Shown: positions 1 through 38,436 of the stretch, in pieces | Layout of the letters: each line of letters starts with the position of its first letter | Numbering within the stretch: position 1 is the first letter of the stretch | Source of the DNA: a virus | Lineage: Duplodnaviria; Heunggongvirae; Uroviricota; Caudoviricetes | Virus record (IMG/VR): IMGVR_UViG_2939147180_000005 | Span: 1 to 38,436 of that record | Direction: 5' to 3' (one strand) | DNA length: 38,436 nucleotides | The notes under the pieces: generated by a model | Told to the model about the DNA's origin: nothing | Seen by the model: the letters and a program-made list of their open reading frames with translations, nothing else | Database searches by the model: none | Position numbers and translations under genes: made by a program

Positions 1-158
1 ATGATGCAATCTGCGGGCATTGTCGTTAATGATGTTACTGTCACCTGGCGTAACGGGCACACAGCACTGCGCGATGCATTCTTCACAGTACCAAGTGGAT
101 CTATTGCCGCTCTGGTTGGGGTAAACGGTTCCGGAAAATCGACGTTGTTTAAAGCGAT
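1..158 (+). pseudogene. sitB: 5' fragment (~52 codons) of an ABC-transporter ATP-binding protein, SitB/MntB-like metal-uptake family, truncated by IS1
   Basis: ATG at 1; translation [54 protein letters not shown] carries Walker [10 protein letters not shown]; frame runs into the IS1 terminal repeat at 159 and stops. Symbol is a recollection. Confidence 0.5.
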
Positions 159-173
159 GGTAATGACTCCAAC

Positions 174-677
174 TTATTGATAGTGTTTTATGTTCAGATA
201 ATGCCCGATGACTTTGTCATGCAGCTCCACCGATTTTGAGAACGACAGCGACTTCCGTCCCAGCCGTGCCAGGTGCTGCCTCAGATTCAGGTTATGCCGC
301 TCAATTCGCTGCGTATATCGCTTGCTGATTACGTGCAGCTTTCCCTTCAGGCGGGATTCATACAGCGGCCAGCCATCCGTCATCCATATCACCACGTCAA
401 AGGGTGACAGCAGGCTCATAAGACGCCCCAGCGTCGCCATAGTGCGCTCACCGAATACGTGCGCAACAACCGTCTTCCGGAGACTGTCATACGCGTAAAA
501 CAGCCAGCGCTGGCGCGATTTAGCCCCGACATAGCCCCACTGTTCGTCCATTTCCGCGCAGACGATGACGTCACTGCCCGGCTGTATGCGCGAGGTTACC
601 GACTGCGGCCTGAGTTTTTTAAGTGACGTAAAATCGTGTTGAGGCCAACGCCCATAATGCGGGCAGTTGCCCGGCAT
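174..677 (-). CDS. insB: IS1 transposase InsB (made as InsAB' by -1 frameshift)
   Basis: 167-aa ORF ending ...[19 protein letters not shown], recognisable as IS1 InsB; overlaps the insA 3' end in the -1 frame. Confidence 0.9.
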
Positions 678-871
678 CCAACGCCATTCATGGCCATATC
701 AATGATTTTCTGGTGCGTACCGGGTTGAGAAGCGGTGTAAGTGAACTGCAGTTGCCATGTTTTACGGCAGTGAGAGCAGAGATAGCGCTGATGTCCGGCG
801 GTGCTTTTGCCGTTACGCACCACCCCGTCAGTAGCTGAACAGGAGGGACAGCTGATAGAAACAGAAGCCAC
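596..871 (-). CDS. insA: IS1 InsA regulator / transposase N-terminal part
   Basis: 91-aa [43 protein letters not shown]... (zinc finger + HTH), recognisable as IS1 InsA. Confidence 0.9.
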
Positions 872-939
872 TGGAGCACCTCAAAAACACCATCATACAC
901 TAAATCAGTAAGTTGGCAGCATCACCAAAACTCCTGACA

Positions 940-966
940 ACAAAAAACCCACCGCGAAGTGGGTTT
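940..966 (-). terminator. Candidate rho-independent terminator for the leftward late transcript
   Basis: Minus strand reads AACCCAC-TTCGCG-GTGGGTT hairpin followed by TTTTTTGT (plus-strand A-run at 941-947). Confidence 0.45.
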
Positions 967-1086
967 CAGGCGACATAATAGTAGATATAGCGATTACGAG
1001 GCCACGCAATGCTTTTCTCCAGGAGCATCATCGATTTAATTAAAGACACCATCACATCTCTGTAACAGAGTGTACGTAATTAACAA

Positions 1087-1320
1087 CTACACACACTGCT
1101 CCTGAAAATACTGGTCATCCAGTGCAAAGATCACTGCTTCAAATTCATCGCGCTCAATCAATACCGGATGAGTGGCTAAATATTCATTTATCTCTGTCAG
1201 AGATAAAGGCAAAGGCACCCCAGCCATTCCAGCATAACGTCGGGCACGGGATATTACCGAATAGGCGTACAACAACTCCTTAAGCACCGGGTCTATTTCT
1301 GGTTCCGGTATCGGTGGCAA
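1087..1320 (-). CDS. Hypothetical small protein, last ORF of the truncated tail module
   Basis: 77-aa ORF downstream of the putative tail chaperone; no motif recognised; call is positional. Confidence 0.35.
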   Translation of the reverse strand: MPPIPEPEIDPVLKELLYAYSVISRARRYAGMAGVPLPLSLTEINEYLATHPVLIERDEFEAVIFALDDQYFQEQCV

Positions 1321-1394
1321 CCTGAGTTTTTCTCGCTTCCATCTTGCCTTTTCCCCCCTTTCTCCCCCGAACTCCGATAACCACCGCTGGGCAG

Positions 1395-1856
1395 CTATGG
1401 CTTTTTTATCGTATCCTGCTTCTGCTGCTCTTTACCCTGGGCGATGCTGGCTGCTTCTGCAAGGATCTGCCAGTACAACTCTGGATTCTGCTTAAGCAGC
1501 GCGATCCCTCGTTCTGCCGTATATTCCAGTGCAACCTCAACACCATTAACCAGTTCACCAACCCCTTTCCAGTCTTTCAGCAGATAACGAGCGGCATTAT
1601 CAATGAGTAAATCATCAACAGAATCCACCTCGGAAACCTTTGAAATATCAAACTCCTTCGTTCCGACGTGCAAACTGGCATCCATTTTCTCAATGTGGCG
1701 ACGGATTAATGCATTACGGGAGCGATACTGATCGTTATCGCTGCTTGCCACCAACAGTTTTAACCCGTCTACAGGTTTTAAGTCCTTCATTGGCGTAAAC
1801 CAGCGTTCTCCACCAATGATAATTTTCTGATTAAGAATAAACATCCATAACCTCAT
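1395..1856 (-). CDS. Putative tail assembly chaperone
   Basis: 153-aa acidic ORF immediately downstream of the major tail gene; positional inference only. Confidence 0.4.
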   Translation of the reverse strand: MRLWMFILNQKIIIGGERWFTPMKDLKPVDGLKLLVASSDNDQYRSRNALIRRHIEKMDASLHVGTKEFDISKVSEVDSVDDLLIDNAARYLLKDWKGVGELVNGVEVALEYTAERGIALLKQNPELYWQILAEAASIAQGKEQQKQDTIKKP

Positions 1857-1917
1857 TCAATGCGTCCCCCTGTAGGGCAGTACCACAGGAGGAATAACGG
1901 AAAATCAACTAATCGCC

Positions 1918-2868
1918 TCAGCACTGGCTTTTGCGATCACGGCAGCCGGGGAGGCTTTTTTTTCTGGTTATCGTAGGTGCTTCATCTGCTGCGGTAATGC
2001 TCAATTGAACCTGGATAATGTCGGTATTACCCCCATCAGGCCATTCACCTGACACCTGAACCTTCGGGAAACTGAAAGTGTATGCCCCCTCTCCATTCGA
2101 AAGCGTGAAGCTGAACGGAACTGTTTCTCCAGTCAGTGTTTTACTCCAGATTTCCCACGCGGCTTTAGACCATGAAAGCGTCACCGTACCGGACGGTGTA
2201 AAAGTAGTCGGAATATTTGCTCCTGCATAAGGCGAGCCAGTCCCGATACAACGCTGTGTCTGGAGTTTGTTATCGAACTGAATATCAAAACTGTCGATAC
2301 AAAAACCGTTACCTCCGGCAACACCATTCAGGCTTACTGCTGAAACCTCCTTAAACGAATAACGTAGCTTTCCTGCACTATCCACAGGTTCGCCTTTGAT
2401 AAAATTCGTATCATCGGCCTTTGATTCCCAGTCCAGTCCGGCAAAGGTTACGGTCGCTGTAATATCGCCGTCGTTAGGGATCTGCATTTTCCATGAGCCA
2501 ACCTGCGCTCCTCTGACGACAGAGGCAATTCCGACATCGGACGCATAGGTCGCCAGAGAAAATGTTATTCGCTCATTCCCCATTGTCAGAGAATCGCCTG
2601 ACCATTCCGCGCCGAAACAGGATGCAAGAAAATCATCATGTTGACCCCAGCGAAATTTGGTACCAACATCACCGCCGACATCCACAGTGCCAGGCGTCGC
2701 CCCCTGAGCCATCCGGGAGCCACCAATCTCATTATTTTCGCTTTTATTCTGGGTGGGTTTTACTCCCCAGCTTGTGCGTTTTAATAAACTCCAGTCACCA
2801 CTTGCTGGCGTAGTGCCTGCAACCGTCTCCCGGATAAATGCCGAGATAACCTTTGCACCTGAACTCAC
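1918..2868 (-). CDS. Putative major tail (tube) protein
   Basis: 316-aa Gly/Thr/Ser-rich ORF; GTG start at 2868 with AGGAGG 6 nt upstream; position after the head-tail joining genes. Confidence 0.45.
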   Translation of the reverse strand: MSSGAKVISAFIRETVAGTTPASGDWSLLKRTSWGVKPTQNKSENNEIGGSRMAQGATPGTVDVGGDVGTKFRWGQHDDFLASCFGAEWSGDSLTMGNERITFSLATYASDVGIASVVRGAQVGSWKMQIPNDGDITATVTFAGLDWESKADDTNFIKGEPVDSAGKLRYSFKEVSAVSLNGVAGGNGFCIDSFDIQFDNKLQTQRCIGTGSPYAGANIPTTFTPSGTVTLSWSKAAWEIWSKTLTGETVPFSFTLSNGEGAYTFSFPKVQVSGEWPDGGNTDIIQVQLSITAADEAPTITRKKSLPGCRDRKSQC

Positions 2869-2894
2869 AGGAGCCTCCTATGTCATTAATTGCG

Positions 2895-3287
2895 CTAGAG
2901 CGCGCGATATGGAATTTGAAGATTAAGCTGGAACCAGCCATTCTTTTCGCCAACGGCTATTGAGGAAACAACCTGGTAACTGAGACGATCGTCATCCTGA
3001 AACTCAAACAGTTCCCGCAATTTATCGGCTGTCTCAGTAATGAGTTTTGAACCAGAACCTGCGGGGACAAATAACTGAATAATGATTATCCCCGTGCGAT
3101 AAACAACCGGCCCCGCGCCAATTTCATTAACTCCAGCCTGCCCGGGAATATTACTTAAACGCGCCCAGATTAACTTACCGGAAGGATCGAACGTTGGCCC
3201 GTTCGGATACAATACGTCTTTTCCATCAATAACCGTCTGTGCCGTCATTCTGGAAATGACCGTATTTCTGATTTCAGTAAACGTCAT
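2895..3287 (-). CDS. Putative tail completion / tail terminator protein
   Basis: 130-aa ORF in the head-tail joining block; positional inference. Confidence 0.4.
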   Translation of the reverse strand: MTFTEIRNTVISRMTAQTVIDGKDVLYPNGPTFDPSGKLIWARLSNIPGQAGVNEIGAGPVVYRTGIIIIQLFVPAGSGSKLITETADKLRELFEFQDDDRLSYQVVSSIAVGEKNGWFQLNLQIPYRAL

Positions 3288-3664
3288 TTGTAAGCCTGTA
3301 AAACACCATTAAAAGCGTTGGCATACACGCCAGTTGGCGCTTGTTGTGAATGACCGTTTTCAAGAGCCTCTGCATAAGGAAGGTTATTCTGGATATAAAT
3401 AATTCCGTAATTTGCAGCTTTCGAAATAACTCCGATCCCACGCTGAACCGCAATCGTACCGTTCGGATCCACGTTATCAGATATACCAAAATCGGGATAC
3501 TGTAACGACACCATGTTGTTATTTCTGAAACGCCCGGTATCAACCGGAGCAGCAATATCAATAGCAGTAAGAATCTGAATAGCGATGTAGCGAATTTTCA
3601 GCCCCACATCTTCCTCAATCATCCCGGCAAATATTGACGGTTCGATATCCCATGCCTTTGCCAT
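3284..3664 (-). CDS. Putative head-tail joining protein (HK97 gp10-like)
   Basis: 126-aa ORF overlapping its neighbours by 4 nt (translational coupling); family assignment from memory, unverified. Confidence 0.4.
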   Translation of the reverse strand: MAKAWDIEPSIFAGMIEEDVGLKIRYIAIQILTAIDIAAPVDTGRFRNNNMVSLQYPDFGISDNVDPNGTIAVQRGIGVISKAANYGIIYIQNNLPYAEALENGHSQQAPTGVYANAFNGVLQAYK

Positions 3665-4051
3665 TTACGCTCTCCTTAACTGGATTGAGTAAACTGATGC
3701 GGAAGGATCTACACTCGCTGTAATTACCTCGTATCGTTGCAACTGCCTTGATACAGAATCATAAATCTCAATAATATGACCGACAGCGGGTTTATCCGTA
3801 ACCTCGCATACCAGAGCAGTTAATTTAAGGTCACCATGCAAAATATTAATCCCATCAATTCTGCCCAGCTTATAACGCGTCAACACGCCTCGCCCGGTAT
3901 AGGTTGCTGTGGATTCACCGCCAGTTTCAGTCACAGGATCCCAGTTCCGGTACGTAACGTAAGAACCAGAAAAATCACTCACGACGTCTGCTAAATCCTC
4001 ATCAAAAGCAGCGGCAACCTCTGACTGAATCTCTTCACGAACCCCCATCAT
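3665..4051 (-). CDS. Putative head-tail adaptor / head closure protein
   Basis: 128-aa ORF, tightly packed in the late operon. Confidence 0.4.
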   Translation of the reverse strand: MMGVREEIQSEVAAAFDEDLADVVSDFSGSYVTYRNWDPVTETGGESTATYTGRGVLTRYKLGRIDGINILHGDLKLTALVCEVTDKPAVGHIIEIYDSVSRQLQRYEVITASVDPSASVYSIQLRRA

Positions 4052-4443
4052 CCCCCCCTCACAACCCTGACTTGTGAGCGACTAAGTCCGTACGGTTTCA
4101 GCAGTGCTATCGCAAGCTGTAAATCGGGTTCAAGCAATGCAGTGCTGTTTGCTGGCAATTCAGCAAATGATTTCGATACACTGACCCCGTCAGCCGACAC
4201 GGCTTTACTGATAATAACGCCTGAATCATTTTTCTGCTGAAACAACTTACCGACAGAGGCAATTCTGGCTGCATATGCTCCCGCAAGTTTTACCTCTTCC
4301 GGAATACGGGATGGGTTAATTTTCAGGCTGAAGCCATTAAGCCAGGCATTAGCCATTAAAACAGCTTTATTTTTAGCGTTCTCACTCGTCCAGGCGTTCC
4401 CAAACGCATTATCAACGTCATCACAGGTCACGTAAGTGATCAT
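4048..4443 (-). CDS. Putative head-tail connector protein
   Basis: 131-aa ORF, 4-nt overlap with the downstream gene. Confidence 0.4.
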   Translation of the reverse strand: MITYVTCDDVDNAFGNAWTSENAKNKAVLMANAWLNGFSLKINPSRIPEEVKLAGAYAARIASVGKLFQQKNDSGVIISKAVSADGVSVSKSFAELPANSTALLEPDLQLAIALLKPYGLSRSQVRVVRGG

Positions 4444-4446
4444 GTG

Positions 4447-4671
4447 TTACTCCTGAGTTTTCCAGCCCAGAGCCTTCCAGTTGTCAACTTCATCAGGATG
4501 AACATTAGCGATAGTTGGTGCGCCGGGAAACATCTGATAATCGGTCACCATAACCACTAACTCAATTTGCGTTTTTTGTGGCTCCTGAATTTGCTCCACA
4601 TTTTGCTCCACCACTGCATTTTTTTGCGCGGCTTCACGCTGTGCTCTTTGCTCTTTAGTTAATCCGGCCAT
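4447..4671 (-). CDS. Hypothetical small head-associated protein
   Basis: 74-aa ORF directly downstream of the capsid gene. Confidence 0.35.
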   Translation of the reverse strand: MAGLTKEQRAQREAAQKNAVVEQNVEQIQEPQKTQIELVVMVTDYQMFPGAPTIANVHPDEVDNWKALGWKTQE

Positions 4672-4713
4672 ATACCCTCCATTAAAAATGGGGCCGAAGC
4701 CCCATTTGGATGT

Positions 4714-5856
4714 TTAACCAAGAATCAGACAACCATGTGCCGGTTTCACTGACGAAACACCCCATGCCAGTCCAACTTCATAGCGCACCTGGCGATACTG
4801 ACGATACAGTGCAATCTGGAACGTAATCCCTGAAATCGGGTCCGTAACATTCATTACATCATCAGCATTATCGCCACCTTCCGGCATTGCCGGAGTACGG
4901 GATGCCAGCAGAAACGCGTTGCGATCAAACGCCATATTTGCAGTAAAAGAGCCAACAACTGTGATTGCAGTATCATCGGCCAGATCCTGACGCAGTCCCG
5001 GCGCTGCAAGAGTAATCAGATTGCTGGTCGCTGCTGCCACAACATACTGATTCGGATCGCCAGCGAACGTAACAATCTGACCTGCAGAAATACTCCCCGA
5101 ACCAGTATCAATGGAAATAAGAACATCGCCTTCTTTTTTCTCGCCATTCACGAGATAACCTGTTGCAGCAACCTTTGGCGCTCGTTTTACACCTGCCGAA
5201 CTGTGAATATTGAATCCCTCCAGACGCCCCAACACGCCCTCACGCAGTAGCTGTTCAGTGCCGGATTCATTCACTTTAAACAATACAGACTGTTTTCCGC
5301 GCAAATTAGCAATGGCAGTGGAACCAAGCACCATCTGCAGATCTGTTGTCGGTGCGCCGTTATCCTCCAGAACCTGACGAGCCAGAGCAGCATCAGAAAG
5401 ATCATCTTTAACACCAAACGGCGTTGTCCCTGCGGTTCCCACGGCGCGGGAAGCACCGAAATACAACGCACCAAGATCAGCCTCAACCTCGTTTGCAAGG
5501 GCGCGAAAAGCCTGCTTGAACTGATCAGCCAGAATGGTGTTGTAAGTCCCTGAAGGGCCAAGAGCCAGTTGTTCTTCACCATTCCATTTAACCGGCGCCA
5601 TTTTGGATTTAGTAATTTTTACATCAACAGTGCCAATATTTTGATCACCGGTATTCGGAGCTGACGGCCCCGGTACGATATCTTCGGTTTTCGCCTCAGG
5701 CGCAACTGACGCGGTTACCGTCTGATCTTTTGCTGCGGCGTCAGCTTTTGCGTTTTTTGCTACCGCAGGGATAAAACCTACCTGCTCACGGGATACAACA
5801 TCCAGGGCGGTGTAAATAGTCGGGATCAACCCGGTCAGGGTATTTCCAGCCATAAT
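4714..5856 (-). CDS. Major capsid (coat) protein, P22-coat-like
   Basis: Start re-set to ATG at 5856 (MAGNTLTGLIP...) with AAGGAA RBS; ~380 aa; follows the scaffold gene. Confidence 0.65.
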   Translation of the reverse strand: MMAGNTLTGLIPTIYTALDVVSREQVGFIPAVAKNAKADAAAKDQTVTASVAPEAKTEDIVPGPSAPNTGDQNIGTVDVKITKSKMAPVKWNGEEQLALGPSGTYNTILADQFKQAFRALANEVEADLGALYFGASRAVGTAGTTPFGVKDDLSDAALARQVLEDNGAPTTDLQMVLGSTAIANLRGKQSVLFKVNESGTEQLLREGVLGRLEGFNIHSSAGVKRAPKVAATGYLVNGEKKEGDVLISIDTGSGSISAGQIVTFAGDPNQYVVAAATSNLITLAAPGLRQDLADDTAITVVGSFTANMAFDRNAFLLASRTPAMPEGGDNADDVMNVTDPISGITFQIALYRQYRQVRYEVGLAWGVSSVKPAHGCLILG

Positions 5857-5951
5857 TAAATATTCCTTAAAAATTTGCGTAATTGTGAATAGATGGAGTA
5901 ATGAGCTATCCAGCCCTGACACCAGCTCCCATCCGGAAGCTGACAAATGTG

Positions 5952-6716
5952 TTAATCAACAATTGTGATACCGTCTTTCAATGCGTTTTGCTTACCTGCA
6001 ACATCCAGTGCATCAAAAGCAGAGCGTTTCATCGTTTTCTGACCAATATCATGCTGTGTCGGACGGGAGCCGCCGCCATTGTTGCCACTGGCTTTCAGGA
6101 TGTAGTCTTTCTGAGGGTAATTTTCGACGAGGAACTCCAGCGCCTCATCAAACTGCGCCAGTTCGCCAGGCTTCGCGCGGGAATAAATTTTGTTGCCGGA
6201 AGCGTCATAAGCAACGATCTTCCCTTCTTCCACTTTGAATGCCTGCCCGAAGCGGGCTTGTAATAAATCTGCCGGGATCGCAATTTTATCGGCAATATAT
6301 TTTGAACCCGCAAAACTACCGCCAATCATAGAATCGTAAAGCTGCGTCTCCAGCATCTGAGAGCGTTGCTTTTCTTCATCTAATTGCTGCTGAAAATTTT
6401 TCGTAATTTCTGCCTTAACCTGGTCAACCTGTCCCGCACCGATCAGCTTTTTCTGGTCGATTTTTGACAGCATTTCCAGTGCCTCAATCGCCTTCTTCGG
6501 GTCTTCGATAGCGGCAAACTTAGCCAGTTTTTCCTCTGCAGCTTCTTTAGCCAGGCGATGATTTTTTGCCTCGCCATTAAGCTCTGTAATTTTTTTTGTC
6601 GCCAGCGGTGCATCGAAGCCGATTTCTTTACCATCGTCGTGCACATAGACTGGCAGGCCAGCAGTATCAATTTCTGCGTATTGTTTTCCGTTAATCTCGA
6701 CCGTTTTCAGTTTCAT
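5952..6716 (-). CDS. Putative scaffolding protein
   Basis: Charged, coiled-coil-like composition (…AEEKLAKFAAIEDPKKAIEALEMLSKIDQ…QQQLDEEKQRSQMLETQL…); sits between head morphogenesis and capsid genes; start at MKLKTVEINGK chosen, upstream GTG also possible. Confidence 0.5.
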   Translation of the reverse strand: MKLKTVEINGKQYAEIDTAGLPVYVHDDGKEIGFDAPLATKKITELNGEAKNHRLAKEAAEEKLAKFAAIEDPKKAIEALEMLSKIDQKKLIGAGQVDQVKAEITKNFQQQLDEEKQRSQMLETQLYDSMIGGSFAGSKYIADKIAIPADLLQARFGQAFKVEEGKIVAYDASGNKIYSRAKPGELAQFDEALEFLVENYPQKDYILKASGNNGGGSRPTQHDIGQKTMKRSAFDALDVAGKQNALKDGITIVD

Positions 6717-6820
6717 ATTAGTACCTGGTTTAAGTCTTCCGACAGTTGCGCTGCTCACCATCCGGATCGCAGCAATAAAAAAGGCCACCCGAAGGTAGCC
6801 TGTTGTAATAAAGGATTTAT

Positions 6821-7936
6821 TTAAATCCCTGCTTTTCTGAATGCCTGTGCATCACGCTCTCGGAGTTGCTTCAGTGTCAGCCATTCGCCTTTATCGGTGT
6901 AAAATTCATCTGGCGACATACCGCCATCCCGAATCGGCTTTGCCCGGGTTTCCCCCACAATCTTTTTTTGTCTGGTGTAAGGCTGGCGCAAAAACCATTC
7001 CCTGTAGGTTGTATCTCCGGCCACCACGCCATCCATGCTGGCCCGCTCAGCCGGGGAAATATCACGAACATCAATACCCAGTTCCTTCGCTGATTTCAGA
7101 ATGAACGTTTCCGTTGAGCGACAGCAGAAATGAATTTTCCCCGGCCCCTGTAAATAAGGCACGCTGTGACCTACAGGTTTATTATCCAGCGTATATTTGA
7201 GGCGATCCCTGATTCGACATTGTGGCGTAGTACGATTATCAAGCGTTGATAACCATTGCTTACCCTTAATCAAATCATTATTCGCGCTGGCAAAACTCTC
7301 ACGGGCAGTAGCAGCAAGATGTCCAACCGCTGTTTTTGCAATGCTGGCCGCATTAGCCCGACTCATCTGCAATGCACCATCCTGAAATCCCTTACTGACA
7401 TGTCCCCGAATTTTTCTTGCGATCTGCTCATTGGTATCCCCCAACAAAAAACCCTGACGCACCGTATTTGTTATGCGTCTGAGCCGATCCGCCTCAAGAT
7501 CTGAGGCCCACTCACTGAGCAGTCGTCCCTGGAATGGTCGCGCCATTGCAGCAGCATAAAGTGCATCAGGTGAGATACCAACCAGAGGATGAACATCAGC
7601 AACAAAATCAGGTAGCAGAGAATCAAACAGACTTAACTGATAACCAGCCTCATAAACTGCCAGCTCGTTCAGCTCTCCGGAGAGACTGGTAAACATGCTG
7701 TTAATAGCAGCGCGGTTAACCTCTCTGACACTCGCCAGAAGTGACTCCAGGCGCGTAACGGTGAAACTACTTGGATCGAGGCTGTCCAGTGCCACCAACA
7801 GGCGAGATGTAAGCTCCGCATCGCTGACATTCAGTGTTTTCACCATTCTGGCAGCCACACCAGTGCTATAGCGAGATATCCAGACTGCATGAGCAATTGA
7901 TTCATCACGCAGCCGTTCATTCACGGTTTGCATCAT
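6821..7936 (-). CDS. Head morphogenesis protein (Mu F / SPP1 gp7-like minor head protein)
   Basis: 371-aa ORF immediately after the portal gene; family from memory. Confidence 0.6.
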   Translation of the reverse strand: MMQTVNERLRDESIAHAVWISRYSTGVAARMVKTLNVSDAELTSRLLVALDSLDPSSFTVTRLESLLASVREVNRAAINSMFTSLSGELNELAVYEAGYQLSLFDSLLPDFVADVHPLVGISPDALYAAAMARPFQGRLLSEWASDLEADRLRRITNTVRQGFLLGDTNEQIARKIRGHVSKGFQDGALQMSRANAASIAKTAVGHLAATARESFASANNDLIKGKQWLSTLDNRTTPQCRIRDRLKYTLDNKPVGHSVPYLQGPGKIHFCCRSTETFILKSAKELGIDVRDISPAERASMDGVVAGDTTYREWFLRQPYTRQKKIVGETRAKPIRDGGMSPDEFYTDKGEWLTLKQLRERDAQAFRKAGI

Positions 7937-9323
7937 TGATTTCCATCAGCATTACACTCTGATTTTTTAATTCATCGATCACTTCCTCTGGACGGGAATC
8001 CTGATCGATAAATTTCAACGCCTGCAACACCCGAACCGCATCAATCTGACGTATATCACCGCCCTGACGCAATGACTGAACAGCCAGCGCGGAGGATGAG
8101 TCAAACACCTGGGCAGATACATCCAGTTCAGTGCGCACATCCACATTGCCGCCGCAACTCTCTCCGATCCATTCCGCCATTATCTGGAGAATATTATCGA
8201 GGGCATCTTCGAGGGAGTTCGCCATTGTATAAAGCGGCGAGTTTTCCTGCATCCGCTCTTCATTAGTCTGATCAACAGATTTGGTGGATGTATTTTCAGC
8301 CCGCAGAAGTTTAGCGCCGGCATGACGCATTTGATTTTCCAGCTTCTCCAGTGATGTTTCGCCAGATTCTATCGCTGCCCCACTATGTTCAACATATTCG
8401 AGGCCATTTTTTGTTCTGTCCTCAAAAATCGTAGCGGTGGATGCACCAACCGTCAGTTCTTCATTCCTGTCCAGCCCGTAGGCCACCAGCAATGGGACGC
8501 GGGCAACATGAAGAATATTGTCCTGCTCGCTCTGGCTTTGCCAGTGCTTGATATTCAGCAAGCCAAGATTAAGCAATGGCGGTGTACCACGCATAAACCC
8601 TGTTTTCTTCGTATACAGTGTTACCAGAGGAATATCATCACGGCTGGTATTCCATGACTCGTGAAGCGTCCAGACAGATTCGCCATTAGTACCTTCGCTG
8701 CGTCGATAAATTTCAACGCAACGGGGCATAATATGGCGGATCTGCTCCACCTTCTTCTGCCCGAAATCATCACCATCAACAATGATGACCTCTTTTATAC
8801 GCAAATCAGTAAGAACAACTTTCCCTTTTTCAACTTTCGATTTCCATCCAATAACCTGGCGTGGATTCAGCATCGTAACGTATGGGCGACCACCAGCCGC
8901 ATTTTCATCGGCTTTTGTCCGGATCTCCTTCATATCCGTTCGTGGATAGTCCACCAGCGCATGTGCCACACCATACTGAAATGCGAGGCTGAAAAATTGC
9001 TGCGCCCACACATCCAGTCGGCTCCCCTCCATGTCGATATTTTCTGCATATTCCCTGATTTTTTCCGGCGTTTCCTCACTCAATACTGTCGGCTCTGCAA
9101 ATATGCGTCCAATATTTTGCTTAATGCTTTCTTCATACACAGGAAGTAGCGTAGCCACAGACAGGCGTTTTTTATAAGCGTCTTCATCTTCGTTAGGCCA
9201 TTTTGGGAGATAATTTTCCCCCTGCCTGCGCATTTCAAGCGTACCGCCCATCAGTGCGTCGTTAATATCCCACGCCTCCAGCATATCGTTATAGTCGAGG
9301 TTGGGTGTTGATATATCAGCCAT
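7917..9323 (-). CDS. Portal protein
   Basis: 468-aa ORF with ATG at 9323, directly downstream of TerL (stop/start 3 nt apart). Confidence 0.65.
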   Translation of the reverse strand: MADISTPNLDYNDMLEAWDINDALMGGTLEMRRQGENYLPKWPNEDEDAYKKRLSVATLLPVYEESIKQNIGRIFAEPTVLSEETPEKIREYAENIDMEGSRLDVWAQQFFSLAFQYGVAHALVDYPRTDMKEIRTKADENAAGGRPYVTMLNPRQVIGWKSKVEKGKVVLTDLRIKEVIIVDGDDFGQKKVEQIRHIMPRCVEIYRRSEGTNGESVWTLHESWNTSRDDIPLVTLYTKKTGFMRGTPPLLNLGLLNIKHWQSQSEQDNILHVARVPLLVAYGLDRNEELTVGASTATIFEDRTKNGLEYVEHSGAAIESGETSLEKLENQMRHAGAKLLRAENTSTKSVDQTNEERMQENSPLYTMANSLEDALDNILQIMAEWIGESCGGNVDVRTELDVSAQVFDSSSALAVQSLRQGGDIRQIDAVRVLQALKFIDQDSRPEEVIDELKNQSVMLMEINDANRE

Positions 9324-9325
9324 AA

Positions 9326-10636
9326 TTAAATCCGAAGTGATGTGACTCTTCCGGTCGGTTTGACAATAGGGAATTGCTTAACGATGAAATAACCTCCGGC
9401 ATCATTCGGGTGATCATTGCCAGATTTTTTATCAGGCTCCCCCTTCTCATCCCAGACCTGTTGCTCCAGAGATTCGGCATATAACGGGCAACGCTTCACA
9501 TTAACTTTATAGCGACGCTCACCATTGGCATTGCAGAACATTGCATTCATTGAGTTAACGCGATCTTTTACTGGCGGGTTCGAGCTGTTCACCACAACGT
9601 TAAAACCAGCCTGCTTAAGCTGGGCTATATCCGTCGTACTTGCGTTACTTGATTTTCTGGAATCCCCGGAAGCATCTGGATAAATATAAATTTCCCTCAC
9701 TTTCCGGTAATCATTCCCATCATACAGCCAGAAGCGTTCTTTAATGATGCGGATCATATCCGGCGTATCGTAGGCATTGATGATTTCAGTTACCGCACAT
9801 GGAAGCCCCAAACGCAGCACATGGACGATTCCCGCCATCTTTCCAACGTTAAAATCCATCCCAATATAAATCGACTCCCCTGGCTGCTCCACTTCTTCGC
9901 AATTATTCAGTTTCCGGTCAAACTGATGGTAAACAGTACCACTTGTCAGGTTAGTAAACTGTCCTCGCAGATAGGCTTTAATCAGCTCTGGAGGGTATGA
10001 TTCAAGAAGCGAAGGAATGTAATCTGCTGGCAGGTTCTTTTCATTATCGAAAGTAGATGCCTGCACCAGACCATACAGTGAGGCCAGCTCTGTTTTTTCA
10101 CGCACGGCTTTAACAAACTGCTCGTAGACAAATTTGAATCCTTCCGGCGTGGTTGTAACGTCAATACCGTTGCGAAGTCCATCAATCTTATAACGCATAC
10201 GCGCAATTATCTTGCGCCACGCCGTTCTGGCTTTTTCCTTCGGCAAAATGTCCAGTTCATCCACCAACGCATTACCAATTTTGAAACCGACGATCGTTTG
10301 TGGCTTCTCCATCGATCTGCAGATAGTGGTTCCCCGATACTGGCGTCCGTAATAAAAGTGAACCTCTTTATTTCCCTCATTAATTTTTACGTTCAATCCC
10401 CAGTCAGCAGCAACTTCTTCCACTGTAGGGTAAAAAATATCGCGAATTTGGGGATACGTTGGCGCAAAATATCCCTGATTTATACCTGGATGCTCCCAAA
10501 TCCCCTTGCATATGCCGCCACACCCAACCCATGTTTTGCCCGAGCCAAAACCAGCAATATAGGCTTTAAATTTATGGGGCATTGAAAGAAATCGCGCCTG
10601 AGGCACATTAAGCGTCGGAGAGATCATCTTCATCAC
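9326..10636 (-). CDS. Terminase large subunit
   Basis: 436-aa ORF with N-terminal Walker A (…YIAGFGSGKTWVG…) and a C-terminal acidic nuclease-like region. Confidence 0.8.
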   Translation of the reverse strand: MMKMISPTLNVPQARFLSMPHKFKAYIAGFGSGKTWVGCGGICKGIWEHPGINQGYFAPTYPQIRDIFYPTVEEVAADWGLNVKINEGNKEVHFYYGRQYRGTTICRSMEKPQTIVGFKIGNALVDELDILPKEKARTAWRKIIARMRYKIDGLRNGIDVTTTPEGFKFVYEQFVKAVREKTELASLYGLVQASTFDNEKNLPADYIPSLLESYPPELIKAYLRGQFTNLTSGTVYHQFDRKLNNCEEVEQPGESIYIGMDFNVGKMAGIVHVLRLGLPCAVTEIINAYDTPDMIRIIKERFWLYDGNDYRKVREIYIYPDASGDSRKSSNASTTDIAQLKQAGFNVVVNSSNPPVKDRVNSMNAMFCNANGERRYKVNVKRCPLYAESLEQQVWDEKGEPDKKSGNDHPNDAGGYFIVKQFPIVKPTGRVTSLRI

Positions 10637-11702
10637 TCCTTACTCTGGCATCAACCACATTAATATTGATCGCCACAGGCTGGGGATGTTCATTATCTTC
10701 CACCGTTTCGATCTCTTTGCGCAGCTTCTGGTTTTCCATTCTGCGCCGTTCAATTTCCAGTTCCTGTAGCCGCTTATCTGCACATAAAGCCCCACCAGCA
10801 GCAAGCAAACGCAACAATTCACGCCGGGCGGCAGCCTTATCCTCCAGCAGGATCTCAACACCAAATTTTCCGAGCTTTGCCCCTGCATATAATTGCCGCG
10901 CTTCCCCATCAAGCAGAGTGGTATCAGCCATATAAAGCTGCCCCGTTCCCTCACCGCAGCACTTCGGGCAGTCCGGATTGGGTATGGCGTTATCAACAAA
11001 GCCAAGGCCACCATATTCCGGCTCGGGTTTGCCATCTCTGGAGGCCTGCGCCGCTGCCTTATCGAATTCTGCTATATCGCGCCACTGGTAGTGATGATTC
11101 TCGCCCCAGCAATAACGGCAGTTAACACGGCGAAATTGTGCCAACTGATTGGGGTCGGCCTGGACAATGGCCATCAACTGACTCACCAGTAAATCCAGGT
11201 CTGCGGTATAGCGTTTCTGGTACTGATTGCGGAAGTAGCTGATAGCACGAAAAACCTTAGGATTTCTTAGGAGCTGGCTGGCGGTTACGTAGGCCGCATT
11301 CCCCTCTGACTCGTATCCTGCCAGGCGATATGCCTCAACGAGTTTTTTCCCCTGGGCAACCAGCATTGCGAATTTCGCCTGCTGGTCAGAAACGCCGAAT
11401 TCATCGGGACAGAACGAAATTTCTTCCGCATCGCCCTCATTCAGGTACGCATCGGATACTGGCTTTTTTTCCTGAGATTTTCCGTTCCGCTTTTGTGCAG
11501 TCTGCGCAGATTTTTTCTGCGCACTTTTTTGCGCAGTTTTGCGCATTTCTGTCTGCGCATTTTTCGGAGGTTTTTTGATGTAACGACGGGCTGTTGCGTA
11601 ATTCAGTCCCCTTGCTTCACACCATGCCACCGGAGATATACCGGAGCGGGTGTATTCAGCAATATACTCCTGCTGCAACGCCCCCCAGTCCGGTCTGCTC
11701 AT
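10608..11702 (-). CDS. Putative terminase small subunit / DNA-packaging protein
   Basis: 364-aa ORF directly upstream of TerL: N-terminal HTH-like segment, basic AQK-repeat linker, C-terminal Cys cluster (CRYC…CPKCC). Confidence 0.5.
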   Translation of the reverse strand: MSRPDWGALQQEYIAEYTRSGISPVAWCEARGLNYATARRYIKKPPKNAQTEMRKTAQKSAQKKSAQTAQKRNGKSQEKKPVSDAYLNEGDAEEISFCPDEFGVSDQQAKFAMLVAQGKKLVEAYRLAGYESEGNAAYVTASQLLRNPKVFRAISYFRNQYQKRYTADLDLLVSQLMAIVQADPNQLAQFRRVNCRYCWGENHHYQWRDIAEFDKAAAQASRDGKPEPEYGGLGFVDNAIPNPDCPKCCGEGTGQLYMADTTLLDGEARQLYAGAKLGKFGVEILLEDKAAARRELLRLLAAGGALCADKRLQELEIERRRMENQKLRKEIETVEDNEHPQPVAININVVDARVRSDEDDLSDA

Positions 11703-11705
11703 CAG

Positions 11706-11957
11706 TTAGTCCTGATTTTTATCCACCCTGAGTAGTTCGCGCAGGGCAAAGGCATCCCCTTTTCTGGCAAGCTTAAACAATGCCGCCCGTAGCTCGGCTT
11801 CACCTTTCGCTCTGCCCTTACGGATGGACGCGTAAAAATTTGTCATTGCTTCCCGATTTTCTTTCAGTCGGTTCAGATCAACATCCAGAACGTCAGCGAT
11901 TTGTTGTGCAGTCATCCGGCACGCTGCCAGAGACTCGACTTTCGAATACGGAATCAT
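11706..11957 (-). CDS. Hypothetical small protein (possible DNA-binding); start may be the internal Met at 11915
   Basis: 83-aa ORF between the GT-like gene and TerS. Confidence 0.35.
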   Translation of the reverse strand: MIPYSKVESLAACRMTAQQIADVLDVDLNRLKENREAMTNFYASIRKGRAKGEAELRAALFKLARKGDAFALRELLRVDKNQD

Positions 11958-12825
11958 TTGTCACCCCCATTAATATGCAGGGTGTCTTCTTCCTGTATTT
12001 TTCGTGAAGGATTTTTACTGCAGCGTTGTTCCAGGTGACCTGATGGTGAATGCGTTTATGGCTGGCGCCCATCAGTGAGATTTTTACGCACGACGGCGCA
12101 TACATGACGGAATAAAAACTTTTAACGTAGGTCCCGGAATCCAGATACAGCTCGGTCATTCCGCCGCTGTTTTTCTGCGTCTGTTTCTGCCCTAACTGGA
12201 CAGCACCGATCGTCATAAACAATTCACCACGGCGACCGAGATTCGTGTACGTATTCACATCCTCGTTAATGCGCCCCATGAATGAGAACGGTCGATCAAC
12301 CGAACAGATAAAGCTGTTCATTGCCTTGCGTTTCACCCACGAAGCATGGCCGCCATTGTCACCAAGAAAATCCCCGCCCTGCGACATAGCGATGGAAAGC
12401 GCGGGTATTGATTCGTAATACGCCAGCATTTCAGAAAGGATCGCATCCAGTTTCCTTATCGGGAAATAGGCCTGGTCATAGTTGCGATCCACCCGAAACT
12501 GGAACTCGTGATAATCATCATCGAGCTGAATGAAGTATTTACACCCGACCAGTTTTGCCAGGTCGAAACAGGCATTACGGGCGTAAAAAATTGAGCGGTG
12601 GTCACCAAAATTATCGGCTTCGTCAAAACGACTGGCAATATCGGCTTTGGAAAATACCAGCACCTGTTCACCAAATTCAGCCATGTACTGATGCCGTGTC
12701 TTATCTTCATCATCAACAACGATAAAAATTTTCCCGGTATAGCCAGCACGACGCAACGTCCGGTAAGTCAGAACTTTGTCCGGTCGCCCGTGAGTCAGAA
12801 TAAAGGCGCAAAAATCATCACACAT
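11893..12825 (-). CDS. DxD-motif protein, possible GT-A-like nucleotide-sugar transferase
   Basis: …KIFIVVDDEDKT… and …KYFIQLDDDYHEF… resemble GT-A nucleotide-binding and DxD motifs; start overlaps the ParB-like gene stop by 8 nt. Confidence 0.4.
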   Translation of the reverse strand: MCDDFCAFILTHGRPDKVLTYRTLRRAGYTGKIFIVVDDEDKTRHQYMAEFGEQVLVFSKADIASRFDEADNFGDHRSIFYARNACFDLAKLVGCKYFIQLDDDYHEFQFRVDRNYDQAYFPIRKLDAILSEMLAYYESIPALSIAMSQGGDFLGDNGGHASWVKRKAMNSFICSVDRPFSFMGRINEDVNTYTNLGRRGELFMTIGAVQLGQKQTQKNSGGMTELYLDSGTYVKSFYSVMYAPSCVKISLMGASHKRIHHQVTWNNAAVKILHEKYRKKTPCILMGVTNDSVFESRVSGSVPDDCTTNR

Positions 12826-13606
12826 ATTCCTCCTCCCCGCTATGCATGATCGCCACCATGCGCTGCGTCATTCGGACAAATCCATTTTCAATAGCCTGCT
12901 GATAATCAATGATCACCAGCGCCGACTCCTCGAAAAGGCACTGAATTTCAGCGGGGGCATGAGCGTAATAGTCCGCAATTCTGCTGAAATTAAACACCGT
13001 GTGACGTTCTGCCGCACACAGGAGGAATTTCTCAATATCAGGATCAAGGGACGCCGAACGTATCCGGCTGATCAGCTCCTGAGTTTTCGTATCGTCATAC
13101 AGTTCACTGATATCCGGTTTACCGCCCGACGGCTCATAAACAGGCGTATCAATTTTCGTCGTATACGGCTCCTCCTTATTTCCTGTACCGGGCAAAACAT
13201 CCGTCAACAGTTCATCAATTTCTGTCGGGCCGAAGCCTGTCAGGGAGACATCAAAATCAGCATTGATTAGGTCCGACAGCTCCATCCGCAACAGATCTTC
13301 ATCCCAGCCAGCATTCATCGGTAGGCGATTATCTGCCAGGCGGTACGCCTTTTTCTGCTCATCCGTCAGGCCAGACAGAACAATGACCGGAACAGAATCC
13401 ATTTTGAGCATTTCAGCCGCCATAACACGACCGTGACCCGCAATAATTTCGCCCTTTTCGTCAATCAGCACCGGATTAGTCCAGCCGAATTGCTTAATAC
13501 TTTCTACCAGTTGTGCCACCTGCTCAGTACTGTGCGTCCTGGCGTTGTGCGCATACGGTGACAATTCTTGTAATGGGCGATAGACTATCTTTAATTTCTC
13601 GCTCAT
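12818..13606 (-). CDS. ParB-like nuclease domain protein
   Basis: N-terminal ParB/sulfiredoxin signature …FGWTNPVLIDEKGEIIAGHGRVMAA…; 262 aa with acidic C-terminal half. Confidence 0.7.
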   Translation of the reverse strand: MSEKLKIVYRPLQELSPYAHNARTHSTEQVAQLVESIKQFGWTNPVLIDEKGEIIAGHGRVMAAEMLKMDSVPVIVLSGLTDEQKKAYRLADNRLPMNAGWDEDLLRMELSDLINADFDVSLTGFGPTEIDELLTDVLPGTGNKEEPYTTKIDTPVYEPSGGKPDISELYDDTKTQELISRIRSASLDPDIEKFLLCAAERHTVFNFSRIADYYAHAPAEIQCLFEESALVIIDYQQAIENGFVRMTQRMVAIMHSGEEEYV

Positions 13607-13635
13607 ACAGCCTTGCTTTATGAATAAAACGCACC

Positions 13636-13672
13636 CCAGCAGCCAGTGCTACTGGGGCGGAGGTGTTGCTGG
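13636..13672 (-). terminator. Candidate intrinsic terminator downstream of trkG
   Basis: CCCCAG…CTGGGG hairpin followed on the minus strand by TGCGTTTTATTCAT. Confidence 0.35.
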
Positions 13673-13742
13673 TAAAGTTAGGTATTGGATCAATGAGTGA
13701 GTCAATATAATATTAAACTCACAATTATAAATCAGCCATATA

Positions 13743-15200
13743 TTAGGAGCGCCAAAAAAAACCTGAAAACAATATAATAACAGGATAAATTTCAAGGCGA
13801 CCAAGAATCATAGCTATGCACATTAAATATTTTGCAATGTCATTAAGCACTCCGAATGACGATGCAGTAGCCCCAAAACCTAATCCCATATTATTAATAC
13901 ATGCAGCCACTGTTGCAAATGATGTAAGAAAATCATATCCCATACCATTTAACACCAGTATAAAAAACACCGTGAAGAGAGTATAAAGAAAAAAGAAACT
14001 CCATACAGACCTCATTACACGATCTGTAACTATCTTCCCTCCTACATTTACACTCAACAACGCTCTGGGATGAGAAAGCTGATTTATCTCGTGTTTGCTT
14101 TGTTTGAAAAGTATAAGAAATCGAAGTGACTTAATTCCACCACAAGTTGAACCTATACATCCCCCAAAGAAACTTGACGACAGCAAAAACACTATCGTGT
14201 GCGTGGGCCAGTTTGCATAATCCTGCGTAGCTAAACCATTATCAGTGAGCATGGAGCTGGCAAGAAAAAACGAATGAATAAAACTTCCATGCAAGTCATA
14301 CATACCTATATGCCAGACCTGGAAAGAGGTAACAATGATCACCCCTAAGGCTATTAACAGAAAGAAACGAAGTTCAATATCTCTGATTAAAGGTTTTATC
14401 GTTTTCCTGCTAATAACAATATACCAAAGAGTGAAGTTGAAAGCCGATAGCAGGGAAAAAGAACCAGCCACCAGCTCAACCAAATAGTTATTAAAATATC
14501 CGATACTCTCGCTATGAGTTGAGAAACCACCAAGCGAAACTGTGGAAATCCCGTGACAAATAGCATCAAACAAAGGCATTCCTGCAAGTCTATAACAGAC
14601 AATACAAGCAATACCTAATAAAGAATAAGTTATCCACAGTGTCCGTGACGTATCGGCCAGGCGGGGAGTGAGTTTGTCATCCTTAAATGGCCCCGGCATT
14701 TCTGACTGATAAAGCTTTGCACCACCAATACCCAATAATGGCAATACAGCAACCGCCAGAACAATAACTCCTAAACCACCTATAAAATTTAACTGTGACC
14801 GATAGTACAAATATGCCCGAGGTAATGAACTAACATCATCAATTACAGTTGCTCCTGTTGTTGTTATTCCAGAAACCCCTTCAAACAGAGCATCAATGAA
14901 CGTTAAATTAAGTTCTGAGTCAATCCATAAAGGGAATGCACTAATAACAGAAAACAAAATCCAAAACATTACAATTATAATAAACCCATCACGGGTACGT
15001 AATTGAATGCCAGATTTCTTAGTTGTATACCACGCTCCGCCACCAATGCAAAAAAACATAACGAAAGTTATAAAGAAAACGAACAGGCTTTTTTCTTTAT
15101 AAAACAATGCTACAACCATTGGTGGCAACATTGAAAGACTATAGAGCCAAACCAGAAACCCACACATATGAGTAACAACTCTTACATGAGATGTATTCAT
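13743..15200 (-). CDS. trkG: TrkG, Trk-system K+ uptake protein (prophage moron)
   Basis: Translation from MNTSHVRVVTHMCGFLVWLYSL… matches remembered Rac TrkG; multi-pass membrane protein; AT-rich codon usage. Confidence 0.9.
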   Translation of the reverse strand: MNTSHVRVVTHMCGFLVWLYSLSMLPPMVVALFYKEKSLFVFFITFVMFFCIGGGAWYTTKKSGIQLRTRDGFIIIVMFWILFSVISAFPLWIDSELNLTFIDALFEGVSGITTTGATVIDDVSSLPRAYLYYRSQLNFIGGLGVIVLAVAVLPLLGIGGAKLYQSEMPGPFKDDKLTPRLADTSRTLWITYSLLGIACIVCYRLAGMPLFDAICHGISTVSLGGFSTHSESIGYFNNYLVELVAGSFSLLSAFNFTLWYIVISRKTIKPLIRDIELRFFLLIALGVIIVTSFQVWHIGMYDLHGSFIHSFFLASSMLTDNGLATQDYANWPTHTIVFLLSSSFFGGCIGSTCGGIKSLRFLILFKQSKHEINQLSHPRALLSVNVGGKIVTDRVMRSVWSFFFLYTLFTVFFILVLNGMGYDFLTSFATVAACINNMGLGFGATASSFGVLNDIAKYLMCIAMILGRLEIYPVIILFSGFFWRS

Positions 15201-15337
15201 ATCTAAATATTCTTTCAATTATAACCACCTTGCTGCAATATTATGATTATACTGTATAAAATTTAACTCCTCTTAGATCTTACTTCACTGTTCCTTATGA
15301 AACAATCATCAAAATGAATCATATTGTAGTTAAGATT

Positions 15338-15802
15338 TTACTTTAAACACTGTTCGGTTATGTATTGCTGAGCACCTTCAAGTTGGGCCTGCATCATTAC
15401 CAGTCGTTCCCGGAGGGTGAAATAATCCCGTTCAGCGGTGTCTGCCAGTCGGGGGGAGGCTGCATTATCCACGCCGGAGGCGGTGGTGGCTTCACGCACT
15501 GACTGACAGACTGCTTTGATGTGCAACCGACGACGACCAGCGGCAACATCATCACGCAGAGCATCATTTTCAGCTTTCGCATTAGCTAACTCCTTCGTGT
15601 ATTTTTCATCCAGTGCAGCAACATCACGCTGGCGCATCTGCATGTCAGTAATTGCCGCGTTCGCCAGCTTCAGTTCTCTGGCATTTTTGTCGCGCTGGGC
15701 TTTGTAGGTAATGGCGTTATCACGGTAATGATTAACAGCCCATGACAGGCAGACGATGATGCAGATAACCAGAGCGGAGATAATCGCGGTTACTCTGTTC
15801 AT
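15338..15802 (-). CDS. Rz-like i-spanin
   Basis: Start ATG overlaps the endolysin stop (ATGA); N-terminal TM helix then coiled-coil periplasmic domain. Confidence 0.75.
15397..15582 (-). CDS. Rz1-like o-spanin lipoprotein, embedded in Rz in the +1 frame
   Basis: [20 protein letters not shown] lipobox signal, then proline-rich PPPPPAW… mature region. Confidence 0.7.
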
Positions 15803-16296
15803 TGCTGACCCCACAAACAGATTTCACGCTCAATCTCACGACGAGTCATGAGACCTTTCCATTGCTTACCGCCAGCATATGTCCAGCGACGTAGCTGATC
15901 ACATGCGCCTTTGATATCGCCCTGGTTTATTTTGCGAAGAAGCGTCGATGTTCTGAAATTGCCAGCACCCACGTTGTAAACGAATGAGTAAAGAGCGCCG
16001 CGCGTTGTTTCCGGTATATCGACTTCGATGTACGGGTTAATTTGTCTGGCGACAGTGGCAAGGTCTTTATTCAAGAGTGCTTTGCATTCTGCTTTGGTAT
16101 ACGTTTTACCGAGCATGATGTCTTTTCCTGTATGCCCGTGACATACAGTCCATACACCAACAATATCTTTGTATGGTATGTAGCTGACACCTTCCAGACC
16201 ATCGTTACCACTTGGGCCAGTGATTAACACTGATGCTATAGCAATTGCTCCGCCACCAATAGCAGCAGCAACGGCTTTTCGTAATGATGGAGGCAT
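15799..16296 (-). CDS. SAR endolysin (T4-lysozyme-like muramidase, phage 21 R type)
   Basis: N-terminal Gly/Ala-rich signal-anchor-release segment [20 protein letters not shown] followed by a lysozyme-like domain; 1-nt overlap with the holin stop. Confidence 0.85.
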
Positions 16297-16511
16297 TATT
16301 CACCTCTCGCAGCCTTGCGCTTATCTTCTTTAATCTTGAAATAAAGGTTTGTCAGGTACGTCAGCAGGCCAAAAACCAGACTACCCAGCACACCGATTGC
16401 AGCCCACTGTGACGGAGTTACTCTATCGAGCAACTGTAAAAACCAGTAGCCAGCACTGCCTGCGGAGGTGCCATAGGCGACACCCGTTGTTAACTTATCC
16501 ATGGATTTCAT
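16296..16511 (-). CDS. Pinholin, phage 21 S-like class II holin with dual-start motif
   Basis: [31 protein letters not shown]…[32 protein letters not shown] matches remembered S21; two TM helices; Met1/Met4 dual start. Confidence 0.85.
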
Positions 16512-16892
16512 AACCCCCACCTCGCAGATGCGGGCGCTGTGTAATGGAAACAAAAAATGGCCACCAGCGGCCCGTAAAAAACACCCCGTCAAAAGCACCG
16601 GCATCCGCAGATGCCCTTTGCGTGGCGTTATTTGATGCGCGCCAGATGTGGCGCAAAGAAATGAAATAAGACTTATCGAAAATTAAGGTTAATTTGATGA
16701 TTTAAACCACTTCTGAAGCTTAGTAGTATGAACATGTCCCCAGAAGGGGGCCAATACTTATGATTCTTCATGGACTTTGTCCCGCGGCGTTAATCCGACG
16801 GCCGCGCTTTTTTTGCGCCATATTCATCGCTAACTTACATGGCATTGCCACACGGGCATTATCAGTGTCCGTGTTTCTTTTTTTAGGGTTCA

Positions 16893-16925
16893 GAATAAAA
16901 AAAACCGCCCGGTGGAGGCGGTAAA
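16893..16925 (-). terminator. Candidate intrinsic terminator between the tRNA cluster and the holin
   Basis: Minus strand reads CCGCC-TCCACCG-GGCGG followed by TTTTTTTTATT. Confidence 0.4.
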
Positions 16926-17197
16926 GGATGTATTTCCAGGTTTTGCTTAGTATATGATTAATCTCAATGTCATTTTTAGCGATGTTTACAACATCGGGAT
17001 GGCACATCACCGGCCCTGCCAGGAAATACAAAATCTCCACCGATAATGCACCATTCTGCTGCCGTAAAAAAATCAGCACTGAGGCTACACCTGGCCTCAA
17101 ATCATAGCCAGAGAACAGAATGCTTTTTCGAAACAACCTGCTCCCACGTAATAAAAATACGCCAGTGCTGCAATACAATAAGGCTTATTTCAAATGC

Positions 17198-17272
<75 letters not shown>

Positions 17273-17275
17273 ATA

Positions 17276-17351
<76 letters not shown>

Positions 17352-17569
17352 ACAGAACCGCCACCGAGGTATCGAATCTCACACCTACCACTTAAATGAT
17401 GGTCGGCTCTTCCCGATGAGCAGATGGCGGTGTTCCCTTAATGGGATAGCTGTATTCAGTAATCCGTTATTCGAATACACCATCGAAGGAACAAGCGCAT
17501 TATATACATTCACGATTCGTGTTATTAGCTAATTGCGCACAACACAGCTTCATTTAACGAAATGCCCCC

Positions 17570-17601
17570 CAGAAACAACAAAACCCGCTCAATGGCGGGT
17601 T
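17570..17601 (-). terminator. Candidate tR'-like terminator downstream of the Q-like gene
   Basis: Minus strand reads AACCCGCCATTGAGCGGGTT hairpin then TTGTTGTTTCTGG; lies 85-115 nt downstream of the Q-like stop. Confidence 0.4.
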
Positions 17602-17684
17602 CTGGTAAAGTTCATGCGCTTGGTTCGCCTCGCGATACAGCTTTGCGAAACATACCGGAATTGAAGCAATTTATGCGTAAAAAA

Positions 17685-18227
17685 TCAAGCTATTTTTTGA
17701 GCAAATGATTCTCGCATGGGAATATACAGGGCATATTCAGCAACGGCTAACCAATTAGCAATTCGCTTTTCGCATGTGCTAAAACACCACTCAGGATGTG
17801 CATCATTCAGCAATTCAGCCATTTTACGCTTAGTCATCCCCCTCCCTTCATATCGTTGCCGGAGGATACAAATCAATCCTGGGTGTTTTGCCAGCACCTC
17901 ACTTATGACTCTATCAATACATAACGCCTCTGCATCAGTACAATGCGCCAGCCAGGTCTTTTGCTTGCCATTGATCATCTCTCGCAAAAACGCTTCCAGC
18001 TCAGGTTTCTCTATTCCCGCTTTTTTCATCCTGCGCAGGGCTTCATTGACGGCTGTTTTCGTCAATTTTTTGGATGCCAGCAACTGGTTAAACATATTTC
18101 CCGTCTTACCGCCGCCAATATACGACCAGCGCCCCCACATGCGCAGTTTTCCCTGAATCCAGACACTTTCCAGCGTGGTGAGACGAAGGTGTTCCCCGCT
18201 TTTGCCTGTATTTGTTGGGTAAATCAT
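17685..18227 (-). CDS. Putative late-gene antiterminator (Q-like)
   Basis: Start re-set to MIYPTNTGKSGEH… (AGGAAGG RBS); position between nin-like genes and the tRNA/lysis region is as for lambdoid Q; family not verified. Confidence 0.45.
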   Translation of the reverse strand: MIYPTNTGKSGEHLRLTTLESVWIQGKLRMWGRWSYIGGGKTGNMFNQLLASKKLTKTAVNEALRRMKKAGIEKPELEAFLREMINGKQKTWLAHCTDAEALCIDRVISEVLAKHPGLICILRQRYEGRGMTKRKMAELLNDAHPEWCFSTCEKRIANWLAVAEYALYIPMRESFAQKIA

Positions 18228-18514
18228 AAATAACCTTCCTTTCTCCAGATTTCTTGTGTGCGAAAAACACCTTCTGCATGCATCAGGCGTAATTCTTCTT
18301 TGGTGTAATCGCTGGTTTTTACCCGCCCGTCGATTAAATCGTGGCATGAGCTATAGGCAATCGCTGCCTGCATATCGTGTGGTTTTGTCGCTGTTCCGCA
18401 CGTCCCCGCCAGCCTGTAATGCGCCAGCACAGAGGTTTCGGGATTGTGATTGCAGTAGCCAGGGATTCTGATCTGGCACATCTGGCCTTTAGCCGCTTTA
18501 CGTAAATCCACCAT
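18224..18514 (-). CDS. YbcO-like protein (DUF1364, putative nuclease)
   Basis: MVDLRKAAKGQMCQIRIPGYCNHNPETSVLAHYRLAGTCGT… resembles remembered DLP12 YbcO with conserved Cys/His. Confidence 0.7.
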   Translation of the reverse strand: MVDLRKAAKGQMCQIRIPGYCNHNPETSVLAHYRLAGTCGTATKPHDMQAAIAYSSCHDLIDGRVKTSDYTKEELRLMHAEGVFRTQEIWRKEGYL

Positions 18515-19113
18515 TACGCAAACTCCAGCAGCTGCGCAGCAACATTTTCGACTTGTTCCGGAGAGGAAAATTTACGGAACAGGATCCAGTTCCAAAGCAC
18601 ATTCAGTACGGATTTATAAACCTGCTGAAACTCGGTATCGTCCATGTTCGCAAACGCGATAGATCTTGCCCTGCGTCCACGGCTACCGTCCGGATAAAAA
18701 TGCTCGGTGTAAAATCCGGCCTCAATAGTTACCCATTCACGGAAAGCATCAAATGACTTTAGCAATGCCGTATCACAGGTTCTGCGTATCGCAATGGTAT
18801 TCAGATATTGTTCTGCGGCATCACTCAGGGCTGGCGTATGTTCCCGGCCGACCGAGTCACACAGATAATCAACGAAACCGGACACAAGTTTTCGTTCACG
18901 AGAGGTGATCGCCCCACCGACAGGAGTCCAGTAATCGAATCCGAGTTGCAGGAGTTTGAAAAAACGCTTGTGAAATGCGTAGTTACGAACGCGCTTAAAA
19001 TCAGCGTGTATCCACTCACCTATTTTTATTTGATGCAAGAATTCGCAACTCTCCGATGTTGCCGGGAGCAGTAATCCAGAAGAGGTATGTTTGATCAGTT
19101 GTATATGTGCCAT
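18514..19113 (-). CDS. nin-region protein (DUF1367-like)
   Basis: 199-aa ORF, start/stop overlap with the YbcO-like gene; family from memory. Confidence 0.5.
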   Translation of the reverse strand: MAHIQLIKHTSSGLLLPATSESCEFLHQIKIGEWIHADFKRVRNYAFHKRFFKLLQLGFDYWTPVGGAITSRERKLVSGFVDYLCDSVGREHTPALSDAAEQYLNTIAIRRTCDTALLKSFDAFREWVTIEAGFYTEHFYPDGSRGRRARSIAFANMDDTEFQQVYKSVLNVLWNWILFRKFSSPEQVENVAAQLLEFA

Positions 19114-19179
19114 CGGCTTTCTCCGGTGGCACGGTGTTACTCAGCAGGGGGTCAACCCTGCGCTGAATTGTAGATGAGT

Positions 19180-19440
19180 TCAATCGTCTTCAAAAGCAGA
19201 AAAGCCAGCTTTTAATCCAATTTCTTTTAATGTCCGTAATGATGTGACAAATTCATCTTCACGCAACATAAATCCGTCCGTCACATGCCCATTCAAGAGA
19301 TATATTAACATAGCCCCACTAGGCTGTTGCAAAGCCCGTGAGCAATGAATGCAGTAACAACTAATAATTTCCCCATTTTCAACGCGCACAGCATAGAGAC
19401 CATCTTTATTAAAAATTTTGCGCAACTTCTTGAAATCCAT
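19180..19440 (-). CDS. Hypothetical protein
   Basis: 86-aa ORF with ATG start; no motif recognised. Confidence 0.4.
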   Translation of the reverse strand: MDFKKLRKIFNKDGLYAVRVENGEIISCYCIHCSRALQQPSGAMLIYLLNGHVTDGFMLREDEFVTSLRTLKEIGLKAGFSAFEDD

Positions 19441-19595
19441 AAACAGAAATTTTCCAGATTAATAGCGTTCCCCTGAAGGGTCCATCCCTCTTCTCCCTGC
19501 GCGCTAACTAAGCAAACACGATTCTATTTACAACAGTCAGTCCCTCAAGACTTACGGCTAAAAGAGTACACAAAAAGCTAATTTATCCACCACAA

Positions 19596-19620
19596 CAAAA
19601 AACCCGCCGAAGCGGGTAAG
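19596..19620 (-). terminator. Intrinsic terminator downstream of hok
   Basis: Minus strand reads ACCCGC-TTCG-GCGGGT followed by TTTTTTGT. Confidence 0.5.
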
Positions 19621-19685
19621 TACGGGTGCGTTGAGGATGCCTGACACATCAGAGGTGGCGGGGGATTTCTCCCCCGCCGGGTCTC

Positions 19686-19841
19686 TTACTCCTCAGGTTC
19701 GTAAGCTGTGAAGACAGCGACCTCCGTCTGGCCGGTTCGGATTCGTACCTCGCAGAGGTCTTTCCTCGTTACCAGTGCCGTCACAACGACGGTTAAACAG
19801 ATGACGATCAGGGCGATTAACATCGCCTTTTGCTGCTTCAT
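19686..19841 (-). CDS. hokD: Hok/Gef-family type I toxin (HokD/RelF-like)
   Basis: Translation MKQQKAMLIALIVICLTVVVTALVTRKDLCEVRIRTGQTEVAVFTAYEPEE; missed by the 60-aa ORF cut-off; a stable GC hairpin (19655-19680) follows the stop. Confidence 0.85.
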   Translation of the reverse strand: MKQQKAMLIALIVICLTVVVTALVTRKDLCEVRIRTGQTEVAVFTAYEPEE

Positions 19842-19899
19842 AGCCTGCTTCTCCTTGACCTTTTGGTCGGTAAGAGGCTAATCTACGTATGCAAAGCAT
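19693..19899 (-). CDS. mok-like overlapping leader ORF (modulation of killing)
   Basis: 68-aa ORF in another frame overlapping all of hok, as in hok/mok/sok loci. Confidence 0.45.
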   Translation of the reverse strand: MLCIRRLASYRPKGQGEAGYEAAKGDVNRPDRHLFNRRCDGTGNEERPLRGTNPNRPDGGRCLHSLRT

Positions 19900-19960
19900 A
19901 GATGTGGCCTCAGATTAATGTTAAGCGTCTTGCCGGACGCGTAATGTTAACTGGGGCTTT
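19850..19960 (+). ncRNA. Probable Sok-like antisense RNA region (boundaries not determined)
   Basis: By analogy with hok/sok, the antitoxin RNA is antisense to the mok start region; TTGACC at 19856 is a possible -35; 5' and 3' ends not resolved. Confidence 0.25.
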
Positions 19961-20053
19961 TCTCTATCTGCCTTTGGTGTTCATGCCCGAGGCAGACAGC
20001 CTCAAGCACCCGCAGCTATTCTACTTAACTCCCGTTACCTCGCCAATATGAAA

Positions 20054-20158
20054 TCAATCAGAAAGGTGATCCATAAGAGCAATAGCAAGACCATAGATTG
20101 CCATTACAGCCGCTATAGCCAACGCACATTTCGTAACCAGCACGTTAACCTCCTGCAT
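20054..20158 (-). CDS. Small hydrophobic peptide (29-34 aa); candidate small membrane protein or type I toxin
   Basis: ATG-CAGGAGG-TTAAC-GTG: AGGAGG sits 5 nt before an in-frame GTG; product (M)LVTKCALAIAAVMAIYGLAIALMDHLSD is one TM helix. Confidence 0.3.
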   Translation of the reverse strand: MQEVNVLVTKCALAIAAVMAIYGLAIALMDHLSD

Positions 20159-20444
20159 TTGACACTCGCATGTGCTGATAAATATGTGGATGTCTCACTG
20201 GTGACTCAATAAAACTATTTGGTGTACTTAGTCTATTTTTTTTCTGTGCAACACAACAAACCGTCACCACCAGCACTTCCTAAATGCGCTGAGTCAGACA
20301 CAAGCCAACATTTTAGTCCGCTTTGAGCGAAGAGCGGACATTGATGCCCCCACAGGCTTTGAAAATATTCAATATAATCACTCCTTGAGTATAAGTTATG
20401 TAGCGGAGGAATACATCCGCTACTTTTTAATGTTATGACAGTAA

Positions 20445-23006
20445 TTAATATTTGAATCTTTTGTTTGGTATGATTTTCAGTTTTTTTGCTAAAGCCGTTA
20501 ACTTTCTTAAGCGCCACTTAAGGGTGGACTCAGTTAATCCTTCCCCTGCAATACCTTTAAAAATTTCATAACAAGGCTGACCAGCGTGTATTGCTTTCCA
20601 GAAATCCTCATAGCCGTCATCAAGTATTTGAGCTGTAAGTGCCTCATTAAGCTCTTCAATATTAGATACTGCTAAGTGCCCATCGACTAAAACACCAGCA
20701 TTATTTAAATCAGATTTTGCTTTAAGCGCTTCTTTTCCAGTAGGCTCTTTACCGTTCAGTATCAAGCTGGTAACTTCAATCATTTTAGCGTGAGATGTTA
20801 CAGGGAAGAAAAGCCCTTTATTTCCTGCCCTTAAGCCCGAAATTTTCTTAAGATTTCCTAACTCAGCTGTTGCATCATTATGCGACACATCTGAGGCAAT
20901 AATGCGACCTTCCCCATCAATTTCTATAATTTTTAGGGCAAGTAACCATGACTTTAAAATCGTAGAGTATAATCCCCATGTTTTCTCTGATGCCTCAATA
21001 AAAGGATAAGACTCAGAAAAATACGTGGGTATATCGCTCTCGAAAACTTTTTCTCCAGAAAGAATTTTTTTAAGTAAAGTCTCGACGAGTTGATTGTCTA
21101 AAATTTTTCGGCGTAGATAACCAGCAAGGGTTCCTTGAGAATATATATCCCTAACATTGGTTGGAATTATCCATTCACCACTTTTAACTGCATCAAGCAA
21201 GTCTAAATTCCGCAATTCCTTAACGAGATTAAATGCGTAACCTTCCCTTACATTTAGGTTTTCCGTTATTTTTGTAATTGTCAGCTTTCTCATTGTTATC
21301 AGTTTATGAAACTGGGATATAACAGAGCTTGGATACATTCTATAAATAACCAGCAGTCTAAATTCAGGAAGCTTTTGGTAGACAAGATATTCTTTGAAAA
21401 CATCGTTATAAGTATCATAGGTAGAACCACTCAAGCGTACCAATCTGTAAGCTGTTAACTTATCGAGGACTTTTACAAGCATTGGGTCTTCGTCAAATTG
21501 GTATTGAAGCTCATTGAAATCTGCTGGTAGCTTAGCTGCAATCTTAACTAGATAATCTTTTTCAATCTCATCCAAACCTTCAAGCTCTTCTTCAAAAAGG
21601 TCGTTCAGTTTTAAGCCCGCACTGATTAAATCCCTCTGAGAGTCACCTTTTCGAGTGAGTTTTAAAACATGAGCTATCGTTCTCTTTAAAAGCCAAGGAA
21701 AACCCTGCGCAAATTCAATAATATAGGGTAGTATTTCTTTACTGAGAATATTAGAGTTATTTTCATTTATTTTTTCTAAAAGAAGTATTGATTCTTTGTT
21801 TTCAAAATCCGGAAGAGTAAAGCTTTTCGATAGCTGATTAATTCTATTAAGAGAAACTTTACTGTTGTCATAGGTTGTTAGCTGATCATTTTTACGCGCA
21901 AACACTATGTATACACCACCACGAAGCTTTGTTATTGAGTTCGCAATGTATTCATAGCAATCGAAAATGTCAGGATTCGAGAATGTAGATTCAAATTGGT
22001 CAACAAAGAAAACTGCCTTTTGGCCATTTAGTGAAAGTTGCAAGTCTTTCAGTTGTTCATCAAGTTCTATAAAATTAGTCGCAATAATGCTGCTTTGGGT
22101 AAACCTCTGAACAAGATAAAAAACATCATATATTGTTTTTACATCCCTTGAGTCATGTAATTCAGTAATAACCCCATCCATTGAGAGCTTGTTTTCTAAA
22201 AAGGATACAAGAGAGCTTTTTCCTACTCCAGAGCGACTTTTTATCTGAAGAACATGTGGTAGCTCATTATGTTTGATGTGAGAAAGAAGTTCACCTATGA
22301 ATTCAGTCCTGCCAACGAACACAGTTGGCCCTGCAGGTAGCCTATAGTCAGCCCATTCAGTCCCAACAGTTAATCCTCGAACTATTTCACGCTTTACTTG
22401 AGGCATTTCGTCAACTATTTTTTTCTTGCTAGGCATAATGAAATCCAAACCAGCAAGTTCTGAAATCCCTATTTTTAAATTTTCCAAAAATCTTTCATCA
22501 TCAATTTGGCTGCCACTTTTATTGAATACCACAAAATTTGATGGCGTTCCTGAATTTACCTCTTTTAAAATAAATAACTTATACAACCCCGTATCAGTCT
22601 TGAGAATGTTTGGGGCCACAAGGTCATAACCTTTAATTTCCTTATGTAGAGATGTTTCAGTCGGCAAATGCAAAGTCGCAGTTATTTGGTTATAAAGTTC
22701 CTTTCCTACCTTTGTCGTTAACCCCATATTTTCGACAGTTCGAAAATAATCTTCCGCCTCCGGTGTTAATGGTGATAATGACAGAAATAATCCATGCACC
22801 TTTTTTTCCAGAAGACCTAGCGGCAAAAGCTTTCCAACGAACGCAGCAACTGTTTGTCCACTCATGCTTTTGCTGTGTGCTTTAGCTTCGCCAATAATCT
22901 TTTGGCCAGTTGCTCTAGAGAATCCTTCAATGTCGTACTCTAAACTAGATTCTTTTTTCCTTAACTCAATGTCGTATCCAGAGCCTTCCAAGTATTCTTT
23001 TAACAA
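20445..23006 (-). CDS. Mrr-like PD-(D/E)xK nuclease fused to a STAND-type P-loop NTPase with a C-terminal helical domain; candidate antiphage defence protein
   Basis: 853-aa ORF, AT-rich. N-terminus …YDIEG…IIGEAKAHSK (D…ExK); P-loop HVLQIKSRSGVGKSSL; Walker B AVFFVDQFE; GxP-like AQGFPWLL; ~400-aa C-terminal region without recognised motifs. Start is TTG at 23006; no upstream ATG. Confidence 0.6.
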   Translation of the reverse strand: MLKEYLEGSGYDIELRKKESSLEYDIEGFSRATGQKIIGEAKAHSKSMSGQTVAAFVGKLLPLGLLEKKVHGLFLSLSPLTPEAEDYFRTVENMGLTTKVGKELYNQITATLHLPTETSLHKEIKGYDLVAPNILKTDTGLYKLFILKEVNSGTPSNFVVFNKSGSQIDDERFLENLKIGISELAGLDFIMPSKKKIVDEMPQVKREIVRGLTVGTEWADYRLPAGPTVFVGRTEFIGELLSHIKHNELPHVLQIKSRSGVGKSSLVSFLENKLSMDGVITELHDSRDVKTIYDVFYLVQRFTQSSIIATNFIELDEQLKDLQLSLNGQKAVFFVDQFESTFSNPDIFDCYEYIANSITKLRGGVYIVFARKNDQLTTYDNSKVSLNRINQLSKSFTLPDFENKESILLLEKINENNSNILSKEILPYIIEFAQGFPWLLKRTIAHVLKLTRKGDSQRDLISAGLKLNDLFEEELEGLDEIEKDYLVKIAAKLPADFNELQYQFDEDPMLVKVLDKLTAYRLVRLSGSTYDTYNDVFKEYLVYQKLPEFRLLVIYRMYPSSVISQFHKLITMRKLTITKITENLNVREGYAFNLVKELRNLDLLDAVKSGEWIIPTNVRDIYSQGTLAGYLRRKILDNQLVETLLKKILSGEKVFESDIPTYFSESYPFIEASEKTWGLYSTILKSWLLALKIIEIDGEGRIIASDVSHNDATAELGNLKKISGLRAGNKGLFFPVTSHAKMIEVTSLILNGKEPTGKEALKAKSDLNNAGVLVDGHLAVSNIEELNEALTAQILDDGYEDFWKAIHAGQPCYEIFKGIAGEGLTESTLKWRLRKLTALAKKLKIIPNKRFKY

Positions 23007-23350
23007 CTCTTCAAAAAGTAACCCCTTGTAATAACTAGTGTTTTTTCAGTTTGTTCAGAGTGAAAAAATAAAAACATTAAACAACTCCATGTAACTATTA
23101 TTGATGAGTTATAACGCTCATTAAATTGGTCAAACCGCACTTAAAACGTGGCTTCCCCATACTAGAAAATCTACTATAAAGAGGATTACATTGCACCTTT
23201 AAATTTTAGAGATTTATAAGTGAGACTAATAATCTCGCACTGTATAATCGCAGGGTAACACATCTTTCAAGCGCCTAGGTGCTCAGATATAAGCCAGATA
23301 TTAATATAGTGCTCACTATTCCTCGAAAGACCTAGAATGACCGCTTCCGG

Positions 23351-24556
23351 CTGTGAGTTCAATCAGTGGATGCAACGCTATCCTTAATCAAGGGGGACGT
23401 TGCCATGAAACGAAGAACTCGGATTAACTACACGCCAGAGCAGAAGGCAATTATCTGGGACAGATATAAGCAAGGTGATTCTCTCCATGATATCGCCAGA
23501 ATGTTCGACAGATATCATTCTTCCATTATGCCCACTATCCACCAGACAGGGAGCTACCGTCCTCCCGTGCGAAAACGGTACCGATTAGCGCTTTCGCTTG
23601 ATAAAAGAGAGGAGATATCCAGAGGAGTGGTAGCAAAACTCAGTATCAGGGACATCGCCGCCAAATTATCAAAAGCGCCTTCAACGATTAGCCGCGAGGT
23701 CAGGAGGCACGGAGGTGCCAAACAATACCGTGCAGCAAAAGCCGATACTGCTGCATGGGAAAATGCTCTGAGACCAAAACCTTGCAAGCTAATTGAAAGC
23801 CCACATTGTGTAAAATCATTGCAGAGAAGATGCATCAGGACTAGTCGCCGGAACAGATCGCCGGCTGGCTGAAACGCTGTTATCCGGATAATCAGGAAAT
23901 GCATGTGTCACACGAAACGATTTATAAAACGCTTTTTATACAAACCCGGGGTGCATTAAAAAAAGAACTGCAGCAATGCCTCAGAAGCGGAAGAGCGGTT
24001 CGTAGATCCAGAACATCATCGCTTAAAGGGAAAGGGTTAGGGTCAATCCCAGATACGATACCAATAAGCGAAAGGCCACCTGAAGTTGCAGACAGAGCCA
24101 TACCGTGTCACTGGGAAGGTGACCTGATCCAGTGCTCGAAAAACTCCTTTATCGTCACCCTCGTAGAACGCCATTCCCGCTTTGTTATGCTGGCAAAAAT
24201 CAGAGACAACAAGACCATAACGGTTATATCTGCACTCATCAGACAAGCCCGGGAATTACCTGTTGAGCTTTATAAAACACTAACATGGGACCGGGGCGCT
24301 GAAATGACCAGCCATACCCGGTTTACTGTAGCGACAGATATTCAGATTTATTTCTGTGATCATCAATCTCCATGGCAACGCGGCTCAAATGAAAATACAA
24401 ACAGATTACTCAGACAGTATTTTCCAAAAGGAACTGACTTATCAGTTCACACAGTGTTGCCAGACAGCTCAACGAGCGGCCAAGAAAAACGCTAGACTAC
24501 GAATCACCCGCAGAACGGTTCAATAAGTGTCTTGCGTCCATCAGTTTAACTCACAG
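23351..24556 (+). mobile_element. IS30-family insertion sequence with decayed transposase
   Basis: Imperfect terminal inverted repeats CTGTGAGTTCAATCAGTGGATGCAACGC (23351-) and CTGTGAGTTAAACTGA on the opposite strand (-24556); internal ORFs are homologous to IS30 transposase. Confidence 0.7.
23366..24495 (+). pseudogene. IS30-family transposase, disrupted by a frameshift near 23806-23810, an in-frame TAG at 23842-23844 and a C-terminal frameshift
   Basis: N-terminal HTH part (23366-23872) and DDE catalytic part (23899-24495, …HWEGDL…TWDRG…QSPWQRGSNENTN…) are in different frames; the bridging frame reads …KIIAEKMHQD*SPEQIAGWL… where IS30 has Trp. Confidence 0.75.
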
Positions 24557-24689
24557 CGAAAAGCAGAAGTTCAAAATTTTTCATAACGACTGATGAGAAC
24601 AACTCCAATTATCAAGTTTACTGGTACCTCTGCCAAGCGTACTTAGAGGTCTATGTCTAAACCACCCGCCATGCAGGTGGTTGATTTAC

Positions 24690-26294
24690 CTAATTAGGCC
24701 TTGCTTGAATCGCAGACTCTATAGCTTCTCGGAATTCCGGAGCATCACTTCTTAATCGATAATCATCAAGTGTATTGAATATTTCTAGAAGTTCTTTACG
24801 ATAATACGGCGATGCCAAATTACCTTCGCCTCTAGTTGTGAAAATTAATAATGAGTCAGCGACGTCTTTTAATTTTTTATTCCTTTTCAATCTAATGTAA
24901 CAAGACACAATTATACCAAGAATATCTTTCCTAGATTTCAAAGTGAGTTTTGAATTAGGCAAAACCAACTCCAACATAGCACCAAGTAATTTGGTAGCCT
25001 CTTTTGAAATATAATGAAGATCGAAATTTTCTGTTTCTTTATTTTCTTGAAGGATGTCCCTTTCATCTATCCATTCGCATTGTTCTGCCCAATTTATAGC
25101 GATGCTAAATAAATGACAGAGAAGGAAGTGAAAAGGTGTTTCCCATTCACCACTATATTCATTCGACTGCCTATTCATATTCTTTATGATTTTCTTTGCA
25201 AAATGTGTATAGTAATGCAGCCATAAATGATCCTGAAGCCCCTGATGAATACCTTCATGAACCATGATTTCAAACAGCGTGATCCCAGAGTAAATAGGAC
25301 ATTTATACTTCGAAACATCTGAATAAGAACCTAAAGATTTATTAAGTGTAGCAATAATTTTTTCATCTTCATCTAACCTCCAGTAGATATATTCACCGAT
25401 GTCACGGTATATTGCTAAATCAGCCGCAAACTTAGCATTGGAAAAGAAAAAATGTAATATACGATTGTTTTTCGGGATCAACAAACGATGCCCTCGACTA
25501 ACGTTAAGATTATTTTTAAGCTCAACATATAGACGACTGTTAGGTGAATCTAGTAATGCACTGATAAAATTAGAAGTAAAGTCAGAACGAACTATTGGTT
25601 CGATCTTGATTAACTCAAGGCAGAGGGATGGGTGCGCAAGTGCAAAGTGATTGGTAAGTTCAGGTGATGAGACAATATTTAATAATGCTTCATGTGCATA
25701 TTCGGCAGCAGTCTCGCGATTAGAGATGCGGAGATTGTTAGCTATCTTATCACAAAGTCGATTCTTCACCGGACTATCAATTATTGATATCAACTTTTCT
25801 AGTTGAGGTGCCAACAATTGTGCCAGATCATCGTATCGTTTAGTAAGGTGCAAATTTTCCACTAACTCTAGAAATATTCCTGTTCTTCCAACTGAAAGTT
25901 TAGGTTTTTTTAAGCGAAATAAAATGTAAATAGCAACTGCGAGTGATATCAGGTATACGGCACTTGAACTATCTAATCCCCATTTCCAGGGGCCAAAACT
26001 AAAATATAAGTCTAGTGATTTTAAAGCTGGTGCAAACACCAAATAATTGCTTAGTAAGAATGCGAAACCAACAATTGCCCAATCCCACCACGCCAGGCAG
26101 AACCTCAAACGTAGTCGAGCGTTTGGAGTAATAAGGGCCCATACGGCAGCAATAACGCCCAGTATGGTAAGTAGACTTGAAGTATCAATTTTGGTTGGCG
26201 GTGTCATAATTTCTCTTGTAATCATGGTTTGATGTACATCGGAATGGCTTAACATGATAAGGCTCTTTGTATTATAAATCAGAACATTATGCAC
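24690..26294 (-). CDS. Membrane-anchored protein of unknown function (N-terminal TM helices plus ~430-aa cytoplasmic domain)
   Basis: 534-aa AT-rich ORF; hydrophobic helices in …LLTILGVIAAVWALI… / …WAIVGFAFLLSNYLVFAPAL… / …VYLISLAVAIYILF…; start ambiguous (GTG 26294, ATG 26255, or ATG 26207 with AAGAGA RBS). Confidence 0.6.
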   Translation of the reverse strand: MHNVLIYNTKSLIMLSHSDVHQTMITREIMTPPTKIDTSSLLTILGVIAAVWALITPNARLRLRFCLAWWDWAIVGFAFLLSNYLVFAPALKSLDLYFSFGPWKWGLDSSSAVYLISLAVAIYILFRLKKPKLSVGRTGIFLELVENLHLTKRYDDLAQLLAPQLEKLISIIDSPVKNRLCDKIANNLRISNRETAAEYAHEALLNIVSSPELTNHFALAHPSLCLELIKIEPIVRSDFTSNFISALLDSPNSRLYVELKNNLNVSRGHRLLIPKNNRILHFFFSNAKFAADLAIYRDIGEYIYWRLDEDEKIIATLNKSLGSYSDVSKYKCPIYSGITLFEIMVHEGIHQGLQDHLWLHYYTHFAKKIIKNMNRQSNEYSGEWETPFHFLLCHLFSIAINWAEQCEWIDERDILQENKETENFDLHYISKEATKLLGAMLELVLPNSKLTLKSRKDILGIIVSCYIRLKRNKKLKDVADSLLIFTTRGEGNLASPYYRKELLEIFNTLDDYRLRSDAPEFREAIESAIQARPN

Positions 26295-26576
26295 ACGGTT
26301 AACAATACCCTCAAAATGGCATTAATTAAATGGACACTACTTGTCCACTCAGTTTTTTTAGTCGGCTTTTTCCGACTAACGTTTGGATGTCCTATTGAAA
26401 TTACGCGCCTTACATGAGCAACACTGCAACTGCATGTTTATCATAGGGATTGTGCTAATCAAATTACTGAAGCTTAAGGTCCGCCCCTGGCACAAAACAG
26501 ACAACCACGCTAGCCGTATCCTGTGCCATGAAACTGTCAATTCACATATGAATTAGTGGTCTTTAATCTCGTCACT

Positions 26577-26993
26577 TCAATAAATACCAACATTCCCCTG
26601 ATAAAATGCTAATACACGCTGCATAACTTCACTCTTCCGGCACTCGCGACAAATTATGTTCTGACACCTGTCGTAGCGGCGTATTTCTCCGTCTGGTAAT
26701 GACCAGATAAGGTCAGGATCAACCATAACCGGTTCCTTCGACTTTGCCCTCGAGAGTTTTTTGCGGGCGTTTTGCCAGTCTTGACGTGCCTGCTCAGACG
26801 GAAATAACCCATAGCCAGAGTTGTATACGTCACCACTCGAAACCAGCTCTTTGGCGAGAATACTTATCAGATATCTGGTTGCCCCTGTTTTAGCTTCCAG
26901 TTGTCGTAACGTCTCTCGCCCGCTCTGGCGTACGAGATCAACAATCTGCCCTTTAATTTTTTCTCGCTCTTCCTGTGTTAATACTTTTGCCAT
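26577..26993 (-). CDS. Hypothetical protein, possible DNA-binding
   Basis: Start at MAKVLTQEEREK… with AGGGGAGGG RBS; C-terminal CQNIICRECRK cysteine cluster. Confidence 0.5.
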   Translation of the reverse strand: MAKVLTQEEREKIKGQIVDLVRQSGRETLRQLEAKTGATRYLISILAKELVSSGDVYNSGYGLFPSEQARQDWQNARKKLSRAKSKEPVMVDPDLIWSLPDGEIRRYDRCQNIICRECRKSEVMQRVLAFYQGNVGIY

Positions 26994-27009
26994 AAGCCCT
27001 CCCCTGGAA

Positions 27010-27735
27010 TCACTTTTCCGACACAATACGACTGGAGGAATCGACAATCTGACGGACAATGTCCTGGTGCTTGTTCAGCTCACGCAGCGCGGCGCAGACT
27101 CGCTCCCACTTCTGGACATGACTTTTCGCCCGGCGCAGTTCGCGGTTTGCCATTTGCAGCGATGGTAAAATCAGGTCATTGGCTCGCGTTTCAGTGAACG
27201 ATGGTAGTGACTGCACAATGTCCCCCACAGTATCTGTTTTAATTTCTTCCTGTGTTGCCGCTTCCTGTACTGGTAACGCAACACCGGCTGGCTGAGGAAA
27301 GCCTTTACCAGGTGTTTTAACTACCGATACAACTTTCGGCTCTGCTGGTAAATTACCGTCCGGCAGGCAGTAATGAAATTTACCGTTCTGATTTACGCGA
27401 ATCAGACGACCTTTGCTGATGGCCATAGCCAGCGATGAGTTCACCCTGCGGGAAGTAATTCTGAATATCAGTGCAAGTTCATCAGCCGCTTTAGGGCCAT
27501 GCTGTTCAATCGCCTCGATCAGCATTTGCGCTGTCACTTTAGAAGCCTGTGCCACAGATGCGTTTTCGTCGGTTTGAGTCAACCACCACATCGGGCCCTT
27601 GTTATCAGCTTCCCCGCGACGCTTCAGTTTCCACAGCTCGTTAATCGCCTCATCCCGGGTCATTCCCAGACGTGCTGCCACTTCCTGGGAAGAGGCTTTT
27701 CCCATTGCTTTCAGTGCGTCAAAAACGGTCTCCAT
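27010..27735 (-). CDS. Prophage protein downstream of the DnaC-like gene (YdaW/DUF1627-like)
   Basis: Start METVFDALKAMGK… with GGGAGG RBS; N-terminal HTH-like region; family from memory. Confidence 0.45.
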   Translation of the reverse strand: METVFDALKAMGKASSQEVAARLGMTRDEAINELWKLKRRGEADNKGPMWWLTQTDENASVAQASKVTAQMLIEAIEQHGPKAADELALIFRITSRRVNSSLAMAISKGRLIRVNQNGKFHYCLPDGNLPAEPKVVSVVKTPGKGFPQPAGVALPVQEAATQEEIKTDTVGDIVQSLPSFTETRANDLILPSLQMANRELRRAKSHVQKWERVCAALRELNKHQDIVRQIVDSSSRIVSEK

Positions 27736-28504
27736 TAAAATTTCCTCCCGGTAAAAATTGCTTCTCAATTCCTGGCTGACCAACATTCGGGCGCCAGCTC
27801 TCCCAGTTAAAATTCACCCATCGCCCGCCGTTCATGGTCATCCGATCCATAATCCTCTCGCCGAGCAATGTTTTCATGGCCTCATAGTTCAGGTTTGTCA
27901 GCATCCCCACGCTGCGGATCGACGCTGTCCGGCGATCAACAATCTGGTGCAGTACCACCTGCTCGTTTTTTGTCTCGCACTGAATGCCAATTTCATCAAG
28001 AACCAGCAGATCCACTTCGCACAGTTCCCGCAAAAATTTTTCGCCTGATTGCCCGTCGTCATAGCTGGCGTGTAGAGCACTCATAACATCAGCCACGGTA
28101 ACCACAATCACTGTCTGACCGTTTTTCAGCAGGCGATTCCCGATAGCCGCCGCCAGATGGTTTTTTCCGGTACCAGGTTTTCCGCTGAACGCAAAATTTG
28201 TACACCCGACCATCAGTTCATCGGCGATGGATTTCGCCTGGCTCAACGCGTATCGCTGGCCGTCGTTCTGCACCTGGTAATTCGAAAACGAGCATTTGCG
28301 GTGCAACGGCTGGATGCCGGAGCGATTCAGAATTTTTTCCACCCGCAACTGACGATTCTGGCGATTGATCTCCTCGCAACGTTTCTGGCCTTCTGCAAGT
28401 TGCCACTCGCGCCACTCCGCCACCGTCCTGAATGGCGCGGTTACATGTGACGGGGCCAGTCTGCGGATACGTTCCAGAACGCCGCCTGTCGCAATATTTT
28501 TCAT
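27719..28504 (-). CDS. ydaV: DnaC-like replication protein (helicase loader, AAA+)
   Basis: Walker A …FAFSGKPGTGKNHLAAAIG…, Walker B …LLVLDEIG…; 261 aa. Confidence 0.8.
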   Translation of the reverse strand: MKNIATGGVLERIRRLAPSHVTAPFRTVAEWREWQLAEGQKRCEEINRQNRQLRVEKILNRSGIQPLHRKCSFSNYQVQNDGQRYALSQAKSIADELMVGCTNFAFSGKPGTGKNHLAAAIGNRLLKNGQTVIVVTVADVMSALHASYDDGQSGEKFLRELCEVDLLVLDEIGIQCETKNEQVVLHQIVDRRTASIRSVGMLTNLNYEAMKTLLGERIMDRMTMNGGRWVNFNWESWRPNVGQPGIEKQFLPGGNFNGDRF

Positions 28505-28510
28505 GGTCAG

Positions 28511-29305
28511 TTACCCCCTGAAGCCTGGCGGGATCGCACTGTCCGGCAACGAGACGGTGTTAACCTGTCGGAGCAACGTCTCAGGCCGAACACCTTTCGG
28601 CGCGAACAAGCCCTGGTATTCATTGGCGATGCTGTGTCGAATCACCTGCTCAGGGGTAAAACCCTGCTGGCGGAATTTTTCCAGTTCCCGTATCGCCCCG
28701 TTAGCGCCCTGCTCCGTTCGAATCGGTTTTCGCAATGCCTGCCTGAACTGGACCCACTCATTCCAGAGTGTTTCTGGCAACCAGTCGGGCAGAGCAATGG
28801 CCTCCGGCTCGAATTTTTTAGACGCTCGTTTTTGCCGAGGGGGATTTAGGGGGAGATCAGTATTTTTATCTTCCTCTTCCTCTTCCTCTTCCTCTGGTAA
28901 CGCTTTTTGATCCGTTTGTGTAACGCTGGCAGCGTTACCTTTTCGCTTCAGTTCGCGTATTTTTGTAACTCTCTCGTTTGTAACCGCCCGTTTTTTCGAG
29001 CTTTTTCCGTTATGACGCTCAAAGTTAGGTAGTGAAAGCACTCCATCACTTTCGACCAGCCATCCAACCTGAATTAACGCATCAGCAAAACCAGCCATAA
29101 AAGTGATACGGTCTATTGCACTTTTTGTAACACCTCGAGCGTTACACTCTGCGTTACCATCAATCATTTGTTGATCCGCCCATGCCCAGAATCGAATGAC
29201 CTTCCCTAATGCGGCATCTGGATCAATATTAAGAATCTCAGCAATCCTGAATATTTCCGGTTTATCCGGCGTAATAACTTCGAGCTTTATCCAGTTTGAA
29301 GCCAT
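28511..29305 (-). CDS. ydaU: Replication initiator-like protein (YdaU-like) with poly-Glu linker
   Basis: Start MASNWIKLEV… with AAGGTG RBS; internal EEEEEEEED linker encoded by (TTCCTC)4 on the plus strand; iteron-like palindromes lie in and upstream of the gene. Confidence 0.6.
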   Translation of the reverse strand: MASNWIKLEVITPDKPEIFRIAEILNIDPDAALGKVIRFWAWADQQMIDGNAECNARGVTKSAIDRITFMAGFADALIQVGWLVESDGVLSLPNFERHNGKSSKKRAVTNERVTKIRELKRKGNAASVTQTDQKALPEEEEEEEEDKNTDLPLNPPRQKRASKKFEPEAIALPDWLPETLWNEWVQFRQALRKPIRTEQGANGAIRELEKFRQQGFTPEQVIRHSIANEYQGLFAPKGVRPETLLRQVNTVSLPDSAIPPGFRG

Positions 29306-29383
29306 ATTGTTTTCACCTTGTAACGCTCGCAGCGTTACATTTAACTGATACCGAACAAAACGCTCCGGCACGATTAATTTCAA

Positions 29384-29806
29384 TCAATGCACTACGACAG
29401 AATCGCCGGATGATCCGCCGCGGCTGAAATGCGCTTTCCGGTAAACGGCCTGGACTGCATCATCATGCGCATCAATTGCCGTATTCAGCGCTTCCTGAGC
29501 CGCCAGTAATGCGCGACGTTCCAGGGTGTCAAAAACGCTGAGGCGGTGTCGCAGTTCGCGCGGAAGAATTGCCAGGATTGCAGGAATCAACTTCTGGATT
29601 TTTTCCCTTTGCGCCTTTGTTTCACCTTTTAACCAGCGGTGATAGATGTTTTGCTGATTGTTCCAGTCCTTGCCTGGAGCCAGGGCTAATTCACTCTCCC
29701 CCTGGCGCAAATATTCTTCAGTAATTGCGTTGGCAACCCACGCCTGACCTTTTTCGGCAGCCAGAGCTAACAACACTGATTCAATGTGCTCATGCCTGAT
29801 TTTCAT
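29384..29806 (-). CDS. ydaT: YdaT-like protein (cII-like regulator candidate)
   Basis: Translation from MKIRHEHIESVLLALAAEKGQAWVANAITEEYLRQG… resembles remembered Rac YdaT. Confidence 0.6.
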   Translation of the reverse strand: MKIRHEHIESVLLALAAEKGQAWVANAITEEYLRQGESELALAPGKDWNNQQNIYHRWLKGETKAQREKIQKLIPAILAILPRELRHRLSVFDTLERRALLAAQEALNTAIDAHDDAVQAVYRKAHFSRGGSSGDSVVVH

Positions 29807-30017
29807 GAATACCCTTACCCGCCCGCTTTGCCTTACGATATTTGTCATAGATATTTGAGTCGTACTGAAGCTCCCCGCCAGATGCCTCTTGCAGACGCAT
29901 CGCGCGGCCTTCAGGAACCAGTTCCCCCCATTGAGAAACAGCAGATGGATCAACGCCAGCAGCTTTCGCCACTTTGGCTTTCGTGCCGTAATAATTAATT
30001 ACGTCTGATTTAAACAT
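29790..30017 (-). CDS. ydaS: Cro-like HTH regulator (YdaS-like)
   Basis: Start MFKSDVINYYGTKAKVAKAAGVDPSAVSQW… with GGAGG RBS; HTH motif; divergent from racR across an operator-bearing spacer. Confidence 0.65.
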   Translation of the reverse strand: MFKSDVINYYGTKAKVAKAAGVDPSAVSQWGELVPEGRAMRLQEASGGELQYDSNIYDKYRKAKRAGKGIHENQA

Positions 30018-30026
30018 TGCACCTCC

Positions 30027-30049
30027 AATATTGAGTTTTCTCAATGTTA
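30027..30049. promoter_or_regulatory. Operator-like palindrome in the racR/ydaS divergent control region
   Basis: AATATTGAGTTTTCTCAATGTTA (TTGAG-N-CTCAA dyad) in the 77-bp spacer between the divergent HTH genes. Confidence 0.5.
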
Positions 30050-30094
30050 ATCACTCAAGGAATCTCAAGTCAAGGGTTATTAAGATATCTAAAT

Positions 30095-30502
30095 ATGAAC
30101 GAGAAAACTTTAGGTCAACGAATTAGAGAAAGACGCAAGCAGGTAGGCTTAAGTCAAAGTGGTTTAAGCAAAGCTGCTGGCGTTTCTGGCTCATCAATTT
30201 CATTATGGGAAAGTGACCATACAGCCCCGCGTGGGCAAAATTTGCATAGACTCGCCGAGGTATTACAATGCTCACCGACCTGGATACTGTTCGGTGATGA
30301 GGATAAAACTCCGGATGCCCCAGTTTCACTCAATAGCCCCTTAGACTTATCGGAAGATGAACTGGAGATGTTGCGACTGTATCGCGCACTTCCAAAATCC
30401 GAACAACAAGCACAAATCAGTGAACTCAGCGCTCGAGTTGAGAATTTTAATCGCCTATTTACTGAGCTATTAGAAGCTCGCAAGCGTAACAAACATCAAT
30501 AA
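30095..30502 (+). CDS. racR: Prophage repressor RacR (XRE-family HTH)
   Basis: MNEKTLGQRIRERRKQVGLSQSGLSKAAGVSGSSISLWE… is an XRE HTH; matches remembered RacR. Confidence 0.8.
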   Translation: MNEKTLGQRIRERRKQVGLSQSGLSKAAGVSGSSISLWESDHTAPRGQNLHRLAEVLQCSPTWILFGDEDKTPDAPVSLNSPLDLSEDELEMLRLYRALPKSEQQAQISELSARVENFNRLFTELLEARKRNKHQ

Positions 30503-30555
30503 TCACCCCATCACAAATTTTTAAAGCCTTACATTTCAATGTATTGGCTTTATCT

Positions 30556-30617
30556 TGAGTCAAATATTGAGTTTTCTCATCAAAAACACTTGACCAAAAA
30601 CAATGAGAAAACTAAAT
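30556..30617. promoter_or_regulatory. Second operator cluster (OL-like) downstream of racR
   Basis: AATATTGAGTTTTCTCA at 30564-30580 and its inverted copy AATGAGAAAACT at 30602-30613, plus CTTGAGTCAA at 30554-30563. Confidence 0.45.
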
Positions 30618-30770
30618 TACATCCCATCAAAACACCGCACGGTGTTCTCAGCAAACAGTTCCGCCACCCGGCGTTAAGGGGATACGAAGATGATCGCAGA
30701 TGAAAAGCAGGGACTGGTGTTAAAAATAGATACCAGCCCCCTGAGACATCAGATTGAGAAGTTATACAAA

Positions 30771-30962
30771 CTACTTGTTCCTGCGGTTTTTAACTGTCCG
30801 GATGATTTTATTGATTGTTTTATTAAAGTGTTCACTGAAATCAGAATCTTTGATTTCCGCAAAACAATCACCGCAGATAAAACGATCATTGTCAGAGCCA
30901 GAGTGCTCATCGATCTCAATGTAGCGAGATCGGCAATGAGGACAGCGAAATTTAATATCCAT
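30771..30962 (-). CDS. Small zinc-ribbon protein (possibly YdaF-like)
   Basis: MDIKFRCPHCRSRYIEIDEHSGSDNDRFICGDCFAEIK… has two CxxC pairs; AAGGA RBS; fully antisense to an alternative plus-strand ORF. Confidence 0.45.
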   Translation of the reverse strand: MDIKFRCPHCRSRYIEIDEHSGSDNDRFICGDCFAEIKDSDFSEHFNKTINKIIRTVKNRRNK

Positions 30963-31057
30963 AATTAATATCCTTACAGCAAATTACCATTTGTAAGGAT
31001 ATCACCTCACCTGATGTGGTTAAAAGCAGGTCGTAGGCTCCACGATACGGAGCAACT

Positions 31058-31255
31058 ATGAAGCCAATTCCCCCAGCGTTAAGGGAAAATGAGGTCAACA
31101 TGGATACTATCGATCTTAGCAACAACGAATCCCTGGTGTGTGGCGTGTTCCCCAACCAGGATGGAACGTTCACCGCCATGACGTATACCAAAAGCAAAAC
31201 GTTTAAAACCGAAGTTGGCGCGCGTCGCTGGTTGGAGAAGTACACAGTAAGCTAA
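31058..31255 (+). CDS. Small protein (YdaG-like); alternative start at 31100 (MDTIDL…)
   Basis: GGAG RBS before ATG 31058 and GAGG before ATG 31100. Confidence 0.45.
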   Translation: MKPIPPALRENEVNMDTIDLSNNESLVCGVFPNQDGTFTAMTYTKSKTFKTEVGARRWLEKYTVS

Positions 31256-31707
31256 CGATTAAAACGTCTGCTCCTACTGTTCCAGAATAACTTCATAAAG
31301 TGGGAGTATTTTTCGGTGACGAGATAATAAGAACAGTTTGCGCCATCACTCTGATGTTGAATGATGCCCTTCCGTTCTAATTTTTTCATAACCGGGTTAC
31401 GGCAAGGAGAAGTGATAATAAGATTTCCTGTTTTAAGGAAATCTTTAAATACAGCGATTTCTTTCTCAGATAAACGAAGCAATACTCGTTGCTCTGGTAG
31501 CAATGAATAATGTTTTTGAATATGTGCTCGCAATCTTGAGAAGGAAATGGCAACCACGAAAGAAAAGGCAAAAACTATAATCTGAAAGAGCCAGGTTATT
31601 TCAGTATAAGCATTAAATACGACAGCAAACTCTTTCGGTATCAGCCAGAGAGTGAGGCCAAAAATGATAATCGTGTACATAAGTCTTTCGATGTGGCTCT
31701 TTAGCAA
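31252..31707 (-). CDS. sieB: SieB-like superinfection exclusion membrane protein
   Basis: 151-aa ORF with two N-terminal TM helices (…MYTIIIFGLTLWLIP… / …WLFQIIVFAFSFVVAISF…); position between immunity region and kilR. Confidence 0.55.
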   Translation of the reverse strand: MLKSHIERLMYTIIIFGLTLWLIPKEFAVVFNAYTEITWLFQIIVFAFSFVVAISFSRLRAHIQKHYSLLPEQRVLLRLSEKEIAVFKDFLKTGNLIITSPCRNPVMKKLERKGIIQHQSDGANCSYYLVTEKYSHFMKLFWNSRSRRFNR

Positions 31708-32182
31708 AAAGTTTCAACAATGGAGTAAATACATCCAACATTTCAATAACTCTCGACTGTAAGGGTATTGAAATGTTAACACAAGCTCTCGCTGTAGGGG
31801 TATAGCCGAGACCACCGAAGCCCGGAGGTGGTGAAATAAAACCGGGCACAACACGAAGGCGCATTTCCGATATCCATAAAGAGTCGGTCTTGTCTGTTAA
31901 ATATAAATGGTGGGAGTGCGCCTCCGGTTGTGAATAACGACATTGCTGTGTGTAGTCCTGGCGGCATCAGTTTTTTTCTTGAAGTTCGGCTGATGTCCGC
32001 CCTTTTTAAAGTGAATTTTGTGATGCGGTGAATGCGGCTAAGCGCACGTGGCACAGTTAAAAGTCATGTTAGTCCTTATTGGTTTGGGTGGGAAAGCCGA
32101 CTGTAATTGTTAACTGGTTGCAGTCACCTGGAGGCACCAGGCACCGCATCAACAAAGTTCATTTGTAAAAATGGAGATAATT

Positions 32183-32404
32183 ATGATTGCACATCACTTC
32201 GGAACTGATGAAATACCACGTCAGTGTGTGACTCCTGGCGATTATGTTCTTCATGAAGGCCGGACATATATTGCCTCGGCAAACAATATTAAAAAGCGAA
32301 AACTATATATTCGTAACCTGACCACAAAAACATGCATTACTGACCGCATGATTAAAGTCTTCCTCGGTCGTGATGGTTTACCTGTAAAGGCGGAGTCATG
32401 GTGA
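32183..32404 (+). CDS. kilR: KilR, FtsZ-inhibiting killing protein
   Basis: [73 protein letters not shown] matches remembered KilR; GGAG RBS. Confidence 0.8.
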
Positions 32405-32574
32405 TGACTAAGAAAATAAAATGTGCTTACCACCTTTGCAAAAAAGACGTTGAAGAAAGCAAAGCTATTGAAAGAATGCTTCACTTCATGCACGGGGTTT
32501 TATCAAAAGACGAACCGAGAAAATATTGCAGTGAAGCTTGTGCCGAAAAAGACCAGATGGCACATGAACTTTAA
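32404..32574 (+). CDS. ydaE: YdaE-like small Cys-rich protein
   Basis: 56 aa, [56 protein letters not shown]; start overlaps kilR stop (TGATG); below the ORF-track cut-off. Confidence 0.75.
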   Translation: MTKKIKCAYHLCKKDVEESKAIERMLHFMHGVLSKDEPRKYCSEACAEKDQMAHEL

Positions 32575-32648
32575 TTAATTGACTATTCGAAACTGAATTT
32601 ATGCCAGAAATGGCAGGTATTCGCTCAACCTTAATTAAGGAGAAAAAC

Positions 32649-32924
32649 ATGATTACCAATTATGAAGCCACTGTTGTAACTACCGATGACATTGTTCACG
32701 AGGTGAATCTGGAAGGAAAGCGCATTGGCTACGTAATTAAAACAGAAAATAAAGAAACCCCATTCACTGTGGTTGATATCGATGGTCCATCAGGCAACGT
32801 AAAAACACTTGATGAAGGTGTCAAAAAAATGTGCCTGGTGCATATCGGAAAGAATCTGCCCGCAGAAAAAAAAGCCGAATTTCTGGCAACTCTAATTGCA
32901 ATGAAATTAAAAGGTGAAATCTGA
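32649..32924 (+). CDS. racC: RacC protein
   Basis: Start MITNYEATVVTTDDIVHEVNLEGKRIGYVIK… with AAGGAG RBS; matches remembered RacC. Confidence 0.8.
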   Translation: MITNYEATVVTTDDIVHEVNLEGKRIGYVIKTENKETPFTVVDIDGPSGNVKTLDEGVKKMCLVHIGKNLPAEKKAEFLATLIAMKLKGEI

Positions 32925-33025
32925 AAGAAATAGCCTGCGTATGGCGCAGGCTATGAACAGTGTGTATCCGGCAAGATCATTCACTGAACAAAACGAATTT
33001 TAATCTGAGTTGAGGTTAAAAAACA

Positions 33026-35626
33026 ATGAGCACAAAACCACTCTTCCTGTTACGGAAAGCGAAAAAATCATCCGGTGAACCTGACGTCGTCCTGTGGGCA
33101 AGCAACGATTTTGAATCGACCTGTGCCACTCTGGACTACCTGATCGTTAAGTCAGGTAAAAAACTGAGCAGCTATTTTAAAGCTGTTGCCACGAATTTTC
33201 CTGTCGTTAATGACCTGCCCGCTGAAGGTGAGATCGATTTTACCTGGAGTGAACGCTATCAACTCAGCAAAGACTCCATGACATGGGAACTAAAACCGGG
33301 AGCAGCACCAGACAACGCTCACTATCAAGGCAATACCAACGTCAACGGCGAAGACATGACTGAGATTGAGGAGAATATGCTACTCCCAATTTCTGGCCAG
33401 GAACTGCCCATTCGTTGGCTTGCTCAACACGGCAGCGAAAAACCGGTAACGCACGTTTCACGCGACGGACTCCAGGCATTACACATTGCTCGGGCTGAAG
33501 AACTACCGGCTGTTACTGCCCTGGCTGTTTCCCACAAAACCAGCCTGCTCGACCCGCTGGAAATTCGCGAACTCCACAAACTGGTTCGTGACACTGACAA
33601 AGTTTTCCCTAATCCTGGTAATTCAAACCTGGGACTGATAACTGCTTTTTTCGAAGCATACCTGAACGCTGACTACACCGATCGAGGACTGCTGACAAAA
33701 GAGTGGATGAAGGGTAATCGTGTTTCACACATCACTCGCACGGCTTCCGGTGCTAATGCTGGCGGCGGAAACCTCACCGATCGCGGCGAAGGTTTCGTAC
33801 ACGATCTGACGTCACTGGCGCGCGACGTAGCCACTGGCGTACTGGCCCGTTCAATGGATCTGGACATCTATAACCTTCATCCGGCACACGCTAAACGCAT
33901 TGAGGAAATTATCGCTGAAAATAAACCGCCCTTTTCTGTTTTCCGCGACAAATTCATCACCATGCCTGGCGGGCTGGATTATTCCCGCGCCATCGTGGTT
34001 GCGTCCGTAAAAGAAGCACCAATTGGGATCGAGGTCATCCCCGCGCACGTCACTGAATATCTGAACAAAGTACTGACTGAAACCGATCATGCCAACCCTG
34101 ATCCGGAAATCGTGGATATTGCCTGCGGTCGCTCCTCTGCCCCGATGCCGCAGCGAGTAACAGAAGAAGGAAAACAGGATGATGAAGAAAAACCGCAACC
34201 ATCTGGAACAACGGCAGTTGAACAGGGAGAGGCTGAAACAATGGAACCGGACGCAACTGAACATCATCAGGACACGCAGCCGCTGGATGCTCAGTCACAG
34301 GTAAATTCTGTTGATGCGAAATATCAGGAACTGCGGGCAGAACTCCATGAAGCCCGAAAAAACATTCCATCAAAAGATCCTGTCGATGCCGATAAATTGC
34401 TTGCTGCATCACGTGGTGAATTTGTTGACGGAATTAGCGACCCGAACGATCCGAAATGGGTAAAGGGGATCCAGACTCGCGATTCTGTGTACCAGAACCA
34501 GCCAGAAACGGAAATAATCAGCCCGGATGCGAAACAACCTGAGCCAGTAGTGCAACAGGAACAGGAAATAGTCTGCAATGCCTGCGGTCAGACTGGCGGG
34601 GATAACTGCCCTGACTGTGGTGCGGTGATGGGCGACGCAACATACCAGGAAACATTCGGTGAAGAGAATCAGGTTGAAGCTAAGGAAAAAGATCCGGAGG
34701 AAATGGAAGGCGCTGAACATCCGCACAATGAGAATGCTGGCAGCGATCCGCATCGCGATTGCAGTGATGAAACTGGCGAAGTCGCAGATCCCGTAATCGT
34801 AGAAGACATAGAGCCCGGTATTTATTACGGAATTTCGAATGAGAATTACCACGCGGGTCCCGGTGTCAGTAAGTCTCAGCTCGATGACATTGCTGATACT
34901 CCGGCACTGTATTTGTGGCGTAAAAATGCCCCCGTGGACACTACAAAGACAAAAACGCTCGATTTAGGAACCGCTTTCCACTGCCGGGTACTTGAACCGG
35001 AAGAATTTAGTAACCGCTTTATCGTAGCACCTGAATTTAACCGCCGTACAAACGCCGGAAAAGAAGAAGAGAAAGCGTTTCTGATGGAATGCGCAAGCAC
35101 AGGAAAAACGGTTATCACTGCGGAAGAAGGCCGGAAAATTGAACTCATGTATCAAAGCGTTATGGCTTTGCCGCTGGGGCAATGGCTTGTTGAAAGCGCC
35201 GGACACGCTGAATCATCAATTTACTGGGAAGATCCGGAAACAGGAATTTTGTGTCGGTGCCGTCCGGACAAAATTATTCCTGAATTTCACTGGATCATGG
35301 ACGTGAAAACCACAGCGGATATTCAACGATTCAAAACGTCTTATTACGACTACCGCTATCACGTTCAGGATGCATTCTACAGTGACGGTTATGAAGCACA
35401 GTTTGGTGTGCAGCCAACTTTCGTTTTTCTGGTTGCCAGCACAACTGTTGAATGCGGACGTTATCCGGTTGAGATTTTCATGATGGGCGAAGAAGCAAAA
35501 CTGGCAGGCCAGCAGGAATATCACCGCAATCTGCGGACCCTGGCTGACTGCCTAAATACCGATGAATGGCCAGCTATTAAGACGTTATCACTGCCCCGCT
35601 GGGCTAAGGAGTATGCAAATGACTAA
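33026..35626 (+). CDS. recE: RecE, exonuclease VIII (full length, 866 aa)
   Basis: [30 protein letters not shown]… N-terminus and C-terminal nuclease domain match remembered RecE; GAGG RBS. Confidence 0.9.
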
Positions 35627-36452
35627 GCAACCACCTATCGCAAAAGCCGATCTGCAAAAAACTCAGGGAAACCGTGCACCAGCAGCAGTTAACGATAAGG
35701 ATGTGCTGTGCGTGATTAACAGCCCGGCAATGAAAGCGCAACTGGCAGCAGCTCTGCCACGTCACATGACAGCGGAACGCATGATCCGCATTGCTACAAC
35801 AGAAATCCGTAAAGTACCGGAACTAAGAAACTGTGACTCGACGAGTTTTATCGGTGCCATCGTACAGTGTTCACAGCTCGGACTTGAGCCAGGTAGCGCC
35901 CTCGGTCATGCATATCTGCTACCGTTCGGCAACGGAAAAGCAAAAAACGGTAAGAAGAACGTACAGCTGATCATCGGTTATCGCGGCATGATCGACCTTG
36001 CCCGTCGATCAGGTCAAATCATCAGTCTGTCAGCTCGTGTTGTCCGTGAATGTGATGAATTCAGCTATGAACTTGGCCTTGATGAAAAACTGGTTCATCG
36101 TCCCGGTGAAAACGAAGATGCCCCTATAACCCATGTCTATGCTGTTGCAAAACTGAAAGACGGAGGAGTGCAGTTTGAAGTCATGACCCGCAAACAAGTA
36201 GAAAAAGTTCGCGACACACACAGCAAGGCGGCAAAAAACGCAGCGTCAAAAGGGGCGTCGTCCATCTGGGATGAACACTTTGAAGACATGGCCAAAAAGA
36301 CAGTGATACGAAAACTGTTCAAGTATCTGCCGGTATCTATTGAAATCCAGCGTGCAGTATCGATGGATGGAAAAGAGGTGGAAACAATTAATCCAGACGA
36401 CATATCGGTTATAGCCGGGGAATACAGTGTAATCGATAATCCAGAAGAATAA
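35619..36452 (+). CDS. recT: RecT single-strand annealing protein
   Basis: Start [24 protein letters not shown]… overlaps recE stop (ATGACTAA); matches remembered RecT. Confidence 0.9.
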
Positions 36453-36496
36453 TCCAGCCTGGCGGTGTAATGCACCGCCAACGTGAGATAGTTTTT

Positions 36497-36703
36497 ATGA
36501 CAAAAACTTTGAGATATGACGATGTTAAACCATGTCCGTTTTGTGGTTGTCCATCAGTAACGGTGAAAGACATTTCAGGATATTACCGGGCAAAATGCAA
36601 CGGATGCGAATCCCGAACTGGCTATGGTGGAAGTGAAAAAGAAGCGCTCGAAAGATGGAATAAACGAACCACTGAAAATATTAATGGAGGCGTTCATGTA
36701 TAA
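36497..36703 (+). CDS. ralR: RalR / Lar restriction-alleviation protein
   Basis: MTKTLRYDDVKPCPFCGCPSVTVKDISGYYRAKCNGCESRTGYGGSEKEALERWNKRTT… zinc ribbon; matches remembered Lar. Confidence 0.85.
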   Translation: MTKTLRYDDVKPCPFCGCPSVTVKDISGYYRAKCNGCESRTGYGGSEKEALERWNKRTTENINGGVHV

Positions 36704-36884
36704 AATTACCGCTACAATTGAAAAGGAAGGTGGCACTCCTACTAACTGGACAAGATATTCAAAATCTAAACTAACGAAATCAGAATGCGAAAAAATGCTC
36801 TCAGGTAAAAAAGAAGCAGGCGTTTCCAGAGAGCAGAAAGTAAAACTGATAAATTTTAATTGCGAGAAACTTCAGTCCTCGTGA
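36696..36884 (+). CDS. ydaC: YdaC-like small protein
   Basis: Start MYKITATIEKEGGTPTNWTRYSKSKL… with GGAGG RBS; overlaps ralR stop by 8 nt. Confidence 0.7.
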   Translation: MYKITATIEKEGGTPTNWTRYSKSKLTKSECEKMLSGKKEAGVSREQKVKLINFNCEKLQSS

Positions 36885-36983
36885 ATTGCATTGTATTCAA
36901 ATTAAAACTTCATAGCTGATTATTAATAATCAACATCAGGCGTCAATTTCAGTCTAACATTGGCGCCTGCCAGAGGTGATGCG

Positions 36984-37199
36984 ATGGCACAAGTAATCTT
37001 TAATGAAGAGTGGATGGTTGAATACGGCCTGATGCTTCGCACTGGTCTGGGGGCCAGACAAATTGAAGCATACCGCCAGAACTGTTGGGTGGAGGGCTTC
37101 CACTTCAAACGAGTATCTCCTTTAGGTAAGCCAGACAGCAAACGAGGGATTATCTGGTACAACTATCCAAAGATAAATCAGTTTATCAAAGACTCATGA
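36984..37199 (+). CDS. xisR: Excisionase (XisR / YdaQ-like)
   Basis: Start [35 protein letters not shown]… ; stop 1 nt before the int start. Confidence 0.8.
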
Positions 37200-37200
37200 T

Positions 37201-38436
37201 ATGTCTAAATTACCAACAGGTGTCGAGATTAGAGGTAGAAACATTCGCATCTGGTTCATGTTTCGAGGAAAACGATGTCGGGAAACATTAAAAGGCTGGG
37301 AGATTACAAACAGTAATATTAAAAAAGCCGGAAATTTAAGAGCGCTGATAGTTCATGAAATAAACTCCGGTGAATTTGAGTATTTAAGACGTTTTCCCCA
37401 GTCCAGCACTGGGGCAAAAATGGTGACAACGAGAGTCATAAAAACGTTCGGGGAGCTTTGTGATATCTGGACAAAAATTAAAGAGACAGAGTTAACAACA
37501 AACACAATGAAGAAAACGAAATCACAATTAAAAACACTCAGAATAATAATTTGTGAAAGTACCCCGATATCATATATTCGTTATAGCGATATCTTAAACT
37601 ACCGGAATGAACTGCTGCATGGAGAAACGCTTTACCTGGATAATCCAAGATCCAACAAAAAAGGAAGAACCGTGCGCACAGTTGATAACTATATCGCCCT
37701 GCTCTGTTCGCTGTTACGTTTTGCGTATCAGTCGGGATTTATATCAACCAAACCATTTGAAGGAGTAAAAAAATTACAGCGAAACAGAATAAAGCCTGAC
37801 CCGTTATCTAAAACAGAATTCAATGCATTAATGGAAAGTGAAAAAGGACAGAGCCAAAACTTGTGGAAATTTGCCGTTTACTCCGGGCTTCGTCACGGGG
37901 AACTGGCAGCTCTGGCGTGGGAGGATGTGGATTTCGAGAAGGGAATTGTGAATGTCAGAAGAAACCTGACGATACTTGATATGTTCGGTCCCCCAAAAAC
38001 AAATGCCGGGATCCGGACGGTAACATTACTACAGCCAGCTCTTGAAGCACTGAAGGAGCAATACAAACTGACCGGGCATCATCGCAAAAGCGAAATCACT
38101 TTTTATCATCGGGAGTACGGCAGAACCGAAAAGCAAAAACTGCATTTTGTTTTCATGCCCAGGATGTGTAACGGAAAACAGAAACCTTATTACTCGGTAA
38201 GCAGTTTGGGTGCGAGATGGAATGCAGCAGTAAAACGTGCTGGTATTCGCCGCCGTAATCCGTACCATACGCGACATACTTTTGCCTGCTGGCTGTTGAC
38301 GGCAGGAGCGAACCCGGCATTTATAGCCAGCCAGATGGGGCATGAAACTGCGCAGATGGTGTATGAAATTTACGGTATGTGGATTGATGACATGAACGAC
38401 GAACAGGTAGCTATGTTGAATGCGCGGTTATCGTAG
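37201..38436 (+). CDS. intR: Tyrosine integrase (IntR-like)
   Basis: 411-aa ORF with C-terminal catalytic motifs …RHGELAALAWEDVD… and …HTRHTFACWLL…GHETAQMVYEIY…; window ends at its stop codon. Confidence 0.9.
   Translation: MSKLPTGVEIRGRNIRIWFMFRGKRCRETLKGWEITNSNIKKAGNLRALIVHEINSGEFEYLRRFPQSSTGAKMVTTRVIKTFGELCDIWTKIKETELTTNTMKKTKSQLKTLRIIICESTPISYIRYSDILNYRNELLHGETLYLDNPRSNKKGRTVRTVDNYIALLCSLLRFAYQSGFISTKPFEGVKKLQRNRIKPDPLSKTEFNALMESEKGQSQNLWKFAVYSGLRHGELAALAWEDVDFEKGIVNVRRNLTILDMFGPPKTNAGIRTVTLLQPALEALKEQYKLTGHHRKSEITFYHREYGRTEKQKLHFVFMPRMCNGKQKPYYSVSSLGARWNAAVKRAGIRRRNPYHTRHTFACWLLTAGANPAFIASQMGHETAQMVYEIYGMWIDDMNDEQVAMLNARLS

Follow-up and report, generated by a model that had tools for sequence, protein, structure and literature searches.

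The window analysed here, a 38,436-nt stretch of Caudoviricetes DNA (IMGVR_UViG_2939147180_000005), raises the question of how a single IS1 element came to stand between the beginning of a metal-transporter gene and the last genes of an interrupted phage late operon, and in what state this left the prophage. Comparison with an intact relative makes it highly probable that IS1 caused a deletion of 16,389 bp inside a Rac-type lambdoid prophage of Escherichia coli.

IS1 Element and Its Flanks

The element occupies positions 159-926 on the minus strand (768 bp) and is a complete, IS1A-like copy, as judged by its terminal repeats, its Pfam domains and the reconstructed InsAB' product. The imperfect terminal inverted repeats of about 23 bp (GGTGATGCTGCCAACTTACTGAT / GGTAATGACTCCAACTTATTGAT; IRR at 159-181 and IRL at 904-926, detected as repeat pair I1 with arms at 158-181 and 904-927) and the length of about 768 bp place it in the IS1 family; it differs by one mismatch from the IS1 of strain T28R, which is annotated as IS1A-like. 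The insA gene (596-871, minus strand, 91 aa) and the insB' frame (174-677, minus strand) are linked by the A6C motif of -1 frameshifting, TTAAAAAAC (622-614, minus strand; IS1 position 305), and the predicted InsAB' protein, reconstructed across this motif, is intact and 232 aa long. The Pfam matches on the element are Zn_ribbon_InsA, HTH_Tnp_IS1 and DDE_Tnp_IS1 (E = 6e-78).

A simple IS1 insertion is expected to be bordered by a target-site duplication of 8-9 bp, and this copy has none. The sequence-only reading of the window had already claimed that the 9 bp on the two sides of IS1 differ, and indeed they do: the left flank is TAAAGCGAT (150-158), which continues as TATGGG... in the reference strain w264, and the right one is AAAACTCCT (927-935), which carries the Shine-Dalgarno sequence of the tape-measure gene (AGGAG, minus strand, 931-935), now left orphaned. 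The left flank originally quoted, AAAGCGATG, had taken in the first G of IS1, a one-base shift that does not affect the conclusion. On re-inspection of the flanks no identical direct repeat of 6-14 bp was found with 3 bp of slack allowed at each boundary, and the best agreement reached when the boundaries were shifted was 4/6 matches. As positive controls, the same script was run on IS1 copies in related loci, where it recovered a 9-bp duplication (TTCCTCTGT) around the IS1 inside the tape-measure gene of T28R and an 8-bp duplication (GTGGATTC) around that of PF9285. The duplication marks a simple insertion event and is no part of IS1 as such; that it is lacking here is the evidence that a deletion followed.

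Remnant of sitB on the Left of IS1

The left side of the junction is formed by the 5' remnant of sitB (1-158, plus strand), comprising codons 1-52 and two further nucleotides and 100 % identical to the annotated beginning of sitB in w264 (L001 3454-3611). The breakpoint thus lies within codon 53, in agreement with the initial description of an ABC ATPase gene cut after approximately 52 codons. With 52 of the 275 sitB codons remaining, the only SitB motif retained is Walker A (GVNGSGKST), the Pfam ABC_tran match on the remnant covers residues 24-54, and neither sitC nor sitD is present in the window, so that a complete SitABCD transporter is not encoded there. The reading frame runs on into IS1 and yields a chimeric ORF of 59 aa (1-180, plus strand), which consists of SitB residues 1-52, a junction codon and six residues encoded by IS1 (...KAMVMTPTY, followed by the stop codon). 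As a separate observation, residue 27 of SitB (79-81) is Phe (DAFFTV), in place of the Ser (DASFTV) found in all other listed members of its protein cluster; in its DNA sequence w264 has the Phe27 allele as well.

The exact chimera was found elsewhere on one contig, a Logan short-read assembly product from two samples (ERR1148556). Upstream of the chimera this contig carries ydbH, ldhA, hslJ, ydbJ, ydbK, ompN, uspF and sitA; it ends 28 nt into IS1, and hence covers the left junction without spanning the element. It bears on the condition under which the idea of lost tail genes was to be abandoned, namely tail genes standing just beyond the window: sitA, uspF, ompN and ydbK are found on the left side of the contig instead, and because the contig shows the sitA-uspF side beyond the sitB-IS1 junction, no tail genes lie just left of the window. 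The other members of the 90 % identity cluster of the chimera were considered as further IS1 fusions and rejected: they are ordinary pieces of SitB, cut off where a contig ends, and show the usual continuation ...KAIMGF.

End of the Late Operon on the Right of IS1

The last intact genes of the late operon are a pair of tail assembly chaperone genes, gpG-like (ydaY) and gpT-like (1087-1856, minus strand), preceded by the tail tube gene (1918-2868, minus strand; Pfam Phage_tube_2, E = 6e-32), annotated in RefSeq as phage tail tube protein in relatives. Further upstream, PHROG and Pfam matches identify a tail terminator, a tail completion protein, a head closure protein and a head-tail adaptor. 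The ydaY ORF (1395-1856, with the stop codon at 1395) matches phrog_313, "tail assembly chaperone" (E = 4e-46 in the PHROG scan), while the gpT-like frame is open from 1434 to 1087, across the ydaY stop, and contains a 77-aa ORF (1087-1320). A canonical -1 slippery heptamer, A_AAA_AAG (1407-1401, minus strand), joins the two frames, and in the fused product the coverage of phrog_313 is extended from positions 13-149 to positions 36-246 of 258. Overlapping frames located between tube and tape measure and bearing a -1 heptamer are the hallmark of the lambda-like G/GT pair, which normally stands immediately before the tape-measure gene; by this arrangement the chaperone genes are recognizable as such a pair, and frameshifting between them is predicted. 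In RefSeq no relation between the two frames is indicated, one being annotated as YdaY and the other as a hypothetical protein.

Between the chaperone genes and the ribosome-binding site of the tape-measure gene lies a terminator-like GC hairpin with a T-run (944-967, minus strand). It is kept in intact relatives, but the z-score of its fold is only -1.45, and we regard it as a putative terminator; its position inside the late operon is unusual for a terminator. One more peculiarity of this region concerns the 3' end of the tail tube gene (about 1950-1965), where the coding strand reads A8 followed by GCCT, one nucleotide longer than the other alleles (A7+TGCT and A9+TT). This alters approximately the last 15 residues of the protein and is common to w264, where the gene is marked by PGAP as frameshifted; a genuine mutation and a sequencing error in the homopolymer are both conceivable.

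Comparison with the Intact Relative w264

The annotated region of E. coli w264 (NZ_CP095088.1), 99.98-100 % identical to the window, served as the reference for the undeleted layout. Four blocks align: window 1-158 with L001 3454-3611 (100 %), 927-10969 with L001 20001-30043 (99.99 %), 10963-21087 with L001 31350-41474 (99.99 %), and 19830-38436 with L004 1-18607 (99.98 %). What is missing in comparison with w264 is L001 3612-20000, that is, 16,389 bp, the flanks of which are bounded by the two ends of one IS1. The right breakpoint is located 5 bp upstream of the tape-measure ATG (L001 19986-20012 compared with window 900-960), and therefore the tape-measure gene, which in w264 occupies L001 16762-19995 (3,234 nt), is wholly gone and only its Shine-Dalgarno sequence is kept.

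In w264 the genes follow in the order ompN, uspF, sitA, sitB, sitC, sitD and then, on the opposite strand from the remnant of a tail-fibre-assembly gene onward, the tail fibres, lom, gpJ, tail assembly protein, C40 peptidase, minor tail protein L, tail protein, tape measure, a 66-aa hypothetical protein, ydaY and the tail tube. Beyond the tail tube stand the head-tail connector and head genes, the terminase genes, ynaK', trkG, the lysis genes, tRNA-Gly and tRNA-Thr, and the final stretch comprises hokD, early genes, recET, ralR, xisR, intR and ttcA. The genes lost from the window are accordingly the 3' part of sitB, sitC, sitD, the tail-fibre-assembly remnant, the tail fibre genes, lom, gpJ, I, K, L, M and the tape measure (the tail block from gpJ to tape measure being annotated in w264 under the names given above). 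The end-to-end alignment with w264, interrupted by the deleted block, reveals no tape-measure, tail-tip or fibre genes anywhere in the window. The earlier statement that the late operon stops after a putative tail chaperone and lacks all these genes is thereby borne out, its last genes being the tube gene and the chaperone pair.

Both flanks of the window keep the order and orientation that they have in w264 around a single IS1, as is characteristic of an IS-mediated deletion and not of an inversion. The comparison with related genomes that had been proposed as a check therefore gives a clean 16,389-bp deletion with collinear flanks and, of the two variants originally suggested for the loss of the distal tail genes, an IS1-mediated deletion or a rearrangement, supports the former. 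As for w264, it carries in its small terminase gene an IS3-family element, at the point corresponding to 10963-10969, which is lacking in the window; the two lineages have thus decayed through different insertion-sequence events.

Identity of the Prophage and Origin of Its sit Genes

By its gene content and order the window is recognizable as a Rac-type lambdoid prophage of E. coli integrated at ttcA. It ends with the stop codon of intR, and in w264 the next gene, adjoining intR, is ttcA; intR and xisR stand beside ttcA, and a ttcC remnant is present at the other end, the source strain being judged from its 99.98 % identical relative and from contig L003. The Rac markers recET, racC, kilR, sieB, ydaT, ydaV, trkG, ynaK, ydaY and ralR/RalA are present according to the collinear annotation of w264. 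The first three letters of the window are the ATG of sitB; beginning at this ATG and ending at the intR stop codon, it was evidently cut at gene boundaries, and the two att sites (the ttcC remnant and ttcA) fall just beyond its ends.

The normal layout of such a prophage is ttcA-intR ... head genes, tail tube, G/GT chaperones, tape measure, M, L, K, I, J, lom, tail fibres, sitDCBA, ttcC/attR, uspF. In w264 the gap of 586 bp between uspF and sitA holds a short remnant of the TtcA N-terminus (MSQNQEISKKEQYNLNK, followed by a stop codon), and this stretch matches the 5' region of the ttcA gene beside intR, as expected of the ttcC/attR end. The location of the ttcC remnant between uspF and sitA places sitABCD inside the prophage, at its tail-fibre end, and, together with ttcA beside intR, it makes the deletion internal to the prophage. 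By this position sitABCD is the prophage's own moron, and the deletion appears to have taken away most of this moron along with the distal tail module. The part of the sequence-only reading that must be given up is, consequently, the fusion of the prophage to a separate metal-transporter locus: the sitABCD genes already adjoined the tail-fibre genes inside the ttcC boundary.

The presence of sit genes in lambdoid phages is well documented. They were found, with a Fur box upstream, on 70 % of sequenced lambda phages (19 in the collection) from infant gut E. coli (Mathieu et al., 2020, PMC6969025), and the 042p3 prophage of EAEC 042 carries sit as a moron (PMC2808357). In its passage on the sit island, a review citing Fisher et al. 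(2009) calls it unstable and notes insertion sequences, deletions and rearrangements in it (PMC7545054). A block comprising sitBCD, fibre genes and J is about 96 % identical in deposited phages, among them phage 21, ev017, ev207 and Perceval.

The remaining cargo includes tRNA-Gly(tcc) and tRNA-Thr(tgt) (17198-17351), a hok/sok locus (19836-20011) and the RalR/RalA type I toxin-antitoxin system with its sRNA (36702-36880; Rfam RalA, 218 bits), all typical of Rac-type prophages. One further region harbors a gene for an 853-aa protein (20445-23006, minus strand), a degraded IS30 transposase (23366-24495) and a gene for a 534-aa protein (24690-26294, minus strand). The 853-aa protein looks like an Avs/STAND-type defence candidate, judging by its nSTAND1 NTPase domain (33.1 bits, cutoff 27.1) and a weak N-terminal match to the Mrr_cat nuclease; PADLOC gave no match for it, and neither Pfam nor PADLOC gave one for its 534-aa neighbour.

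Frequency of the Intact and Deleted States

When positions 1-2400 were compared by megablast with 5,426 complete E. coli genomes, the part to the right of IS1 (927-2400) was matched by many of them at 99.7-100 % identity, in genes annotated as "phage tail tube protein" and "YdaY". The region of the tape-measure start is uninterrupted in 1,042 of these genomes, and 2,343 of them have a sitB that continues unbroken through the breakpoint. The left junction, between sitB and IS1, had no matches among the 5,426 genomes, and the right junction was likewise absent from them; two records of T28R that seemed to match the latter were rejected, as each is two separate pieces joined around a different, simple insertion. 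The exact 30-mers of both junctions occur neither in GTDB representative genomes nor in JGI metagenome contigs.

Route of the Deletion

The most likely route, which we favor with some reservation, is the classical adjacent deletion. IS1 would first have inserted at one of the two sites, in sitB or upstream of the tape measure; it would then have transposed intramolecularly and replicatively into the other site, the intervening DNA being excised as a non-replicating circle; and one IS1 copy would have stayed in place, with unmatched flanks. IS1-mediated adjacent deletions are known from the classical gal/IS1 system of E. coli and are RecA-independent. As in that system, the insertion sequence is kept at the junction, the deletion starts from the exact end of the element, there is no duplication and the flanks are collinear; there is no mechanistic difference between the two, except that the event in the window is a natural one and took place in a prophage.

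The same final structure would result if two separate, equally oriented IS1 copies had inserted in sitB and immediately before the tape measure, each with its 9-bp duplication, and RecA-dependent recombination between them had then deleted the 16.4 kb and left a hybrid IS1. Such a history seems conceivable in a strain like w264, which is rich in IS1 (at least 40 match pieces) and whose ompN, at a distance of 3 kb, contains another copy with the same orientation; moreover, PMC7545054, where it discusses the sit island, ascribes its rearrangements to homologous recombination. On the other hand, the IS1 sequence bears no sign of hybrid origin, and no precursor with a single IS1 at either site, i.e., neither of the two single-insertion junctions, was found among the 5,426 complete E. 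coli genomes, the GTDB representatives and the JGI metagenome contigs. Besides, two-copy recombination requires three events and the adjacent deletion only two; for this reason of parsimony we prefer the adjacent deletion and consider recombination possible but rather unlikely. The product would be the same by either route.

Two other explanations do not involve a deletion at all. Two simple IS1 insertions could have been collapsed during assembly, with the 16.4 kb between them dropped or misplaced; a collapse across identical repeats of 768 bp would give exactly the junction pattern observed, and the independent support for the left junction comes only from the short-read contig mentioned above, which ends 28 nt into IS1 and does not span it. 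However, the window is contiguous across IS1, which is rare for short-read assemblers on a multicopy element and makes a long-read or finished assembly likely, and analogous IS1-bounded deletions without duplication are known in complete genomes, so that an artefact of this kind appears very improbable. Even less credit can be given to an IS1-mediated inversion or translocation that carried the distal tail genes and sitB'CD to another place in the chromosome. Our view is confined to one region of the genome, which leaves some room for this explanation, but after an inversion the two flanks would no longer agree in orientation, and the reference order and orientation of both flanks are the signature of a deletion; as the main reading, inversion or translocation was rejected on these grounds.

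Comparison with Known Rac Prophages and sit Morons

The cryptic prophage Rac of E. coli K-12 has the layout ttcA-intR ... trkG-ynaK-ydaY-tmpR-lomR::IS5-stfR ... ttcC. Like the window prophage, it has ttcA beside intR and a ttcC remnant beside uspF, and the markers in common are recET, kilR, sieB, ydaT, ydaV, trkG, ynaK, ydaY and RalR/RalA; the region from ydaY to the start of the tape measure is about 99 % identical in K-12 derivatives. In contrast to K-12 Rac, which lost them, the full head module and the proximal tail module are kept in the window, whereas the tape measure and all distal tail genes were lost by a different deletion, bounded by IS1. The window prophage also carried a sit moron, while K-12 is devoid of sit. 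As in other lambdoid coliphages (Fisher et al., 2009, as cited in the relevant passage of PMC7545054; PMC6969025; PMC2808357; phage 21 and ev017), this moron was located at the tail-fibre end, but here its only survivors are 52 codons of sitB and, outside the window, sitA, the presence of which follows from L003 and w264.

Deletions comparable to that in the window occurred in at least two related prophages. In GPEC1446 an IS1 (L005 9001-9768; identity 99.7 %) stands between a truncated gpM-like gene and the equivalent of window position 1259, and in HCP6S3_I1 an IS1 (L006 9001-9768; identity 94.4 %) stands between ydfK and the equivalent of position 1236, both without duplication. As in the window, a duplication-free IS1 abuts the chaperone genes, and the deletion has removed the tape measure or even the entire distal tail; unlike in the window, the breakpoints, the left partners and the IS1 variants are others, and because all three differ, the events must have been independent. 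Three independent duplication-free IS1 junctions (window 927 and the equivalents of 1236 and 1259) thus fall within 333 bp. It is nevertheless very doubtful that the chaperone/tape-measure boundary of Rac-type prophages is a preferred endpoint of IS1-driven deletions. The search behind these junctions could detect IS1 only near this region and on the same strand, and we did not adopt a hot spot, n = 3 being indistinguishable from chance. If the preference were true, it could come from a hot spot of IS1 targeting, or from selection by the host in favor of prophages that have no tail but still carry heads, lysis genes, recET and defence cargo.

Expected Consequences for the Prophage and Its Host

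Since none of the genes from the tape measure through the tail fibre survives the deletion, the prophage should be unable to build a tail and hence would produce no infectious particles; the initial description of it as defective is therefore upheld, the tail-less state being deduced from gene loss. The integrase, excisionase, replication, lysis, terminase and head genes are retained, as would be attL and attR, which lie outside the window; judging from this gene set, excision, lysis and production of tail-less heads are still possible. As to the host, the Sit transporter is most probably non-functional, which would leave sitA as an orphan gene of a binding protein and the cell incapable of Sit-dependent uptake of manganese and iron.

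These considerations are of practical value for annotation: the prophage should be labelled as defective (tail-less), and the strain should be scored as sit-negative at this locus, as sitA and the beginning of sitB could otherwise be counted as a virulence-gene match. The IS1-driven decay of a Rac-type prophage with a sit moron is an ordinary event of a kind already known. Without raising a new biological question, it adds one more documented case to those of insertion-sequence-driven prophage decay and of sit island instability.

Follow-up and report, generated by a model that had tools for sequence, protein, structure and literature searches.

To our knowledge, very few pac sites have been defined. 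The mechanism by which small terminases of the pac type select their own DNA is described as an open question (PMC9611059). In phage P1, pac occupies 161 bp inside the pacA gene and contains seven Dam-containing hexamers (HEX4 and HEX3) that are bound by the pacase; synonymous mutation of the hexamers lowers the titre about 9-fold, and hexamer methylation regulates pac (PMC10028697). The P1 hexamers (TGATCA/G) start at nt 193, 200, 212 and 227 of pacA (span 193–232) and at nt 323, 335 and 346 (span 323–351), flank the annotated IHF site (nt 255–267) and the cleavage position (nt 275–284), and fall in two reading frames. The pac of P22, a headful-packaging phage, is a single asymmetric 22-bp site inside the small-terminase gene (PMC9611059). 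In SPP1 and SF6, pac (pacL/pacR) comprises multiple contacts round the cut site and extends over the start of the TerS gene at its 5′ end (PMC9611059, PMC4737164). TerS binding there is reported to be weak and to depend little on sequence, and no short exact repeat is present.

The locus that we compare with these systems lies in a 38.4-kb stretch of DNA, referred to here as the window, to which all positions apply and which is an intact Rac-like lambdoid E. coli prophage. Its small terminase (TerS) gene (10608..11702, minus strand) is followed by genes for the large terminase (TerL), a portal protein (DUF4055), a Mu-F-like protein, a DUF6651 protein that is possibly the scaffold, and a P22-like coat protein. 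Upstream of TerS are an 83-aa ORF, a TAGT-family glycosyltransferase (PF20691), a ParB_N protein, trkG and an Rz/lysozyme/holin cassette, and genes for Q-like, RecE, RecT and integrase proteins are found farther along the window. TerL (9326..10636, minus strand) is T4-like and of the headful type (Pfam Terminase_6N and Terminase_6C, E 3.7e-33 and 3.4e-10), and the related TerL of PhiR12_3 bears the annotation 'T4-like headful'. The 83-aa ORF directly upstream of TerS (11706..11957, minus strand) gives a fragment match to PHROG 309, 'TerS' (E 2.5e-22), and has no Pfam or NCBIfam match.

The 364-aa TerS is made up of a PacA-like N-terminal HTH, a linker and a Terminase_2 core. The core (aa 123–321) belongs to Pfam PF03592 (E 1.7e-9, 38.9 bits against a gathering cut-off of 26.1), a membership that concerns the protein and not the DNA discussed below, and TerS matches PHROG 51 over its full length (E 1e-74). 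The N-terminal 44 residues (MSRPDWGALQQEYIAEYTRSGISPVAWCEARGLNYATARRYIKK; 11571..11702, minus strand), which we propose as the reader of the DNA array, are predicted by AlphaFold2 to form a three-helix HTH (helices 6–20, 24–31 and 35–38, pLDDT 86–88), an assignment to which hhalign also contributes. The alignment used for structure prediction was drawn from a protein search that returned mostly truncated HTH-only ORFs. When the HTH model was compared with the PDB using Foldseek, the top matches were all HTH DNA-binding domains, although with E values of at least 1 none was significant in a domain of this small size.

The HTH is followed by a basic, predicted-disordered linker at approximately aa 45–100 (11403..11570, minus strand), where the mean AlphaFold2 pLDDT falls from 66 (residues 41–50) to 52 (51–60) and 48 (61–70) and is below 50 for residues 59–67. 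Beyond it, aa 109–180 weakly resemble the N-terminal DNA-binding part (residues 10–77) of the Pam5 small terminase (PDB 21di_E, E 0.011), and a sequence search of the PDB with TerS returned nothing beyond this marginal match to the core. The PacA-like HTH and linker (aa 1–100) thus look like an add-on placed before a complete TerS. This view suggests a division of labour in which the add-on would dock sequence-specifically and the core would wrap DNA non-specifically.

Within the first 90 nt of the linker-coding DNA is an array of six hexamers spanning 66 bp (11494..11559, minus strand; nt 143–208 of the gene, in its 5′ third), which we propose as the TerS recognition element of pac. In the forward sense, exact TGCGCA palindromes start at 11503, 11518, 11530, 11540 and 11554, and a degenerate TGTGCA, which is an exact TGCGCA in many close relatives, starts at 11494. 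The plus strand, in reverse sense to the gene, reads ...cttttgTGCACA... through the array, and the coding strand reads AAT GCG CAG ACA GAA ATG CGC AAA ACT GCG CAA AAA AGT GCG CAG AAA AAA TCT GCG CAG ACT GCA CAA. Four of the exact hexamers fall in the frame xxT-GCG-CAx (Ala-Gln) and one in xTG-CGC-Axx (Met-Arg).

The array had been picked out earlier from the sequence, and all of the positions assigned to the five palindromes and the variant were right. Other details of that original prediction needed adjustment. The start-to-start spacings are 9, 15, 12, 10 and 14 bp, so that the predicted range of 10–15 bp describes every interval but the first. A tract of four to six T residues, claimed for each hexamer, does precede those at 11518, 11530 and 11540, but GTC precedes 11503 and TTTCTGTC precedes 11554; T-tracts near hexamers are mostly linker Lys codons, and about half of the hexamers have one. 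The array does lie in the TerS ORF and encodes the low-complexity basic KNAQTEMRKTAQKSAQKKSAQTAQK linker, as the proposed coding of Ala-Gln-Lys (AQK) repeats would have it, except that the hexamer at 11540 leaves the Ala-Gln frame and reads ATG CGC AAA, Met-Arg-Lys.

TGCGCA is not enriched across the window as a whole (21 copies against 13.7 ± 4.2 expected), and the enrichment is confined to the local cluster, where 5 of the 21 copies, approximately one quarter, are found. With the rate taken from the 16 copies elsewhere in the window, the Poisson probability of at least five copies in 57 nt is approximately 6e-11, or approximately 2e-6 over the whole window.

Homologues were collected in two ways: with peptide patterns in the HTH, taking one genome per species (42 loci), a retrieval that is blind to the linker, and with peptide patterns in the core, taking viral contigs (80 loci). 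A comparison with related prophages had been suggested along with the prediction, and it shows the array conserved at the same place in TerS homologues of only 34–45% identity from Klebsiella, Enterobacter, Citrobacter, Raoultella, Pantoea and others. All 73 unique N-termini of the ARRYIKK type have at least two TGCGCA copies (mode 5), and the hexamer reaches a density of 48.4 per kb in the 100 nt after the HTH, whereas the flanking DNA, 497 kb in all, has 0.51 per kb. In the linkers of these N-termini TGCGCA occurs in all three frames, 280 times as xxT-GCG-CAx, 56 times as xTG-CGC-Axx and 17 times as TGC-GCA. In the TerS of Klebsiella phage 5 LV-2017, which is 45% identical, six copies occupy the same place and are read as T-A-Q, L-R and C-A. 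Codon use is also skewed, with 276 of 298 linker Ala-Gln pairs (93%) written as T|GCG|CAR compared with 69 of 626 (11%) in background ORFs of the same loci.

The DNA between the hexamers is more variable. Relatives differ in the sequence and the length of their spacers but keep the hexamers, and column diversity in the E. coli group is 0.08 for hexamers, 0.13 for spacers and 0.12 for downstream codon positions 1–2; the corresponding values in the divergent group are 0.18, 0.35 and 0.36. In two loci (L125 and L126, protein P0043), an extra A in an A-run frameshifts approximately 25 codons (KCAERNAQNCAKKCAKKKLRRLRKG) before the frame is restored, and despite this 4 of 5 hexamers keep both their sequence and their place in the DNA. 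In the window, none of the three sense frames has a stop codon over 120 nt at the array, and each gives basic peptides; this explains both the tolerance of linker frameshifts and the many truncated HTH-only ORFs on record. Together, the frames, the codon use and the persistence of hexamers through frameshifts mean that the 'AQK linker' is best read as a DNA signal that happens to be translated, with the AQK repeats more plausibly a consequence of the DNA motif than the reason for it. We conclude from these comparisons that selection acts on the DNA of the array and not on the encoded peptide, and that it does so in many enterobacterial phages.

The sequence of the repeat changes with the type of HTH. 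A sister group has a near-identical HTH with ...A-K-R-Y-I-K[IV] in place of ...A-R-R-Y-I-K-K, and these loci contain no TGCGCA but instead have 3–5 copies of TGCGAAT / TGCGAATTCGCA, coding 'ANSQK'; one member (L040) has its TGCGAAT repeats in another frame, giving other peptides. Pasteurella Pmp11, with the third helix AKRYIKK, has nine copies of TGCGAA, mostly in a Cys-Glu frame. Among Stx-type elements, PhiR12_3 and GER2 share the third helix ARRYIKL and have seven and five copies of TGCGCA, respectively, and Stx2a_EH0505, with ARTRIKM, has four copies of (C/T)GATCAT. Over all loci, TGCGCA accompanies ARR[YH] in 128 of 131 cases, TGCGAA(T) accompanies AKRY in 7 of 7 and GATCAT accompanies ARTR in the single case, counts that overstate the number of independent events because the sequences are phylogenetically related and the ARRY loci from L135 onward were fetched by a search for TGCGCA arrays; the unbiased set for this pairing is the 42 HTH-retrieved loci only.

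Two homologues separate the HTH module from the core. One of them, from Yersinia, shares 46% identity with the window protein along its full length (349 residues), yet has K39 and TGCGAAT repeats. Conversely, the TerS of PhiR12_3 has only aa 1–97 in common with the window TerS, yet its gene carries seven TGCGCA. These proteins can be regarded as two natural 'swaps', and across the sequences compared the repeat tracks the type of HTH and not the TerS core. In a single, anecdotal case, Rac-SA53, the HTH has been lost through a deletion that produced a gene fusion, and point mutations affect three hexamers in otherwise 90%-identical DNA. Approached from the DNA side, 58 of the first 80 viral contigs listed with three close TGCGCA copies have the HTH within 400 nt, and most of the other contigs among those 80 are simple tandem repeats.

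The HTH leads to phage P1. A profile built from 20 HTH sequences aligns with residues 2–40 (...AEFNLNPNTARRYLRAF...) of P1 PacA 1–64 (hhalign 93.3%, E 2.7e-7), a remote homology that rests on 39 aligned columns, and pairwise BLASTP comparisons of the HTH with PacA give E values of 0.007 and 0.001. The DNA is organised similarly: in both phages, 6-bp palindromic hexamers spaced 7–15 bp apart and lying in more than one frame are located in the small-terminase gene just after the part encoding an N-terminal HTH, and the HTHs are remotely homologous. The array starts 11 nt past the HTH-coding part in the window and 67 nt past it in P1. On this evidence the closest relative of the array is P1 pac, not P22 pac.

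There are also clear differences from P1. Whereas the HEX4 and HEX3 groups of P1 flank the cut, the window has a single cluster of 5–6 hexamers, with no second cluster and only scattered one-mismatch hexamers downstream; a second group of two or three (nt 347/359/385) is present in some Klebsiella-type relatives but not in all. TGCGCA, unlike the P1 hexamer, contains no GATC, which makes Dam control impossible, and no methyltransferase was found in the window. A consensus scan for IHF sites (WATCAANNNNTTR) gave no match from 400 nt upstream of TerS to approximately nt 595 of the gene. The other terminase parts differ as well, because the window TerS core is of the Terminase_2 type, unlike PacA, and TerL is a Terminase_6N/6C protein, unlike the PacB-type large subunit of P1, to which it shows no BLASTP similarity (best E 0.82).

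The resemblance to the other described systems is looser. As in P22, the candidate recognition sequence is inside the TerS gene, and the coat protein of the window phage is P22-like, but P22 pac is a single asymmetric sequence of approximately 22 bp and the window has a repeat array of a 6-bp palindrome. The P22 TerS (gp3) belongs to a fold family different from that of the window TerS, and we know of no comparable N-terminal HTH extension in it. As in SPP1 and SF6, which have G1P-type TerS proteins, the window TerS has a Terminase_2-type core that contains an HTH, but the window has in addition an N-terminal HTH and an exact hexamer array. The sister arrays are also among the close counterparts: the TGCGAA(T) arrays of Klebsiella RothC, Yersinia vB_YenM_210.17 and Pasteurella Pmp11 and the GATCAT array of the Stx2a phage share the HTH module, gene position, copy number (3–9) and frame-independent coding with the window array, and differ from it in repeat sequence and in the third-helix residue (AKRY, ARTR).

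We searched the literature, with older subscription papers outside its scope, and found no paper that connects pac with TGCGCA, with TGCGAA(T) or with this TerS group and none that extends the P1 hexamer design to other phages. The same literature yielded no mapping of pac in the phage group of the window, in vB_EcoS, in Rac-SA53 or in Stx phages, and no experimental characterisation of the sister TGCGAA(T) or GATCAT arrays. The vB_EcoS-xxxR 'phages' come up in work on phages that reside in the genomes of clinical isolates, and no termini data for them were found in the literature searched.

Taken together, these observations suggest that the TGCGCA array is probably the sequence-specific recognition element of the pac site of this prophage, read by its own TerS in the manner of P1 pac. 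The support comprises the array itself, its conservation at the DNA level, its co-segregation with the type of HTH and the kinship of that HTH to PacA, and we also count in its favour the headful-type TerL (Terminase_6N/6C), the frequency of the HTH among viral contigs with close TGCGCA copies and the decay of hexamers in Rac-SA53. The original prediction of a pac recognition site is to this extent supported by conservation, covariation and homology, although its analogy to P22 was imprecise and P1 is the closer model. Mechanistically, the basic linker would serve as a flexible tether between the extra N-terminal HTH of TerS and a ring-forming core of the canonical Terminase_2 kind, and several HTH domains of one TerS oligomer could each bind one hexamer of the array, where the sites are 7–16 bp apart (mean approximately 12 bp) within the DNA that codes for the linker itself. 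TerS bound in this way would single out phage concatemers for the T4-type TerL. TerL, the presumed nuclease and motor, would then cut near the array, and this cut would start headful packaging that we expect to be unidirectional.

A more general proposal, which we advance tentatively, is that this is a modular pac system in which a PacA-like HTH has been grafted on to unrelated TerS cores with its sites in its own linker DNA, and in which small changes switch specificity. As the reader HTH and its sites occupy one DNA stretch, they would move together as one cassette. R39 with TGCGCA, K39 with TGCGAA(T), the GATCAT of the Stx2a phage and the TGATCA of P1 could then be specificity variants of one module, a possibility that we put forward with similar caution. 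P1 PacA and the window HTH have the same ARRY helix and different hexamers, which means that the R39K correlation can account for specificity only in part. If the modular proposal is true, the P1 pac design extends to Rac-like, Klebsiella, Yersinia, Pasteurella and Shiga-toxin phages, and the family supplies a set of natural specificity variants with which to work out the way pac is read by ring-shaped small terminases.

From conservation of the DNA and its covariation with the HTH it follows that a binder and its sites have co-evolved, but not what the binding is for, and a site outside packaging has to be weighed. The array is at the 5′ end of the TerS–TerL operon and could be an operator for late genes or for the TerS:TerL ratio; it could also be bound by the product of the adjoining HTH-like 83-aa ORF, which may be an accessory DNA-binding protein and could be the actual binder in the E. 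coli group. We consider such a role unlikely because the co-segregating binder is the terminase's own N-terminal domain and the homologous P1 module and array form an experimentally defined pac. In addition, Klebsiella-type TerS genes keep the array but lack the 83-aa ORF upstream, and 140–200 nt inside a coding region is an unusual position for an operator. The hexamers might alternatively be a target cluster for restriction–modification or DNA hypermodification, as TGCGCA is a type II-like palindrome, a TAGT glycosyltransferase (PF20691; TET-associated) and a ParB_N protein are encoded within 2 kb upstream, and hexamer methylation regulates pac in P1 (PMC10028697). This explanation is highly improbable given that no methyltransferase, TET or restriction enzyme of such specificity was found in the window, that Klebsiella-type phages carry the array without TAGT/ParB_N neighbours and that the sister groups use the non-palindromic TGCGAA(T).

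Constraint on the mRNA would be frame-independent too, and palindromic GC-rich hexamers could pair into hairpins that tune TerS–TerL translation or stability. The RNA of the window array is indeed predicted to be structured (−32.3 kcal/mol, z = −4.9 against shuffles), as is that of a Superficieibacter homologue (z = −3.2), but any set of GC-rich palindromes scores a good z automatically. The non-palindromic, one-orientation arrays have no excess structure (z = −0.7 and +0.9 for the nine TGCGAA of Pmp11, −0.3 for Yersinia), nor does the proven P1 pac (z = −0.7), so that the property common to these loci is the repeat and not the structure; an mRNA signal is accordingly very unlikely, though the window array taken alone might still have one. 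We give even less credence to the array having no nucleic-acid function and arising either from selection for an Ala-Gln-Lys-rich basic linker or from neutral replication slippage, even though the array does code for a low-complexity basic linker, its A-runs are prone to slippage and the recorded ORFs include many that are truncated or frameshifted. The hexamer persists in three frames that give the peptides AQ, [LMV]R and CA, it survives frameshifts, and one codon combination accounts for 93% of the Ala-Gln pairs compared with 11% in the background; moreover, spacers vary while hexamers stay, and the array persists at 34–45% identity. A protein-level cause of the repeats is contradicted by the frames, the codon use and the frameshift-tolerant variants.

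As a probable pac element, the TGCGCA array provides a motif that is exact, repeated and easy to mutate, along with natural variants that differ in one third-helix residue and in one or two bases of the repeat, which makes binding and swap experiments directly feasible. Knowledge of the pac signal could be used to predict where generalized or lateral transduction starts, to design packageable phagemids and to spot satellites that copy the signal, and related modules are also present in Klebsiella prophages and Stx phages. The array also illustrates clearly how an overlapping DNA signal can dictate a stretch of protein, here the 'AQK' linker.

The HTH family is fairly small, comprising 191 clusters at 50% identity among 1.84 billion representatives, and the domain is nearly always at the extreme N terminus, attached to varied cores. 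Within E. coli, the 5′ end of the window TerS gene is found at 90% identity or more in 882 of 5,426 complete genomes, and E. coli FDAARGOS_497 is 100% identical over the 330-nt TerS 5′ segment searched.

Array-like repeats also follow the helix-turn-helix (HTH) module of TerS in other phages. In the Stx2a-converting phage Stx2_EH0505 (locus L133, 1620-1700), TerS shares this module, in the form ARTRIKM, and four (C/T)GATCAT repeats come after the HTH-coding sequence; they encode the peptide IDHEIDHKTDHEIDH and have two TGCGCA hexamers farther downstream. As in P1 pac, these repeats are Dam-site-containing hexamers. Klebsiella/Enterobacter-type relatives (L001, L008, L010, L011, L014, L021 and L033) carry a second group of two or three TGCGCA copies at nucleotides 347-391 of the TerS gene, approximately 150 nt further along the gene than the main array, in an arrangement that recalls HEX4 and HEX3, the two hexamer clusters of P1 pac. 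Two of the second-group hexamers are read in an Ala-Gln frame and one as Val/Met-Arg, and the same peptide is also encoded without hexamers in other relatives. Three TGCGCA hexamers, read as Leu-Arg, follow the HTH in IMG/VR contig 3300014833_000094 (L207, around 656-690), where the encoded protein (MAERKQVDWESVERDYSAGLLSLREIAAKYDTKESSIRYKA...) is more distant but TerS-like and HTH-bearing, with no match to the A2 profile at E <= 1e-3.

Among 5,426 complete E. coli genomes, 882 carry the 5' end of TerS including the array (window 11373-11702) at 90% identity or more, nearly always on the chromosome and in a single copy per genome. Escherichia phage Rac-SA53 (L255, 1294-2322) has a TerS annotated as a deletion fusion from which the HTH is absent, and three of its hexamers have decayed through one substitution each, to TTCGCA, TGCGCT and TGCCCA. 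LT-IIa enterotoxin genes lie immediately upstream of this fusion.

The A-runs that separate the hexamers are frameshift hot spots (window 11480-11580; loci L125, L126, L104 and L119), and the array is free of stop codons in each of its three sense frames. A single lineage, that of protein P0043, has undergone a +1 shift, compensated further on. HTH-only truncations of the window protein's TerS family account for about 200 database proteins of 44-81 residues (including P0121-P0240). Tandem domain copies matching the TerS HTH, four to seven per protein, occur in P0260, P0314, P0341, P0343, P0359 and P0369, and the N terminus of the window TerS gives a sub-threshold match to the IS66 TnpA HTH model, a hint that the module may be of transposase-type origin.

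Directly upstream of TerS is an 83-residue ORF (window 11706-11957, minus strand) that overlaps the 3' end of a glycosyltransferase gene. Its product matches PHROG 309, 'terminase small subunit', at profile positions 145-218, with no family match in Pfam or NCBIfam, and could serve as an accessory protein in DNA binding or packaging; the region upstream of Klebsiella-type TerS genes does not contain this ORF. Between trkG and the packaging genes (11893-13606, minus strand) lie the genes of a putative DNA-modification pair, a ParB_N protein and this glycosyltransferase, which is of the TET-associated type (PF20691); the whole window yielded neither a TET dioxygenase nor a DNA methyltransferase. 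The prophage also encodes an 853-residue protein (20445-23006, minus strand) that combines nSTAND1 NTPase with Mrr_cat nuclease domains and is likely to act in anti-phage defence; its gene adjoins an integrase-core (rve) fragment (23899-24495, plus strand).

Follow-up and report, generated by a model that had tools for sequence, protein, structure and literature searches.

A ParB-like protein and a TAGT-family glycosyltransferase form an obligate gene pair in phages and may be the two subunits of a DNA glycosyltransferase

An intact Rac-type prophage of Escherichia coli carries, just ahead of its packaging genes, a gene for a 310-aa glycosyltransferase of the TAGT (TET-associated glycosyltransferase) family and a gene for a 262-aa protein with a ParB/Srx fold. 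The best explanation of the pair, plausible but put forward tentatively, is that it encodes a late-expressed two-subunit DNA glycosyltransferase, which would resemble the ParB-dependent thymine dioxygenases described in 2026. The motif-plus-domain module of the partner had escaped annotation before. The analysis was computational and started from a stretch of 38,436 nucleotides (the window; IMG/VR record IMGVR_UViG_2939147180_000005); no experiments on this pair were found in the literature searched.

The partner gene (full-length ynaK; ParB_N, phrog_620) occupies positions 12818..13606 and the transferase gene (PF20691, phrog_842) positions 11893..12825, both on the minus strand, as had been predicted, and the ParB/Srx signature and the two DxD motifs are present in the proteins to which the prediction had assigned them. 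The two ORFs share 8 nt (ATGTGTGA; 12818..12825, minus strand), the start codon of the transferase lying within the end of the partner gene behind the ribosome-binding site GGAGGAGG. Overlap and ribosome-binding site render plausible, if only that, the translational coupling that the original prediction had asserted. The abutting or overlapping arrangement of the two genes is also found in related loci, and a chance pair of ORFs is far from likely, since both genes recur, 40-60% identical, in phages of many phyla.

The pair had also been placed between trkG and the gene of the small terminase subunit (TerS), and it is indeed flanked by trkG upstream (13743..15218) and by the terminase genes downstream (9326..11702), except that an ORF of 83 aa (11706..11957, minus strand) intervenes between the transferase and TerS. 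This ORF, which covers the last 65 nt of the transferase gene, is similar to a helix-turn-helix part of a small terminase subunit (phrog_309 at 2.5e-22); it has a counterpart of ~85 aa in the same position after the TAGT gene of enterobacterial relatives, and a phmmer search of the fetched loci yielded 78 related ORFs. It is regarded here as context for the pair, its membership of the module being only putative. The genes for TerS (10608..11702) and for the large terminase subunit (9326..10636), both on the minus strand, form a region matched by Terminase_2, Terminase_6N and Terminase_6C.

A Q-type antiterminator-like gene (17685..18347, minus strand; DUF1133 at 2.9e-108, Phage_antitermQ) is found upstream of the lysis cassette, so that the pair can be placed in the late operon. 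A strong terminator-like hairpin follows trkG (13632..13659, minus strand; a 12-bp stem with 8 GC pairs and then a T-run) ~25 nt ahead of the start codon of the partner, and late transcripts of the pair would need to read through it. The idea that the lysogen might express the pair from an internal promoter was also rejected, 9 promoter-like sites having been found against 11.5 expected from shuffled sequence.

The late operon behind a terminator, as opposed to the region expressed in the lysogen, is a poor setting for an enzyme that would modify a surface glycan (lipopolysaccharide or teichoic acid) in lysogenic conversion or superinfection exclusion, as the prophage enzyme TarP does. The pair is furthermore present in phage c5, for which no integrase is annotated, in T4-like phages and in an archaeal virus, and a cytoplasmic ParB-like partner would have no role in such a process. 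A surface target is, thus, very improbable and was rejected.

The assignment of the 310-aa protein as glycosyltransferase-like, made tentatively at first, was right and can be sharpened. The protein matches TAGT (PF20691) over residues 8-222 with 125.6 bits (cut-off 27.5, E 3.4e-36) and phrog_842 at 2.9e-102; it has the GT-A (nucleotide-diphospho-sugar transferase) fold, and a structure search placed it within the nucleotide-sugar transferases, not outside them. IVVDDED corresponds to residues 34-40 and IQLDDDY to residues 99-105, the latter including the DDD motif for the binding of metal and NDP-sugar (codons 102-104; 12514..12522, minus strand), whose three Asp residues do not vary among the 65 diverse family members compared. 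The motif R...DDD...ED(Y/F) has been defined for phage GT-A DNA glycosyltransferases and JGT, and R...DDD...ED is shared by GT-A enzymes linked to phage 5mYOX dioxygenases (bioRxiv 10.1101/2023.12.21.572611). It is kept in the transferase, with R14, D102, D103, D104 and D189 each present in 65/65 sequences and E188 in 64/65, the only small departure being a Val after ED in place of Tyr/Phe. The core of the enzyme spans residues 1-285 and is followed, only in the E. coli form, by ~20 extra residues that overlap the next ORF; residues ~213-265 form an extra C-terminal region, highly conserved in this TAGT subfamily and outside the Pfam model. Low confidence in the C-terminal half of the enzyme model counts against DNA as the target, and the basic charge of TAGT proteins (family median pI 8.9) suggests that the enzyme could bind DNA itself. 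The loops at residues 152-168, 184-200 and 218-244 are conserved although modelled with low confidence. Sequence searches gave no match of the transferase to solved structures or to the PADLOC defence models.

The TAGT family PF20691 includes the beta-glucosyl-HMC-alpha-glucosyltransferase of T2/T6, an enzyme acting on DNA (PMC13216743), and the GT-A enzymes linked to phage 5mYOX dioxygenases, for which DNA is likewise the substrate. Known TAGTs share with the transferase described here the GT-A fold, R...DDD...ED, phage origin, tandem copies and neighbouring tailoring enzymes, as found in DNA hypermodification clusters, whereas the present subfamily is set apart by its extra conserved C-terminal region and by a constant partner protein. 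Tandem TAGT genes are indeed seen among the related loci, besides TAGT fusions to methyltransferase, sulfotransferase and kinase-like domains and adjoining nucleotidyltransferase genes, from which the predicted product is read as a tailored glycan.

The other difference concerns the acceptor. Known TAGTs act on 5-hydroxymethylcytosine, 5-hydroxymethyluracil or an existing sugar, the hydroxymethyl group being supplied by a hydroxymethylase or by a methyltransferase with TET, and no such pathway was found here. The annotation of a near-identical Rac region includes no acceptor-pathway gene (TET/JBP, dCMP/dUMP hydroxymethylase), and none emerged from a Pfam search of the larger unannotated ORFs of the window, from the complete 31.8-kb genome of phage c5 or, by precomputed Pfam, from flanks of 8-10 kb at eight other loci. 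TET_JBP is not among the Pfam families listed for 319 neighbouring ORFs of ~60 diverse loci, a rare single match being possible in two of the three ORF sets, for which the 25 commonest families are listed. In 150 of the 191 kb of Vibrio phage pv27, only an ordinary thymidylate synthase beside DHFR is annotated. A hidden hydroxymethyl-pyrimidine pathway was, therefore, rejected, with no TET/JBP dioxygenase, hydroxymethylase or first glucosyltransferase found across the regions checked; the lack of a source of a hydroxylated base in these regions speaks against DNA as the target.

If DNA is nevertheless the target, the sugar would, with no hydroxymethyl-pyrimidine pathway found, need to go onto some ordinary component of DNA. 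To our knowledge, sugar transfer onto an ordinary DNA component has not been described, and all the characterised members of the TAGT family of which we know put the sugar on a hydroxyl group, which ordinary DNA offers only at its ends. Glycosylation of ordinary unmodified DNA (at base N or O, or at DNA ends) by the pair as a self-sufficient system, with a previously unrecognized adaptor domain (motif and helical domain) as its obligatory second subunit, is possible but doubtful.

The partner is an acidic protein (pI 4.6) in which, according to its AF2 model, a ParB/Srx nucleotide-binding domain and a two-helix segment are followed by a disordered acidic linker and by a helical C-terminal domain. 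The fold announced by the original prediction was matched: residues 52-64 carry the ParB/Srx signature (GEIIAGHGRVMAA), and the protein scores 29.3 bits against ParB_N (cut-off 26.3) and 3e-90 against phrog_620. The word 'nuclease' attached to it is a misnomer that nothing supports. Within the ParB domain and the helix-helix segment (codons 1-135; 13202..13606, minus strand; delimited by phrog_498, PADLOC MTase_II and an alignment with Noc), which has the residues of Boxes I, II and III of ParB proteins apart from the Glu of Box II, N21 is conserved in 56/56 partners, G57 in 55/56, N93 in 54/56, and R23 and R60 in 50/56 each, and S36 is conserved too.

The same domain has earned relatives the names 'chromosome (plasmid) partitioning protein' and 'ParB-like partition nuclease', and, together with the Pfam match to ParB_N, it could be taken to mean that the partner is an ordinary ParB protein which is next to a transferase incidentally. 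Foldseek does retrieve Noc, ParB, PadC, KorB and Srx, Noc and ParB at E ~1e-6, but for the N-terminal domain only; similarity to ParB in sequence and in Pfam stops before residue 95, and the central HTH DNA-binding domain is absent, 2-3 short helices and the disordered linker following the nucleotide-binding domain in the AF2 model. Where Box II has its catalytic Glu, the Noc alignment shows His58, and 54/56 partners have His or Asn. The N-terminus (MSEKLKIVYRP) lacks a ParA-binding motif of the LG[KR]GL type (as defined in PMC12704722), and no ParA gene is annotated in the near-identical Rac copy. Rac, as a chromosomally integrated element, has besides no need of a partition system; the partner adjoins TAGT in 100% of cases, and forms devoid of the ParB domain are common. 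The partner is neither a nuclease nor a partition protein, and its reading as an ordinary ParB, which can hardly be entertained, was rejected.

The closest homologues of the N-terminal ~140 residues are instead modules of DNA-modifying enzymes. Residues 3-141 match phrog_498, 'DNA methyltransferase', at 3.7e-51 and residues 10-141 match PADLOC MTase_II at 1e-38; these ParB-DNA methyltransferase fusions (Kaljevic et al. 2025, PMC12704722; E 1e-38 to 4e-51) are encoded by phages and prophages, as is the pair. Residues 142-262 of the partner contain no methyltransferase domain. In the methyltransferases, ParB module and DNA-modifying enzyme form one polypeptide; in the pair, the module is joined to an adaptor (motif and helical domain) and the enzyme is a separate, probably translationally coupled product, its chemistry being sugar transfer as opposed to methylation.

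A parallel of organization is offered by ParB176, the ParB-like protein that activates 5mYOX176, a thymine dioxygenase encoded by phages (O'Toole et al., PNAS 2026, PMC13229309). In both systems a ParB-like gene lies beside the gene of a post-replicative DNA-modifying enzyme (here the predicted one), in clusters that often include terminase genes. ParB176 and the partner are built alike, with a nucleotide-binding domain, a short helical segment, a predicted-disordered linker of ~35-50 aa, a C-terminal domain and no DNA-binding domain, and the spacing of conserved residues is nearly equal (N14/R16/S29/R56 in ParB176, N21/R23/S36/R60 in the partner). The differences are that 5mYOX176 is an Fe/2-oxoglutarate dioxygenase whereas the enzyme here is a GT-A glycosyltransferase, with no dioxygenase found, and that the linker is partly dispensable in ParB176 but carries an invariant motif in the partner. 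The two C-terminal domains are likened here by their place in the architecture. The strong acidity of the partner and its lack of a DNA-binding domain are, for their part, points against action on DNA.

The linear motif YTTKIDTPVYEP (codons 148-159; 13130..13165, minus strand; pLDDT <50) conforms to the family consensus Y-[TS]-x-K-[IV]-x-x-P-x-Y-[ET]-P, with Y148, P155 and Y157 invariant in 56/56 diverse partners and position 149 always T or S. The helical C-terminal domain that follows (codons 171-262; 12821..13096, minus strand) contains the invariant residues L195, R201, A211, Y214, E226, I232, D234 and A238 and has no credible sequence match in Pfam or PDB. In other phages the motif and this domain alone make up a stand-alone protein of ~130 aa that adjoins TAGT. 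The constant part of the partner is, therefore, the motif-plus-domain module, the ParB nucleotide-binding domain being an optional add-on.

The motif is also the starting point of the main rival to DNA glycosylation, which is unlikely but deserves to be spelled out: the transferase would act on a protein, most simply on its own partner at the hydroxyls of Y148, T/S149 and Y157, and the glycosylated acidic ParB-like protein would be the real effector, e.g. as a decoy or as a packaged protein, in a manner likened to glycogenin, SunS/sublancin and EarP/EF-P. The linker that holds the motif is disordered and acidic, and across the 56 diverse sequences its Tyr residues are never Phe and position 149 is always Thr/Ser; a hydroxyl acceptor is chemically favoured while a hydroxylated base was not found; and only the partner always accompanies TAGT, the nearby terminases and portals differing in family among loci. 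On the other hand, a docking peptide would equally look like an invariant motif, the ParB module common to DNA methyltransferases and the replication-module placement beside DNA methyltransferases are left unexplained, and a glycoprotein of this kind has no known function. The protein or peptide glycosyltransferases SunS and glycogenin do come up as structural neighbours of the transferase, which is a weak point in favour, because all GT-A folds score alike. A protein acceptor has a precedent within the family in GREB1, a large eukaryotic (human) protein that O-glycosylates protein Thr/Ser, O-GlcNAcylating the oestrogen receptor (PMC7968844), and this precedent stands against the DNA reading. 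GREB1 shares the glycosyltransferase-domain family with the transferase and has no ParB partner; it matters here only as proof that the TAGT family can act on proteins.

The association of the two genes is not a peculiarity of Rac. The partner is directly upstream of TAGT on the same strand in 135 of 137 loci, the two exceptions being truncated TAGT fragments, so that all the 135 loci with a full-length TAGT are paired and the pairing is obligate. Co-occurrence and overlapping start and stop codons together suggest that the enzyme depends on its partner. The hosts of the related loci include Proteobacteria, Bacteroidota, Firmicutes, Actinobacteria and archaea, and the pair is annotated in phages of Lactobacillus, Nocardia, Porphyromonas and Haloarcula.

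In most of these genomes the pair stands first in the packaging operon, irrespective of the kind of terminase, those downstream belonging to four Pfam families. This position would suit an accessory function in packaging, in which the ParB-like protein would mark or organize DNA near cos/pac for the terminase and the transferase would modify DNA ends, the terminase or the portal. In favour of it, the genes of the pair are the first two after the cos site in phage c5, and in NTR1, a phage of Nocardia, the gene that comes next is the one for the large terminase subunit, no separate small subunit being annotated; ParB proteins had, moreover, been proposed earlier to direct modification enzymes in packaging (a proposal cited in PMC8256090). 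In T4-like Vibrio phages and in several lytic phages, however, the pair resides in the replication module, far from the terminase, and a partner without a DNA-binding domain, from which the ParB domain is often wholly missing, is ill suited to such a task. The slot ahead of the terminase is, besides, a common site of late-expressed accessory genes. A packaging function is, thus, improbable.

In the replication module of lytic phages, TAGT is accompanied by a form of the partner that lacks the ParB domain; at two loci they come immediately behind the gene for DNA polymerase. Genes for a DnaB-type helicase and for DNA methyltransferases are nearby. The 'partition protein' annotated in Vibrio phage pv27 was considered as a separate source of a ParB domain and discarded, as it gave no match to the partner profile and is not ParB-like.

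DNA modification is the explanation best supported, because the characterised relatives of the transferase are mostly DNA glycosyltransferases, the N-terminal module of the partner is the one fused to DNA methyltransferases, the genes are set among packaging genes in many phages and among replication genes in others, and a ParB-like activator has been proven for a phage DNA dioxygenase (PMC13229309). In the mechanism proposed, the basic GT-A enzyme of 310 aa would be the catalytic subunit, with the nucleotide-sugar held by the DDD motif, and the 262-aa protein its obligatory helper, of which the invariant linker motif and the C-terminal helical domain probably bind and activate the transferase in a physical complex, while the optional ParB domain probably adds nucleotide-binding control or delivery to double-stranded DNA, in analogy with the activator of 5mYOX176. 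Transcription of the pair, as part of the Q-antiterminated late operon, would shortly precede that of the terminase genes; the sugar would most likely be attached to phage DNA after replication, and DNA modified during packaging may then be protected in the next host.

Sugar modifications of phage DNA decide the outcome of restriction, of CRISPR and of glycosylase-based defences. Many phage glycosyltransferases of the TAGT family have been described in two recent papers as standing alone, with no known acceptor pathway, and such 'solitary' TAGTs have been called undefined in function (PMC13216743). The members of the present subfamily are never truly alone, one specific partner being always present, and, taken with the dioxygenase work of 2026, the findings suggest that the use of ParB-type helpers is general in post-replicative DNA modification. 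Should ordinary DNA prove to be the acceptor, a new modification chemistry would be present in ~1/6 of the complete E. coli genomes and in thousands of bacterial and archaeal phages; should the target be the partner, the pair would be a system for protein glycosylation in phages of which the papers searched contain no description. The presence of the pair in the Rac prophage of common E. coli strains, e.g. ATCC 8739, in which the region is 99.7% identical, makes these a convenient organism in which to find the target.

As to existing annotation, RefSeq names the E. coli transferase 'GREB1-related' and splits the intact ynaK ORF into a 'ynaK pseudogene' and a 'hypothetical protein', a split that is an annotation artefact.

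The 262-aa reading frame at 12818..13606 (minus strand), for which the original prediction had claimed a ParB/sulfiredoxin signature, is present and contains GEIIAGHGRVMAA; the 310-aa frame at 11893..12825 (minus strand) carries both motifs ascribed to it, IVVDDED and IQLDDDY; and the two are coupled as proposed, with an 8-nt overlap (ATGTGTGA) and a ribosome-binding site (GGAGGAGG) ahead of the transferase start. The glycosyltransferase-like assignment of the 310-aa protein, at first tentative, is strengthened by its match to Pfam PF20691 (TET-associated glycosyltransferase, TAGT; 3.4e-36) and by its conserved residues. The 57 positions conserved in at least 95% of 65 diverse members include R14, D38, D41, R83, D102-D103-D104, R166/K167, N187/E188/D189, T216/Q217, G221/G222, K235 and R258/H260/H261, a pattern that fits the R...DDD...ED motif of phage GT-A DNA glycosyltransferases and of the base-J glucosyltransferase (bioRxiv 10.1101/2023.12.21.572611). 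The protein also matches phrog_842 ('beta-glucosyl-HMC-alpha-glucosyltransferase'; 2.9e-102) and is named 'GREB1-related' in RefSeq; its AlphaFold model is confident in the N-terminal, nucleotide-sugar-binding half and poor in the C-terminal half. The TAGT family is large (1483 clusters at 50% identity, E up to 1e-3), and the E. coli member has about 20 additional C-terminal residues, overlapping the next reading frame. The pair does lie upstream of TerS (364 aa, 10608..11702; TerL at 9326..10636), but it does not directly adjoin it: an 83-aa frame (11706..11957), which resembles part of a small terminase subunit (phrog_309), intervenes and shares 65 nt with the 3' end of the transferase gene, and enterobacterial relatives have a counterpart of about 85 aa in the same position.

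An intact lambdoid prophage of E. coli, of the Rac type, makes up the window. Several E. coli chromosomes are 100% identical to it across the 2.3-kb region around the gene pair, which is present in 1618 of 5426 complete genomes (at least 80% of the region in 866 of those), and in one identical copy recE, racC, kilR, sieB, ydaT/U/V, hokD, essD, rrrD, trkG and ynaK are annotated, with terminase, portal, capsid and tail genes after ynaK. RefSeq splits the intact 262-aa frame into 'ynaK, pseudogene, missing C-terminus' and a separate 155-aa hypothetical protein (21219..22007 of L001, an annotated Rac copy); the DNA of this copy is 100% identical to the window over the frame, which is open, and the pseudogene call is an annotation artefact, its source presumably being the truncated ynaK of the K-12 reference. 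The late genes lie on the minus strand throughout, with a Q-type antiterminator-like gene at 17685..18347. The lysis cassette and then trkG (13743..15218), a low-GC (0.40) insert separating the lysis genes from the partner gene, stand ahead of the pair. After trkG, a strong terminator-like hairpin (13659..13632; 12-bp stem with 8 GC pairs) ends about 25 nt before the partner start codon, so that expression of the pair probably needs antiterminated late transcription.

The association of the two genes is strict. Loci were gathered from IMG/VR (80), from species-dereplicated genomes (53) and from several annotated phages. Wherever they hold a full-length transferase and sufficient upstream DNA, a partner homologue lies directly upstream, on the same strand and abutting or overlapping the transferase start, the only two exceptions being truncated transferase fragments. 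Among the hosts are Enterobacteria, Bacteroidota, Firmicutes, Veillonella, Chlorobi, Desulfovibrionaceae, Planctomycetes, Kiritimatiellae, Saccharibacteria and Actinobacteria; archaea are represented by the haloarchaeal virus HHTV-2 and by one uncultured archaeon. Temperate and cos/pac siphophages have the pair ahead of the packaging genes: it forms the first two genes past the cos site in Lactobacillus phage c5, is followed directly by TerL in Nocardia phage NTR1, opens the order ParB, TAGT, TerS, TerL, portal in phage phi jlb1 and a Porphyromonas phage, and precedes the packaging genes in two metagenomic phages. The first downstream gene usually encodes a small helix-turn-helix or TerS-like protein, and Pfam matches of the second and third downstream genes at 57 loci include portal families besides Terminase_6N (28), Terminase_3 (14), GpA_ATPase (3) and TerL_ATPase (3), i.e. 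a terminase at between 28 and 48 of the loci, as one protein may match two related models. Since the position is kept with downstream terminases of four Pfam families, it does not merely reflect one inherited block. As cited in later work (PMC8256090), the 2013 paper that defined the TAGT family proposed that ParB proteins guide modification enzymes while DNA is packaged; a role of the pair specific to packaging is, nonetheless, given a low probability here, replication genes being the neighbours at other loci described below.

Residues 1-95 of the partner form a ParB/Srx nucleotide-binding domain, which makes the earlier name 'ParB-like nuclease' misleading. Its phosphate-binding residues are kept (N21 in 56, R23 in 50, G57 in 55, R60 in 50 and N93 in 54 of 56 partners), whereas the Box II glutamate, which hydrolyses CTP in true ParB, is replaced by His or Asn in 54 of the 56. 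Neither a helix-turn-helix domain in the partner nor a ParA gene in the prophage annotation is found. The N-terminal module is, instead, that fused to DNA methyltransferases in other phages, with residues 3-141 matching a phage DNA methyltransferase profile (3.7e-51) and residues 10-141 a PADLOC type II methyltransferase model (1e-38). Two to three short helices follow the ParB domain and lead into a stretch of predicted disorder (about residues 135-170) and then into a helical C-terminal domain (172-255); the whole protein is strongly acidic (pI 4.6, also the family median), the transferase family being basic (median pI 8.9). An alignment of the 56 diverse partners places the strongest conservation outside the ParB domain, in a short stretch of the disordered linker with the motif Y-[TS]-x-K-[IV]-x-x-P-x-Y-[ET]-P. 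Its residues Y148, P155 and Y157 never vary, and at position 149 every sequence has Thr or Ser; a further set of invariant residues lies in the C-terminal domain. For this motif-plus-domain module Pfam has no family, and sequence comparison with the PDB gave no credible match.

The ParB domain is optional in the partner family. The T4-like Vibrio phage pv27 encodes, upstream of its transferase, a protein of 139 aa (hmmsearch 6e-56, profile positions 126-255) that consists of motif and C-terminal domain only, and a ParB-less partner is found in one IMG/VR locus too. A profile of the module by itself retrieved 2235 proteins, the best 120 of which are mostly stand-alone, 125-140 aa long and devoid of Pfam domains. 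The gene neighbourhoods of these stand-alone forms bear out the pairing. One locus has the order separate 123-aa ParB_N gene, 131-aa module, TAGT, TerL; two have DNA polymerase A, module, one or two TAGT genes and a cytidylyltransferase-like gene, continuing with a DNA methyltransferase and an SNF2 helicase in one case, and with RecA and a UvrD-type helicase in the other. Another stand-alone module lies amid DNA methyltransferase, DnaB-type helicase and RecT genes, and one more is followed by 876 nt without a called gene. In pv27 (191 kb; 5459..6888 of L139 and 30930..32042 of L151, two fetched loci) the pair sits among primase, exonuclease and helicase genes, and a gene annotated '2-aminooxy adenylosuccinate synthetase' (PurZ-like) hints, by its annotation, at a 2-aminoadenine genome. 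A lytic phage contig with a ParB-less partner and TAGT (L154, 12632..16363) has genes for a radical-SAM enzyme and a dGTP diphosphohydrolase N-terminal-domain protein nearby, a hint that this genome may encode a second pathway of base replacement.

Characterised enzymes of the family transfer sugar onto the hydroxyl of 5-hydroxymethylcytosine, of 5-hydroxymethyluracil or of the first DNA sugar (PMC13216743; bioRxiv 10.1101/2023.12.21.572611; PMC8256090). No TET/JBP dioxygenase, hydroxymethylase or first glucosyltransferase was found in the annotated Rac prophage, in the complete 50-gene genome of phage c5 or in any inspected flank of the related loci. According to two recent papers, many phage TAGT or GT-A genes lack an adjoining base-modification enzyme and have no defined role (288 of 753 phages, PMC13216743; about 65% of contigs, bioRxiv 10.1101/2023.12.21.572611). 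Since no modified base is common to the hosts, the acceptor must be universal, and the remaining candidates are ordinary DNA and the partner, no other protein being a constant companion of the transferase. That a glycan is indeed made is signalled by gene content: tandem TAGT genes occur behind one ParB gene and at a DNA polymerase A locus, some neighbours encode nucleotidyltransferases or sugar-nucleotide enzymes, and transferase relatives (P0250, P0254, P0273, P0288, P0258, P0272, P0264, P0286, P0296, P0267) are fused to a C-terminal SAM-dependent methyltransferase, a sulfotransferase, a second TAGT-like domain, an N-terminal P-loop kinase-like domain or an N-terminal methyltransferase-like domain, which suggests that the sugar is tailored further.

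The best-supported reading, to which slightly less than even probability is assigned, is that of a late-expressed, two-subunit DNA glycosyltransferase, in which the GT-A enzyme would be the catalytic subunit, the motif-plus-domain module an obligatory adaptor or activator, and the ParB nucleotide-binding domain an optional add-on for regulation or DNA delivery. DNA is favoured as target by the known substrates of the family, the module shared with DNA methyltransferases, the packaging and replication settings and the precedent of ParB176, a protein of the same build as the partner: O'Toole et al. (PMC13229309) showed that a phage thymine dioxygenase needs this ParB-like protein to act on double-stranded DNA, and that the effect persists when the nucleotide-binding residues of the ParB-like protein are mutated. 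The main point against is, however, chemical, as ordinary DNA offers no obvious hydroxyl acceptor, and this keeps alive the rather unlikely alternative that the transferase adds sugar to the partner itself, at the invariant Tyr/Thr motif; for GREB1 the acceptor is a Thr/Ser of a protein (PMC7968844). Other ideas retain little weight. TAGT-family enzymes and ParB-like helpers of DNA modification are already known in kind, and phage ParB-fold fusions to methyltransferases have been catalogued by Kaljevic et al. (PMC12704722), in whose text a search for the word 'glycosyltransferase' gave no match; experimental studies of the ParB-TAGT pair or of ynaK did not turn up in a literature search. Earlier descriptions appear to be lacking for a strict module of two genes that comes without any hydroxymethylation pathway, for the invariant motif of the linker, for an adaptor domain that has no annotation and for a ParB domain that is optional, and the role of solitary TAGTs, an acknowledged open question, becomes experimentally approachable in E. 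coli.

A metagenomic phage with the order ParB, TAGT, terminase (L143, 17837..20316) has four consecutive family-2 glycosyltransferase genes starting two genes past the capsid gene, which may form a cluster of their own for virion glycosylation. IS3-family elements disrupt the small terminase gene or the ParB-like gene in some E. coli strains (L001 18100..19313; hit H12); many Rac copies are, therefore, decaying, the window copy being intact. At 17198..17351, with the Q-like antiterminator gene on one side and the lysis cassette on the other, are genes for two phage-borne tRNAs, tRNA-Gly(tcc) and tRNA-Thr(tgt). A low-GC island (0.35-0.43) at 20445..26294, which looks like a defence-type insert, encodes an 853-aa nSTAND1 NTPase (20445..23006, minus strand; weak N-terminal match to an Mrr-like nuclease), IS30-family transposase fragments (23366..24495, plus strand) and a 534-aa frame (24690..26294, minus strand) without match in Pfam and PADLOC searches.

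Follow-up and report, generated by a model that had tools for sequence, protein, structure and literature searches.

The segment 19596-20046 of the window, by which we mean the whole 38,436-nt stretch of DNA analysed here (virus record IMGVR_UViG_2939147180_000005), is very probably a hokD-type hok/mok/sok cassette, a complete type I toxin-antitoxin system carried by an E. coli lambdoid prophage of the Rac type, which is integrated at ttcA and has the cassette in its nin-like region. The cassette is complete in that it holds the toxin gene, the coupling ORF, the antisense RNA and all known folding elements of the hok mRNA (Table 1). As a locus it is an ordinary textbook hok/mok/sok cassette and already known; the toxin and the mok ORF are on record because RefSeq and GenBank annotate hokD, or mok and hok, at this place. 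The placement of the Sok gene and the RNA elements goes beyond these records, which omit them. A preliminary description had proposed a hok/mok type I locus under fold-back control at 19596-19990. Both the locus and its type hold, as a Pfam toxin, a mok-like ORF, a match to Rfam RF01794 and the fold-back elements were all found, while the right limit was set too short and left out the promoter and the 5'-most 21 nt of the transcript.

Table 1. Features of the hok/mok/sok cassette in window coordinates; nt, position in the hok mRNA.
Feature	Position	Strand	Sequence or size	Basis and remarks
hok/mok promoter	20018-20046	-	TTGGCG-17 nt-TAGAAT	Promoter scan; aligns with the hokC TATAAT box
Full-length hok mRNA	19596-20011	-	about 416 nt	5' end from Rfam start and promoter spacing; 3' end from terminator
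tac box	20000-20011	-	GGGUGCUUGAGG, nt 1-12	Pairs with fbi (full-length) and ucb (truncated); conserved, covarying
Nascent metastable hairpin	19983-20009	-	tac nt 3-13 with nt 19-29	Folds of short transcripts
ucb / anti-SD box	19951-19957	-	GCCCCAG, nt 55-61	Pairs with mok SD region (full-length) and tac (truncated)
mok Shine-Dalgarno	19908-19911	-	GAGG, nt 101-104	8 nt 5' of mok ATG; sequestered in the full-length fold
Sok-target hairpin	19881-19903	-	AUCUAUG-CUUUGCAUA-CGUAGAU, nt 109-131	Contains mok AUG; loop complementary to Sok 5' end
mok ORF	19693-19899	-	68 codons	+1 frame relative to hok; identity to annotated mok
dcb box	19874-19878	-	GCCUC, nt 134-138	Pairs with mok SD in truncated mRNA; within Sok promoter spacer
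hok Shine-Dalgarno	19851-19856	-	AAGGAG	Invariant in the alignment
hok (HokD-type) toxin gene	19686-19841	-	51 codons and stop	Pfam, identity, annotation
G+C-rich 3' hairpin	19657-19678	-	9 bp, GGCGGGGGA/UCCCCCGCC	Downstream of hok stop
fbi box	19624-19636	-	CCUCAAcGCACCC, nt 376-388	12 bp and one bulge to tac
Intrinsic terminator	19602-19617	-	ACCCGC-UUCG-GCGGGU, then UUUUUU	Promoter/terminator scan
Sok promoter	19855-19884	+	-35 TTGACC (19855-19860), 18-nt spacer, -10 TAATCT (19879-19884)	Alignment with sokC, sokB and R1
Sok antisense RNA	19891-19967	+	77 nt	Both ends aligned to curated K-12 sokC

Toxin gene and mok

The hok gene encodes the peptide MKQQKAMLIALIVICLTVVVTALVTRKDLCEVRIRTGQTEVAVFTAYEPEE and is missing from the ORF track because its 51 aa fall below the 60-aa cut-off. 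Pfam HOK_GEF (PF01848) matches the product over the entire profile (positions 1-42 of 42) at 82.9 bits, far above the cut-off of 22 (E=1.2e-23), and the PHROG family 'MokW-like host killing' scores 113 bits with it. The N-terminal hydrophobic helix and the conserved residues of the family are both present, and the columns invariant between the toxin and HokB, HokC, HokD and R1 Hok are C15, T25-R26, L29, E31, G37 and E40-V41-A42. Aligned with the hok family, the toxin is identical to K-12 HokD (RelF) at 50 of 51 residues (98%), the exception being V19, which is I19 in K-12; together with the Pfam match this bears out the Hok/Gef-family toxin proposed in the preliminary description. The name HokD is taken solely from this identity, because NCBIfam returned no HokD equivalog match and its Hok subfamily model stayed under the cut-off (48 versus 73 bits). 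Toxicity of the peptide would follow from that of K-12 HokD, one residue different, which served as the known-toxic control in bioRxiv 10.1101/2025.08.07.668861.

The Tyr47 codon, whose middle base is A19702, stands in the context CUUACGAA, as it does in K-12 hokD, where TadA reportedly edits this codon in the same context at a low level (PMC12214031). Local folding gave no convincing hairpin that would offer the Tyr47 codon to TadA. Judged by the sequence motif and the published level of editing in K-12, the codon may be edited in this copy as well.

The 68-aa ORF that overlaps hok in another frame had been described as mok-like, and its product is 100% identical to the Mok protein annotated in GenBank MN652886 ('Escherichia phage Rac'). 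The ORF passes through the hok start, overlaps nearly all of hok and ends 7 nt short of the end of the hok stop codon; its AUG occupies nt 113-115 of the hok mRNA. Mok matched no Pfam or NCBIfam family. Among relatives, the mok start and Shine-Dalgarno sequence are conserved, whereas the reading frame of mok with respect to hok is not: the window and loci L017 and L018 have the +1 frame; in L008, L011, L013, L014, L016 and K-12 hokC, mok is in frame and extends Hok at the N terminus to 69-70 aa; and mok is a 19-codon ORF that stops near the hok start in L021-L023. Since the frame varies even among close relatives, the sequence of the Mok peptide is probably not the conserved feature. This would fit the accepted view that ribosome transit through the leader is what matters, and not the Mok peptide.

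The Sok antisense gene

A plus-strand Sok RNA had been expected near 19850-19960, and its gene can now be placed by aligning the antisense strand with K-12 sokC, K-12 sokB and one R1-type plasmid locus. The -35 box is identical to that of sokC and the spacer core GGTAAGAGGC is conserved. The putative start, G19891, aligns with the curated sokC start, and the 3' tail GGGGCTTTTCTCTAT, whose last base is 19967, is identical to that of sokC. The predicted fold (-31.8 kcal/mol) leaves the 5' tail single-stranded, followed by a long terminator hairpin and the U-rich tail GGGGCUUUUCUCUAU. The predicted RNA exceeds sokC by 18 nt, owing to an insertion that extends its hairpin and is also present in the other hokD-type prophage loci.

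With only three of its six -10 positions agreeing with the consensus, the Sok promoter went unreported in the consensus promoter scan; the placement of the promoter therefore rests on homology to sokC, sokB and R1. Sok is complementary to nt 45-121 of the hok mRNA, a segment that takes in the mok Shine-Dalgarno sequence and the mok AUG, and its 5' end GCAAAG lies opposite the loop of the hairpin that carries the mok AUG (nt 109-131). At the level of sequence, the plus strand thus presents what is expected of a cis-encoded antisense gene with its own candidate promoter and predicted terminator hairpin, opposite the region where mok translation would initiate.

Transcript and predicted conformational switch of the hok mRNA

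The Rfam search covered the whole window at gathering thresholds. RF01794 matched the leader at 19836-20011 on the minus strand, the strand of hok, with its full model (1-157), scoring 105.2 bits where the gathering threshold is 59. The -10 box of the hok promoter ends 7 nt ahead of the first base of this model. The G+C-rich hairpin and the terminator that had been noticed 3' of the hok stop are both present, and a run of T comes after the latter. The elements in Table 1, including the metastable hairpin, were defined as in plasmid R1 (PMC9841398). The dcb box lies in the spacer of the Sok promoter in R1 too (PMC9841398), and the R1 terminal stem-loop, the counterpart of the G+C-rich 3' hairpin, protects the processed mRNA (PMC9841398).

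The full-length mRNA has a minimum free energy of -176.1 kcal/mol (z = -7.5 versus shuffles). Its unconstrained minimum-free-energy structure pairs tac nt 1-12 with fbi nt 376-388 and ucb with the mok Shine-Dalgarno region, and the ensemble probabilities of these two pairings are 1.0 and 0.99, respectively. The tac/fbi duplex is worth -21.1 kcal/mol, a value that shuffling the 3' UTR reached in only 4 of 2000 cases. In folds of truncated mRNAs of 365-372 nt, tac moves to ucb with a probability of up to 0.96, and the pairing of the mok Shine-Dalgarno sequence with dcb reaches about 0.85 when the mRNA is cut to 372 nt. At 360 nt and at 370 nt the ensembles are mixed, and the predicted switch is thus sensitive to the point of 3' truncation. 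Folds of the first 28-46 nt contain the hairpin that holds tac, with energies from -16.8 to -19.0 kcal/mol.

Comparative and covariation support

A scan of one genome per species yielded 77 loci encoding Hok relatives. A tac box with a complementary fbi box recurs across the hokC/hokD clade, an Enterobacter clade, hokB and R1-type loci; the tac-box pattern was relaxed to take in the R1-type loci, and the hokD-type locus L009 escaped it despite having the leader. The two boxes change in a matched way, with GGGUGC/GCACCC versus GGCGC/GCGCC, U7-A versus C7-G in hokB, and G-C versus G-U variants.

The full-length minimum-free-energy structure of the window was projected onto a whole-mRNA alignment of 29 sequences and compared with slid controls. 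Standard pairs formed in 79.6% of the cells versus 40-44% in the controls, a percentage that is somewhat inflated since the structure comes from a member of the alignment, which does not inflate the count of pairs with changes on both sides (43 versus 19-27). The covariation score was 0.188 versus about 0.07. Over the 29 sequences, the tac/fbi helix is 89% paired, with U-A replaced by C-G in seven, and the ucb/SD helix is 100% paired, with one compensatory pair (G-C to A-U in nine). Compensatory changes occur in five of the nine pairs of the G+C-rich 3' hairpin. The alignment supports the proposed structure.

Genomic setting and relation to known loci

A stretch of 511 bp spanning the locus is 100% identical in several E. 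coli chromosomes, where PGAP/RefSeq names the gene hokD, and 4725 of 5426 complete E. coli genomes contain a DNA match to the cassette query. In the annotated context of one of the identical chromosomes, the match lies in a Rac-type lambdoid prophage beside ttcA. The genes there run in the order intR, xisR, ralR, recT, recE, racC, kilR, repressor and replication genes, a 'restriction endonuclease', hokD, a rem-like gene, DUF1367, DUF1364, a Q-like DUF1133 gene, two tRNAs, lysis genes, and terminase and head genes. IS elements are found near the locus in this annotated prophage. MN652886 is 98.9% identical at the DNA level over the locus, and both mok and hok are annotated in it. It shares with the window and the RefSeq hokD copies the order hok, rem-like gene, DUF1367, DUF1364 and Q-like DUF1133 gene, and differs from the window upstream of the promoter, where it carries small hypothetical genes in place of a nuclease-STAND gene. 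Sok is unannotated in the RefSeq hokD chromosomes and in MN652886, and a literature search for 'sokD', 'mokD' and MN652886 returned no dedicated description.

The gene directly upstream of the cassette in the window (20445-23006) encodes an uncharacterised 853-aa Mrr-nuclease/STAND-NTPase protein; no PADLOC model matched this protein or Hok. A 34-aa hydrophobic ORF at 20054-20158, just upstream of the cassette, was considered as an additional component and rejected, as it belongs to no family and is found beside only one other of the 77 hok loci. Among prophage relatives, the resemblance to the window extends from about 20019-20031 to about 19589-19598, and these shared limits mark the cassette as a discrete module, about 440 bp long, within variable flanks.

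K-12 hokD (relF) of the Qin prophage shares with the window copy the hok Shine-Dalgarno sequence, the coding region, the G+C-rich 3' hairpin, the fbi box, the terminator and the rem-like gene downstream. Its homology begins only at the hok Shine-Dalgarno sequence (window position 19855), relE lies directly upstream, and it lacks tac, ucb, mok, Sok and an RF01794 match, whereas the window copy has the leader and Sok. The K-12-like copies L010 and L015 likewise resemble the window from 19855 only, have relE upstream, carry no tac box and give no RF01794 match. Since the K-12 homology is confined to 19855 onward, the window holds the complete form of what is left in K-12 as the relBE-hokD remnant. 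This agrees with the report that K-12 loci other than hokB lack components of the canonical system (PMC12214031).

With K-12 hokC/mokC/sokC (gef), the window shares 84% toxin identity, the tac box, ucb, the Sok -35 box and the Sok 3' tail, and hokC scores 118 bits with RF01794. The two differ in that sokC is 59 nt long compared with 77 nt for the window Sok, mokC is in frame with hokC whereas the window mok is in the +1 frame, and the fbi box has been removed by IS186 in K-12. Plasmid R1 has the same elements in the same order (tac, metastable hairpin, ucb, Sok target, dcb, hok Shine-Dalgarno sequence, 3' hairpin, fbi and terminator) and the same predicted closed and open folds, although its toxin is only 41% identical, its tac/fbi helix carries compensatory changes (GGCGC/GCGCC against GGGUGC/GCACCC) and it is plasmid-borne, not prophage-borne as in the window. 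A hok/sok cassette in a lambdoid prophage is also represented by hokW-sokW of Sakai prophage 5 (Sp5), an Stx2 phage; likeness to hokW is known here via phage records annotated MokW/HokW-like, which are 88-94% identical to the window cassette at the DNA level.

Discussion

The regulatory mechanism can be stated by homology with high confidence, as what the sequence predicts under the R1 paradigm. The promoter, with its imperfect -35 box, would give rise to a stable mRNA of about 416 nt. In the nascent mRNA, the metastable hairpin would hold tac; in the complete mRNA, the 5' tac would pair with the 3' fbi and ucb would hide the mok Shine-Dalgarno sequence, so that neither ribosomes nor Sok would be active on it. 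Slow 3' trimming toward the G+C-rich hairpin would remove fbi and tac would switch to ucb, which would free the mok Shine-Dalgarno sequence and form the Sok-target hairpin. The unstable Sok, if present, would then pair over the mok Shine-Dalgarno sequence and AUG and block the translation of mok and thereby also the coupled translation of hok, and the duplex would be marked for RNase III. Once Sok synthesis ends, through prophage loss, transcription shut-off or induction, mok and hok would be translated and the Hok peptide would depolarise the inner membrane. The analysis itself shows the sequence elements, the pairings predicted for them, their conservation and covariation, and the homology to curated loci. 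From the work on R1, hokW and K-12 we infer the transcription of both RNAs, the 3' processing, the cleavage by RNase III, the translational coupling and the toxicity.

The role of such a cassette in a prophage can be read in several ways. Loci of the hok type are enriched in prophages (bioRxiv 10.1101/2025.08.07.668861), and hokW-sokW of Sp5 is experimentally established as a functional type I toxin-antitoxin system, in which sokW RNA is lost after mitomycin C, the production of HokW depends on RecA, and phage release falls two-fold without the locus (PMC8621323). It is possible, though we hold it only tentatively, that the main role of the window cassette is likewise to aid the phage, with Sok lost on induction and early membrane damage by Hok helping lysis and release, and not to maintain the prophage. 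Beyond the Sp5 precedent (PMC8621323), this would be in keeping with the position of the cassette, which resembles that of hokW-sokW, with replication genes on one side and Q on the other in a lambdoid prophage that has a full set of head genes, and with MokW-annotated phage records that are 93-94% identical. Against such a role stand the IS elements nearby, and post-segregational killing or abortive infection are equally possible functions; R1 hok/sok, as it is cited in PMC8621323, lowers T4 plating.

We regard it as unlikely, though less so than the readings that follow, that the cassette is structurally complete and yet physiologically silent prophage cargo, which would cause no killing on its loss or on transcription arrest. 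The K-12 hok loci are mostly inactivated (PMC12214031), the -10 box of Sok is a weak match, and, as summarised in bioRxiv 10.1101/2025.08.07.668861, chromosomal hokA, hokB and hokC gave neither post-segregational killing nor activation by rifampicin; with tested chromosomal loci that do not kill in this way, activity of the present locus cannot be assumed. However, unlike the K-12 loci, the window copy carries no IS insertion, truncation or frameshift, its regulatory elements are all intact and seem to be structurally constrained, the module of about 440 bp is kept across many prophages, and the related prophage locus hokW-sokW is active. More speculatively, the cassette might serve not maintenance but, together with the adjacent gene for the 853-aa protein, a small prophage-borne defence or lysis island, in which Hok would be freed when infection or induction shuts off Sok and the 18-nt extension, specific to hokD-type prophage loci, would tune the stability of Sok, an idea to which we give little credence.

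A literal reading of the Rfam 'sok' match would place the antitoxin RNA on the minus strand at 19836-20011, where the match is indeed reported. We consider this scarcely credible. In K-12, RF01794 likewise matches hokC and hokB in the hok sense, and the curated sokC and sokB are encoded within those matches but on the other strand; the model spans from the 5' end of the hok mRNA, where its first base falls at the tac box, to the hok AUG as its last. RF01794 matches the hok-sense strand because it describes the hok leader and not Sok; Sok is the reverse complement of the central part of this leader model. That the small ORFs arose by chance and no gene is present is practically out of the question, for although both are short and mok has no family match, the Pfam E-value of 1.2e-23, the matches in 4725 of 5426 E. 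coli genomes and the covariation of the RNA structure all contradict it.

Beyond the quality of annotation, the finding matters little. Within that scope, it demonstrates that a genuine, potentially lethal gene is lost to a 60-aa ORF cut-off, and that standard annotation, with hokD alone or with hok and mok, leaves out the antitoxin RNA and the regulatory elements of such a locus. The strand of an Rfam 'sok' match must not be taken as the strand of Sok. A complete natural hokD with its own promoter, mok and Sok is of use to those who study hokD.

Table. Features in and around the hok cassette and elsewhere in the window
Feature	Position	Strand	Remarks
tRNA-Thr(TGT) and tRNA-Gly(TCC) genes	17198-17351	-	follow the Q-like antiterminator gene (DUF1133)
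86-aa ORF	19180-19440	-	downstream of hok; PHROG 340 match (unknown function)
hok Tyr47 codon UAC	19701-19703	-	within CUUACGAA, TadA-type motif
34-aa hydrophobic ORF, MQEVNVLVTKCALAIAAVMAIYGLAIALMDHLSD	20054-20158	-	just upstream of the hok promoter
853-aa ORF	20445-23006	-	directly upstream of the hok promoter
RalA sRNA	36702-36880	-	full-length Rfam match, 218 bits

Variation and annotation of the hok cassette

The frame of mok relative to hok varies among related cassettes with 80-93% DNA identity to that of the window (hok loci L008, L011, L013, L014, L016, L017, L018 and L021-L023 of our scan of one genome per species) and the window itself (19693-19899), the states seen being +1, an in-frame arrangement that yields an N-terminally extended Hok, and a 19-codon ORF. 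The Rfam family RF01794, named "sok antitoxin", proved to be in the sense of the hok mRNA when tested on three hok loci (L003, L004 and L005) and extends over the entire hok leader, with the transcript start at one end and the hok AUG at the other, so that its matches give the strand opposite to that of the real Sok gene.

In the mRNA of K-12 hokD, 6% editing has been reported, by which a Tyr is recoded to the conserved Cys (PMC12214031). The sequence around the Tyr47 codon of the window hok is identical to that of the hokD mRNA, and the A that would be edited is unpaired in the predicted full-length mRNA ensemble; folding revealed no clear local hairpin at this codon.

Genomic neighbourhood and possible defence functions

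The tRNA genes of the window lie downstream of a Q-type antiterminator gene, which is the usual place for tRNA cargo in lambdoid prophages. The counterpart of the 86-aa ORF is annotated as "rem, prophage antirepressor" in Escherichia phage Rac (MN652886), and in the K-12 prophage Qin rem follows hokD in the same position as this ORF follows hok. The 34-aa ORF, in which AGGAGG precedes an internal GTG, had no family in Pfam, PHROG or NCBIfam, and among the 77 hok loci examined it occurs beside only one other (L014, E. ruysiae, 79%).

The same prophage carries a second type I toxin-antitoxin system, represented by RalA, the antitoxin sRNA against the RalR DNase toxin; ralR sits in the Rac early region of NZ_CP019280, where the context is identical to that of the window. 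The product of the 853-aa ORF, named "restriction endonuclease" by PGAP, matches the Pfam nSTAND1 NTPase domain (residues 228-403, 33 bits) and, weakly at its N-terminus, an Mrr-type restriction nuclease; PHROG and PADLOC gave no match. An architecture that joins a nuclease to a STAND NTPase is antiviral-STAND-like, and this ORF is therefore possibly a prophage defence gene that is as yet uncatalogued.

Follow-up and report, generated by a model that had tools for sequence, protein, structure and literature searches.

Two cassettes between conserved 24-nt sites as probable foreign cargo of an Escherichia coli Rac prophage

The window analysed here, a 38,436-nt stretch of viral DNA, carries an E. 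coli Rac prophage, as identified from intR/xisR at ttcA, recET, kilR, sieB and ydaS-V-type early genes in the annotation of the 100%-identical record NZ_CP095088. Between DUF977 on one side and hok/sok and the nin genes on the other lies a block with two cargo genes: one encodes a nuclease/NTPase of the STAND type, the other a 505-aa membrane protein. A dead IS30-family element separates them, and short conserved sites of two types, termed L and R, border the block. The features of the locus are as follows.

19686..19841, minus strand: hokD toxin gene, a 51-aa ORF annotated in the identical record NZ_CP095088; backbone neighbour
19836..20011, minus strand: hok leader/sok antisense RNA region (Rfam RF01794, 105.2 bits against a gathering threshold of 59, E = 9e-24)
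20054..20143, minus strand: 29-aa hydrophobic ORF MLVTKCALAIAAVMAIYGLAIALMDHLSD in a semi-conserved segment near hok; its GTG start follows AGGAGG by 6 nt
20316..20339, plus strand: L-type boundary site GTCCGCTTTGAGCGAAGAGCGGAC at the left cargo end; 7-bp inverted arms, 10-nt centre, exact consensus match
20400..20423, plus strand: terminator-like hairpin followed by a T-run, just past the STAND stop codon (called by consensus scan only)
20445..23006, minus strand: STAND gene, with an Mrr-like PD-(D/E)xK nuclease, an nSTAND1 NTPase and a helical/winged-helix C-terminal region; 853-aa remnant, TTG start
23007..23078, minus strand: lost 5' end of the STAND gene, recognised by comparison with the intact island copy (translations, DNA alignment)
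23339..23351, plus strand: left half, GACCGCTTCCGGC, of a degenerate L-type site that the IS has divided; once the border of the 505-aa cassette
~23352..24555, plus strand: dead IS30-family element, ISCfr4-like (NCBIfam transpos_IS30 NF033563, 196.7 bits against a cut-off of 80; Pfam HTH_38 and rve)
24556..24568, plus strand: right half of the split L-type site, GCGAAAAGCAGAA, on the other side of the IS30 element
24690..26207, minus strand: 505-aa protein of an uncharacterised family, with three N-terminal TM helices and an all-alpha HEAT/ARM-like solenoid
26479..26502, plus strand: R-type boundary site GTCCGCCCCTGGCACAAAACAGAC at the right cargo end; 3' arm decayed
26577..26993, minus strand: DUF977 gene, last backbone gene of the replication module (Pfam DUF977, 1.4e-29; annotated in NZ_CP095088)

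The block (20315-26493, 6,179 bp) has a GC content of 0.388; leaving out the IS30 element lowers it to 0.367, the remainder of the window stands at 0.468, and none of the other 6,179-nt segments of the stretch (0/399) falls below 0.442. In a 1-kb scan, GC moves from 0.45-0.47 at 19-20.5 kb to 0.35-0.39 at 20.5-23.5 kb, stands at 0.43-0.47 across the IS element and 0.36-0.39 at 24.5-26.5 kb, and then reaches 0.48-0.54. GC3 is 0.30 in both cargo genes versus 0.45-0.67 in the flanking phage genes. An earlier sequence-only reading had described an AT-rich island from 19900 to 26560, with a sharp composition drop across ~20.2-26.3 kb. Sliding-window GC and GC3 both confirm the drop, and the AT-richness holds for both cargo genes but not for the IS element; the borders give way to the homology-defined positions 20315/20316 and 26493/26502. 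The nuclease/NTPase gene, IS30 element and membrane protein listed as its contents do belong to it, whereas the small hydrophobic ORF lies outside the transferred block. Similarly, hok had been placed at the left border, and hokD and sok are indeed present on that side, but both fall outside. The left neighbour is thus a type I toxin-antitoxin locus with both the Hok peptide gene and the sok/leader RNA present. The 29-aa ORF shows 79% amino acid identity in loci L004 and L005 and turns up in 20 of the 81 lambdoid sequences compared, namely the window and 80 IMG/VR loci; the segment carrying it together with hok/sok is 83-95% identical to other prophages. Shallower AT-rich patches occur elsewhere in the prophage, at 13.5-15.5 kb (trkG) and 30-33 kb (immunity region).

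Comparison among prophages reveals a variable slot at this position. Replication genes adjoining it are 97.5-98.6% identical between Rac prophages whose cargo differs: two relatives (L227, L228) carry DUF4145, MBL-fold, PDC-S32-AbiJ-like and anti-phage dGTPase genes, and a third (L229) only small ead/Ea22-like phage genes. Across 60 IMG/VR lambdoid contigs, 1.08-4.8 kb (median 1.8 kb) separate the DUF977 stop from the start of hok; at 6.7 kb, the window exceeds them all. The whole block is found in 33 of 5,426 complete E. coli genomes, in seven of them within Rac at an identity of at least 99%, and in the remaining ~26, at 98.7% identity, within a different CP4-type genomic island; it is absent from all 50,697 phage records searched. 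Similarity between the Rac and island copies spans exactly 20315-26493, with unlike flanks, and the 45 substitutions and 5 indels that separate them indicate that the transfer was not recent. Because related Rac prophages hold other cargo in the slot, or none, the earlier proposal of a horizontally acquired accessory module at a variable locus is supported; the counter-case it had named, the same genes uniformly present in related prophages, is not what we find. The low GC could alternatively reflect functional or amelioration differences in an old, vertically inherited part of Rac, and the further AT-rich patches at trkG and in the immunity region would suit that account. Yet the block is in Rac in just those seven genomes, the nearest Rac relatives differ in cargo, and an unrelated island holds the same block; genome counts and the Rac comparison refute vertical inheritance, to which we accord only a negligible probability.

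The ends of the block coincide with specific sequences. On the left, island homology begins at 20315 and homology to other prophages stops at 20339-20342; on the right, island homology stops at 26493 and homology to Rac relatives begins at 26475-26488. Homology breakpoints thus lie inside the L and R sites. Sequence logos give 24-nt consensuses of GTCCGCTnTGAGCGArrAGCGGAC for L (145 instances) and GTCCGCTyyTGGCACrrAGCGGAC for R (130 instances), R being the reverse complement of L save for two central (loop) positions, 11 and 14; both types are conserved at the sequence level, with flanks AA(Y) and (R)TT. As single-stranded DNA the left L site folds at -7.4 kcal/mol (z = -3.2), and the window's R site shows hardly any folding; the close relative L228 has GCCCGCCCCTGGCACAAAACAGAC at the position of this R site. 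Few true compensatory changes occur in the site arms, one-sided substitutions being more frequent, so a folded-hairpin mechanism is not demonstrated. The close Rac relative L229 has neither site, and the sites are therefore not part of every backbone. We found no earlier description of them.

Arrays of sites follow a grammar of L-cargo-R, 14-18 nt, L-cargo-R. The L motif is present in 1,997 of 5,426 E. coli genomes, at 1-6 places per genome, and lies in unannotated DNA in every one of the 40 matches listed. One scan returned more than 120 stretches from dozens of Enterobacterales species, with 80 loci listed, and another more than 119 stretches in viral contigs. In those 80 species loci all sites are co-oriented in 75, successive pairs are LR (70), RL (68), LL (17) or RR (8), 51 of 68 R-to-L gaps measure 14-18 nt, and L-to-R distances range from 152 to 7,130 nt; viral contigs have the same pattern. 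Locus L002 alone holds 4 sites against 0.05 expected. Target-site duplications around L-cargo-R units are in general absent. Arrays lie beside e14 intE, in CP4-57-like and CP4-6-like islands and in Rac (strain S40), and the same sites enclose other cargo in other prophages, islands and chromosomes. Defence-type cargo of E. coli units includes Tmn (2e-175), retron Eco8, dGTPase and PDC-S32, together with an MBL-fold protein resembling LmuA. Units from other species hold ordinary accessory genes, LysR regulators and SDRs among them, so "defence" describes the cargo of E. coli mobile elements, not the system. Neither a recombinase nor a transposase accompanies the sites consistently, the loci outside E. 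coli lack CP4-type marker genes, and Rac and e14 have only their own integrases.

The first cargo gene is damaged. Its family has a norm of 877 aa (302 homologues, typically 874-880 aa), and the nSTAND1 domain (Pfam PF20703) is recognised at residues 228-403 with 33.1 bits against a cut-off of 27.1, a match that is precomputed in most homologues. Walker A GxGKS (284-288; G284, G286, K287, S288) and Walker B DQFE (360-363) are invariant in 70 sequences. The nuclease residues E23, D49 and E64-x-K66 are likewise invariant in the family. Loss of 1 bp from an A7 run on the coding strand (~23041), where the island copy is intact, puts codons 1-24 out of frame; with them go strand beta-1, most of helix alpha-1 and the invariant residues F22 and E23. 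The window's copy scores 20.1 bits for Mrr_cat (Pfam PF04471), below the cut-off of 21, whereas full-length homologues do carry the match. Lacking these 24 codons, the gene is probably inactive or weakened. The predicted model of the protein (pLDDT 83) retrieves Orc1/Cdc6 and Avs4 (8dgf) with Foldseek (E about 4e-7), Avs4 ranking 4th with a low TM-score; a search against PDB sequences gave no match. Pfam and the model agree on an effector-STAND-sensor tripartite order. Given this architecture, an Avs-like mode of action may be envisaged, in which the C-terminal domain would recognise a phage component, followed by NTP-dependent oligomerisation and activation of the nuclease.

The 505-aa protein has a conserved HEGIH motif (317-321) together with D326, H327 and E354; within its family HEGIH is at least 90% conserved and H321, D326 and E354 are invariant. 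Neither a peptidase family nor a fold match was found for it. This membrane-anchored protein with its zincin-like motif may serve in defence or exclusion on its own. No PADLOC v2.0.0 model (E <= 0.01), Avs included, matched either cargo protein. In loci L105 and L106 the 505-aa gene stands alone, flanked by an intact L site and an R site, and no STAND gene is called next to its homologues in P. aeruginosa, Delftia and Klebsiella. STAND homologues in Pantoea, Vibrio and Pseudomonas, for their part, have no 505-aa gene called alongside. This separate occurrence identifies two cassettes, not one. The Delftia homologue adjoins a Lamassu-like operon.

The boundary between the cassettes is still visible on either side of the IS30 element. 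In L105 and L106 the sequence downstream of the window's split site follows an intact L site, GTCCGATATGAGCGAGGAGCGGAA. The element has ends TGTGAG...CTCACA (TGTGAGTT...AACTCACA) and a 2-bp target duplication, GC/GC, and is 92-93% identical to plasmid copies; its transposase is split by a frameshift and a stop into ORFs 23366-23872 (168 aa) and 23899-24495 (198 aa), and RefSeq labels it 'frameshifted; internal stop'. Three clean, independent IS30-family insertions (the window, L127, L165) sit at the central GC of L or R sites with a 2-bp duplication, and in a fourth (L144) the left half-site alone is retained, in agreement with published IS30 behaviour, a 2-bp stagger and a preference for hot spots that are nearly palindromic (PMC9333248). 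An IS30-family element, since dead, inserted at the GC in the middle of the site that separated the two cassettes. Taken together, these comparisons refine the acquired-module reading to two cassettes, conserved specific sites as borders and a damaged nuclease/NTPase gene. The 6.2-kb block is probably foreign Rac cargo of two formerly separate cassettes, which would have been acquired as a unit by recombination within the two conserved 24-nt end sites.

What the sites themselves do is a separate matter. That they are recognition sequences of a recombinase or transposase acting in trans, with integron- or pdif-like logic, has in our view roughly an even chance; that they are elements with another primary role is unlikely. 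A tentative competitor dispenses with any dedicated enzyme and has cargo swapped by short-homology recombination between L and R sites (RecET, lambda Red-like, RecA). For RecE/RecT, a few tens of bp of homology can suffice; Rac encodes both proteins a few kb away, crossovers at both ends fall inside 24-27 bp of common sequence, and neither a linked recombinase nor target duplications were found. It leaves unexplained, however, the 24-nt conservation from Erwinia to Escherichia, the two site types held distinct at two central positions, and the strict, co-oriented L/R alternation with its fixed 14-18-nt R-to-L spacing; moreover, the chromosomal arrays of other genera lie mostly outside phages.

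Each L-cargo-R unit might instead be a non-autonomous transposon with 24-27-bp imperfect TIRs, its transposase supplied in trans and arrays growing by insertion beside existing ends. Only loop positions 11 and 14 depart from reverse complementarity between L and R, so the units do have terminal inverted repeats; whole units, both ends included, reappear in unrelated contexts, identical 15-nt spacers flank one unit in L125, and CTAAACA stands on both sides of the L100 array. This account is nonetheless improbable, given that target-site duplication is not general, no candidate transposase was found, and DDE transposons do not usually keep a constant 14-18-nt spacing between units; IS30/ISCfr4-like elements, of the one transposase family seen nearby, end in unrelated sequence and take the sites as targets rather than termini. 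We hold it equally improbable that the sites are primarily expression elements (insulators, RNA-processing hairpins or operators) with breakpoints as a by-product. Consensus L sites do fold stably on either strand, the sites are intergenic and at gene ends, and in the lambdoid loci the stretch from the DUF977 stop to the R site varies little (51-76 nt), with L ~500 nt before hok. Against this, the sites match no Rfam family, the arm substitutions are more often one-sided than compensatory, and the lack of a T-run means that they are not intrinsic terminators; gene orientation within units varies relative to L and R, so neither a promoter-side nor a terminator-side role fits.

Among known systems, the STAND protein is most readily compared with Avs, especially Avs4 (PDB 8dgf), a single chain that likewise joins an N-terminal Mrr-like nuclease, a STAND/AAA+ NTPase and a C-terminal putative sensor. 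It differs in length (~877 against ~1,540 aa), in the nSTAND1 type of its NTPase and in a helical/winged-helix C-terminal region in place of a long TPR array. The sites invite comparison with REP/REPIN sequences, short extragenic palindromes targeted by IS elements (PMC1525189): in both, inverted copies pair up across a short spacer, conservation holds within one bacterial order and IS elements find targets. L/R sites lack the high genome-wide copy number, with 1-6 places per E. coli genome and 1,997 of 5,426 genomes having any (K-12 e14 and CP4-57 have essentially none); they also have no GTAG-type head, and their doublets enclose variable genes in a strict grammar. The centre of the R site, on the opposite strand, reads GTGCCA(A/G), resembling the GTGCCAA core of the R64 shufflon sfx site (PMC4176322), substrate of the Rci recombinase. 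This resemblance may be chance. In sfx, TCCGGTACGTGG lies on one side only, whereas the L/R arms are symmetric (GTCCGCT/AGCGGAC), and the shufflon inverts segments of one gene rather than exchanging cassettes.

Integrons share with the L/R system promoter-independent units parted by short imperfect inverted-repeat sites, multi-unit arrays and units common to different replicons; the R-(14-18 nt)-L junction is itself an integron-like imperfect inverted doublet of 24-27 bp with two conserved mismatches. Unlike attC, however, the sites have GTCCGCT/AGCGGAC arms and no RYYYAAC/GTTRRRY boxes, genes point either way within units, and homology breaks at both unit ends rather than at a single point in one attC; no intI or attI is annotated beside the arrays in L002, L100, L101, L105, L106 and L228. 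The pdif modules of Acinetobacter plasmids, which depend on XerC/D, carry cargo between two short, oppositely oriented recombination sites, contain no transposase and move between unrelated replicons. L/R units agree with them in all three of these respects, but their sequence is unrelated to dif, their geometry is 7-10-7 rather than 11-6-11, and neighbouring units each keep their own R or L site across a spacer instead of using one in common. Lastly, the P2/P4 slots are fixed places between conserved phage genes with fast-changing, AT-rich, defence-type cargo, near-identical systems also occurring in other kinds of mobile element (PMC9122126, PMC13586616). The 2026 study states the mechanism of exchange with unrelated elements as unknown, and its text does not mention hairpins, inverted repeats or palindromes (PMC13586616). 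Here, by comparison, the slot belongs to a Rac/lambdoid prophage and specific conserved sites set the cargo edges, such that swappable cassettes bracketed by L and R may hint at how defence genes pass from one mobile element to another, unrelated one.

Base composition drops sharply across the cargo block (20315-26493), which is bounded by two conserved 24-nt inverted-repeat sites, hereafter L at the left end and R at the right end. A 1-kb sliding window resolves two GC troughs of 0.35-0.39, at 20.5-23.5 kb and 24.5-26.5 kb, which are split by a bump of 0.43-0.47 and flanked on either side by DNA of 0.45-0.54. The block as a whole has a GC content of 0.388, or 0.367 with its IS element removed, compared with 0.468 for the remainder of the window; since all other 6,179-nt windows have a GC content of at least 0.442, this is the deepest drop present. 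Both cargo genes have a GC3 of 0.30, against 0.45-0.67 in the adjacent phage genes. An AT-rich patch at 13743-15200 (about 13.5-15.5 kb in the sliding window; GC about 0.39, shallower than the block) corresponds to trkG, a known Rac cargo gene, and a second, shallower patch spans the immunity/early-left region at 30000-33000 (GC about 0.40-0.43).

Positions 19000-27500 are 100% identical to five complete E. coli chromosomes, and the annotation of NZ_CP095088 identifies the surrounding 38.5 kb as a Rac prophage at ttcA. Early rightward transcription of Rac corresponds to the minus strand of the window. Read in that direction, the gene order of NZ_CP095088 is intR, xisR, ralR, recT, recE, racC, kilR and sieB, followed by a cI/cro-like pair, ydaT, a ydaU-like gene, ydaV, DUF1627 and DUF977, then the cargo, and finally hokD, DUF1367, DUF1364, DUF1133, tRNAs, lysis genes, trkG and head genes. 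The order DUF977-cargo-hokD thus places the stretch between the replication module and the nin/Q-type genes. Both the compositional drop and this location, proposed earlier in a sequence-only reading, are borne out. The prophage itself is defective, since an IS3-family element (9699-10912) breaks the terminase small-subunit gene (within 9295-11702) and sieB (31252-31741) is frameshifted.

Rac prophages that are 97.5-98.6% identical over DUF977-ydaT hold differing contents in the cargo interval. Two close relatives of the window (L227 and L228, the latter from strain S40) carry a DUF4145 protein, an MBL-fold protein, a PDC-S32/AbiJ-like protein and an annotated anti-phage dGTPase, with a cargo GC content of 0.381 in L228. 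A third relative, L229 (NZ_CP038859, Rac at ttcA), fills the DUF977-hokD interval (7372-8970) with small ead/Ea22-like phage genes alone, has neither an L nor an R site, and may represent the state preceding the arrival of any site-bounded unit. Inside the S40 Rac cargo, a fragment of about 115 nt (L228 6036-6150) is 92-95% identical to the ends of P4-type integrase genes that occur in several hundred E. coli genomes, which suggests that part of this cargo derives from the integrase end of an island.

The interval measures 1.08-4.8 kb in 60 IMG/VR lambdoid contigs, and that of the window, at 6.7 kb, is the longest. An exact empty-site search with an artificial junction of both flanks returns no single-piece match, and related prophages always have at least 1 kb of other DNA at the cargo position. 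The whole block occurs in 33 of 5,426 complete E. coli genomes, in seven of them within Rac at 99% identity or more and in the others at 98.7%; it is absent from all sequenced phages of the phage collection searched. The example examined among the other copies, that of strain EC1515 (L002), lies in a CP4-type island with YagK/YfjJ-like (Gp2-like), YeeP-type GTPase, DUF932 and antirestriction genes and has no flanking similarity to Rac. Differing cargo in relatives, together with the same block in an unrelated island, supports the earlier proposal of a horizontally acquired module at a variable locus; the comparison with related prophages shows that they do not all carry these cargo genes.

Alignments locate the borders of the block precisely. 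The island copy aligns over 20315-26493, and similarity to other prophages extends up to 20339-20342 on the left and resumes from 26475-26488 on the right; the two overlaps are the two 24-nt sites. Both crossovers that placed the cargo, whether in Rac or in the island, thus fall inside the sites. The island copy has the same two site types at the same two ends, and a further L site 18 nt past its R opens a second unit that closes with another R.

Features of the cargo block and its surroundings
17198-17351, minus strand: tRNA-Gly and tRNA-Thr, which RefSeq places downstream of DUF1133 in the identical record
20054-20143, minus strand: strongly hydrophobic 29-aa ORF with an AGGAGG Shine-Dalgarno sequence and a GTG start, between the L site and the hok leader
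20316-20339: L site, GTCCGCTTTGAGCGAAGAGCGGAC, left cargo end
20400-20423, plus strand: GC-rich hairpin followed by a T-run, on the opposite strand to the nuclease/NTPase gene and directly past its stop codon
23339-23351 and 24556-24568: halves of a split L site flanking the IS element
26479-26502: R site, GTCCGCCCCTGGCACAAAACAGAC, right cargo end, with a decayed 3' arm
L002 (island copy) 10002, 16165, 16207 and 17487: L and R sites

In two islands of the same type that lack the nuclease/NTPase gene and the IS (L105 and L106), the second cargo gene, encoding a 505-aa protein, stands alone between an intact L site and an R site, and the sequence that follows the L site there is the one found immediately to the right of the IS in the window. 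The block consists of two units; the inner end of the nuclease/NTPase unit, where an R site would be expected, no longer shows a recognisable one. At the left border, the hairpin at 20400-20423 could, from its sequence, block transcription from the hok side into the cargo. The neighbouring hok/sok locus is canonical, and the 29-aa ORF may be a second small membrane toxin; of 81 lambdoid sequences (the window and 80 IMG/VR loci), 20 conserve it.

The element between the two cargo genes (23352-24555) is ISCfr4-like and a dead member of the IS30 family, its transposase carrying a frameshift and a stop. Its ends were fixed by alignment to plasmid copies, the automatic repeat finder having missed the inverted repeats. 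It splits a degenerate L site at the central GC with a 2-bp duplication, GACCGCTTCCG[GC] / IS / [GC]GAAAAGCAGAA. ISCfr4-like elements also split R-type sites at this central GC, again with a 2-bp GC duplication, in two other species (L127 516-1739 and L165 1660-2881), giving three clean independent insertions; in a third species (L144 1042-2262) an ISCfr4-like element follows an L-type left half-site, and the right half is unrecognisable. IS30 prefers near-palindromic hot spots, which it attacks with a 2-bp stagger (PMC9333248), and the position and duplication observed here fit that preference. ISCfr4-like elements seem to use L and R sites as specific insertion hot spots.

These sites extend far beyond Rac. 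Of 5,426 E. coli genomes, 1,997 contain the L motif, each at one to six places, and it lies in unannotated DNA in all 40 E. coli matches listed; R-spacer-L junctions are present in 253 genomes. Of the arrays read, one of three units lies beside e14 intE, another belongs to a CP4-57-like island in which Tmn and retron Eco8 are separated by a junction, and others occupy a CP4-6-like island and the Rac prophage of S40; strain TUM1880 is a carrier of arrays beside e14. The e14 and CP4-57 elements of MG1655 lack good sites. An exact-pattern scan returned more than 120 stretches, of which 80 loci from dozens of Enterobacterales species are listed, among them Erwinia, Pantoea, Klebsiella, Citrobacter, Enterobacter, Serratia, Rahnella and Kluyvera. 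A scan of viral contigs returned more than 119 stretches with the same order and spacing behaviour. Across many Enterobacterales, the settings comprise lambdoid prophages, e14 intE, CP4-type islands, chromosomes and plasmids.

Site arrays
L100, 10828-14919: array in a compared locus
L101, 12000-16069: array in a compared locus
L228, 3193-9009: array in the Rac prophage of S40
L107-L186: the 80 species loci

Site order and spacing are strict. All sites lie on one strand in 75 of the 80 species loci, where successive pairs are LR in 70 cases, RL in 68, LL in 17 and RR in 8; the R-to-L gap is 14-18 nt in 51 of the 68, and the L-to-R distance ranges from 152 to 7,130 nt (median 1,480). Logos built from 145 L and 130 R instances reveal nearly invariant arms and centres; the two types are reverse complements that differ at positions 11 and 14 alone, and short stretches outside them are conserved as well, namely AA(G/Y) 5' of the site and RTT following L. 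Each unit therefore has imperfect terminal inverted repeats of 24-27 nt, and at each junction two sites form an imperfect inverted doublet. The units of E. coli mobile elements hold largely defence-type cargo; in the other genera (L107-L186) the cargo consists of ordinary accessory genes, mostly not defence, with LysR regulators in 32 of 80 loci alongside SDRs, dehydrogenases/oxidoreductases and transporters. Within the open-access literature, where absence is no proof of novelty, we found no paper containing 15-16-mers of the sites.

The first cargo gene (20445-23006, minus strand) encodes a protein with an nSTAND1 domain above the Pfam threshold and an Mrr_cat domain slightly below it. Its family numbers 302 detected members, from Proteobacteria to Firmicutes and Planctomycetes, usually 874-880 aa long, with invariant PD-(D/E)xK nuclease residues (E23, D49, E64-x-K66), GxGKS (284-288) and DQFE (360-363). 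A confident model (pLDDT 83) comprises a nuclease, an NTPase and a helical/winged-helix C-terminal half, and in fold it comes closest to AAA+ proteins of the Orc1/Cdc6 type and to Avs4 in complex with a phage portal; searches of PADLOC, NCBIfam and PDB sequences return no match. Comparison with the island copy reveals a single-base deletion in the window copy, located in an A7 run at about 23041 (within 23007-23078). Codons 1-24 are lost, and with them strand beta-1, most of helix alpha-1 and the invariant F22 and E23; RefSeq starts the protein at a TTG, from which an 853-aa product would be made. The deletion is common to all Rac-context copies; island copies, represented by WP_021536679, are intact at 877 aa. 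The window copy is probably inactive or weakened.

The second gene (24690-26207, minus strand) encodes three hydrophobic N-terminal helices followed by an all-alpha solenoid whose only structural resemblance is to HEAT/ARM-like and designed repeat proteins. A conserved cluster within residues 317-354, HEGIH...D326 H327...E354, suggests a putative zincin-like metal site and is reminiscent of the e14 Lit protease idea; searches for a peptidase family or fold supporting a zincin-like reading returned none. The family has 164 matches, Proteobacteria throughout, with no Pfam domain even at E <= 10 and no PDB relative by sequence or profile. Homologues without a called nuclease/NTPase neighbour occur in P. 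aeruginosa integrase islands, Delftia (adjoining a Lamassu-like operon) and Klebsiella elements, and no relative of the 505-aa gene is called beside nuclease/NTPase homologues in Pantoea (within a conjugative element), Vibrio or Pseudomonas. A single two-gene system is rejected, as neither gene is called beside the other in other taxa and L105 and L106 have the 505-aa gene as a cassette by itself. Assignment to known defence families fails likewise, with neither protein matching PADLOC, nor the PDB by sequence or profile. Both uncharacterised families are new candidates for phage-challenge tests.

No recombinase is consistently near the sites in the 80 species loci or the viral contigs. Genes of CP4 type (Gp2-like YagK/YfjJ, YeeP GTPase, P4 integrase and AlpA) were considered as the source of an enzyme linked to the sites and rejected, being absent from 75 of the 80 non-E. 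coli loci and missing at most viral site loci. Target-site duplications around units show no excess over shuffled pairings and no general signal. One unit (L125 548-2291) lies between identical 15-nt spacers (TGACCCGGGCGCAAG), and a three-unit array (L100) has CTAAACA at both sides (10821-10827 and 14920-14926); either could be a relic of an insertion accompanied by duplication. The complementary strand of R-type sites has GTGCCA(A/G) at its centre, as in L048 at 9493 (GTCCGCTTTGTGCCAATAGCGGAC), and GTGCCAA is the core of the R64 shufflon sfx sites recognised by the Rci recombinase (PMC4176322); the cores are identical, the arms are not, and the resemblance could be coincidental.

Most arm substitutions are confined to one side, with few double changes, in a stem-covariation set biased by the choice of instances for similarity to the arm consensus; this favours recognition by sequence over a purely structural hairpin. 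Given the conserved two-type sites, fixed spacing and strict order, a dedicated trans-acting enzyme would be the most likely explanation, with about an even chance of being correct. Short-homology exchange by RecET, Red or RecA, for which it counts that Rac itself encodes RecET, is less likely, and a different primary role for the sites is more doubtful still; their identification as intrinsic terminators, promoters or a known RNA family is unsupported. Taking the dedicated enzyme further, we tentatively propose, somewhat short of an even chance, that L and R are recombination sites or ends of an undescribed, trans-acting, integron/pdif-like cassette-mobilisation system, widespread in Enterobacterales, that shuttles cargo among unrelated elements. 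Such a system would move single genes or small operons among lambdoid prophages, e14- and CP4/P4-type islands, plasmids and chromosomes, and the cargo it would carry in E. coli mobile elements would be mostly anti-phage systems.

Taken alone, the locus is an ordinary, well-supported prophage hotspot whose cargo is AT-rich and probably defensive and includes one gene that has already been disrupted. Its added interest derives from a site-bounded cassette anatomy that is precise and widely recurring, with the same 6.2-kb cargo in a Rac prophage and a CP4-type island bounded in both by the same two 24-nt sites. A study of P2/P4 hotspots (September 2026) describes the mechanism by which defence loci are exchanged with unrelated elements as unknown, could implicate neither transposons nor flanking homology, and does not mention hairpins, inverted repeats or palindromes in its text (PMC13586616). 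The proposed system, if real, would supply that missing mechanism for rapid defence-locus swapping between unrelated mobile elements. If the sites are what exchange recognises, simple trap and excision assays would make the question testable, and the sites may also be an inexpensive means of spotting new accessory and defence genes by sequence.

Among known systems, the nuclease/NTPase protein is like Avs in architecture but falls outside the family by HMM. The Rac cargo slot behaves like the P2/P4 defence hotspots and the morons of lambdoid phages. The grammar of L and R is alike in logic to integron attC arrays and pdif modules, although none of the sequence or enzyme features that define those systems is found here.

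What the first reader, a model, noticed from the sequence alone, without database searches (positions are those of the whole stretch)
24690..26294. Uncharacterised 534-aa membrane protein that may partner the nuclease/NTPase gene across the IS30 insertion
Seen: same strand and the same low GC as the 853-aa gene; N-terminal TM helices and a large soluble domain with no recognisable motif. Removing the IS30-family element leaves about 480 bp between the two genes. Inference: they may have been acquired together, either as a two-gene module (membrane effector plus cytoplasmic sensor/nuclease) or as two independent defence or exclusion genes.
Basis: inference. Interest (0 to 1): 0.7.

Follow-up and report, generated by a model that had tools for sequence, protein, structure and literature searches.

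The report
Stand-alone membrane protein defence-cassette gene
The gene encodes a membrane-anchored protein of a large, unstudied family that travels alone in a small mobile cassette found at phage-defence hotspots, and it sits next to the nuclease/NTPase gene only because two separate cassettes were stacked side by side.

Summary
The ORF is real, on the minus strand and low in GC (36.8%). It has three N-terminal TM helices and no Pfam, NCBIfam, PADLOC or PDB match. Its likely start is ATG 26207 (505 aa), not GTG 26294 (534 aa).

The two-gene-module reading is not supported. The membrane gene and the Mrr-nSTAND1 NTPase co-occur only in one recent 6.2-kb block, seen in 33 of 5426 E. coli genomes and always with the same dead IS30-family element. 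Every other relative of either gene lacks the other.

Each gene lies in its own cassette bounded by a 24-bp palindrome (GTCCGCTnnGTGCCAnnAGCGGAC type). The IS sits in the centre of the palindrome at the cassette junction, with a 2-bp GC duplication. The window's NTPase copy is also frameshifted (A7 to A6).

The membrane-gene cassette occurs alone in a P2-like prophage, where a sister prophage carries Shedu between the same palindromes. It also occurs beside Lamassu/Gabija, in CP4-57-like islands and in phage-plasmids. Other such cassettes carry PD-T7-1, ThsB, DarTG and similar genes.

Best reading: an autonomous single-gene candidate for anti-phage defence or exclusion, acting at the inner membrane. 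Its mechanism is unknown. The HExxH motif is not conserved, and the fold is a generic alpha-solenoid.

The parts
24690..26207 (-). Membrane-protein gene, 505 aa (ATG 26207, TAG stop 24690-24692). The longest ORF extends to GTG 26294 (534 aa).
25908..26180 (-). Codons for three TM helices (about residues 10-27, 42-62, 81-100). Predicted topology is N-out, C-in, from the RLRLR loop and the K/R cluster after TM3.
   Evidence: hydropathy, AF2 secondary structure; topology is inferred from the positive-inside rule
25083..25538 (-). Most conserved core of the cytoplasmic alpha-solenoid domain (residues 224-375). E229 and M315 are invariant. S224, A261, G271, F312, H327, L330, Y332, E354 and W373 are at least 90% conserved across 57 distant family representatives.
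26286..26314 (-). Promoter-like site (TTGAGG-17-CATAAT) in the 295-bp upstream region that travels with the gene. A consensus match only.
26479..26502 (-). 24-bp palindrome (A type, GTCTGTTTTGTGCCAGGGGCGGAC) at the 5' boundary of the membrane-gene cassette and of the 6.2-kb block.
24623..26502 (-). Membrane-gene cassette as retained here. It is 88-93% identical in at least 6 other contexts. Its 3' flank is about 190 bp shorter than in IS-free copies.
23352..24555 (+). Dead IS30-family (ISCfr4-like) element of 1204 bp. The transposase has a frameshift, an internal stop and a 16-nt deletion. A 2-bp GC duplication lies at 23350-23351 and 24556-24557.
23339..23351 (.). Half of the split 24-bp junction palindrome, on the NTPase-cassette side. 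The other half is at 24556-24568. Reconstructed target on the gene strand: TTCTGCTTTTCGCCGGAAGCGGTC.
20445..23077 (-). Mrr_cat + nSTAND1 NTPase gene. The intact allele is 877 aa. Here it is frameshifted by A7 to A6 at 23041-23046, leaving an 853-aa ORF from TTG 23006.
20316..20339 (.). 24-bp palindrome (B type; + strand GTCCGCTTTGAGCGAAGAGCGGAC) at the 3' boundary of the NTPase cassette and of the 6.2-kb block.

Best explanation
The 505-aa gene is a self-contained, single-gene accessory cassette and is not a partner of the NTPase. This part is shown. The cassette comprises about 295 bp of conserved upstream DNA with a promoter-like site, the gene, and a 3' flank, and it is bounded by 24-bp palindromes. 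It moves as a unit between prophages (lambdoid/Rac-like, P2-like), phage-plasmids, integrative islands and chromosomal defence islands. In this window it was stacked next to a separate NTPase cassette. An IS30-family element then inserted into the palindrome at the junction and decayed, and the whole 6.2-kb block later moved again. The following part is inferred. The protein is anchored in the inner membrane by three helices and presents a roughly 400-aa cytoplasmic alpha-solenoid with a conserved polar patch (E229, N233, N248, H327, E354, W373). It most likely acts alone as a prophage-carried anti-phage defence or superinfection-exclusion determinant. The solenoid would recognise a phage or DNA-entry component at the membrane, and the protein would then either block the infection or compromise the membrane (abortive infection). 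The defence role rests on guilt by association, and the mechanistic step is a guess.
For: Independence of the two genes:
- tblastn finds the NTPase next to the membrane gene only in the shared block (L002), and in none of the other loci.
- NTPase homologues at 95%, 92% and 67% identity sit alone in a Pantoea ICE, another prophage and a Vibrio island.
- In E. coli the membrane gene occurs in 80 of 5426 genomes. Only 33-34 of these carry the block, and always with the IS.
- The homology breakpoints of each cassette recur at the same palindromes: 24623-26502 alone in at least 6 contexts, and 20317-23351 alone in Pantoea.
- The palindrome matches twice in the window against 0 expected by chance.

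Defence association:
- In P2-like sister prophages, the slot between the tail-fibre-assembly and sheath genes holds the membrane gene plus a 244-aa gene in one and Shedu in the other. The swap is delimited exactly by the palindromes.
- That slot is a described P2 defence hotspot (PMC13586616).
- Neighbours elsewhere include LmuB + Cap4 and GajA/GajB, putAbiC, DUF3800 + an ABC-3C/Lamassu system, and SduA, LmuA, ZorG and PD-T7-1.
- Other palindrome-bounded cassettes carry PD-T7-1, PD-T7-5, ThsB, DarT/DarG, NsnA and PD-T4-2.

Protein features:
- Three TM helices, and an AF2 model with pLDDT 82 and pTM 0.76 that is all-alpha.
- The family has 827 clusters at 50% identity and a uniform architecture.
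Against: - There is no experimental or homology evidence for any activity.
- PADLOC (2023) has no model for the family, and no paper mentions the accessions.
- Some contexts are not defence-like: Cellvibrio between lpd and spoT, Pandoraea next to an MFS gene.
- The Yersinia cassette array also carries LysE, an acetyltransferase and AraC/MFS genes, so cassette cargo is not exclusively defence.
- In Yersinia the gene shares a cassette with a putAbiC-like gene. In one Pseudomonas/Delftia/Xanthomonas clade it is always convergent with DUF3800. Partners in some lineages are therefore not excluded.
Confidence: 0.55

Rival explanations
1. Two-gene module: the membrane protein is the effector and the Mrr-nSTAND1 NTPase is the cytoplasmic sensor/nuclease, split by a later IS30 insertion.
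For: The two genes share strand, adjacency and low GC. The pair has moved together between a Rac-like prophage and a genomic island.
Against: Co-occurrence is limited to one block that is at least 98.7% identical and always carries the same dead IS. No other homologue of either gene has the other nearby. Each gene has its own palindrome-bounded cassette, found singly elsewhere. The IS sits at the cassette junction, so an IS-free two-gene ancestor need never have existed. The NTPase is frameshifted here while the membrane gene is intact.
Confidence: 0.04
2. The protein is an accessory membrane protein with a non-defence role. Examples are MGE maintenance, entry exclusion against conjugation, envelope stress, or lysogenic conversion. 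On this reading it rides in the same cassette system only because that system moves any accessory gene.
For: Cassette cargo in Yersinia includes LysE, an acetyltransferase and AraC/MFS genes. Some family members lie between housekeeping genes. No defence-type enzymatic domain is present.
Against: At least 10 independent contexts have known defence genes as direct neighbours or as allelic alternatives in the same slot. The gene is carried by several phage types in classical moron or defence slots.
Confidence: 0.25
3. The family normally works with a variable neighbour: DUF3800 in Pseudomonas/Delftia/Xanthomonas, putAbiC-like in Yersinia, or the 244-250-aa PHROG 16890 gene in P2-like/Leclercia loci. 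The enterobacterial solo copies would then be orphan components.
For: DUF3800 is convergent at 12-50 nt in 5 contexts whose membrane proteins are 71-87% identical. putAbiC shares a cassette with no internal palindrome. L003 and L066 share the 250-aa gene.
Against: None of these neighbours is present in more than a minority of contexts. The convergent orientation argues against an operon. The 250-aa gene lies in its own palindrome-bounded cassette. The solo cassette is conserved intact in many lineages, with the identical protein on 116 contigs.
Confidence: 0.1
4. It is a membrane-tethered zinc metalloprotease that uses the HEGIH (HExxH) motif at residues 317-321.
For: In the close subfamily, H317, E318 and H321 are conserved, with E354 lying 33 residues downstream.
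Confidence: 0.02

Closest known systems
Single-gene cargo systems of prophage defence hotspots, such as the P2 Z/fun and old/tin loci and P4 hotspots (Rousset et al. 2022, PMC9122126; NAR 2026, PMC13586616)
   Same: A 93%-identical copy occupies the slot between the tail-fibre-assembly and sheath genes of a P2-like prophage, and a sister prophage carries Shedu there. The unit is compact, carries its own promoter-like region, and swaps rapidly between MGEs.
   Different: This gene has no recorded test or name, and no DefenseFinder or PADLOC-type model. It shares no sequence or fold with validated hotspot systems.
Membrane-anchored phage exclusion/abortive-infection proteins (lambda RexB, P22 SieA, T4 Imm, lactococcal AbiC). 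Comparison from general knowledge only.
   Same: Prophage-borne, with N-terminal TM helices and a presumed site of action at the inner membrane. One Yersinia homologue shares a cassette with a putAbiC-like gene.
   Different: There is no homology. This protein is much larger, with a roughly 400-aa cytoplasmic alpha-solenoid. No pore-forming or ion-channel features have been shown.
STAND NTPase defence proteins with an N-terminal Mrr nuclease (Avs/AVAST-like; nSTAND1 of Kaur et al.). This applies to the neighbouring gene.
   Same: The neighbour matches nSTAND1 (33.1 bits against a 27.1 cutoff) and Mrr_cat. It is a single large protein found alone in islands and prophages.
   Different: It matches no PADLOC Avs model. 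It is not functionally tied to the membrane gene, and it is frameshifted in this window.
Integron gene cassettes/attC sites, and REP doublets (REPINs)
   Same: Cargo units of 0.4-5.5 kb are bounded by imperfect palindromes. Adjacent cassettes are separated by a B-(14-19 nt)-A site that can fold into a roughly 66-nt hairpin. Cargo is very diverse, with 89-90 protein families in about 100 cassettes.
   Different: The palindrome core is GTCCGCT...AGCGGAC, not the integron R'/R'' GTTRRRY core and not the E. coli REP consensus. No integron integrase or RAYT was seen or searched for. Arrays lie inside phages, ICEs and islands. The recombination mechanism is unknown.
HEAT/ARM-type alpha-solenoid repeat proteins
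   Different: Identity is only 5-13%, there is no specific family, and no functional inference is possible.

Membership tests
Two-gene defence system (membrane effector + STAND sensor) | Conserved co-occurrence and spacing of the two genes across divergent genomes | tested here: not met
   Co-occurrence is found only in one block at least 98.7% identical (33 E. coli genomes). It is absent from all other loci of either gene.
Two-gene defence system (membrane effector + STAND sensor) | An IS-free ancestral locus with both genes | tested here: not met
   None was found in E. coli complete genomes, GTDB representative genomes, plasmids, phages or IMG/VR. The IS lies at the junction of two separately bounded cassettes.
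Known or candidate anti-phage defence families (PADLOC-DB v2.0.0) | HMM match to a catalogued defence protein | tested here: not met
   0 families at E<=1 for either protein.
Defence-island/hotspot cargo (guilt by association) | Recurrent location next to, or allelic with, validated defence systems in several unrelated contexts | tested here: met
   Shedu is allelic in the P2-like slot. Neighbours elsewhere are Lamassu + Gabija, putAbiC, ABC-3C/Lamassu + DUF3800, GajA, and SduA/LmuA/ZorG/PD-T7-1 (66).
Zincin metalloproteases (HExxH) | HExxH invariant across the family, plus a third ligand | tested here: not met
   Both histidines vary in the 57-representative alignment. Only E318 (partly) and E354 persist.
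Zincin metalloproteases (HExxH) | Peptidase fold | tested here: not met
Pfam/NCBIfam curated families | Match above the gathering threshold | tested here: not met
   No family matches the window protein. Among 57 distant members there are only two isolated weak hits. The one library match is PHROG 13820, of unknown function.
IS30 family insertion sequence (the element between the genes) | IS30-type transposase, terminal IRs, 2-bp target duplication, insertion into a near-palindromic hot spot | tested here: met
   It is 92-93% identical to annotated IS30/ISCfr4-family copies. IRs read TGTGAGTT[C/A]AA..., with a GC duplication and a 24-bp palindromic target. The preference for near-palindromic hot spots and the 2-bp duplication are documented for IS30 (PMC9333248). 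The transposase is inactivated.
Integron gene cassette | attC site with R''/R' cores (RYYYAAC / GTTRRRY) and an associated IntI integrase/attI | tested here: not met
   The boundary palindromes have GTCCGCT/AGCGGAC cores. The integrase was not searched for systematically.
nSTAND1 / Mrr-STAND NTPase (neighbouring gene) | nSTAND1 NTPase domain above the Pfam threshold, plus an N-terminal Mrr_cat nuclease | tested here: met
   nSTAND1 scores 33.1 bits (cutoff 27.1). Mrr_cat scores 20.1 bits (cutoff 21) in the truncated window copy, and PF04471 is recorded for most full-length homologues.

The most novel reading that the evidence does not exclude
The 505-aa protein founds a new single-gene, membrane-anchored anti-phage system. 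It and its NTPase neighbour are cargo of a previously uncharacterised, integron-like cassette system of Enterobacterales. In that system, 24-bp GTCCGCT...AGCGGAC palindromes (hairpin-forming B-spacer-A junctions) delimit exchangeable defence cassettes. Such a system would provide the missing mechanism for the rapid swapping of defence genes among P2-like and lambdoid prophages, ICEs and islands, which PMC13586616 says is still to be elucidated. The same palindromes are the insertion hot spot of an IS30-family element.
Probability: 0.3. Interest if true: 0.85.

Novelty: new variant of a known kind. Interest (0 to 1): 0.6.

Why it matters
If the cloned cassette protects against phages, it adds a widespread system to the defence catalogue. 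The family has 827 clusters at 50% identity across Proteobacteria and beyond, has no Pfam or PADLOC model, and has a fold unrelated to known effectors. Independently, the palindrome-bounded cassettes give a concrete, testable handle on how defence genes are shuffled between phage hotspots and genomic islands. A 2026 survey of P2/P4 hotspots leaves that mechanism open. The result also warns against reading adjacency in defence islands as functional partnership.

Tried and rejected
- **HExxH metalloprotease:** suggested by the close-subfamily alignment, then rejected because the motif is not conserved family-wide and the fold does not fit.
- **Operon test by terminator/promoter scan:** only a weak stem-loop follows the stop codon, so this was inconclusive. 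Comparative evidence was used instead.
- **Sequence searches:** PDB sequence search with two profiles gave only chance-level hits. Pfam on 57 distant members found nothing.
- **Structure searches:** Foldseek against BFVD and PDB found nothing significant. The afdb50 library was unavailable.
- **Conserved-neighbour search:** all-vs-all ORF clustering over 23 loci found no neighbour in more than 5 contexts apart from overlapping shadow ORFs.
- **The search for related loci with the divergent alignment A3:** failed because it had no stretch conserved enough.
- **Literature:** accession numbers and the palindrome sequence returned nothing relevant. Nilsson et al. 2004 (Mol Biol Evol 21:1), which may describe repeats at the P2 Z/fun locus, is not held.
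- **Empty-site comparison with phage HannyBb:** the flanks match, but the intervening DNA is different and has no palindromes, so it is not a clean empty site.

Full report
**1. Observation**

The ORF reported at 24690-26294 (-) exists. Homologues, RefSeq annotation of identical DNA and PHROG 13820 all start at the third in-frame Met. That gives ATG 26207 and a 505-aa product. The identical 505-aa protein is recorded on 116 contigs. The 29 extra codons overlap a promoter-like site.

GC is 36.8% for this gene and 36.3% for the NTPase gene, against 45.5% for the window. Hydropathy and an AlphaFold2 model (pLDDT 82.4, pTM 0.76) give three N-terminal TM helices followed by an all-alpha domain. The Arg-rich loop after TM1 and the Lys/Arg cluster after TM3 place the large domain in the cytoplasm. 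That topology is an inference from the positive-inside rule. Pfam, NCBIfam and PADLOC find nothing.

The window is a Rac-like lambdoid prophage with ydaT, ydaV, a sieB pseudogene, hokD and essD/rrrD. The two genes lie between the replication module and the nin-like genes.

**2. The neighbours**

The '853-aa' gene matches nSTAND1 and, just below the cut-off, Mrr_cat. Its homologues are 877 aa long. In the window, a 1-nt deletion in an A7 run (23041-23046) shifts the frame after codon 11. The 853-aa ORF is the remnant.

The element between the genes is 92-93% identical to ISCfr4-like IS30-family copies. It has a frameshift, an internal stop and a 16-nt deletion, so it is dead. The IS proper spans 23352-24555 and has a 2-bp GC duplication. 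Removing it leaves 477 bp to the TTG start and 406 bp to the true ATG.

**3. Do the two genes belong together?**

In 5426 complete E. coli genomes, 33 carry both genes. All carry the same dead IS, at 98.7-100% identity, in two unrelated contexts: this prophage and a genomic island. The membrane gene itself is in 80 genomes, about 42 of them at 90-95% identity without the NTPase.

Across 20 GTDB loci, 17 IMG/VR loci, Klebsiella and E. coli phage-plasmids and several look-ups by exact protein, tblastn finds no NTPase homologue within 6-8 kb of any membrane-gene homologue outside the block. The converse also holds. NTPase homologues at 95% (Pantoea ICE), 92% (another prophage) and 67% (Vibrio island) lack the membrane gene.

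**4. Two cassettes, not one module**

DNA comparison shows two discrete units. Window 24623-26502 (membrane gene with its upstream region) recurs at 88-93% identity in Leclercia, Pectobacterium, an E. coli Lamassu/Gabija island, CP4-57-like islands and P2-like prophages. Window 20317-23351 (NTPase) recurs at 89.7% in Pantoea.

The breakpoints coincide with a 24-bp palindrome. There is an A type (GTCCGCTnnGTGCCAnnAGCGGAC) 5' of the cargo and a related B type 3' of it. The window has two matches, at 20316-20339 and 26479-26502, exactly at the ends of the 6.2-kb block. None is expected by chance.

In other loci cassettes are arrayed as A-cargo-B, then 14-19 nt, then A-cargo-B. The B-spacer-A junction can fold into a long hairpin. 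In two sister P2-like prophages the homology breaks exactly at these palindromes. One carries the membrane gene plus a 244-aa gene, and the other carries Shedu.

A scan of IMG/VR returned at least 120 stretches with the A palindrome. About 100 A-to-B units of 0.4-5.5 kb held 89-90 distinct protein families. These include PD-T7-1, PD-T7-5, ThsB, DarT/DarG, NsnA, PD-T4-2 and several PDC candidates.

The terminal 13 bp that flank ISCfr4-like copies equal the two halves of the A palindrome, so this IS inserts in the palindrome's centre. That matches the near-palindromic hot-spot targeting and 2-bp duplication documented for IS30 (PMC9333248). The IS is therefore where it is because the cassette junction is its target. 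It did not split an operon.

**5. What the protein may be**

The family is large, with 827 clusters at 50% identity at E<=0.001, almost all 480-620 aa and sharing one architecture. No member matches a Pfam family, and there is no PDB relative by sequence.

The most conserved part is residues 224-375. E229 and M315 are invariant, and S224, H327, E354 and W373 are at least 90% conserved.

**6. Context**

Direct neighbours or allelic alternatives include:
- Shedu
- LmuB + Cap4 and GajA/GajB
- putAbiC
- DUF3800 + LmuB_C/MC3/CTD7
- split GajA
- SNF2 + methylase
- SduA, LmuA, ZorG and PD-T7-1

The gene also sits next to the tail sheath gene in another myovirus prophage, next to an integrase, and in SSU5-like phage-plasmids. 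The P2 tail-gene (Z/fun) locus is a recognised defence hotspot, and untested hotspot genes often prove protective (PMC13586616).

Some contexts are housekeeping. Cassette cargo in Yersinia is not only defence.

**7. Explanation**

Shown: the gene is an autonomous, separately mobile single-gene cassette, and its adjacency to the NTPase is secondary.

Inferred, at moderate confidence: it is an anti-phage defence or exclusion determinant.

Guessed: the cytoplasmic solenoid recognises an incoming phage component at the inner membrane, and the protein then blocks or aborts infection.

Rivals are a non-defence accessory role, lineage-specific partners (DUF3800, putAbiC, the 244-250-aa gene), the two-gene module, and a metalloprotease. 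The last two are essentially excluded.

**8. Novelty**

The gene family is uncharacterised and absent from defence catalogues. Its kind, prophage-borne single-gene candidate defence, is known. The palindrome-bounded cassette system may be the more important lead. A 2026 survey states that the recombination process behind hotspot swapping is not understood and does not mention such repeats. An older paper I recall but could not read (Nilsson et al. 2004) may have touched on them.

Noticed in passing
window 20316-20339 and 26479-26502; also L003, L023, L041, L052, L066, L082, L083 and L085-L204: 24-bp palindromes of the GTCCGCTnnG[T/A]GC[C/G]AnnAGCGGAC type bound exchangeable gene cassettes. They form hairpin-capable B-(14-19 nt)-A junctions in arrays. 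They delimit swaps such as Shedu versus the membrane gene in P2-like prophages, and they flank many known defence genes. The mechanism is unknown and may be integron- or REPIN-like.
   Followed up: partly
window 23041-23046 (gene 20445-23077, - strand): The Mrr-nSTAND1 NTPase is frameshifted by loss of one A in an A7 run after codon 11. The intact allele is 877 aa. The 848/853-aa form is common (424 member sequences), so this is a spread allele, a possible slippage-prone tract, or a pseudogene.
   Followed up: partly
window 23339-23351 / 23352-24555 / 24556-24568: The dead ISCfr4-like IS30-family element is inserted exactly in the centre of a 24-bp junction palindrome with a GC duplication. 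The 13 bp flanking other copies of this IS equal the halves of the A palindrome, which implies site-specific targeting of cassette boundaries. L060 also has a solo IS30-like IR at the cassette's 3' end.
   Followed up: partly
window 24572-24689 compared with L003 9519-9860, L066 7519-7860: The 3' flank of the membrane-gene cassette lacks about 190 bp that IS-free copies contain, including a long inverted repeat just after the stop codon.
   Followed up: partly
L025-L040, L006, L009, L017 (about 12-50 nt downstream of the homologue, opposite strand): In Pseudomonas, Delftia, Xanthomonas and Stutzerimonas, a DUF3800 gene (80-100% identical among loci) is always convergent with the homologue. It is often followed by an ABC-3C/Lamassu set (LmuB_C, MC3, CTD7). 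DUF3800 weakly matches PADLOC candidates PDC-M04A and PDC-S51.
   Followed up: partly
L082 7894-8628 (-), L003 9894-10646 (-), L187 3202-3951 (-): A 244-250-aa gene (PHROG 16890, unknown function) sits in its own palindrome-bounded cassette next to the membrane-gene cassette, in P2-like prophages and in Leclercia.
   Followed up: no
L023/L024 (Yersinia enterocolitica), 1357-14273: An array of at least 6 palindrome-bounded cassettes carries mixed cargo: DUF2569, LysE, putAbiC plus the homologue in a single cassette, an acetyltransferase, and AraC + MFS. No recombinase lies within +/-8 kb.
   Followed up: no
L009 4851-7847, L017 4785-7847: A roughly 1000-aa SMC/ABC-type ATPase with a partial match to PADLOC Ppl (E 1.5e-30) lies directly upstream of the homologue on the same strand in two Pseudomonas/Stutzerimonas loci.
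   Followed up: no
window about 15500-20300 and 26500-31000 (seen in the identical record L205): The prophage context includes hokD, two tRNA genes (Gly, Thr), ydaT/ydaV, a DUF977 gene and a frameshifted sieB. It is a Rac-like lambdoid prophage with further decayed exclusion genes.
   Followed up: no
H122-H129 (E. coli genomes): Several E. coli copies of the membrane gene at 93.5% identity are 1517 bp long and annotated as two hypothetical proteins, which suggests frameshifted alleles.
   Followed up: no

Follow-up and report, generated by a model that had tools for sequence, protein, structure and literature searches.

Iteron plasmid origins consist of tandem, phased direct repeats of 17-22 bp that serve a Rep protein, together with an inverted-repeat operator, and plasmid Rep proteins use inverted repeats in autorepression. 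In bacteriophage lambda, the iterons are 19-bp imperfect inverted repeats that lie inside the O gene, are bound by dimers of the O protein and stand beside an easily opened tract (PMC7466680). The Rac prophage of Escherichia coli is reported to have an active origin, oriJ, that has been studied in strain K-12 (PMC3945230; Potrykus et al. 2000 cited in PMC11014345). In the oriJ, ydaU and ydaV literature we found no nucleotide-level map of an origin; the motif strings described below turned up in the literature only within primers, and a published account of the replication regions of the non-lambdoid Stx phages mentions neither iterons nor origins.

The subject of the present analysis is a stretch of DNA of 38,436 bp, hereafter the window, which is a Rac-like E. 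coli prophage. Positions 10963-38436 are 99.98% identical to E. coli NRZ96606; the match to strain KMi012 is limited to positions 26292-38436, and the remainder matches NRZ96606. The region of interest here, the dyad region, comprises the 5' half of the ydaU-like initiator gene and the spacer upstream of that gene, and the 1.1 kb around it has matches in 1,519 of 5,426 complete E. coli genomes, most of them at 80-95% identity and only 678 with a coverage of at least 80%. We propose that the dyad region is the replication origin of this Rac-like prophage, situated in a lambda-like manner within and immediately before its own initiator gene; on the sequence evidence assembled below, we would put the probability of this reading at about 0.6. 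If it is correct, the origin used by a common type of Rac-like E. coli prophage is narrowed to about 480 bp. The genes of this part of the window are as follows:

30095-30502: divergent repressor gene, followed by sieB, kilR, racC, recET, xis and int
29790-30017, minus strand: cro-like ydaS
29384-29806, minus strand: ydaT
28511-29305, minus strand: ydaU-like initiator gene, 264 aa, with its ATG at 29303-29305
27719-28504, minus strand: ydaV, encoding a DnaC-like helicase loader, directly 3' of the initiator gene
after ydaV in gene order, minus strand: a DUF1627 gene and then a DUF977 gene

PHROG 2509, "replication initiation protein", covers the 264-residue initiator product from end to end (E=1e-90), and the RefSeq name of this product is "phage replication initiator YdaU family protein". 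The other PHROGs that match it cover only its N- or its C-terminal half, which indicates a modular initiator; the match to the "O-like" phrog_678 is restricted to residues 79-238. Three parts can be recognized, an N-terminal domain (residues ~1-120), an acidic linker and a DnaT-like C-terminal domain (172-264); residues 171-264 align with the C-terminal domain of DnaT (PDB 2ru8, 9zbt), the terminal VNTVS-PDS-IPPGFRG included. In the N-terminal 135 residues of the window protein and 21 relatives (22 members) no Pfam family was detected, the O-protein family included. An AlphaFold2 model of the initiator has a mean pLDDT of 68.8, with most of the N-domain at 78-95, and contains there helices at residues 16-25, 29-48, 61-68 and 73-80 followed by a beta-hairpin at 84-91, an arrangement that looks winged-helix-like; residues 49-60, which are encoded by the +148 and +159 sites described below, form a low-confidence loop. 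We propose this N-terminal domain (~1-120) as the origin-binding module. It is far from rare, since a scan with its single sequence through 1.84 billion cluster representatives returned 6,698 of them at E<=1e-3 and 4,206 at E<=1e-10, the clusters being drawn at 50% identity. The neighboring YdaV scores 500 bits with NCBIfam PRK12377, also has a DnaC match and matches Pfam IstB_IS21 and PHROG 50.

The sites from which the region takes its name are dyads of the form GTAACGC-N5-GCGTTAC, 19 bp long and extendable to 21 bp, of which there are three copies, beginning at -34, +159 and +367 from the initiator ATG. The first-pass annotation had noted two perfect 19-bp palindromes, and both were recovered by a mismatch-tolerant search: the pattern GTAACGCT-N3-AGCGTTAC occurs without mismatch at 28920-28938 and 29320-29338. 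Its report of further half-sites was right in position to within 1 nt, except that the two placed separately at 29127 and 29137 together make up a third, degenerate dyad, which the same search finds at 29127-29145 with two mismatches. Up to three mismatches, the pattern thus has three matches in the window against 0.11 expected, and none of 100 shuffled sequences reached three. Exact GTAACGCT octamers number six on both strands of the 38,436-bp window, all of them inside the 442 bp from 28897 to 29338. In gene order, the elements of the region are:

29319-29339, intergenic: upstream dyad TGTAACGC-TCGCA-GCGTTACA, -34 to -14 from the initiator ATG
29150-29157: isolated half-site at +148, GGTAACGCA in gene sense, lying 12 nt 5' of the middle dyad
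29126-29146: middle dyad, gene sense TGTAACGC-TCGAG-GTGTTACA, +159, degenerate in this prophage
28965-28984: pair of direct half-sites, GGTTACAAAC (+321) and AGTTACAAAA (+336) in gene sense
28919-28939: downstream dyad, gene sense GTAACGC-TGCCA-GCGTTAC, +367
28896-28904: terminal half-site, gene sense AGCGTTACC, +402, adjoining the purine tract
28869-28895 (27 nt), minus strand: homopurine tract (GAGGAA)4.5 on the gene strand, poly-Glu-coding, from +410
28855-28870 (16 bp): short A/T-rich patch with GATC, gene sense GATAAAAATACTGATC, adjoining the purine tract

The dyads of the window are spaced, start to start, by 193 and 207 bp. Among the single octamer matches, those at 28897-28904 and 29138-29145 (the latter on the minus strand) are exact and those at 28965-28972 and 29150-29157 have one mismatch each, while 28980-28984 retains only GTAAC; the string GTTACAA occurs four times in a single orientation. 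The initiator coding sequence, 28511-29305, holds two dyads and four half-sites. The third dyad lies within the 78-nt spacer between ydaT and ydaU, directly 5' of the Shine-Dalgarno sequence AAGGTG, and since the ATG is at 29303-29305, the palindrome at 29320-29338 ends 15 nt 5' of the start codon; the gene coordinates thus bear out the earlier statement that one palindrome lies 15 bp upstream of the gene and the other sites inside it.

Both in-gene dyads encode G-N-A-x-x-V-T, the downstream one as G-N-A-A-S-V-T where the N-terminal domain ends and the degenerate middle one as C-N-A-R-G-V-T in a loop of that domain. The repeat could therefore be a repeated peptide (G-N-A-x-S-V-T), or a product of chance, with no function at the level of the DNA, and this explanation was put to the test of codon usage. 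To this end 63 non-identical genes were aligned by codon, and the codons of site A were compared with those used for the same amino acid at other conserved columns of the same proteins. Glycine is encoded by GGT in 44/53 cases at site A (83%) against 55/246 (22%) elsewhere (p=1e-16) and valine by GTT in 52/61 (85%) against 22/97 (23%) (p=4e-15); the bias is of the same kind for asparagine (AAC, 54/54 against 92/124), alanine (GCT, 33/46 against 33/145) and threonine (ACA, 34/56 against 25/108). A peptide would hardly require that synonymous codons be frozen inside the site only, nor that a symmetric change of the arms, A>C with T>G, substitute His for Asn on one arm while remaining silent on the other. 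One of the dyads, moreover, is non-coding, the terminal half-site is read in three frames across clades, and chance would provide only the 0.11 dyads mentioned above. We give the peptide or chance explanation almost no credence. The frozen codons, the free spacers, the paired arm changes, the conserved offsets and the three-frame half-site together show that the dyads are selected as DNA and not as peptide.

Conservation of the arms and freedom of the spacers are both apparent among close relatives. Across 65 distinct contigs from IMG/VR, intact arms are found in 59/65 upstream dyads, 65/65 middle dyads and 58/65 downstream dyads, and the central 5 nt of the same relatives take 15, 11 and 16 forms, respectively. 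The middle dyad, mutated in the window prophage, is thus perfect in all 65 of these relatives, as it is in the related loci L002, L003 and L011. Relatives that do not have the 12-nt duplication begin the dyad itself at +148. This is the position found, together with +357, for the 19-bp dyads of Klebsiella phage ST11-OXA245phi3.2 (52% identity) and of the E. coli Stx phage TL-2011b (N-domain identity 66%), and Pseudomonas phage PAN70 (35% identity) has near-dyads at matching offsets.

The same gene offsets recur in Enterobacterales, Pseudomonas, Burkholderiales, Planctomycetes and Acidobacteria, in genomes of 38-68% GC and in proteins of 40-70% identity. Scanning one genome per species for the pattern yielded 64 loci, which span Enterobacterales, Planctomycetes, Verrucomicrobia, Ignavibacteria, Acidobacteria, Burkholderiales and Pseudomonas, and 62 of these were usable for a dyad count. 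GTAAC-N9-GTTAC is present at ~+148 to +160 and/or ~+337 to +412 in 38 of the 62, again over 38-68% GC and in Enterobacterales, Pseudomonadota, Planctomycetes, Ignavibacteria and Acidobacteria; most related loci have the downstream dyad (+337 to +412). Around the gene start, 5-11 copies of GTAACGC are found in 900 nt, whereas the flanks of ~3.5 kb contain 0-4. Clean dyads are lacking in one verrucomicrobial clade of this protein family. Across the family the distance from dyad to dyad ranges from 189 to 264 bp, and no common helical phase between the in-gene dyads was found in the related loci. The upstream copy is enteric-only, at -32 to -44 in Shigella/E. coli, Winslowiella, Serratia and Pantoea loci.

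Where the arms depart from GTAACGC they do so in concert. Both arms are changed to give GTCACGC-N5-GCGTGAC in Pseudomonas, Paraburkholderia, Rhodanobacteraceae and other loci, GTTGCGC-N5-GCGCAAC in one planctomycete that has eight half-sites, CTAACGC-N5-GCGTTAG in a Pirellula locus and GTTACGC-N5-GCGTAAC in a Rhodoferax locus; at arm position 3 alone, 19 both-arm departures were counted across the sites. The palindromes might also act as hairpins in the ydaT-ydaU mRNA that affected its stability, its processing or translational coupling, and the upstream palindrome is indeed predicted to fold, immediately before the Shine-Dalgarno sequence, into a hairpin of 9 bp. The spacer, however, folds no better than shuffled sequence (z = -0.92), and isolated and direct half-sites are unable to pair at all. 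The arms are invariant rather than freely co-varying, with one arm sequence per genome for all copies, and G.U-compatible changes of a single arm amount to only 4/73. An Rfam scan of 28300-30100 returned eukaryotic matches at chance level only, so that a match to an RNA family is missing as well. The RNA reading is very improbable.

The concerted variants follow the initiator. When the loop that the site encodes is left out and the rest of the N-domain is placed in a neighbour-joining tree, 5/7 of the GTCACG loci fall in one clade. More distant initiators have other repeats: epsilon15 and BUCT711 (~30% identity) carry GTCCGCA in two clusters, the second directly before a purine tract. The YdaU of the K-12 Rac prophage has only its C-terminal portion of about 143 residues in common with the window initiator (73% identity; BLASTP, 129-264); it has an unrelated N-domain, of the DUF1376 type, and its gene is without GTAACGC dyads, carrying instead the mid-gene repeats TGTTCAAAC at +392 and +425 and, inverted, at +450. 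With another N-domain and other repeats in K-12, the window carries a different origin-specificity allele, and as N-domain and repeats differ together they are evidently exchanged as one unit, as is the case for the O/ori specificity of the lambdoid phages. The sites thus travel and co-vary with the initiator N-domain.

Co-variation of this sort also bears on the idea that the dyads are bound by some other factor, be it the CII-like regulator YdaT, the repressor or Cro of the prophage, or a protein of the host. The ydaT gene is immediately upstream, with a dyad close to its stop codon, and a palindrome of this size would suit many dimeric regulators. The footprinted sites of YdaT, however, are of the form ATGATT/TTGATT-N6-AATCAA (PMC11879457, PMC9986795), a sequence unrelated to the dyads, and the only nearby site resembling a YdaT box is at 29370-29387, with 2 mismatches; we therefore rejected the dyads as a YdaT operator. 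In five distant dyad-bearing loci the flanking ORFs are quite different (one example being a long downstream ORF with a DnaB-like start), and when the ORF translations were compared by inspection, the initiator N-domain was the sole visible gene product in common between the window and these five loci. The suggestion in the first-pass annotation of an operator set for a replication-module regulator consequently finds no support where the YdaT-like regulator is concerned, the YdaT sites being different and the dyads persisting beside different flanking ORFs. The type of motif follows the N-domain clade, and a protein of the host would need to be conserved from the Planctomycetes to E. coli and yet change together with a phage protein. 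Binding by such a factor is accordingly quite unlikely.

The terminal half-site adjoins the tandem repeat at 28869-28895, which has a period of 6, 4.5 copies and 100% matches and is the longest homopurine/homopyrimidine run of the whole window. It had been noted earlier as (TTCCTC)4 encoding a poly-Glu linker; the repeat is real, at 4.5 copies, but the description as a linker only does not hold, and the tract is a polypurine DNA element conserved throughout the family. A purine run of at least 14 nt is found at +360 to +455 in 36/63 loci, as (GAGAA)n or (GAGGAA)n. In most phyla the unit is the 5-nt GAGAA, which gives the peptide R-E-E-K-R-R-E-E, and in the enterics it is the 6-nt GAGGAA, which gives poly-Glu; across clades the peptides differ and the strand composition is the same. 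As had been suggested, the copy number was compared among relatives, and it varies from 2 to 7 purine units among those of E. coli, with the dyad arms nearly always intact in the 65 IMG/VR relatives. In 35/63 loci, a half-site is followed after 1-3 nt by a purine run of at least 10 nt. At this junction the half-site co-varies (GTTAC, GTGAC, GCAAC, GTTAG), and the junction is read in three frames in different clades, as A-L-P-E/R, V-T-R-E-E or R-N-Q-R-R. The order of the sites relative to the purine tract is conserved.

We propose the purine tract as a candidate unwinding or loading element. A duplex-stability profile of 27500-30600 shows no marked AT-rich minimum beside the sites; the 40-bp interval at 28844-28884 is the 8th least stable of these 3.1 kb and no outlier. 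As for a DnaA-dependent origin, boxes of the type TTATCCACA with at most one mismatch are absent from 26296-30297 and their total in the window is at chance level, and this candidate was rejected.

Another interpretation is that the dyads are autoregulatory operators only, through which the initiator throttles its own transcription or translation, the real origin being elsewhere in the prophage. The position of the upstream dyad, directly against the Shine-Dalgarno sequence, 15 nt from the ATG and kept at -32 to -44 in the enterics, is what such an operator would call for, and the autorepression of plasmid Rep proteins through inverted repeats offers a general precedent. But that copy is confined to the enterics, and it is the in-gene clusters and the purine tract that are the family-wide features; sites placed 150-400 nt into a gene, with a fixed purine junction, are poorly explained by regulation alone. 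Promoter-like sites near the dyads are absent: a consensus scan for promoters and terminators gave counts at chance and no promoter beside any dyad. An intrinsic terminator was likewise rejected, with 2 terminator-like matches against 2.6 expected, the antisense one at 28920 being the dyad followed by a short T-run. A purely regulatory role is thus unlikely. Autoregulation by the upstream dyad is plausible and is compatible with an origin role, and through this dyad, which abuts the ribosome-binding site, the initiator may limit its own synthesis as well.

The reading that we prefer, an origin inside and just upstream of the initiator gene, had been offered for the iteron-like sites in the first-pass annotation and is favored by the frozen codons, the free spacers and the intergenic copy, and also by the co-variation with the N-domain, the recurrence of the same offsets in distant phyla and the conserved purine tract after the dyads. 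Against it count the wide spacing of the dyads, at about 190-230 bp and with no conserved helical phase where lambda has a compact array, the lack of a strong AT-rich unwinding element, the verrucomicrobial clade without clean dyads and the mutation of the middle dyad in this very prophage; oriJ, the known Rac origin, was moreover studied in K-12, with its different N-domain and repeats. We infer that the initiator is the protein that would bind the dyads, that the element would fire replication and that the purine tract is the probable site of opening. Dimers of the YdaU-like initiator would bind the three dyads through the winged-helix-like N-terminal domain and single subunits would bind the flanking half-sites. 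The promoter-distal complex would end at the half-site that lies 1-3 nt from the homopurine (GAGGAA)n tract, and this tract, with the adjoining A/T patch, would be the place where the duplex is opened or single-stranded DNA is captured. The DnaT-like C-terminal domain and the DnaC-like YdaV would then recruit the host DnaB.

It is possible, and we advance this only tentatively, that the unit of dyad, dyad and polypurine tract represents an undescribed and very widespread class of phage origin, in which the sites are written in the codons of the initiator's own DNA-binding domain and a half-site positions the initiator on one strand of an opener that is not AT-rich. If the origin reading itself is correct, paired GTAACG-N7-CGTTAC dyads, then a half-site and then a purine repeat would furnish an origin-finding rule for thousands of phages and prophages across phyla. 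The locus is a clear natural case of a single stretch of DNA selected both as coding sequence and as putative protein-binding site, and changes in the dyads force residue changes, such as Asn to His, in the very protein that probably reads the site. Origin-specificity alleles have a bearing on which prophages are open to co-replication or cross-activation, and they are relevant to the interpretation of the toxicity of racR-derepressed modules and to the construction of compatible phage-derived replicons.

The resemblances of this locus to the lambda ori and its Stx-phage variants are several. In both, the initiator sites (putative here) are inside the initiator's own coding sequence, measure ~19 bp and have a dyad symmetry suited to a dimer; the tract beside the sites, easily opened in lambda and a candidate for opening here, is promoter-distal, and the number of sites varies between relatives. 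Both initiators are built of modules, an N-domain that confers origin specificity (putatively here) and a C-domain for recruiting the helicase loader, and in both the repeats co-vary with the N-terminal domain. The differences are equally plain. The N-domain of the window initiator has no detectable similarity to that of lambda O, and its loader partner is the DnaC-like YdaV rather than lambda P. Lambda has a compact array of four to six iterons, whereas the window dyads are dispersed over ~420 bp and are not confined to the linker, one cluster falling in the segment that encodes the DNA-binding domain and one dyad outside the gene. Finally, the tract of the window is homopurine and not clearly AT-rich.

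The K-12 Rac prophage with its oriJ is of the same prophage type and has the same gene order (racR, ydaS, ydaT, ydaU, ydaV), with initiator C-terminal domains that are 73% identical; it differs in its DUF1376 N-domain, in its TGTTCAAAC repeats and in having no GTAACGC dyads. With the iteron-regulated plasmid origins the window shares the combination of dyads and single half-sites for one initiator and a dyad by the translation start that could autoregulate, but it has no tandem, phased direct iterons of 17-22 bp and its sites are inside the rep gene. A more speculative parallel is with the bacterial DnaA-box and DnaA-trio, in which a duplex site likewise has, at a constant close spacing, a repeat of short period on one strand; by this analogy, a half-site and a short-period purine repeat might suit an initiator that spreads onto single-stranded DNA, even though the period here is 5 or 6 nt instead of 3 and the protein is unrelated. 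An origin within an initiator gene is a textbook arrangement; what is unusual in this locus is the conservation across phyla, the concerted change of the arms, the encoding of the sites by the initiator itself and the junction of half-site and purine tract.

Residues 172-264 of the ydaU-like initiator (window 28511-28790; the gene lies on the minus strand) align with the C-terminal domain of DnaT (PDB 2ru8 and 9zbt), and within the same alignment the terminal tail, VNTVS-PDS-IPPGFRG, is near-identical between the two proteins. The comparison suggests that the C-terminal domain of the initiator enters the host DnaB/DnaC loading pathway in the manner of DnaT.

The middle of the three palindromic dyads that are candidate origin sites (29126-29146) is degenerate in the window, one arm reading GTGTTAC in place of GCGTTAC; it is intact in 65 of 65 distinct IMG/VR relatives and also in the comparison loci L002, L003 and L011. 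The middle site of this prophage copy may be weakened. The purine tract (GAGGAA)n at 28869-28895 ranges from about 2 to 7 copies across close E. coli relatives (IMG/VR loci L075-L154), and hence the poly-Glu linker that it encodes is polymorphic in length, probably through slippage. About 30 nt ahead of the upstream dyad, and overlapping the ydaT stop codon, is a YdaT-box-like site, ACGATTAATTTCAATCAA (29370-29387), with 2 mismatches to TTGATT-N6-AATCAA; across the whole window 9 such matches were observed versus 4.2 expected.

Elsewhere the prophage carries the following elements, three of them mapped from the annotation of E. coli NRZ96606, which is 99.98% identical to window 10963-38436.

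158-926, IS1 copy
17198-17351, prophage-borne tRNA-Gly(tcc) and tRNA-Thr(tgt)
20445-23006, nSTAND1-domain NTPase (NRZ96606 annotation)
23405-24593, IS30 remnant (NRZ96606 annotation)
24690-26294, hypothetical protein of 505-534 residues (NRZ96606 annotation)

The last three (20445-26294) sit between the replication module and hokD, and together they resemble defence-type cargo. In NRZ96606 an IS3 interrupts the small terminase gene; the window does not have this element (10963-10969), and its copy of the gene is therefore uninterrupted.

Clean dyads are absent from the Verrucomicrobia clade of the same initiator N-domain family (L032, L037, L040-L043, L048, L051, L058, L059, L061, L064 and L066), in which CGTTACA half-sites alone recur, 2-4 per locus, and the purine tract is usually missing. 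The distant initiator relatives of epsilon15 (L009) and BUCT711 (L006) have a different repeat, GTCCGCA(T), in two clusters, one at +54 to +85 of the gene and the other at +333 to +375, with a (GAAGA)n purine tract directly after the latter. The YdaU of K-12 Rac (L010 2620-3477), whose N-domain is DUF1376, has only its C-terminal 143 residues in common with the window initiator; its gene contains repeats of its own, TGTTCAAAC, at +392, +425 and +450 (the last inverted), which are candidate iterons of oriJ, the reported Rac origin.

Follow-up and report, generated by a model that had tools for sequence, protein, structure and literature searches.

A close known counterpart of the locus considered here is the dicA-dicC-dicBp region of the Qin prophage of Escherichia coli K-12. 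Going by the citation of Bejar 1988 in PMC10448788, the operators in the dicA-dicC spacer and in the region between dicA and dicBp are likened to those of lambda PR and PL. In vivo, DicA binds the operator Oc (TTGTTAGTCATAACTAACAA), represses dicC and activates dicA, with Om and Oa remaining unbound in that assay (Yun et al., 2012; PMC3441716), and deletion of dicA derepresses dicBp 22-fold (Ragunathan et al., 2023; PMC10448788). DicA lacks a RecA cleavage site (Ala-Gly bond), and in K-12 the antirepressor Rem brings about a 165-fold derepression of dicBp; homologues of dicAC, rem, dicB and dicF are also found in the functional temperate phage mEp460_ev081 (PMC10448788). Further afield, the operator consensus of phage P22, ATTTAAGATATCTTAAAT, consists of TTAAG half-sites with four uncontacted base pairs between them (PMC5175364), and the RacR operators in the racR-ydaS spacer of the K-12 Rac prophage have been published (PMC11879457).

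We consider it very likely that a motif recurring on both sides of a regulatory gene in the window (the whole stretch of 38,436 bp that was analysed) represents the repressor operators of a P22/Qin-type (dicA-dicC-dicBp) lambdoid immunity module in a defective Rac-like E. coli prophage. The locus combines divergent genes for an HTH and a Cro-like protein, homology of these proteins to those of the known modules, dyads of one consensus on both sides of the repressor gene, and operator sequences that change along with the recognition helix. Its architecture is textbook, known from the homologous Qin locus since 1988, and opens no new question; the immunity specificity is new in the sense of apparently undescribed, and a search with the operator sequence found here gave no match among the papers covered.

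Gene content and setting of the module

In sequence the window does not differ from E. coli w264 (NZ_CP095088); it covers a defective Rac-like prophage with IS3 and IS30 elements, in which the tail-tube gene and sieB are frameshifted and which also carries trkG, kilR, racC, recET, xisR and intR. The region is mosaic, a Qin/mEp460-like immunity block being set inside the Rac-like prophage. A 10-bp repeat flanks a nearby cassette. The block occupies the same position as the immunity genes of K-12 Rac, between ydaF/sieB/kilR/recET and ydaS/ydaT/replication genes, and this sets it apart from Qin, where dicB lies downstream instead of kilR, racC and recET.

The divergent gene pair is separated by a 77-bp spacer (Table 1). 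The repressor has 135 residues, as does K-12 Qin DicA, to which it is 55% identical; its first 72 residues match the N-terminal domain of P22 C2 (1adr; E 2.7e-16), and its Pfam matches comprise HTH families alone (HTH_3 at 2.6e-15), with no match to a peptidase. The partner matches PF14549 (P22_Cro) at 1.8e-18, is 59% identical to DicC, and resembles P22 Cro (1rzs; E 1.3e-13), from which it does not differ in the recognition-helix residues AVSQW. Gene order equals that of Qin and, as there, a Rem homologue is present. P22 is likewise homologous in the C2 N-terminal domain and in Cro, and has two operator clusters flanking the repressor gene (the complex being available as PDB 2R1J). The DNA-binding proteins of lambda, on the other hand, are not homologous to those of the window at the sequence level used.

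Several other assignments were rejected. The repressor does not belong to the SOS-cleavable class of lambda CI and P22 C2: with HTH families as its only Pfam matches and 135 residues, against 216 for C2, it is without the RecA-cleavable C-terminal S24 self-cleavage domain of these proteins. A longer reading frame from an ATG at 30044 (152 aa) was discarded, the extension being interrupted in Buttiauxella ferragutiae and homologues starting with MNE or MET. The names racR and ydaS, which the earlier note had given to the pair, have to be withdrawn, the former being apt as a positional label only. K-12 RacR (158 aa) shares no homology with the repressor beyond the HTH, the two are 21% identical in a gapped alignment, and a DNA search finds DicA-type loci, not racR; the partner, of P22-Cro/DicC type, scores 66.5 bits for P22_Cro and 21.7 bits for YdaS_toxin, against a cut-off of 30 for the latter.

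Table 1. Features of the immunity module and associated genes in the window (window coordinates).
Feature	Position	Strand	Description
Rem-like putative antirepressor gene	19180-19440	-	adjoins hokD; 59% identical to K-12 Rem, E 4e-33
Replication gene	27719-28504		after the YdaT/CII-like gene
Replication gene	28511-29305		after the YdaT/CII-like gene
YdaT/CII-like regulator gene	29384-29806	-	second gene of the cro-side operon; PF06254; phrog_163, CII-like activator (3.8e-36), record annotation
cro-like gene, P22 Cro/DicC family	29790-30017	-	first gene of the replication-side operon; protein WP_001406917.1
O1, OR1-like operator (predicted)	30030-30045	.	ATTGAGTTTTCTCAAT, perfect 16-bp dyad; adjoins the -10 of the cro-side promoter and lies over its predicted start site
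cro-side promoter, PR analogue (predicted)	30044-30073	-	TTGACT-18-TAACAT, consensus scan
Middle site, candidate weak operator	30054-30069	.	CTCAAGGAATCTCAAG; right half-site (CTCAA) alone good; abuts the -35 of the cro-side promoter
OR3-like dyad	30079-30094	.	ATTAAGATATCTAAAT; abuts the repressor start codon; half-sites TTAAG and TTTAG
Repressor gene, DicA-type, 135 aa	30095-30502	+	P22 C2-like N-terminal HTH; no S24 peptidase domain; protein WP_073511871.1
Hairpin after the repressor stop codon	30522-30552	+	-11.3 kcal/mol, z -3.4
O2, distal OL-like operator (predicted)	30566-30581	.	ATTGAGTTTTCTCATC; shortly before the -35 of the PL-like promoter
PL/dicBp-like promoter (predicted)	30590-30618	+	TTGACC-17-TAAATT, consensus scan; reads away from the 3' end of the repressor gene
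O3, proximal OL-like operator (predicted)	30602-30617	.	AATGAGAAAACTAAAT; in the opposite orientation to O1 and O2; lies across spacer and -10 of the PL-like promoter

Dyads and predicted promoters flanking the repressor gene

A search of the 38,436-bp window finds the exact 17-mer AATATTGAGTTTTCTCA twice, at 30027-30043 in the divergent spacer and at 30563-30579 downstream of the repressor gene. At up to three mismatches 0.13 matches to the 17-mer are expected by chance, and one of 100 shuffles gave at least two. Both places had been pointed out in the earlier note, which rightly saw the second copy and set it one base off, at 30564-30580; the TTGAG/CTCAA dyad that it described in the spacer lies at 30031-30044, and the inverted copy that it reported is present, with its core TGAGAAAACT (AGTTTTCTCA on the other strand) at 30604-30613 within a 16-mer at 30602-30617. 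The 17-mer did not stand as the unit of the motif. Its 5' 'AATA' varies in relatives, among which AAGTTGAG is commonest, and the functional unit is TTGAGTTTTCTCA(A/T); judged from these alignments, the conserved unit is the dyad TTGAG-N4-CTCAA rather than the 17-mer. O2 and, on the other strand, O3 each differ from the perfect dyad of O1 by two mismatches, and a search for further copies within three mismatches of this 16-mer found none beyond O1-O3 in the whole window, so placed that all three flank one gene, that of the repressor. A fourth, partial copy, CGAGAAAACT at 30100-30109, was set aside as unproven: it falls in coding sequence (repressor codons 2-5), makes a poor dyad with five mismatches, and is lost in Buttiauxella.

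The dyads consist of two 5-bp half-sites with a 4-bp gap, as do the TTAAG-N4-CTTAA sites of P22, from which they differ in having TTGAG as the strong half-site. The positions of Asn32, Val33 and Gln37 of P22 C2, of which Val33 and Gln37 contact DNA, are taken by Gly, Ser and Leu in the window repressor, a replacement in line with the changed half-site. Unlike P22, the window has two clear sites only on its OL side. With lambda OR and OL it shares the divergent repressor and cro genes, a tripartite operator region with a spacing of about 24 bp and a second cluster at the leftward early promoter, the two clusters lying 536-580 bp apart here as against 2.4 kb in lambda.

Promoters were taken as consensus matches, of which a 1.4-kb scan yielded five where 2.9 were expected; the scan gave no convincing promoter for the repressor gene. 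The operators lie in or right beside sigma-70-like promoters, which face outward on either side. Transcripts would be expected to begin near 30037 on the minus strand and near 30625 on the plus strand, and a near-leaderless repressor mRNA at about 30093-30095. In relatives, the cro-side promoter keeps an invariant AGTCAAG at its -35 and the TAnnAT pattern at its -10, and the PL-like promoter keeps TTGACC and TAAATT but has a hypervariable stretch of 5 bp between its -35 and O3. The latter promoter reads into the ydaF, DicF-like RNA, kilR, racC, recET, xis and int side of the prophage. The same layout recurs in Qin: one strong dyad next to the cro-side -10, an operator-like dyad against the repressor ATG and, past the repressor gene, a TTGACC-17-TAAnnT promoter with an operator in its spacer and another 35-36 bp upstream, followed by a conserved leader. 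The corresponding O2 and O3 of the window, with O2 upstream, are 36 bp apart from centre to centre; this is a non-integral number of helical turns, at which side-by-side cooperativity is not obvious. A consensus fold of the leader following the PL-like promoter scored its second small stem alone, the automatic alignment having misplaced the first hairpin, and an Rfam scan of 29000-33200 (E up to 1) gave no known RNA family at 30000-30700. The hairpin after the repressor stop codon has a weak U-tract and was not called by the consensus terminator scan; it is possibly a terminator that parts the repressor transcript from the PL-like promoter.

Conservation of the sites and co-variation with the recognition helix

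Of 5426 complete E. coli genomes, 796 (~15%) carry the immunity block at about 90% identity, and two temperate phages, mEp460_ev081 and HannyBb, have the immunity region as well. Across 80 IMG/VR loci, representing 48 distinct sequences, the O1 core TTGAGTTTTCTCAAT is kept in 77 and the O3 core ATGAGAAAACTAAATTA in about 75, and the core of O2 is kept in relatives too, while bases just outside O1 vary, including 'AATA'; this set is made up of close relatives of the type found in the window and is not informative on co-variation. The two Buttiauxella species reach further: O1 is identical to that of the window at 16 of 16 positions in one and 14 of 16 in the other, and O3 at 12 of 16 and 15 of 16. 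In B. ferragutiae, whose repressor is 75% identical, 42 of the 48 positions of O1-O3 are retained, against 111 of 184 in the remaining non-coding DNA (Fisher p = 2.8e-4). Conservation in related prophages had been named beforehand in the earlier note as one of the points on which its reading should stand or fall, and the cores are kept both in the viral loci and in Buttiauxella.

Where the repressor of a relative carries another recognition helix, the dyads at the three or four corresponding positions are different too. In type A, that of the window, the helix GSSISLWES goes with dyads of the form TTGAG-TTTT-CTCAA. Type B, with the helix SHVSVSQWER, comprises K-12 Qin and a Citrobacter; its three corresponding positions are occupied by TTGTTAGTCATAACTAACAA-like dyads: TTGTTAGTCATAACTAACAA itself beside the dicC -10, and TATGTTAGCTATAGCATACA and TATGTTAGTCATGGCTAATC around a TTGACC-17-TAATCT promoter downstream of dicA, with TTTAGCATTAGCTAAC against the dicA ATG. 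In type C, from Citrobacter braakii, the helix SHATISLWES is accompanied by TTGTTGAGTTTATTTAACAA, TTGTTGAGTTTTATCACCAA and GGTTAGTAATCTTAACC, and in type D, from O157:H7, the helix AHVTISQWER by CCTTAGATTTTCCTAAGG, CTTAGGTTTTTCTACA and CTTAGGCTATTCTAAATT, with ATTAGAATTACCTAAT against the ATG. An own-type dyad is present at the O2 position in Qin, C. braakii and O157 alike. Even K-12 Rac, with its unrelated repressor RacR, has a like layout of a different operator, TTAGGC-N4-GCCTAA, which occurs in the divergent spacer and, by inspection, as a second pair downstream of racR, around a TTGACA-17-TATAGT promoter.

As read from these alignments, the co-variation of helix and dyad has the appearance of heteroimmune operator sets, and it is the strongest in-silico evidence for an operator role. 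Since both the operator sequences (TGTTAGT-N4-ACTAACA in Qin) and the recognition helices differ, Qin and the window module would be heteroimmune towards each other. The reading of O1-O3 as operators is supported because the sites overlap promoters, their cores outlast diverged flanks, and the dyads follow the recognition helix. The proposal of the earlier note that two operator clusters reminiscent of OR and OL serve the replication-side and the recombination-side operon is likewise supported by promoter positions, conservation, co-variation and the layout of Qin. Moreover, with four or five heteroimmune variants in which helix and operator are paired, there is a natural series for studying specificity change in HTH domains of the P22 C2 type.

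The same comparison bears on whether the repressor is the protein for which the sites are made. In lambdoid phages Cro and the repressor share operators, and the P22-Cro-like recognition helix of the window protein fits such sharing, so that binding of Cro beside the repressor is expected and forms part of the preferred model. It is a different matter to suppose that O1-O3 are bound mainly by the Cro-like or the YdaT/CII-like protein and not by the DicA-type repressor, which we regard as very unlikely. The operator core follows the repressor helix, the strong sites of types A and C being different despite a common Cro helix, and in Qin it is DicA itself that binds Oc (PMC3441716) and represses dicBp (PMC10448788). 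As for YdaT, proteins of this family do bind within K-12 racR-ydaS spacers, but their box, TTGATT-N6-AATCAA, is a different motif (PMC11879457).

The inverted arrangement of O2 and O3 raises the further question of whether this pair acts in RNA, by forming a 3'-terminal hairpin in the repressor transcript that serves as terminator, stabiliser or processing site. The segment 30560-30625 does fold into a hairpin of 10-14 bp (-11.2 kcal/mol, z -4.0), and Buttiauxella, too, has O3 inverted with respect to O2. Yet an intrinsic terminator is hardly to be recognized in an AT-rich stem with a loop of about 22 nt, followed by AAAUUACAUCCC and no U-tract, and the terminator scan was negative. The would-be loop consists of a conserved -35 beside the hypervariable 5 bp, a pattern proper to a promoter and not to a loop; O1 has the same sequence standing alone, without a conserved partner; and the heteroimmune relatives keep self-symmetric dyads at each position, not merely complementary arms. 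A separate hairpin, moreover, already follows the repressor stop codon. A primary role in RNA has, on this evidence, only a slender chance of being correct, and the two dyads are better read as operators of the PL-like promoter. That the repeats arose by chance or were left behind when mosaic phage modules recombined, with no regulatory role, is next to impossible, for all that the region is mosaic and a 10-bp repeat flanks the nearby cassette, because the cores are retained across genera beside flanks that have diverged and the dyads co-vary, four other immunity types having different dyads at the same promoter-relative positions, and because an exact 17-mer pair and an inverted core within 590 bp go far beyond chance.

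A proposed switch

For this module we infer binding and its stoichiometry, the site preference of each protein, the transcription start points, cooperativity and the route of induction along the following lines. A dimer of the DicA-type repressor would bind the 14-16-bp TTGAG-N4-CTCAA dyads. Occupation of O1 would block the leftward promoter and keep the cro-like, ydaT/cII-like and replication genes off, while occupation of O3, helped by O2, would block the rightward PL/dicBp-like promoter. With the latter blocked, the early-left operon comprising ydaF, the DicF-like RNA, kilR, racC, recE, recT, ralR, xis and int should fall silent. The switch thus presumably silences the cell-division inhibitor kilR, the DicF-like RNA and recET in a defective prophage. 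The repressor being without a self-cleavage domain, its release is likely to be RecA-independent, and induction would probably proceed by way of the Rem-like antirepressor or through a Cro switch or spontaneous flip, and not through RecA. What this yields is the probable operator sequence, with the arrangement of promoters, of an immunity type present in ~15% of complete E. coli genomes and in viable phages.

Weak sites between O1 and the repressor start codon

The tripartite OR is the arrangement of lambda and P22, and in lambda OR3 serves both autoregulation and the shut-off of the repressor gene by Cro. In the window, O1, the middle site and the OR3-like site have their centres at 30037.5, 30061.5 and 30086.5, that is, in steps of 24 and 25 bp. 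The middle site has six mismatches to the consensus, and its role as an operator is uncertain; at the corresponding position the O157 type shows CCTAAG, a half-site of its own kind, beside AGTCAA. The OR3-like site (TTAAG-ATAT-CTAAA) has four mismatches in either orientation, each of its half-sites being one base off TTGAG, and has a nearly P22-type core, one base off that of the P22 crystal operator. It is invariant in types A and C and is kept together with its flanks in 72 of the 80 loci, and in types B and D the same place, against the repressor ATG, is taken by an operator of their own type. By analogy with Qin, where Oc alone, and not Om or Oa, is bound by DicA in vivo, the two weak sites may not work for the repressor. 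Through the site at the repressor ATG, the Cro-like protein would probably turn the repressor gene off, and the repressor may also regulate itself there.

One might go further and speculate that the OR3-like site serves Cro alone and is common to different immunity types, the repressor and Cro having drifted to different operator dialects. We think this unlikely, although it would have consequences if it were true: Cro made by one prophage could silence the repressor gene in a neighbour of another immunity type, which would allow cross-induction between co-resident and nominally immune-independent prophages. The idea is suggested by two lineages, types A and C, which have different repressor helices and different strong operators and share a P22-Cro-like Cro helix (DPSAVSQW and DRSAVSQW, respectively).

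Sites beyond the repressor gene and the leader that follows

In the Rac DNA of K-12 (L004, 2620-2700), we found RacR-type dyads, ATTAGGCATAGCCTAT and ATTAGGCATTACCTAT, overlapping a TTGACA-17-TATAGT promoter directly 3' of the racR stop codon. Judged from their sequence, these dyads would constitute an OL-like cluster; in the literature examined, discussion of RacR operators is limited to sites in the racR-ydaS spacer.

Past the PL-like promoter, sequence comparison revealed that immunity types A (the window), B (K-12 Qin) and D (O157:H7) share a conserved leader with the hairpin AACACC-GCAC-GGTGTT. The leaders of Buttiauxella and Citrobacter instead display an AATCAC(T)-N4/5-(A)GTGATT stem at the equivalent position, and an invariant CTCAG follows either version. 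In a further small stem, CGCC-ACCC-GGCG, a single compensatory change (CGCT...AGCG) is seen. A structured 5' UTR is one possible reading of this leader, a nut/put-like element another; it has no match in Rfam.

While in mEp460 and Qin the leader runs straight into ydfA, in the window a cassette intervenes before ydaF, with copies of GCGTTAAGGG in direct orientation on its two sides (30671-30680 and 31076-31085). The annotated plus-strand ORF of this cassette has no family match. Because the antisense zinc-ribbon ORF matches phrog_5602 (7e-5; also Lar_restr_allev, weakly), the cassette's coding strand may be wrongly annotated.

Features of the prophage outside the operators
Feature	Position	Strand	Remarks
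Candidate YdaT box GGTATTCATGAAAATCAG	29796-29813	-	overlaps ydaT-like start codon
Leader after PL-like promoter	30620-30689		stem elements at 30631-30646 and 30662-30673
Cassette, ~390 bp	30685-31075		between conserved leader and ydaF
Annotated ORF, 92 aa	30690-30968	+	inside cassette
Antisense ORF, 63 aa	30771-30962	-	two-CxxC zinc-ribbon; phrog_5602 match
DicF-like RNA candidate	31947-32002	+	sub-threshold Rfam match
STnc100-like RNA candidate	32004-32190	+	sub-threshold Rfam match
Restriction endonuclease gene, 2.5 kb	20445-23006		cargo
IS3, IS30 pseudogene, frameshifted tail-tube and sieB genes	9699-10912, 23405-24593, 592-1555, 31252-31741		basis for calling prophage defective

Further regulatory candidates

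Since no Shine-Dalgarno is present upstream of the repressor ATG (30079-30097, gatatctaaatATG) and a TAAGAT hexamer at 30081-30086 would put a start site at ~30093-30095, the repressor mRNA may be leaderless, like that of lambda cI from PRM. The dicA gene of Qin similarly lacks a Shine-Dalgarno. The candidate box at the ydaT-like start codon agrees at 14 of 18 positions with the published YdaT box of K-12, ATGATTCATGAAAATCAA (PMC11879457), and may represent a CII-like autoregulatory or PRE-type site. Immediately 5' of kilR, Rfam matches fall short of the gathering score for both DicF (39.1 bits where 48 is needed; E 3.6e-6) and STnc100 (35.5 where 47 is needed). Their place is equivalent to that of the annotated sRNA KilS in K-12 Rac.

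State and relatives of the prophage

E. coli-type DicA immunity regions also occur in bins named Bacillota, Veillonella parvula and Collinsella (L005, L006, L010); these are almost certainly Enterobacteriaceae contigs placed in the wrong bins. The prophage of the window itself is defective: IS3 interrupts its small terminase gene, frameshifts affect both the tail-tube gene and sieB, and an IS30 pseudogene is present. Its cargo includes trkG alongside the restriction endonuclease gene.
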